DNA of 16,468 bases from an uncultured Deferribacteres bacterium. Its GTDB lineage: Bacteria; Zhuqueibacterota; Zhuqueibacteria; Zhuqueibacterales; Geothermadaptataceae. A program made the translations under genes and the position numbers. Shown here piece by piece: positions 1 through 16,468 of the stretch (position 1 is its first letter; each line of letters opens with the position of its first letter). The stretch lies in contig CAXHAT010000175.1 of assembly GCA_964014485.1 (NCBI GenBank), forward strand, positions 1 to 16,468, given 5' to 3'. The notes beneath the pieces are model-generated. The model had not been told where the DNA came from, did no database searches, and saw only the letters and a program-made list of their open reading frames with translations.

Positions 1-8
1 GCAATGGA

Positions 9-42
9 GTCTCGTGGGCTCGGAGATGTGTATAACAGACAG
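9..42 (+). other. Illumina Nextera adapter remnant including the Tn5 mosaic end (sequencing artefact)
   Basis: GTCTCGTGGGCTCGGAGATGTGTATAAcAGACAG matches the Nextera read-2 adapter GTCTCGTGGGCTCGGAGATGTGTATAAGAGACAG at 33 of 34 positions (mismatch at 36). Bases 1-8 sit where the i7 index would be. Confidence 0.97.
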
Positions 43-378
43 GCCTACACTGGAATGGAAATTCAAGTTCTGGATGATTACGCCGAAAAATACGCCGCAT
101 TGAAACCCTGGCAATACACCGGCAGCATCTACGCCGTGCAGCCCGCCGCTAAACGCGTGACGAAAAAAGCCGGGCAATGGCAGCATTATGAAATCACTTG
201 CGACGGCCCGCGCGTCACGGTCGTTTTGAACGGCGAAACCATCATCGATACGAATCTGGTCGAGCACATGCACAAGACCGAACGCAACCCCGGACTCAAG
301 CGCCGCCAGGGCTACATCGGTTTGCAAAACCACGGCGCCAAGGTCGAATATCGCAATATTCGAATTACGGAGTTTTAG
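43..378 (+). CDS. DUF1080 (3-keto-disaccharide hydrolase-like) protein, C-terminal part, 5'-truncated
   Basis: Motifs MEIQVLDD, GSIY, GQWQHYEI, VVLNG and GYIGLQNHG..VEYRNIRI are typical of DUF1080 C-termini. The first 13 residues of the tracked ORF are adapter-derived. Confidence 0.88.
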   Translation, partial: AYTGMEIQVLDDYAEKYAALKPWQYTGSIYAVQPAAKRVTKKAGQWQHYEITCDGPRVTVVLNGETIIDTNLVEHMHKTERNPGLKRRQGYIGLQNHGAKVEYRNIRITEF

Positions 379-405
379 CTAAACTCAGAATCGGAAAAAC
401 TACCT

Positions 406-885
406 ATGACGACAACTCTTGATCTTCTGGTTGGCGCTTGGGCGGGCGAAGGCGTTGCGCGGTTTCCAACCATCGAAACCGCGCCTTACTTCGAAGAAAT
501 TGTGGTGGAAAAAAGTCCCAACGAGCCGCATTATCATTACGAGCAAAATACCTGGCGTCACAATTCAGCGGGCGGAAAAGGCGAGTTTCTTCATTGGGAG
601 TCCGGATTCATTCAGATTTTGGAATCGGGCGGGCTGCAAATGCTAAACGCGCAAAACAGCGGACGCGTTGAAGTTTTGTTTGGTAAGATCGAAAAGGGCG
701 ACGGCGAAAACGGAGCGCTTTCTCTCACTTTCGAAAAAGAGTTAATCGGAAACGATGAGCGCATTATTACTGCGCGCCGCAGGTATGTTCTGCAGCGTAA
801 AAAGCTAAGTTACACGGTCGAAATGGCGACGACGGAAGCGCCGGAATTGCAACTTCACCTTGACGCCGTTTTGGAAAGGTCTTAA
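406..885 (+). CDS. Nitrobindin / THAP4-like heme-binding beta-barrel (DUF1794, FABP-like)
   Basis: 159 aa with LVGAWAGEG..FPTI, YFEEI, LHWESGF and a C-terminal LQLHLDAVL carrying the His at the expected heme-ligand position. Confidence 0.85.
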   Translation: MTTTLDLLVGAWAGEGVARFPTIETAPYFEEIVVEKSPNEPHYHYEQNTWRHNSAGGKGEFLHWESGFIQILESGGLQMLNAQNSGRVEVLFGKIEKGDGENGALSLTFEKELIGNDERIITARRRYVLQRKKLSYTVEMATTEAPELQLHLDAVLERS

Positions 886-1339
886 ACGCACAACTCCGCC
901 CAATGGGTTGAAGAAAAATTTCGTTTTGATGTCCTGACAAAAAAACGCCCCGTTCCGAGTTGCGAAACGGGGCGTTTTTATTTTTGAACTTTTCGGATAC
1001 GGGCGAATGGAATAACCAGGAACGGTCACCGCCGCCACCGCCGCCGCCACCACCACCGCCGTGCCTGCGACCGCCGCCTCTTCCACCGCCGTCGTTACGA
1101 CGCGGGCGGGCCTCATTCACGATCAATTTCCGACCTTCAAGTTCAGCGCCGTCAACACCGGCGATGGCAGCTTCGCCTTCCGCCTTTACAGGCATCTCAA
1201 CGAAACCAAACCCTCTCAATTCGCCTGTATCGCGATCTTTGATGAGCTTGACCTGGTCGACCGTGCCGTGGGCTTCGAACAGCTCTTTCACCGCATCTTC
1301 GTCCGTGCTTCTGGGTAAGTTGCTTACGTAAATATTCAC
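767..1339 (-). CDS. RNA-binding protein with a single RRM and Gly-rich tail; recognisable part ends near 1016
   Basis: GTG start at 1339 with CAGGAG 5 nt upstream. RNP2 NIYVSNL, RNP1 RGFGFVEM, then LIVNEARPR and a poly-Gly tail ending DRSW. The frame stays open to 767, but the natural end is probably 1013-1015 (see findings). Confidence 0.9.
   Translation of the reverse strand: MNIYVSNLPRSTDEDAVKELFEAHGTVDQVKLIKDRDTGELRGFGFVEMPVKAEGEAAIAGVDGAELEGRKLIVNEARPRRNDGGGRGGGRRHGGGGGGGGGGGDRSWLFHSPVSEKFKNKNAPFRNSERGVFLSGHQNEIFLQPIGRSCAFKTFPKRRQGEVAIPALPSSPFRPCNLAFYAAEHTCGAQ
939..985. terminator. Bidirectional rho-independent terminator between convergent genes
   Basis: AAAAAAACGCCCCGTT-loop-AACGGGGCGTTTTTATTTTT: a GC-rich stem with an A tract on the left and a T tract on the right, between the nitrobindin (+) and RRM (-) genes. 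Confidence 0.85.
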
Positions 1340-1663
1340 GATAACTCCTGGAAAAAATAATAGTATGGACCCAGCATGGCGTGTTGATCGGGAAGAACTT
1401 TGCAGGTTTGCTTCATAGCAACAAGTCTGTGGGCATAAATAAGTAACCGACTGGAACATATGGAAAAAAGGATTCGGCGGCAAGAAGGATTTTGCCTTTT
1501 TTCGTTCGTGCCAAATTGGTTCGCAGGTCGGCGCTTCTAACATATCTTCCCAATTTTAGCTTGAGATTATTTCGAATTTCGGCTTTGCGTCAGTGTATTA
1601 CACCAAAGTGGCGTAGTTTCAAATTCGATGCGAATAAAAACCAAATTTGCTTAAAAATACATT

Positions 1664-2494
1664 GTGGATCCCAAAGAATCACTGCGCCGCTTTTATGAAA
1701 ACGTCGGCGAAAAATACCCCGAAGAAGATGAAGTTTACAATACCTTGCGCGGCAGATTGCGCAGGCGATTTATTGGCGATTTTTTAAGGAATTGGCAAGG
1801 CGCGCTGCTGGACGTCGGGTGCAATCGCGGAATGTATTTGGCGGGCTACAGCGGCGGCGCGCGATTTGGCGTCGATTTGAGCCGGAGCGTATTGAAAAAG
1901 GCGCCCAAAAACGCAAACCTTCGCCTCGCCGTTGCCGATGCGGAAAACCTTGCTTGTTTTTTAGAGAACAGTTTCAATCATGTTCTTTGCAGCGAAGTGT
2001 TGGAACATTGCCTTAATCCGGAAGCGATATTTAAAGGCGTCGCCTCGGTTCTGGCGCCGGGAGGCGTTGCGCTGCTCACCACGCCGAATCACAAAGGCGA
2101 AAAACCGGAATGGATCGATTTGGGGCAGTTGAAGCACTTCGGCGTCGAGAGCGATTGCGAGGACGGCTATTTTCACACGGCCTACCGCCCGGAAGAGTTA
2201 AGCGCTTTCGCCCAAGACGCCGGATTGAAAATCCTTGATTGCGGGACTTTTGAGAAACAAGTGAAGTACGCGGCGAAAGTTCCGGCGGCGGTTTTGCTTT
2301 TCGGACGGTTGCTCAACAAGTTATTTCGGTCTGAAGCGTTTGATCGCATGAACGATCGTTTCTTTAATAGATTTTGCCTGGCAGTGAACGCGTTTTGCCG
2401 GATAACCAAGCTTGAAAAAATATTATTGAAATTCGTGCAAGAAGGCGTTCGCTCCTACATACTCATGCAAAAACCGGAGAGGGAAGGAAAATGA
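1664..2494 (+). CDS. Class I SAM-dependent methyltransferase
   Basis: Motif I LLDVGCNRG, then GVDLS, ADAENL, SFNHVLCSEVLEH and LAPGG..LLTTPN. GTG start. Substrate unknown. Confidence 0.88.
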   Translation: MDPKESLRRFYENVGEKYPEEDEVYNTLRGRLRRRFIGDFLRNWQGALLDVGCNRGMYLAGYSGGARFGVDLSRSVLKKAPKNANLRLAVADAENLACFLENSFNHVLCSEVLEHCLNPEAIFKGVASVLAPGGVALLTTPNHKGEKPEWIDLGQLKHFGVESDCEDGYFHTAYRPEELSAFAQDAGLKILDCGTFEKQVKYAAKVPAAVLLFGRLLNKLFRSEAFDRMNDRFFNRFCLAVNAFCRITKLEKILLKFVQEGVRSYILMQKPEREGK

Positions 2495-3639
2495 AGAGAT
2501 TTGAATTTCGCACCTTGTTTTCAACCTTGACAGGGTTTCAAACTTTGTCAGAACTGTCGAAAAAGCCTCGGTTTGTCATTCAGGAAGAATCCTTGATATC
2601 GCCCGGTAAAGATTACGCTCACAAGTTCAAGGGTTCGATCAAAAAAGATGCTTACAACATGACAATTTTGGGGAAGGCGACAGCTTCGTCAAAGCTGCTT
2701 GCCAAGCTTTTGCCGTTTGCGCTTATTTTTCTTTTTGGGTGCACACAAAACGCTGAACAGGATTCTGGGCCTGAACCGCAAACCCATTCTTTGTTTGGCG
2801 AGCCGCTTTTTCCAATTGAGCAGGACTCCACCGCCCGAGCGCGTCTGGACAGCAATCTCGCCGTGGCGCAGGCAAATTTTGACCATGACCCCGACAGCGA
2901 AGAAAACCTCATTTGGTTGGGACGGCGTACAGCGTATTTGTGGCAATACAAAAAAGCCGCCGAAATCTATTCCGACGGCCTTGAAAAGCATCCCGACAGC
3001 TACAAGCTTTTGCGGCATCGCGGCCATCGCTACATTTCGCTGCGCCAATTCGACAAGGCCGTCGCCGACTACAAGCGCGCCAGCGAATTGATTGCCGGCG
3101 TTGAAGACGAGGTCGAACCGGACGGCGCGCCGAACAAGTACAACATCCCGACGGGAACGTCGCACTTTAACATTTGGTACCACTACGGCCTGGCGCACTA
3201 TCTTCGCGGTGAATTTGAGGAAGCGCTGCGCTGCTACCGCGAGTGTATGAAATTCTCAAACAACCCGGACGCTCAGGTGGCGACCTCGGACTGGCTTTAC
3301 ATGACCCTGCGCCGCTTGGGACGAAAGGAAGAAGCGCAAGAAGTTCTGGAGCCGATCACGGCGGACATGAAAATTCTTGAAAACGACGCCTATCACAAGC
3401 GGCTTTTGATGTACAAAGGCGAAATTGCGCCGGATGAAATTCTAAACCTCGACGAAGCCGACGCCTTGCAAATTGCAACTTACGGCTACGGTGTTGCGAA
3501 TTGGTATTTCTACAACGGCGATCAGGAAAAGGCGGTTGAAATTTATCGAAAAGTGCTCGCCGGAACGTATTGGGCCGCTTTCGGATACATCGCCGCGGAA
3601 GCCGATTTGAAAAGGCTGGGTTTAACGCCCCAGGAATGA
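2491..3639 (+). CDS. Tetratricopeptide-repeat protein, probable lipoprotein
   Basis: Several TPR-like helical pairs (WLGRRTAYLWQYKKAAEIY, RHRGHRYISLRQFDKAVADY, WYHYGLAHYLRGEFEEALRCY) and a lipobox-like LIFLFGC after a hydrophobic run. The start is uncertain: 2491 (ATGA overlap, purine-rich SD) or 2659. Confidence 0.82.
   Translation: MKRFEFRTLFSTLTGFQTLSELSKKPRFVIQEESLISPGKDYAHKFKGSIKKDAYNMTILGKATASSKLLAKLLPFALIFLFGCTQNAEQDSGPEPQTHSLFGEPLFPIEQDSTARARLDSNLAVAQANFDHDPDSEENLIWLGRRTAYLWQYKKAAEIYSDGLEKHPDSYKLLRHRGHRYISLRQFDKAVADYKRASELIAGVEDEVEPDGAPNKYNIPTGTSHFNIWYHYGLAHYLRGEFEEALRCYRECMKFSNNPDAQVATSDWLYMTLRRLGRKEEAQEVLEPITADMKILENDAYHKRLLMYKGEIAPDEILNLDEADALQIATYGYGVANWYFYNGDQEKAVEIYRKVLAGTYWAAFGYIAAEADLKRLGLTPQE
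2528..2550. repeat. REP-like short palindrome (TGACAGGGTTT-C-AAACTTTGTCA)
   Basis: 11-bp stem with two G-T pairs. A related copy lies at 8231-8259 (18 of 27 identical by manual alignment). Confidence 0.6.
2554..2683. repeat. Degenerate nested palindromic (MITE/REP-like) element
   Basis: Nested inverted arms: CTGTCG 2554 / CGACAG 2678, TTGTCAT 2573 / ATGACAA 2659, GAATCCTTGA 2587 / TCAAGGGTTC 2627. Confidence 0.5.
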
Positions 3640-3689
3640 CGCGAGATTTCGCGTTTCTGTGTTGAATTCAATCGAAAACTAAGACCAGC

Positions 3690-6134
3690 ATGAACGACCG
3701 TTTAAAAATCTCAATTCGGGCCGTCGTCGGCATTTTGCTGACATTCGCTTTTCTGCTTTTTTTCTCATCTACTCGATTTGTAGAAGTGAATCGTCTGCAG
3801 AAATCACCCGACGAGCTTGCCGCAATAGCGGAGTCGTTTTTTAAAAGCGCTTCTCTCGGCGAATATTCGCTAAATCGGCGTACGTTGGCTCGCGTCAACG
3901 AAGACTTGCAGCATTATGCGCAGAAGTATTTGCCGGATGTCTCTAAACCCGCCGAATTGCCGCTGACAAGATGGGATTTCACTTGGCGAGGCGAGGTTGA
4001 AACAAGCGAAGACAAAGAAGAGAACGCTGTTTTTTACGTCATGCTTGATGCTCGCGGCAAGCTCCAGGAGTACCACGTCAATTCGCCGCTTCCGGCGGAT
4101 ACGACGGTGCTCGACGATGACGAAGCAATGGCGGTTGTTTTCGATTTTCTCAACCAAACCGGCGTCGACACGACGCGTCTCGTTCAAATCGACAAGACCG
4201 TCAACCGCGAAGCCGGGATTGTGCGGTGCGGTTTCAAGTATGAGCAGGCTTCCGCAGTTTCCGACGAACTTCTCGAAAAAATATCGGTTGATATGGTCGG
4301 TGCAACGGTCACGAAGTTCGAGCGGGAAATCGACGTCAACAAAGAAGCGTTCTCGTTTCCGGATTACGAAGAAGTCGGAGAAGGCGTTGTTATTGGCGGC
4401 ATGGTCGTCATGTGGATTTTGATTGGCGTGAACTTGATCATTGCTTTTTTTCGCCGCCTCCGCCGTGATGAAATTGACTTCAAGCGCGCCAAGAAAATCG
4501 CCGTCGTCTTTTCCACTCTTTTTATCATTACCATGAGTTTTATTTTCTGGGGCGATTGGGGAGAAATGTCGGCCGCTTTAGTTTTTGGCGGGCTTGCAAT
4601 TGGCGTGATGACGCTCCTGCTTTTCGGCGTTGTCGATGCTGTTTTACGCGAACGCTGGCCGGAGAAACTGCTGGTCTTCGATCTCGTTTTTCGGGGACAT
4701 TTCAGGGTTCGGGAAGTTGGAAAGTCCATGCTGGACGTCGTTTTCCTGTTAGGATTGTCCCTGAGCCTTCTCGGGGCGGCGCTTTGGATTGCGGAAGTGA
4801 CAAATCTCGGCTATATAAATTTAGACAGCGACGCCCTCATCGGTCTGCAATCGCCGTTCACGTTTTTTGGACAACTCTTTAGTAAAGGATTGCAAACATT
4901 CTTCGTCGGGCTGACGGCGCTGGCCTTTTGGCCTGCAATTTTGCGCCGAAGAATAAAGCGTCTCTGGCTCTTTCGGCTGCTCTTGACTCTGAGCCTGCTA
5001 TTCGCGGGCATGAGCTTGATTCTGATTCGCCCGTTTGTCTGGGGCCTTTTGTTTCTCCCCATTCTCTGTCTGCTTTGGGCTGAAATTGTCCGGCGATACG
5101 ACCTCATGACCATTCTCTGTACGCTGGCTTTAACGTATATCGCAACGGACGTCGCCGTATTTTCCCTGCTGCCTGAAGGTGCGGCGGGGACGTCGACAAT
5201 AATGACCGTTCTTTCTTTGGGCGGGTTTGTCGGACTGGGATTTTTCTTTTATTTGAGCCCGAAGAAAGCCAGGGACATCGGACAGTATATTCCGGAATAT
5301 GTGAATCGGATCGCCGAGCAGCAGCGCATGCAAAAGGAGTTGGAAATTGCGCGCCGGATTCAATTACAGTTCTTGCCGCAGCGCGAACCAGACGTCCCAG
5401 GGCTGGAAATCGCCAGCATTTGCATCCCGGCCATGGAAGTCGGCGGCGACTATTTTGATTTCTTCTATGAAGACAATCGCTACTTGAGCGTCATCGTCGG
5501 CGACGTTTCAGGCAAGGGCGTTTCAGCGGCGTTTTTCATGACGATGGCTAAGGGCATCATCAAAACCGTCGCCAAAAAAATACGCGCGCCCAAGTTGGCG
5601 CTTTCGGAGATGAACACGGTTTTTTATGAAAATTCGCCGCCCGAAGTTTTTATTAGCGCGATTTACGGTTTGTTCGACATGAAGGCGGGAAAACTGACTT
5701 TTGCGCGCGCAGGTCATAACCCGTTGGTCGTCAAAAAGAGCCTGACCGGGAAAGCCGAGTTCCTTAATCCGCGCGGGTTAGCCGTCGGGCTGGACTCAGG
5801 CGGCGTTTTTTCAAAAACGATTGAAGAAAGTGCGCTGCAACTCGAGCCGGGAGACGTTTTTCTGTTCTACACCGACGGCCTTTCTGAAGCGATGGACGCG
5901 GCCGGAGAAGAATTTGGCGAAGACCGCTTAACCGAAACCGTCAACAGCAACTCGACGCTTTCGGCCAAGGCTTTGCTCGAAAAAATCAAAATCGATGTGG
6001 ATCGCTTCGCCGGCAACGCGCAGCAACACGACGATTTTACCATGGTTGTCGTAAAAATCTCCGACACGACTTTTGGCACAAACGAAACGACCGAAAGTGA
6101 GCGGGTAGCTGTCGACAAGCCTGCCGCCTTTTGA
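3690..6134 (+). CDS. Polytopic membrane PP2C-type (SpoIIE/RsbU family) protein phosphatase
   Basis: C-terminal domain ELEIARRIQ..FLP, VGGDYFDF, VGDVSGKG, AGHNP, FYTDGLSE, DDFT. The N-terminal part has a TM helix, a soluble domain of about 200 aa and many hydrophobic helices. Confidence 0.92.
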   Translation: MNDRLKISIRAVVGILLTFAFLLFFSSTRFVEVNRLQKSPDELAAIAESFFKSASLGEYSLNRRTLARVNEDLQHYAQKYLPDVSKPAELPLTRWDFTWRGEVETSEDKEENAVFYVMLDARGKLQEYHVNSPLPADTTVLDDDEAMAVVFDFLNQTGVDTTRLVQIDKTVNREAGIVRCGFKYEQASAVSDELLEKISVDMVGATVTKFEREIDVNKEAFSFPDYEEVGEGVVIGGMVVMWILIGVNLIIAFFRRLRRDEIDFKRAKKIAVVFSTLFIITMSFIFWGDWGEMSAALVFGGLAIGVMTLLLFGVVDAVLRERWPEKLLVFDLVFRGHFRVREVGKSMLDVVFLLGLSLSLLGAALWIAEVTNLGYINLDSDALIGLQSPFTFFGQLFSKGLQTFFVGLTALAFWPAILRRRIKRLWLFRLLLTLSLLFAGMSLILIRPFVWGLLFLPILCLLWAEIVRRYDLMTILCTLALTYIATDVAVFSLLPEGAAGTSTIMTVLSLGGFVGLGFFFYLSPKKARDIGQYIPEYVNRIAEQQRMQKELEIARRIQLQFLPQREPDVPGLEIASICIPAMEVGGDYFDFFYEDNRYLSVIVGDVSGKGVSAAFFMTMAKGIIKTVAKKIRAPKLALSEMNTVFYENSPPEVFISAIYGLFDMKAGKLTFARAGHNPLVVKKSLTGKAEFLNPRGLAVGLDSGGVFSKTIEESALQLEPGDVFLFYTDGLSEAMDAAGEEFGEDRLTETVNSNSTLSAKALLEKIKIDVDRFAGNAQQHDDFTMVVVKISDTTFGTNETTESERVAVDKPAAF

Positions 6135-6319
6135 ATCGATCACCCTGCCGTGCGCTGCTATTCCGTATCGTTTTACAATCATGTTACAAAGCGAGCCCGA
6201 TTGTTTCGCATTGCATTTCGAAAGAGCGTTTCTCAGATTGCCAAAAATAAACTTACGTTGAGAAAAAGGGGTGCAAGACCTGCCTTGATTTTGGGCGGCG
6301 GGGTCTGAAAATTGAATAT

Positions 6320-6346
6320 GTAGGGGGTCAAAATTTTAAACCCTGC
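6320..6346. repeat. Degenerate GTAG-type REP-like palindrome
   Basis: GTAGGG-GGTCAAAATTTTAAA-CCCTGC is an imperfect palindrome starting with GTAG. A second weak hairpin (AGACC...GGTCT) lies at 6276-6306. Confidence 0.4.
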
Positions 6347-6413
6347 GACACATTGCGTGACGCTTCAGATGACATGTTTGGGCGCCGCACTCCTGAATAT
6401 TTTGGAGAAGGAA

Positions 6414-8144
<1,731 letters not shown>

Positions 8145-8230
8145 GCGTTAGCCCAAATGTCGAAGTTGAAGCCGGCGCTGCTCAGCTAACTTGCAGCATC
8201 GACGGCTTGTGGTGCAAATAACCGGCGTAG

Positions 8231-8259
8231 CTCTGGCAGGATTCGCAACCCTGTCAGAG
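8231..8259. repeat. REP-like palindrome, same family as 2528-2550
   Basis: CTCTGGCAGG...CCTGTCAGAG, a 10-bp stem with one G-T pair. Confidence 0.6.
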
Positions 8260-8335
8260 TTATAAGTCACTCGGAAGAACCCCAAATGGTGCAATTGAAA
8301 ATAGAAATGCTTGACCCTCAAAAACGTTTTTCAAG

Positions 8336-8409
8336 GTCATTCCTGCGGAGGCAGGAATCCAGAAAATGGTGCACAGTCACTGGATTCCTGCCTCCGCCTT
8401 CACGGAATG
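8336..8409. repeat. GTCATTCC...GGAATCC-type REP doublet
   Basis: Perfect 18-bp inverted repeat GCGGAGGCAGGAATCCAG (8345-8362) / CTGGATTCCTGCCTCCGC (8380-8397). The left arm is itself palindromic (ATTCCTGC-GGAG-GCAGGAAT). Confidence 0.8.
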
Positions 8410-8721
8410 CTGTGAAAAGTCTTCTCTCAGCGCACAATTCTCCCCAATGATTCGCTGCGCGACACAATCGACGCACCCCTCCATTCTCATAGTTCGGAAA
8501 ATCTAACGCGAATTATCGATTCTGCGAAATCAGAATTCGTTGTCCTTAATAAATTTCCGATCATAAACTATTGAAAAACATAGGCTCTTTTAAGCCTGTG
8601 TCATTGGTCTGAAGCTTGCGATAAGCGAAGCACACCCAAGACCAATCATCGCTGAGCAAAAGCGAGTTTTCGAAATCCGCACAATCCGCTTACAAAAATG
8701 AGGGAGGCGTCCGGATCAAAA

Positions 8722-9858
8722 ATGAAAGCGCTTGTACTTGGATCGGGGGAAATGGGCGAGACCGCCATTGAAGATTTGTACCAATACGGCGAATTCGACG
8801 AAATTCAGATCGCAACCAGAAACGTCGAAAAAGCCCGGGGGATCGCCGCCCGCCTGACCGATAAAAAAACAAAAATTTCCGTGACTCGCTTTGACCTGAG
8901 CAATGCCGCACCATTGGCGGAATTGATGCGCGGCTTCGACGTGGCCGTCAATTGCGCCGGGCCGAACTACAAGTATGAGTACGCCGTCGCCCGGGCCGCC
9001 ATTGCAGCGCGCACCAATCTCGTCGACATCAACGACGAATTTGAGGTGACGTTCAAAATGTTCGAGCTCGATGAACAGGCAAAAAAGGCGGGCGTTACAA
9101 TCGTTCTCGGCTTGGGCGCGAGTCCGGGCGTCAACAACGTTCTGGTGCGCGCCGCCGCCAATCGGCTCGATGAAGTGGACGAAATTCACACCGCGTGGGT
9201 CATGAGCGGCGCCGATCCCGGCGGTTTGGCGTTGAGTTATCATTTGCTCTATTCGCTGGCGGATAAGGCTTACACGGTGCAAGACGGTAAAATGCTCGAA
9301 GTGCAATCTTTCGTGGACGGCAAGGAACGCATCGAATTTCCCGAGCCGGTCGGTGCGCTCGATGTTTATCACATCGGCCATCCGGAGCCGATCACGCTCT
9401 CCCGCTGTTTTAAAAACGCGAAGTACGTTGACGACAAAGCGTCGTTTAACCCGCCGTTTGTCAATGATCTTATCGTCAGCCTCGGCAAAATGGTGCGCGA
9501 AGCGGAAGGGCCGATTCGGGTCAACGGTTACGAAGTCGACGCGATGGATTTTGCCGCGTCTTATCTGCACCAAAAATGCAAAAGCCTCAAAAACGTGCCG
9601 CTGGACGGTGCGCTGCGCGTGGAAGTTAAAGGCAAGAAAAAGGGCAAGGACAAGACGATCGTTTTTTCTTCGGCGACCAGGATTGCCAACGGGACGGGCA
9701 TTCCCGCCTCCATCGGCGCGATCATGTTGGCGAACGGAAAAATCAGGAAAACCGGCGTTCTGCCGCCGGAAGAATGCATCGAGCCCAACGATTTTTTCTA
9801 CGAAGTGCTGGATCGTAGAAACGTTGCGAAATTAAACGGATGGATTGAAGACGAATGA
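8722..9858 (+). CDS. Saccharopine dehydrogenase-family NAD(P)-dependent oxidoreductase
   Basis: N-terminal Rossmann MKALVLGSGEMG, then VAVNCAGP, NLVDI, GLGASPG, GHPEPITL, TGIPASIGA and GVLPPE. Its stop overlaps the next ATG (ATGA, 9855-9858). Alternative start at 8698. Confidence 0.88.
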   Translation: MKALVLGSGEMGETAIEDLYQYGEFDEIQIATRNVEKARGIAARLTDKKTKISVTRFDLSNAAPLAELMRGFDVAVNCAGPNYKYEYAVARAAIAARTNLVDINDEFEVTFKMFELDEQAKKAGVTIVLGLGASPGVNNVLVRAAANRLDEVDEIHTAWVMSGADPGGLALSYHLLYSLADKAYTVQDGKMLEVQSFVDGKERIEFPEPVGALDVYHIGHPEPITLSRCFKNAKYVDDKASFNPPFVNDLIVSLGKMVREAEGPIRVNGYEVDAMDFAASYLHQKCKSLKNVPLDGALRVEVKGKKKGKDKTIVFSSATRIANGTGIPASIGAIMLANGKIRKTGVLPPEECIEPNDFFYEVLDRRNVAKLNGWIEDE

Positions 9859-11108
9859 CGGCGATTTTTGACAAATGCAGGCAGTTCTATTCCGAAGCGG
9901 AATACGCGCGAAAACTGGGCTGGCCGGCCAATCCGCGACTGGCGCAGGCGTTAGGGCTTTATCCCTACTTCCTCCCGATTGATCAATCCGAAGGAACGGA
10001 AGTCGTGATCGACGGCGAACGGCTGATCATGATCGGCTCGAACAATTACCTTGGCTTGACGACGCACCCTCGCGTCCGAGAAGCGGCGGCTCAGGCGGTC
10101 AAAAAATACGGCACGGGATGCACAGGCTCAAGATTTCTGAACGGCACGTTGGAAATGCATCTTGAACTGGAAGAACGGCTGGCGGAGTTCGTCAGCAAAG
10201 AAAAAGCCCTGGTTTTCAGCACCGGTTTTCAAACGAATTTAGGCACGATCACGGCGGTGGCGGGCAAGGACGACGTCATTATTTGCGACAAGGACGATCA
10301 CGCCAGCATCGTTGACGCAGCCTTTCTCGCGAAAGCCGAAAACGGCGCCGAGATGCGATTTTTCCGCCACAACAACATGCACTTGCTGGAAAAAATTCTT
10401 GCTCACTATCCGCACGAGCGGGGAAAATTGGTCGTCGTTGATGGCGTTTTCAGCATGGGCGGGGACGTTGCGCCGCTGCCTGAAATCGTCGAGTTGTGCG
10501 AAAAATACGGCGCGGCGTTGATGGTTGACGAAGCGCATTCACTGGGCGTTCTGGGCGGCGGAAGAGGCGTTGCCGCTGAATTCGAATGCGTCGAAAAAGT
10601 CGATCTCATCATGGGAACGTTCAGCAAATCCTTCGCTTCGATTGGCGGATTTGTCGCGGCGGACAAGGAAATCATCCAGTGGATTCAGCATTTTGGCCGC
10701 TCGTTCATGTTCAGCGCCAGCCTGCCGCCCGCGAGCGTTGCAACCGTGCTCGCCGCTTTGGAGGTCATCGCCGAAGAGCCGGAGCGCATCCGTCGCGTCA
10801 ATGAAATCGCGGCGTACATGCGTTCGGAATTGCGGGCGATGGGCTACGACGTTGGCGACAGCCAAACACCGATCGTGCCCGTGATCATCGGCGACCAGTT
10901 CAAAACGATGCAAGTGTGGGACAAGCTTTTTCGGGCGGGCGTTTATACCAATGCCGCATTGCCGCCCGCCGTCCCCGCCCATCGTTCCTTGCTGCGCACG
11001 AGCTTCATGGCAACGCACACGGACGCCCAAATGGAAAAAGTGCTGCGCGCGTTTCGGGGAGTGGGTGAAGAACTTGATTTGTTGAAAGGACGGAAAGAAT
11101 TCGCGTAG
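9855..11108 (+). CDS. spt: PLP-dependent alpha-oxoamine synthase, serine palmitoyltransferase-like
   Basis: GLYPYF.PI..SEGTEV, GSNNYLGL, GTGCTGSRFLNGT, DHASI, VDEAHS, PLP-lysine motif GTFSKS and a PPAVP loop. YPYF and GTFSKS point to SPT rather than BioF or Kbl, and a CerS-like gene lies nearby. Confidence 0.8.
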   Translation: MTAIFDKCRQFYSEAEYARKLGWPANPRLAQALGLYPYFLPIDQSEGTEVVIDGERLIMIGSNNYLGLTTHPRVREAAAQAVKKYGTGCTGSRFLNGTLEMHLELEERLAEFVSKEKALVFSTGFQTNLGTITAVAGKDDVIICDKDDHASIVDAAFLAKAENGAEMRFFRHNNMHLLEKILAHYPHERGKLVVVDGVFSMGGDVAPLPEIVELCEKYGAALMVDEAHSLGVLGGGRGVAAEFECVEKVDLIMGTFSKSFASIGGFVAADKEIIQWIQHFGRSFMFSASLPPASVATVLAALEVIAEEPERIRRVNEIAAYMRSELRAMGYDVGDSQTPIVPVIIGDQFKTMQVWDKLFRAGVYTNAALPPAVPAHRSLLRTSFMATHTDAQMEKVLRAFRGVGEELDLLKGRKEFA

Positions 11109-11191
11109 AAGCAAAATTTCGGCTGAATGAATACGGAATTTGCTCTTTGACGCACTTTACAAGCCGACATTAGAAAACTGGACGAAACAAA

Positions 11192-11905
11192 ATGGAAATG
11201 CAAAATGACGCCCAATCAGGCAGCGTTGATTTCAGTTCTACTATCTCTCGTCTAGATTTGAAGGCAAAAAAATCTAGGAACAGAGTGACTATAATATCGA
11301 TGCTGCTCTTTTCTTTTGTAGCAGCGTATGCTGTAATCGTGTTCTACGAATTATTGGATAGGAACCTAATCGGGACAGAAGTCACTATTGCCGGTACTTA
11401 CAACCGCCCAGAATTAGAAAGGAATCTCGTTCGGCGTGTTTCAGTTTTGGTTGACTCATTGATCGGCAGCCGATTCCATTCCAAAAGTATAGAGAAGTTT
11501 CAGCCGCCGTCTCTTCATGATGCTGTGAGGCTTGAAAAAAGGATAGAAAAAGCTCTGAACGATCTCAATAGCGTCGCGAAAATTGTCGATACCGGAAAAA
11601 GGGGGACTTCAAATTCTTCAGCAATCGCGAATGCCGTCACAAACGGCATTTTTGGCTTAGGGGCTATTGCGTTCGTGATTTTGATGATTCAGATGGCCCT
11701 CATGTTCATGAAATATCACACAAGACTGGCAGAACTTTATGAAGCGCAGGCGGACGCTTTGCGGGCTTCTAACGGTGATGCGGACAGAGCTTATCGCTTC
11801 ATGGAGCAATTCTCTCCAAATGTTATTGAAATTGGCAGGTCGCCCGTGACCTTATATGAAAAGGCACTGGAAACGGTGAAGGAAGTTGCTAAAAGAACAA
11901 AATGA
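11192..11905 (+). CDS. Hypothetical membrane protein (two predicted TM helices), atypical base composition
   Basis: 237-aa ORF with hydrophobic segments VTIISMLLFSFVAAYAVIVFY and IFGLGAIAFVILMIQMALMFM. Three 60-nt lines I counted were 37-43% GC, versus 55-63% for two lines of spt. Confidence 0.75.
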   Translation: MEMQNDAQSGSVDFSSTISRLDLKAKKSRNRVTIISMLLFSFVAAYAVIVFYELLDRNLIGTEVTIAGTYNRPELERNLVRRVSVLVDSLIGSRFHSKSIEKFQPPSLHDAVRLEKRIEKALNDLNSVAKIVDTGKRGTSNSSAIANAVTNGIFGLGAIAFVILMIQMALMFMKYHTRLAELYEAQADALRASNGDADRAYRFMEQFSPNVIEIGRSPVTLYEKALETVKEVAKRTK

Positions 11906-12064
11906 GTTTTGAAGCAAGAACCATCGAAAATCTATGGAACTGCCAACAGAATGGATGAGTGAACTTGAATTTTCGATCTATGTGCGCAAATACCAGATTT
12001 TGCATAGGCCGACGGGAACGGGAAAAGCCATTGCTCTTGATTTTTAAAAGAGGAGGATTTTTTC

Positions 12065-13360
12065 ATGGAAACCCTGCAAGCAAAAGATTTAACCGCGCTC
12101 CAGGAAATTACACCCAACGGCAAGGCGTTCGACACGTCAAAGCTTTTCCGCCTGCCCTGGTCGCTCTCCGATAACGCGATGACCTGGCTGGAACCGACGC
12201 GCAAATGCAACATCGTCTGCGACGCCTGTTTTCACATGAACGACCCGCTCAGCCAGAAGTCGCTCGAGCAAATCGAGCTGGAAGTCAAAACGATGTTGAA
12301 ATTGCGTCGATGTGACGCCATGCTCATCGCCGGGGGCGAGCCGCTCACCCATCCGAATATCGCGGAAATTACGCGCATTGTGAAATCCTACGGCGTGAAG
12401 CCCGTGCTCATCACCAACGGCGTTGGCTTGAACCGCTCAAAAATCCACAGACTAAAAGAAGCGGGGATGCACGGCTTCACTTTCCACATCGATTCTCACC
12501 AGCATCGTCCGGGGTGGAGGGGCAAAACCGAAACCGAACTCAACGAATTGCGCCAGGAGTTCGCCGACATGCTCGCCGAAGAAGGCGGTCTTTCTTGCGC
12601 CTACAACATGACGGTTTTTCCCGATACTTTAAAAGACGTTCCCGCCGTCGTCGAATGGGCGGCGAAAAACATCGACAAGGTCAATATTATGACTTTGATT
12701 CCGGTCAGGATGGTCAGCGCGTCCGATCCGTATAATTTTTATGCGGGCGGCGAACGCATCGCGATTTCCGACACGCCGTATTTGTCGAAAGAAAATTATC
12801 GCGACTTGACTGCGCCGGAAGTTTATGACGAGATTTTGAAAGCTTTGCCCGATTTCAAATTCAACGCCTACCTCGGCGGCACGGCGCTTCCCGCAACGCC
12901 GAAATGGATCATCGGCAATCATCTCGGCACGAAGGAACGCTTCTTCGGCAACATGGGGCCAAAAACGATGGAATTGCTGCAAAACGTCTATCATATGTTC
13001 GCCGGATCGTATCTCGCCTACGCGAAACCCAGCCTCTCCAGAAAAGCAAAGTTGATGTTCTTTTTCAGTCTGTTCGACAAAGAACTCAGGAAAACGGCGG
13101 GGCGCTTTTTTCGTGAAGCATTCCGCAATCCATCCTTGTTTTTGAAAAACTTACACATTCAATCGATTTCGGTAGTGCAGCCCGTTGATATTTTGCCGAA
13201 CGGCGAAAAAGACAACTGCGACGGCTGCCCGAACATGACCTACTGGGAAGGCCGTCTCGTCGCCGCTTGCCGCCTGGAAGAATACTTGATTTACGGCGGC
13301 CCGATTTCCGTCACGCCGAAAGACCCGGCGGAAAACGGCAAGGAGGCGAGCGTGTCATGA
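12065..13360 (+). CDS. Radical SAM protein with additional C-terminal cysteines
   Basis: AGGAGG SD, CX3CX2C (CNIVCDAC), GGEP, TNG and a C-terminal CDGCPN...AACRLEE. Confidence 0.92.
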   Translation: METLQAKDLTALQEITPNGKAFDTSKLFRLPWSLSDNAMTWLEPTRKCNIVCDACFHMNDPLSQKSLEQIELEVKTMLKLRRCDAMLIAGGEPLTHPNIAEITRIVKSYGVKPVLITNGVGLNRSKIHRLKEAGMHGFTFHIDSHQHRPGWRGKTETELNELRQEFADMLAEEGGLSCAYNMTVFPDTLKDVPAVVEWAAKNIDKVNIMTLIPVRMVSASDPYNFYAGGERIAISDTPYLSKENYRDLTAPEVYDEILKALPDFKFNAYLGGTALPATPKWIIGNHLGTKERFFGNMGPKTMELLQNVYHMFAGSYLAYAKPSLSRKAKLMFFFSLFDKELRKTAGRFFREAFRNPSLFLKNLHIQSISVVQPVDILPNGEKDNCDGCPNMTYWEGRLVAACRLEEYLIYGGPISVTPKDPAENGKEASVS

Positions 13361-15033
13361 AGAAAATTCTGTTGACCACCGTCCATCGTCCGCTTGGTGT
13401 GGAGAGCGAAACCTGCACGCCGAATATTCAGGCGGAAATGTATCACGTGCAAGTCACGCGCTCGCAGGGGCCGTTCAGCATCCGGTCGGTTTGCACAGGT
13501 TGGGGCTTGGAATTCATCGCGGCAAATCTCGAAGCGCCGGTGACCGTTTTGCACTATCCAACCAAGAGCATTCTCTTACGAGAATTACGCAAAGGCTACG
13601 ATTACGTCGGCGTCAGCTTTGTCATGTGTACCTTCCCGAAAACCATTGAATTGTGCGAGATGGTGCGCCGGGTTGCGCCGCAAAGCAAAATCGTTTTGGG
13701 CGGCTACGGAACCGTGCTGGAAGAATGCGACCAATACGCGGATTTTGTTTGCCGTGAGGAAGGCGTGAATTTTTTCAGAAGGCTGCTGGGAGAGCCTGAA
13801 GTCGGAAAATTCAAAACGCCGCGCATTATGCGAAAACTGAAAATCATGTCCGTCACCACGCGCCCGGAGGCGATTATCCCGGCTGGTTTGGGCTGCTCGC
13901 GCGGCTGTGATTTTTGTTGCACCAGCCATTTTTTCGACCGCAAGCACGTGCCGCTGCTCAAATCGGGCAGAGAAATTCACGAAGCCATGGTCGCGGCCGA
14001 TTTTCGCGGCAAGTCATTTCGCAATATCGGCATTATCGACGAAGACTTCCTGTCCGACCGGAACCGCATCGAAGAAATGATTCATCTCAACGCGAAGGAA
14101 ATTGAAAAACCGATTTTCTTTTCCTGCCTGACCAGCCTTTTGAGCCTCTCGCAATATACCGATGAAGAATTGCTGTCGATGGGGCTGTCCGGCGTGTGGG
14201 TTGGGATCGAATCGAAACGCGCGAAATATAAAAAACTCAAAAACTTTGACGCCGCAGTAATGATCGACGCGCTGAAGCATCTCGGAATCATTCCGCTAAC
14301 CTCGATGATCATCGGCTACGACTGGCACGACGAAGAAACGATTGAGGAAGATTTTCAATATCTCGTCTCGCTAAAACCAGCGTTTTCGCAGATCATGATT
14401 TACAGTCCTTGTCCGCAAACGCCGCTCTATCGCAAGGTTCAACGTCTGGATCGGCATGTTGACATTCCTTACAAATATCACGACGGTTTTCATACGCTCT
14501 TCAAGCATCCCAACCTCAGCGGGGAGAGATTGGAGAGAATTTTGGGCGAGCTTTTCGAGCGTGAATATGAAGAGTTGGGGCCGTCGGTTTGTCGCGTGCT
14601 CGAAGTCCAAATGTTGGGTTATATCACGCTGCACAACAGCGCGAATCCACTTTTCCGGGCACGGGCGCGAGAGCAGAAAAAGCTTTGTTTGGAAATTTAC
14701 CCGCTGCTCAAAACGGCCATCAAGGAAGCGCCGTCCGACAAAGTGCGCGCTTATCTGGTCAGCCTGAAAGAGCAGGTAGAAGATTTGTTCAGGATTCCGA
14801 AGTTGACGAAAACGTTGGAGTTCTTTGTCCCGGCGCTCGCCGCGTACACGCGATTGAAAGACAAACTGATCCCAAATCCACAGCCTCCGGCGCTGATCAA
14901 TCGGTATCGTTTTCAAAATGGAATGCAGCGTCCCGCATCTGGGCCTCAAAAAAATGAACGCGATTCTGAACATGAATTTGAACCTTCGCCTGAAAATTTG
15001 ACGCGGAGGCGAGAGCAAATCGACGTTTATTAG
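13357..15033 (+). CDS. Cobalamin (B12)-binding radical SAM protein
   Basis: ATG 13357 overlaps the upstream TGA and has AGGAGG at 13341-13346. N-terminal B12-binding-like YDYVGVSF...KIVLGGYG...FVCREEG, CX3CX2C (CSRGCDFC), IIDEDF, VGIES, IIGYD and SPCPQTPLY. Confidence 0.88.
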   Translation: MKKILLTTVHRPLGVESETCTPNIQAEMYHVQVTRSQGPFSIRSVCTGWGLEFIAANLEAPVTVLHYPTKSILLRELRKGYDYVGVSFVMCTFPKTIELCEMVRRVAPQSKIVLGGYGTVLEECDQYADFVCREEGVNFFRRLLGEPEVGKFKTPRIMRKLKIMSVTTRPEAIIPAGLGCSRGCDFCCTSHFFDRKHVPLLKSGREIHEAMVAADFRGKSFRNIGIIDEDFLSDRNRIEEMIHLNAKEIEKPIFFSCLTSLLSLSQYTDEELLSMGLSGVWVGIESKRAKYKKLKNFDAAVMIDALKHLGIIPLTSMIIGYDWHDEETIEEDFQYLVSLKPAFSQIMIYSPCPQTPLYRKVQRLDRHVDIPYKYHDGFHTLFKHPNLSGERLERILGELFEREYEELGPSVCRVLEVQMLGYITLHNSANPLFRARAREQKKLCLEIYPLLKTAIKEAPSDKVRAYLVSLKEQVEDLFRIPKLTKTLEFFVPALAAYTRLKDKLIPNPQPPALINRYRFQNGMQRPASGPQKNERDSEHEFEPSPENLTRRREQIDVY

Positions 15034-15086
15034 CCAGCCCGGACAATTCGGGATCAAGCGTCGGCGATCAATCAACCTCGTGACTT

Positions 15087-15162
15087 AACGCAGAGGCGCT
15101 GAGATCGGAGAGCTTCGCTGAGTTTTTTCTGTGCTGCTCAGCGTCCTTTCCGTCTCTGCGTT
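15087..15162. repeat. REP-like inverted repeat (AACGCAGAGGCG type)
   Basis: AACGCAGAGGCG (15087-15098) / CGTCTCTGCGTT (15151-15162), 12 bp with one G-T pair. Internal CGCTGAG / CTCAGCG copies. Confidence 0.65.
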
Positions 15163-15277
15163 GTGAAAAGCCTTGCCAAAAACTCGTGCTCGAATGTTTT
15201 ATCGACTATGACGGAAATCAAACGATGTTACATGCCGTCACAAACTAATTCTTACCTATAAGTCCGGGCAAGAACTT

Positions 15278-15486
15278 AGCTCCAAAGGAGCGGAATGGGA
15301 TAGCGAAGGGCGAAGCCCTGGAAATTCGGGGCAACCTTGTTTTCACAAAGCCCTGAAAGGGCGAAATAAATTGCCGTCCTGGCTTCGACGCTGCATTATG
15401 CCGCCCTTTCAGGGCTTTGAAGAGGGAGGGGGCGCTCATTTTCCAGGGCGCTGCCCTTCGCTATTACATTTGACCCCGTTGGGTCT
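15278..15486. mobile_element. About 210-bp nested palindromic non-autonomous element (MITE/REPIN-like)
   Basis: Perfect arms: CAAAGCCCTGAAAGGGCG 15346-15363 / 15402-15419 (18 bp), GCCCTGGAAA 15315-15324 / 15440-15449 and ATAGCGAAGGGC 15300-15311 / 15453-15464. Small terminal hairpins GCTCCAAAGGAGC and GACCCCGTTGGGTC. No transposase is in the window, so mobility is inferred. Confidence 0.7.
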
Positions 15487-15573
15487 TCTGAATTCGCCGA
15501 CAATATCCTTCAGTCCGGCGCTAATGAGACGATGCTCGCCCCAAGACTCAGGATGCGCGGCAATGTATAAAAT

Positions 15574-15696
15574 GGAGTGCAAGGCTTGCCTTGCTATTCC
15601 TGTGATGATTTTCTCAAAACTTGTCGTTAAACGTTCCAAATTTGCTGCTCTTTTCTTGCGGGTTGAACCAAAAGAGCAAAGCAAGCTTTGCACTCC
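15574..15696. repeat. GGAGTGC...GCACTCC-type REP doublet
   Basis: GGAGTGCAAGGCTTGCCTTGCT (15574-15595) and AGCAAAGCAAGCTTTGCACTCC (15675-15696) are complementary at 20 of 22 positions. Confidence 0.7.
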
Positions 15697-15750
15697 TTGC
15701 CTTTTCGGCGCGGTGCGTAATATCATTTACTCAATTCAGGAACGAGTTAT

Positions 15751-16468
15751 ATGATGGTGCAATCTGTCAAGAATCGCGGAGAGTTGCGCGCGTTTATCCA
15801 TTTGCCCGCGAAGCTCCACCGCCGGCATGAAAAATGGGTTCCGCCGATTTATGCTCAGGAGTGGAAATACCTCAGTCCTGAAAAGAACAAGGCCTTTCCC
15901 TACTGCGACGTTGTTTTGGCGCTTGCCGTTCGGGACGGAAAGCCGGAAGGTAGAATCATGGGCATAATCAATCGGCGCAGCAACGAATTACGCCAGGAAA
16001 AAACGGCGCGATTCGGGCTGCTCGAATGCCCCGACGATGCGGAAACGGCGCAAGCGCTGCTGGATTATATCGAGAGCTGGGCGCGGGGCCGCGGCATGGA
16101 GAAGATCGTCGGGCCGATGGGATTCAGCGATCAAGACCCGGAAGGATTTTTGATCGAAGGATTCGAGTTTGAGCCGACTTTGGCGACCTACTACAATTTC
16201 GAATATATGATCGATCTTGTGACCTCCGCCGGGTACTCAAAAGAAATCGAGTATGTCGTCTACAAAGTGCCGGTTGCGGAGCCGCCGCAAATTTACAAAA
16301 AAATCAGCGCCAGAATTGCGAAACGGAAGGAATTCTCGCTTCGGGAATTTAGCAAACGGCGGGAACTCAAACCGTTCATTGTGCCGGTTTTCGAGCTGAT
16401 TAATGAGACTTTCCTTGAAATTTACGGCTTTGTCCCGCTTGATCAGGAAGAAATGGCCGCGCTTGCAC
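15751..16468 (+). CDS. GNAT-fold N-acyltransferase, YghO / bacterial ceramide synthase (CerS)-like, 3'-truncated by the window end
   Basis: Not in the ORF track. Manual translation is open for 239 codons to the window end: MMVQSVKNRGELRAFIHLP...WVPPI...GRIMGIIN...ARFGLLEC...LLDYIESWARGRGMEKIVGPMGFSDQDPEGFLIEGF...YYNFEY...GYSKEIEY...YGFVPL, which fits the YghO/CerS family pattern. Confidence 0.82.
   Translation, partial: MMVQSVKNRGELRAFIHLPAKLHRRHEKWVPPIYAQEWKYLSPEKNKAFPYCDVVLALAVRDGKPEGRIMGIINRRSNELRQEKTARFGLLECPDDAETAQALLDYIESWARGRGMEKIVGPMGFSDQDPEGFLIEGFEFEPTLATYYNFEYMIDLVTSAGYSKEIEYVVYKVPVAEPPQIYKKISARIAKRKEFSLREFSKRRELKPFIVPVFELINETFLEIYGFVPLDQEEMAALA

Follow-up and report, generated by a model that had tools for sequence, protein, structure and literature searches.

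The window, which is an entire contig of 16,468 nucleotides, contains six genes between positions 8698 and 16467, all on the + strand, with two ATGA overlaps and one gap of 717 nt:

8698-9858, + strand: candidate saccharopine-dehydrogenase-like (SDH-like) reductase, 386 aa; Sacchrp_dh_NADP and Sacchrp_dh_C
9855-11108, + strand: Spt-like alpha-oxoamine synthase (AOS), a PLP enzyme, 417 aa; Aminotran_1_2
11192-11905, + strand: membrane ORF with two hydrophobic stretches, 237 aa; without a family
12065-13360, + strand: rSAM1, a radical SAM protein of predicted GDGT-MAS/Tes-like overall architecture, 431 aa; Radical_SAM
13357-15033, + strand: B12-type (class-B-like) radical SAM protein, 558 aa; B12-binding and Radical_SAM, both sub-cut-off
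15034-15750, no strand: intergenic stretch of dispersed palindromic repeats, 717 nt
15751-16467, + strand: GNATw, N-terminal 239 aa of a predicted tandem-GNAT N-acyltransferase of about 372 aa; open at the contig end

All six co-oriented ORFs and the two ATGA-joined pairs described in the initial annotation were confirmed, and the overlaps lie at 9855-9858 (SDH/AOS) and 13357-13360 (rSAM1/B12-type gene). The start given there for the SDH ORF, 8722, is an in-frame ATG inside 8698-9858. Because the window is the entire contig, GNATw is truncated by the assembly; its C-terminal half was searched for in the rest of the assembly and not found.

The AOS matches Pfam Aminotran_1_2 with 193 bits, and among the NCBIfam models it scores 498 bits for SerpalmtaseCFB (cut-off 640), 416 for SerpalmtaseBetaP (500), 386 for bioF (426) and 362 for Kbl (460). 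In a search of the PDB, bacterial Spt accounts for all of the top 10 matches (387-286 bits); Kbl and BioF do not exceed 266 bits, and CqsA scores lowest among the AOS classes (NCBIfam model 221 bits, structures 132 bits). A phylogenetic tree places the protein in a 100/99 clade together with cluster AOS proteins from four other phyla, and this clade is nested in a 91/94 clade that contains curated Spt, with E. coli Kbl and BioF outside. The earlier identification of the gene as spt therefore stands in part: tree and PDB ranking put the enzyme on the Spt side, apart from Kbl and BioF, but it stays under all three curated Spt cut-offs of NCBIfam. Its amino-acid substrate would most likely be serine.

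The SDH protein was expected to be a non-canonical reductase, and Pfam indeed places it in the saccharopine dehydrogenase type (Sacchrp_dh_NADP 67 bits, Sacchrp_dh_C 47 bits), not in the CerR type. Carboxynorspermidine synthase is its top NCBIfam match, at 38.6 bits (cut-off 800). Saccharopine and carboxyspermidine dehydrogenases are its relatives in the PDB, and BioU is matched weakly (E 0.0012; BioU model 17.9 bits, cut-off 600). We regard it as a candidate non-canonical, saccharopine-dehydrogenase-like reductase. The chemistry known for this family is that of C=N bonds rather than ketone reduction, which counts against a ketoreductase role.

The GNATw fragment has no Pfam match of its own, because the Acetyltransf_1 region (residues 215-351 of a full-length paralogue) falls past the contig break. 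It is 31-33% identical to GNATp, a paralogue on contig C54 of the same genome that bears Acetyltransf_1 and forms part of a second, simpler AOS-GNAT pair, and 46-61% identical to the GNAT found downstream of the radical SAM genes in other loci. A model of the orthologue from locus L006 (pLDDT 90) shows a tandem-GNAT fold. Judged by the paralogue and the full-length orthologues, the last ORF is a predicted GNAT, as had been proposed. Moreover, a member of this family directly adjoins an Spt gene that passes the curated cut-off in four of five Bacteroidota genomes, and no full-length member was found in any of five genomes without an Spt-like AOS.

rSAM1 is recognised by Pfam as Radical_SAM (57 bits), and its top NCBIfam match is the tetraether lipid synthase Tes (60.8 bits, cut-off 450). 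A profile search of the PDB retrieved 7tol (E 2.9e-13). With the AlphaFold model of the protein (pLDDT 87), Foldseek ranked 7tom/7tol first over 461 columns, and VIA-align gave a Z score of 24.7 against GDGT-MAS with 326 residues aligned, the next entry reaching 16.2. Only seven cysteines are invariant, namely 48/52/55, 178, 385, 388 and 402, so that the C-terminal CxxC...C and C178 are all retained. On the basis of these models rSAM1 is predicted to resemble GDGT-MAS across its whole length. According to PMC9433317, GDGT-MAS makes its C-C bond at the C-terminal cluster domain and has two N-terminal metal domains, a rubredoxin and an [Fe4S4]N domain. Tes/GDGT-MAS (MJ0619; PDB 7TOL, 7TOM) is thus the top match of rSAM1 in both sequence and structure, covering the core and the C-terminal domain, and both are radical SAM proteins with an additional cysteine site C-terminal to the barrel. 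The closest solved relative of rSAM1 being an enzyme that couples lipid tails through a C-C bond agrees with the lipid-directed role first suggested for it. The two differ, however, in that identity is only 16-18% and rSAM1 is about 95 residues shorter (431 vs. 526), consistent with missing rubredoxin and [Fe4S4]N domains; rSAM1 would also fail the criterion of E < 1e-50 for bacterial Tes homologues given in PMC8941075. The host lipid of the cluster is probably an amide lipid, while that of Tes/GDGT-MAS is an isoprenoid ether. The bacterial membrane-spanning lipid synthase Mss of Thermotoga and Thermoanaerobacter (PMC13159169, PMC13459092) is reported to show no homology to Tes by BLAST; it is a radical SAM enzyme proposed to join bacterial lipid tails under anoxic conditions and is likened here by description only.

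The B12-type enzyme scores slightly under the Pfam cut-offs for B12-binding (27.8 bits, cut-off 32.1) and Radical_SAM (28.0 bits, 29.5). Its cysteines C180/C184/C187 are invariant. NCBIfam yields weak matches to HpnJ (40 bits), PhpK, HpnR (28 bits) and BchE, and a search for solved relatives found none past AprD4 (E 0.046). With the class B (cobalamin) radical SAM lipid modifiers HpnP, HpnR, HpnJ and GrsA/B (NCBIfam models; PMC13459092) the B12-type enzyme shares an N-terminal B12-binding-like domain and a CxxxCxxC core; all of its NCBIfam hits are far under cut-off.

The membrane ORF had been counted in the gene set, which the comparison with related loci does not bear out. It has no family in Pfam, NCBIfam, PADLOC or PHROGs, its GC content is 0.44 vs. 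0.51-0.57 on the flanks, and some of its 25 homologues come from a gammaproteobacterial MAG and from Vibrio diabolicus. A comparison with 80 + 17 related loci did not turn up the ORF, and in L006, L027 and L032 the same slot is occupied by a PAP2_3 gene, to whose product in L006 the membrane ORF is matched by BLASTP with an E value of 0.64. The ORF is a local insertion outside the conserved cluster. The gap at 15034-15750, raised as a caveat because it separates the GNAT gene from the radical SAM pair, proved to consist of the genome's own dispersed repeats: it measures exactly 717 nt, holds six inverted-repeat pairs, has no Rfam family, and its segments give 292 further blastn matches in the genome (30-80 copies per segment). 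At orthologous loci, 0-20 nt separate the B12-type gene from the GNAT gene. In this contig the link between the two genes runs across the repeats, and public contigs do not uniquely span 15367-15571; word depth is similar on either side (8.3 vs. 9.9).

A survey of rSAM1 (526 species hits, reduced to 80 loci) was divided into 31 close loci, with rSAM1 of at least 49.5% identity, and 49 distant ones. Among the close loci, 15 have GNATw, 15 an rSAM1 paralogue, 13 SDH (orthologues of 48-66% identity), nine the B12-type gene, seven PAP2_3 and six an AOS; for the distant loci the counts, in the same order, are 0, 1, 0, 0, 1 and 2. Sixteen close loci are well flanked: their upstream DNA reaches 3 kb or more and their downstream DNA 3.5 kb or more. 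Here GNATw is present in 12, a B12-type gene or rSAM1 paralogue also in 12, SDH in 5 and AOS in 5, and 14 hold at least one of SDH, AOS and GNATw. In a reciprocal scan of 13 metagenome loci with a B12-type orthologue 61-77% identical, the gene directly upstream is rSAM1 in nine and SDH in two, with no upstream DNA in the remaining two, and a GNAT lies downstream in eight of the nine loci with room for it. L006, from a Bacteroidetes MAG, has the gene order of the window with PAP2_3 replacing the membrane ORF. Since the arrangement recurs in other phyla, it is more than chance: the genes for SDH, rSAM1, a second radical SAM enzyme (the B12-type enzyme or an rSAM1 paralogue) and GNATw travel together, and cross-phylum synteny bears out the functional linkage first proposed. 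For the radical SAM genes, the neighbourhood analysis upholds a recurrent link with the GNAT, the AOS being the least constant partner. SDH orthologues were not found in any of the five cluster-bearing genomes searched, with best matches 27-30% identical; given this and the AOS count, neither AOS nor SDH is obligatory for the radical SAM/GNATw module. The module is often accompanied by a separate Spt-GNAT pair at another site of the genome, and each of the 10 cluster-bearing genomes examined encodes an Spt-like AOS of at least 48% identity.

Often the cluster also includes an Spt-like AOS of its own, together with a head-group transferase of PAP2_3 or CDP-alcohol type. PAP2_3 genes lie inside the clusters of L006, L027 and L013, L008 has a CDP-alcohol transferase and an inositol-1-phosphate-cytidylyltransferase-like gene, and in L029 a CDP-alcohol transferase accompanies a FabH-like KAS III. 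None of the annotated loci showed a gene for ACP or an acyl-ACP synthetase, and a literature search found no publication describing the cluster. Horizontal acquisition of the cluster is probable: the close rSAM1 type was found in none of 40 relatives of the source genome, and of 167 genomes from the phylum a single one has the B12-type gene.

We somewhat favour the view that the locus represents a membrane-lipid cluster conserved across several phyla, in which a ceramide-type backbone pathway is combined with radical tailoring of the hydrocarbon tails. The AOS would make a 3-keto long-chain base by condensing an acyl thioester with an amino acid (serine being the likeliest), GNATw would N-acylate the base, and the SDH-like enzyme would reduce the 3-keto group in place of CerR. 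rSAM1, being Tes-like, would use its radical SAM cluster and the putative four-cysteine C-terminal site to activate, once the lipid is assembled, an unactivated carbon in one of its tails; the C-C bond that it forms would make the product macrocyclic or membrane-spanning, and the B12-type enzyme may add a methyl group or an additional C-C bond. In the source genome, the unrelated ORF would have been inserted at the expense of the PAP2_3 gene, and repeats native to the genome would have entered ahead of the GNAT gene. From the sequence we infer that the product may be a methylated, cyclised or cross-linked ceramide. The initial annotation had arrived at a similar reading, of which the functional linkage and the GNAT and reductase assignments are supported and the AOS assignment in part, but not the membrane ORF or a constant place for the AOS; its caveat on the gap is resolved.

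A bacterial ceramide pathway of Spt, bCerS and CerR was reportedly described in Caulobacter and Bacteroides by Stankeviciute et al. in 2022. Work on it is cited in PMC11087976, PMC11324152 and PMC10865984, the first of which describes CerR as periplasmic. The two systems are alike in encoding together an Spt-like AOS, an NAD(P) oxidoreductase and a soluble N-acyltransferase of GNAT type; in our cluster, however, the reductase is from the saccharopine dehydrogenase family with an N-terminus that is not signal peptide-like, the operon includes two radical SAM genes, and the AOS falls under curated Spt cut-offs.

Could the module act on lipids other than sphingolipids? It might turn fatty acyl chains or glycerolipids into membrane-spanning lipids akin to diabolic acid or brGDGTs, or tailor an N-acyl amino-acid lipid, the Spt-like AOS being an occasional neighbour, since membrane-lipid genes tend to cluster. 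We consider this unlikely. Only 5 of the 16 well-flanked loci hold an AOS, neither AOS nor SDH lies within 10 kb in the Aminicenantes loci, which comprise a FabH-like KAS III, rSAM1, GNATw, a CDP-alcohol transferase and an rSAM1 paralogue, and a role as brGDGT enzymes has been proposed for Tes homologues of bacteria (PMC8941075, PMC11868695). However, the GNATw family adjoins curated Spt, the dedicated 100/99 AOS clade spans five phyla and occurs only in these clusters, an Spt-like AOS is present in all 10 carriers, and the annotated loci show no glycerol-ether genes.

A change of chemistry within the ceramide-type pathway appears improbable: the SDH-like enzyme would reductively aminate the 3-keto group instead of reducing it, and the resulting 2,3-diamino long-chain base would be acylated by two GNATs. 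The nearest relatives of the enzyme (carboxy(nor)spermidine and saccharopine dehydrogenases, with the weak BioU match), the action of known family members on amine-carbonyl imines and the two GNAT paralogues in carriers all fit this scheme. BioU acts by reductive amination on the BioF product, and the BioF-BioU pair of biotin synthesis is alike in that a saccharopine-dehydrogenase-like enzyme comes after an AOS and works on its amino-ketone product. Against it, all matches are far under cut-off (38.6/800 and 17.9/600), the cluster AOS is Spt-like and not BioF-like, the cluster has no conserved amino-donor gene, and SDH-less clusters exist.

Slightly less probable again is a diffusible small molecule, for example a signal of the alpha-hydroxyketone type or a natural product derived from an amino-ketone and tailored by radical SAM chemistry; CAI-1-type autoinducers are also made by AOS enzymes, and radical SAM pairs are common in natural-product clusters. 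CqsA is, however, the lowest-scoring AOS class (221 and 132 bits), the clusters hold PAP2_3/CDP-alcohol head-group transferases and KAS III, the closest structure to rSAM1 binds whole membrane lipids, and the annotated loci contain no conserved transporter, regulator or precursor-peptide gene. That the genes are unrelated neighbours, or the contig chimeric or misbinned, is very improbable despite the near-absence of the cluster from kin (0/40 and 1/167) and the join at 15367-15571 without a unique public contig bridge, since gene set and order recur in other phyla, the gap repeats lie on many other contigs of the source genome and so tie the contig to it, and word depths are alike on both sides. 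For the favoured reading, a ceramide-type backbone with radical tailoring of its tails, the consequence is that the cluster may yield an undescribed kind of tail-modified sphingolipid.

The window is one entire contig of an 8.4 Mb genome assembled in 465 contigs. According to the initial annotation its right-hand part carries six co-oriented genes with two ATGA overlaps, and all of these are present in the sequence as six plus-strand open reading frames running from 8698 to the contig end. The features are as follows.

1-6134: genes unrelated to the cluster discussed below, namely a 3-keto-disaccharide hydrolase fragment, a THAP4-like haem-binding protein, an RRM protein (- strand), a class I methyltransferase, a TPR protein and an 814-aa SpoIIE-type phosphatase
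6357-8144: a 595-aa protein with weak esterase and tannase matches only; a 45% identical paralogue lies on contig C8 of the same genome, and it was not found in the related cluster loci
8698-9858, + strand: saccharopine-dehydrogenase-like oxidoreductase (SDH); an in-frame ATG at 8722 is the start in the initial annotation
9855-11108, + strand: Spt-like alpha-oxoamine synthase (AOS)
11192-11905, + strand: membrane ORF, 237 aa, two hydrophobic stretches, no family
12065-13360, + strand: radical SAM enzyme (rSAM1)
13357-15033, + strand: B12-type radical SAM enzyme with a CxxxCxxC motif
15034-15750: intergenic gap of 717 nt with dispersed palindromic repeats
15751-16467, + strand: tandem-GNAT N-acyltransferase (GNATw), running off the contig end after 239 aa

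The gene set that recurs around rSAM1 in other genomes (SDH, AOS, rSAM1, the B12-type enzyme or an rSAM1 paralogue, and GNATw), here called the cluster, is real and conserved. It represents a form of the bacterial sphingolipid pathway that includes a Tes-like radical enzyme and is apparently undescribed; its chemistry is predicted. We scanned one genome per species with a profile made from 18 rSAM1 homologues and kept the best 80 loci of 526 species hits. The loci were divided into close and distant on rSAM1 identity to the window (at least 49.5% for close loci), independently of their neighbours.

Neighbours of rSAM1 in the best 80 loci of 526 hits, counted by tblastn with the window's proteins
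Neighbour: close loci; distant loci
GNATw: 15/31; 0/49
SDH: 13/31; 0/49
rSAM1 paralogue: 15/31; 1/49
B12-type enzyme: 9/31; 0/49
PAP2_3: 7/31; 1/49
AOS: 6/31; 2/49

Sixteen close loci are flanked by at least 3 kb of upstream and at least 3.5 kb of downstream DNA. GNATw is found in 12 of them, the B12-type gene or the rSAM1 paralogue in 12, SDH in five and AOS in five; 14 of the 16 have any of SDH, AOS and GNATw. The carriers, which are MAGs throughout, are labelled Bacteroidota, Aminicenantes, Gemmatimonadota, Vicinamibacteria, Holophagales and Ignavibacteriota. In one of them, the Bacteroidetes MAG locus L006, the gene order is exactly that of the window, with the GNAT gene 15 nt 3' of the B12-type gene. 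A reciprocal scan, in which metagenome contigs were searched with the B12-type enzyme, gave 17 loci, and 13 of these hold an orthologue that is 61-77% identical. Directly upstream of the 13 orthologues lies rSAM1 (nine loci), SDH (two) or no DNA at all (two), and a GNAT gene is found downstream in eight of the nine loci with room for it. Both radical SAM genes are therefore tied to GNAT and SDH, and this is the neighbourhood test of recurrent linkage that the initial annotation had proposed. The other loci of the reciprocal scan are one spurious hit and three (L130, L131, L133) that match the B12-type enzyme in its C-terminal third only (residues 311-519, 55-58%) and are without cluster partners; these may carry a different protein with the same C-terminal domain.

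A FastTree tree of 99 rSAM1 family members resolves four clades: a cluster clade of 37 rows with a support of 100, which includes the window, a second-copy clade of 16 rows confined to clusters, a large clade of 42 rows without cluster neighbours, and a small clade of four rows from Chloroflexota-labelled MAGs. The second rSAM1-like paralogue is 36-44% identical and either replaces or accompanies the B12-type gene (L007, L008, L013, L016, L019, L026-L031, L033, L077, L119 and L120). The distant rSAM1 clade (L036-L075, e.g. L038:10001-12021) shows 40-48% identity and is without cluster partners; in nine of its loci a class I SAM methyltransferase with a weak CMAS-like match follows, and the two genes may form another lipid-tail module. 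Four close rSAM1 relatives (L023, L017, L025 and L035; 50-53% identity) form a subclade with cluster partners absent from the available flanking DNA, and L023 is labelled as a Thermoplasmatota archaeon.

The best curated model for AOS is that of Bacteroidota Spt at 498 bits, compared to 386 for bioF (cut-off 426) and 362 for Kbl (cut-off 460). Its scores on the Spt models NF047600, NF047599 and NF047603 are 498.3, 415.9 and 339.5 against cut-offs of 640, 500 and 670, i.e. below every class cut-off, and it is therefore a curated member of no class. Among PDB sequences the top ten matches are bacterial Spt (387-286 bits), while Kbl and BioF reach at most 266, ALAS 189 and CqsA 132. We also calculated an IQ-TREE tree of 25 rows, which was built from HSPs no shorter than 300 aa (L037, among others, was left out as too short), used E. 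coli BioF as the outgroup, and held E. coli Kbl and four Bacteroidota proteins above the Spt cut-off; HemA, CqsA and proteobacterial (alphaproteobacterial) Spt are not part of it. Together with the AOS from the clusters of L006, L027, L024, L032 and one Aminicenantes genome, the window AOS makes up a 100/99 clade, and this clade is nested in a 91/94 clade with the four curated-cut-off Spt and the second AOS of the genome (contig C54). E. coli Kbl pairs with the third AOS (contig C98) outside the 91/94 clade. Thus, in this tree (without HemA) and by the PDB scores, AOS groups with Spt and away from Kbl and BioF, as had been proposed. Its amino-acid substrate could be other than serine.

The main rival explanation for the cluster is that the radical SAM/GNATw module tailors non-sphingoid lipids. 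In Gemmatimonadota, SDH stands directly before rSAM1 and the sole Spt-like AOS is encoded elsewhere in the genome, where in one case it adjoins a GNAT paralogue. A Spt-like AOS with at least 48% identity is encoded in ten of ten carrier genomes examined.

The sphingolipid reading also draws on the GNAT family. GNATw breaks off before the Acetyltransf_1 region, which comprises residues 215-351 in the full-length paralogue on C54. This paralogue directly follows an AOS that scores 557 bits on the Spt model, forming a minimal AOS-GNAT pair at C54:21987-24397 (L002, L086). A PTS_EIIA_2 gene adjoins the C54 pair, and an HTH and PTS_EIIA_2 gene likewise follows the L006 cluster. The family is large, with 7789 proteins at E <= 1e-5 among 8000 scored. 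The orthologue in L006 was modelled as a tandem GNAT (pLDDT 90), and among PDB structures this model best matches tandem-GNAT N-acetyltransferases that act on amino sugars, then MshD, Eis and N-myristoyltransferase. PDB sequences gave nothing meaningful for the GNAT, and the ESM Atlas gave generic GNAT clusters only. Because only six of 201 Bacteroidota genomes searched with the curated Spt model scored above its cut-off, a count of Spt and GNAT over all 201 was dropped and replaced by a GNAT profile search of five Spt-positive and five AOS-poor genomes. A family member directly adjoins the curated-cut-off Spt in four of the five Spt-positive Bacteroidota genomes, whereas the five genomes without a Spt-like AOS gave a single 56-bit fragment and no full-length member. 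Gene neighbourhood thus links the GNAT family to Spt, and its members are candidates for bCerS, of which CCNA_01212 and BF9343_4218 are the proven enzymes. The trait of bCerS, a GNAT-fold acyl-CoA N-acyltransferase genetically linked to spt, is found in this family, and the cluster would supply a dedicated ceramide-synthase-like paralogue.

SDH contains the Pfam domains Sacchrp_dh_NADP and Sacchrp_dh_C, with a Rossmann motif from residue 14 and no signal-peptide-like leader. The CerR family of Caulobacter is NAD-dependent epimerase/dehydratase-like. CerR is described as periplasmic in the available part of the source (PMC11087976), whereas SDH is leaderless and belongs to the saccharopine dehydrogenase family; we therefore rejected SDH as a CerR, which agrees with the earlier assignment of a non-canonical reductase. 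For the keto-reduction step, SDH would be a third and non-homologous candidate. As a side hypothesis, it may aminate the 3-keto product instead of reducing it. Five cluster-bearing genomes are without an SDH orthologue (best matches 27-30% identity), and judged by this gene content SDH is not obligatory for the cluster.

The best curated match of rSAM1 is Tes (NF045702), at 60.8 bits against a cut-off of 450 and over model positions 87-288 of 486 only. The best PDB sequence match is GDGT-MAS (E 2.9e-13, core only). In Foldseek, the rSAM1 model (pLDDT 87) covers 461 columns on GDGT-MAS compared to about 200-270 for other radical SAM enzymes, and VIA-align superimposes 326 residues with Z 24.7 and an rmsd of 3.6 (model 6-412 on chain -1 to 481); the next entries, viperin and MoaA, have Z 16.2. 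GDGT-MAS consists of a rubredoxin domain, an N-terminal cluster domain, the core and a C-terminal cluster domain, and at the latter a substrate carbon bonds to a cluster sulfur, according to the accessible text of PMC9433317. In comparison to GDGT-MAS with its two N-terminal metal domains (same text, PMC9433317), rSAM1 is about 95 residues shorter. It has seven invariant cysteines, three in the CxxxCxxC motif and the others at C178, C385, C388 and C402. We read rSAM1 as a minimal Tes-like enzyme in which the core is retained together with a putative C-terminal metal site. By the criteria for bacterial Tes homologues, as far as these are set out in the available part of PMC8941075, it would not be listed, and the function of bacterial homologues of the archaeal tetraether synthase is called unproven in the portions available of PMC8941075 and PMC11868695. 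The B12-type enzyme scores just below both Pfam cut-offs, with 27.8 for B12-binding (cut-off 32.1) and 28.0 for the radical SAM core (cut-off 29.5); its CxxxCxxC motif is invariant in 12 orthologues. Against the PDB it found nothing as a single sequence, and a profile search gave AprD4 only (E 0.046).

The lipid context of the cluster is seen in its relatives. A PAP2_3 gene lies between AOS and rSAM1 in L006, L027 and L032, and after rSAM1 in L013, L016 and L019; Pfam PAP2_3 presumably includes sphingolipid head-group transferases, and the PAP2_3 proteins of the relatives have no NCBIfam match. Downstream of the L008 cluster lie a CDP-alcohol transferase gene and a gene matching the inositol-1-phosphate cytidylyltransferase half of IPCT/DIPPS (135 bits). 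The L029 locus has a FabH-like KAS III before rSAM1 and a CDP-alcohol transferase after the GNAT gene. Genes of this kind point to a membrane lipid, in which a free hydroxyl would receive a phospho head group, and possibly to special starter units for its tails.

The window also has features that are particular to this genome. The membrane ORF, which had been counted with the cluster, is not conserved: it stands where related clusters have PAP2_3, in a segment with a GC of 0.44, and matches no family in four libraries, PADLOC and PHROGs among them. Its 25 homologues include proteins assigned to Vibrio diabolicus and to a gammaproteobacterial MAG. Another feature, the 717-nt repeat gap noted earlier before the GNAT gene, is composed of the genome's own dispersed repeats, which is why GNATw stands apart from the radical SAM pair. 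At least three palindromic repeat families, with about 30-80 copies each genome-wide and 292 other blastn matches on many contigs, are found at 15034-15750. The repeats look like REP- or MITE-like elements, and because they recur across the genome they tie the contig to it. Among public contigs placed on 13000-16468, none reaches across the whole gap and no unique one bridges its middle, with 15367-15571 covered by repeat pieces only; the join of the B12-type gene and GNATw therefore rests on assembly and synteny. No Rfam families were found across the whole window, and promoter and terminator sites in 8100-16468 are not above shuffles in number. The stretch is contained in three DNA runs of a single study and in no listed RNA dataset. 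Searches of the rest of the genome turned up neither a PAP2_3 homologue nor the missing C-terminal half of GNATw, nor any further copy of SDH, rSAM1 or the B12-type gene. The close rSAM1 type is present in 0 of 40 relatives, the distant type in seven of the 40, and among 167 genomes of the phylum only this one has the B12-type gene. The simplest reading is that this genome gained the cluster horizontally.

Our analysis establishes that the linkage is conserved, to which families and folds the proteins are assigned, and in which lipid context the genes stand; beside this we propose a route. AOS would form a 3-keto long-chain base, GNATw would N-acylate it, and SDH would reduce the N-acylated 3-keto base. 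Once the lipid is assembled, rSAM1 would join an unactivated carbon of its tails in a C-C bond in the fashion of Tes, and the B12-type enzyme would add further methylation or cross-linking. A bolder proposal, which we ourselves consider rather unlikely, is that the products are tail-to-tail C-C-linked sphingolipids, either macrocyclic ceramides or membrane-spanning “two-headed” bis-ceramides, built by a minimal Tes-like enzyme and decorated by the B12-type enzyme. Such lipids would be an amide-lipid counterpart of archaeal GDGTs.

Full-text literature searches found no paper describing this gene combination. In the available part of a 2026 review of lipid-modifying radical SAM enzymes, sphingolipids are named merely as a lipid class (PMC13459092), and the main text of a study of Black Sea bacterial sphingolipids, as far as accessible, is without the words radical, GNAT, saccharopine, macrocycl and membrane-spanning (PMC11334938).

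Anaerobic and soil bacteria from at least five phyla carry the cluster. How bacteria synthesise sphingolipids has become clear only recently, and the pathway is now predicted in dozens of phyla (PMC11334938, available part). With its link between a ceramide-type backbone and a Tes-like enzyme, this conserved operon offers a concrete system for tests in research on bacterial sphingolipids and on bacterial Tes homologues alike, and rSAM1, with 431 aa and one extra cysteine site, would be a minimal Tes-like enzyme that can be expressed with defined substrates. If the proposal is true, the cluster would account for a class of lipids whose biosynthesis has not been described and from which orphan lipids in the environment may stem. 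If the products are membrane-spanning, more bacteria and more lipid classes would be able to form monolayer membranes, and the reading of environmental lipid biomarkers would be affected.
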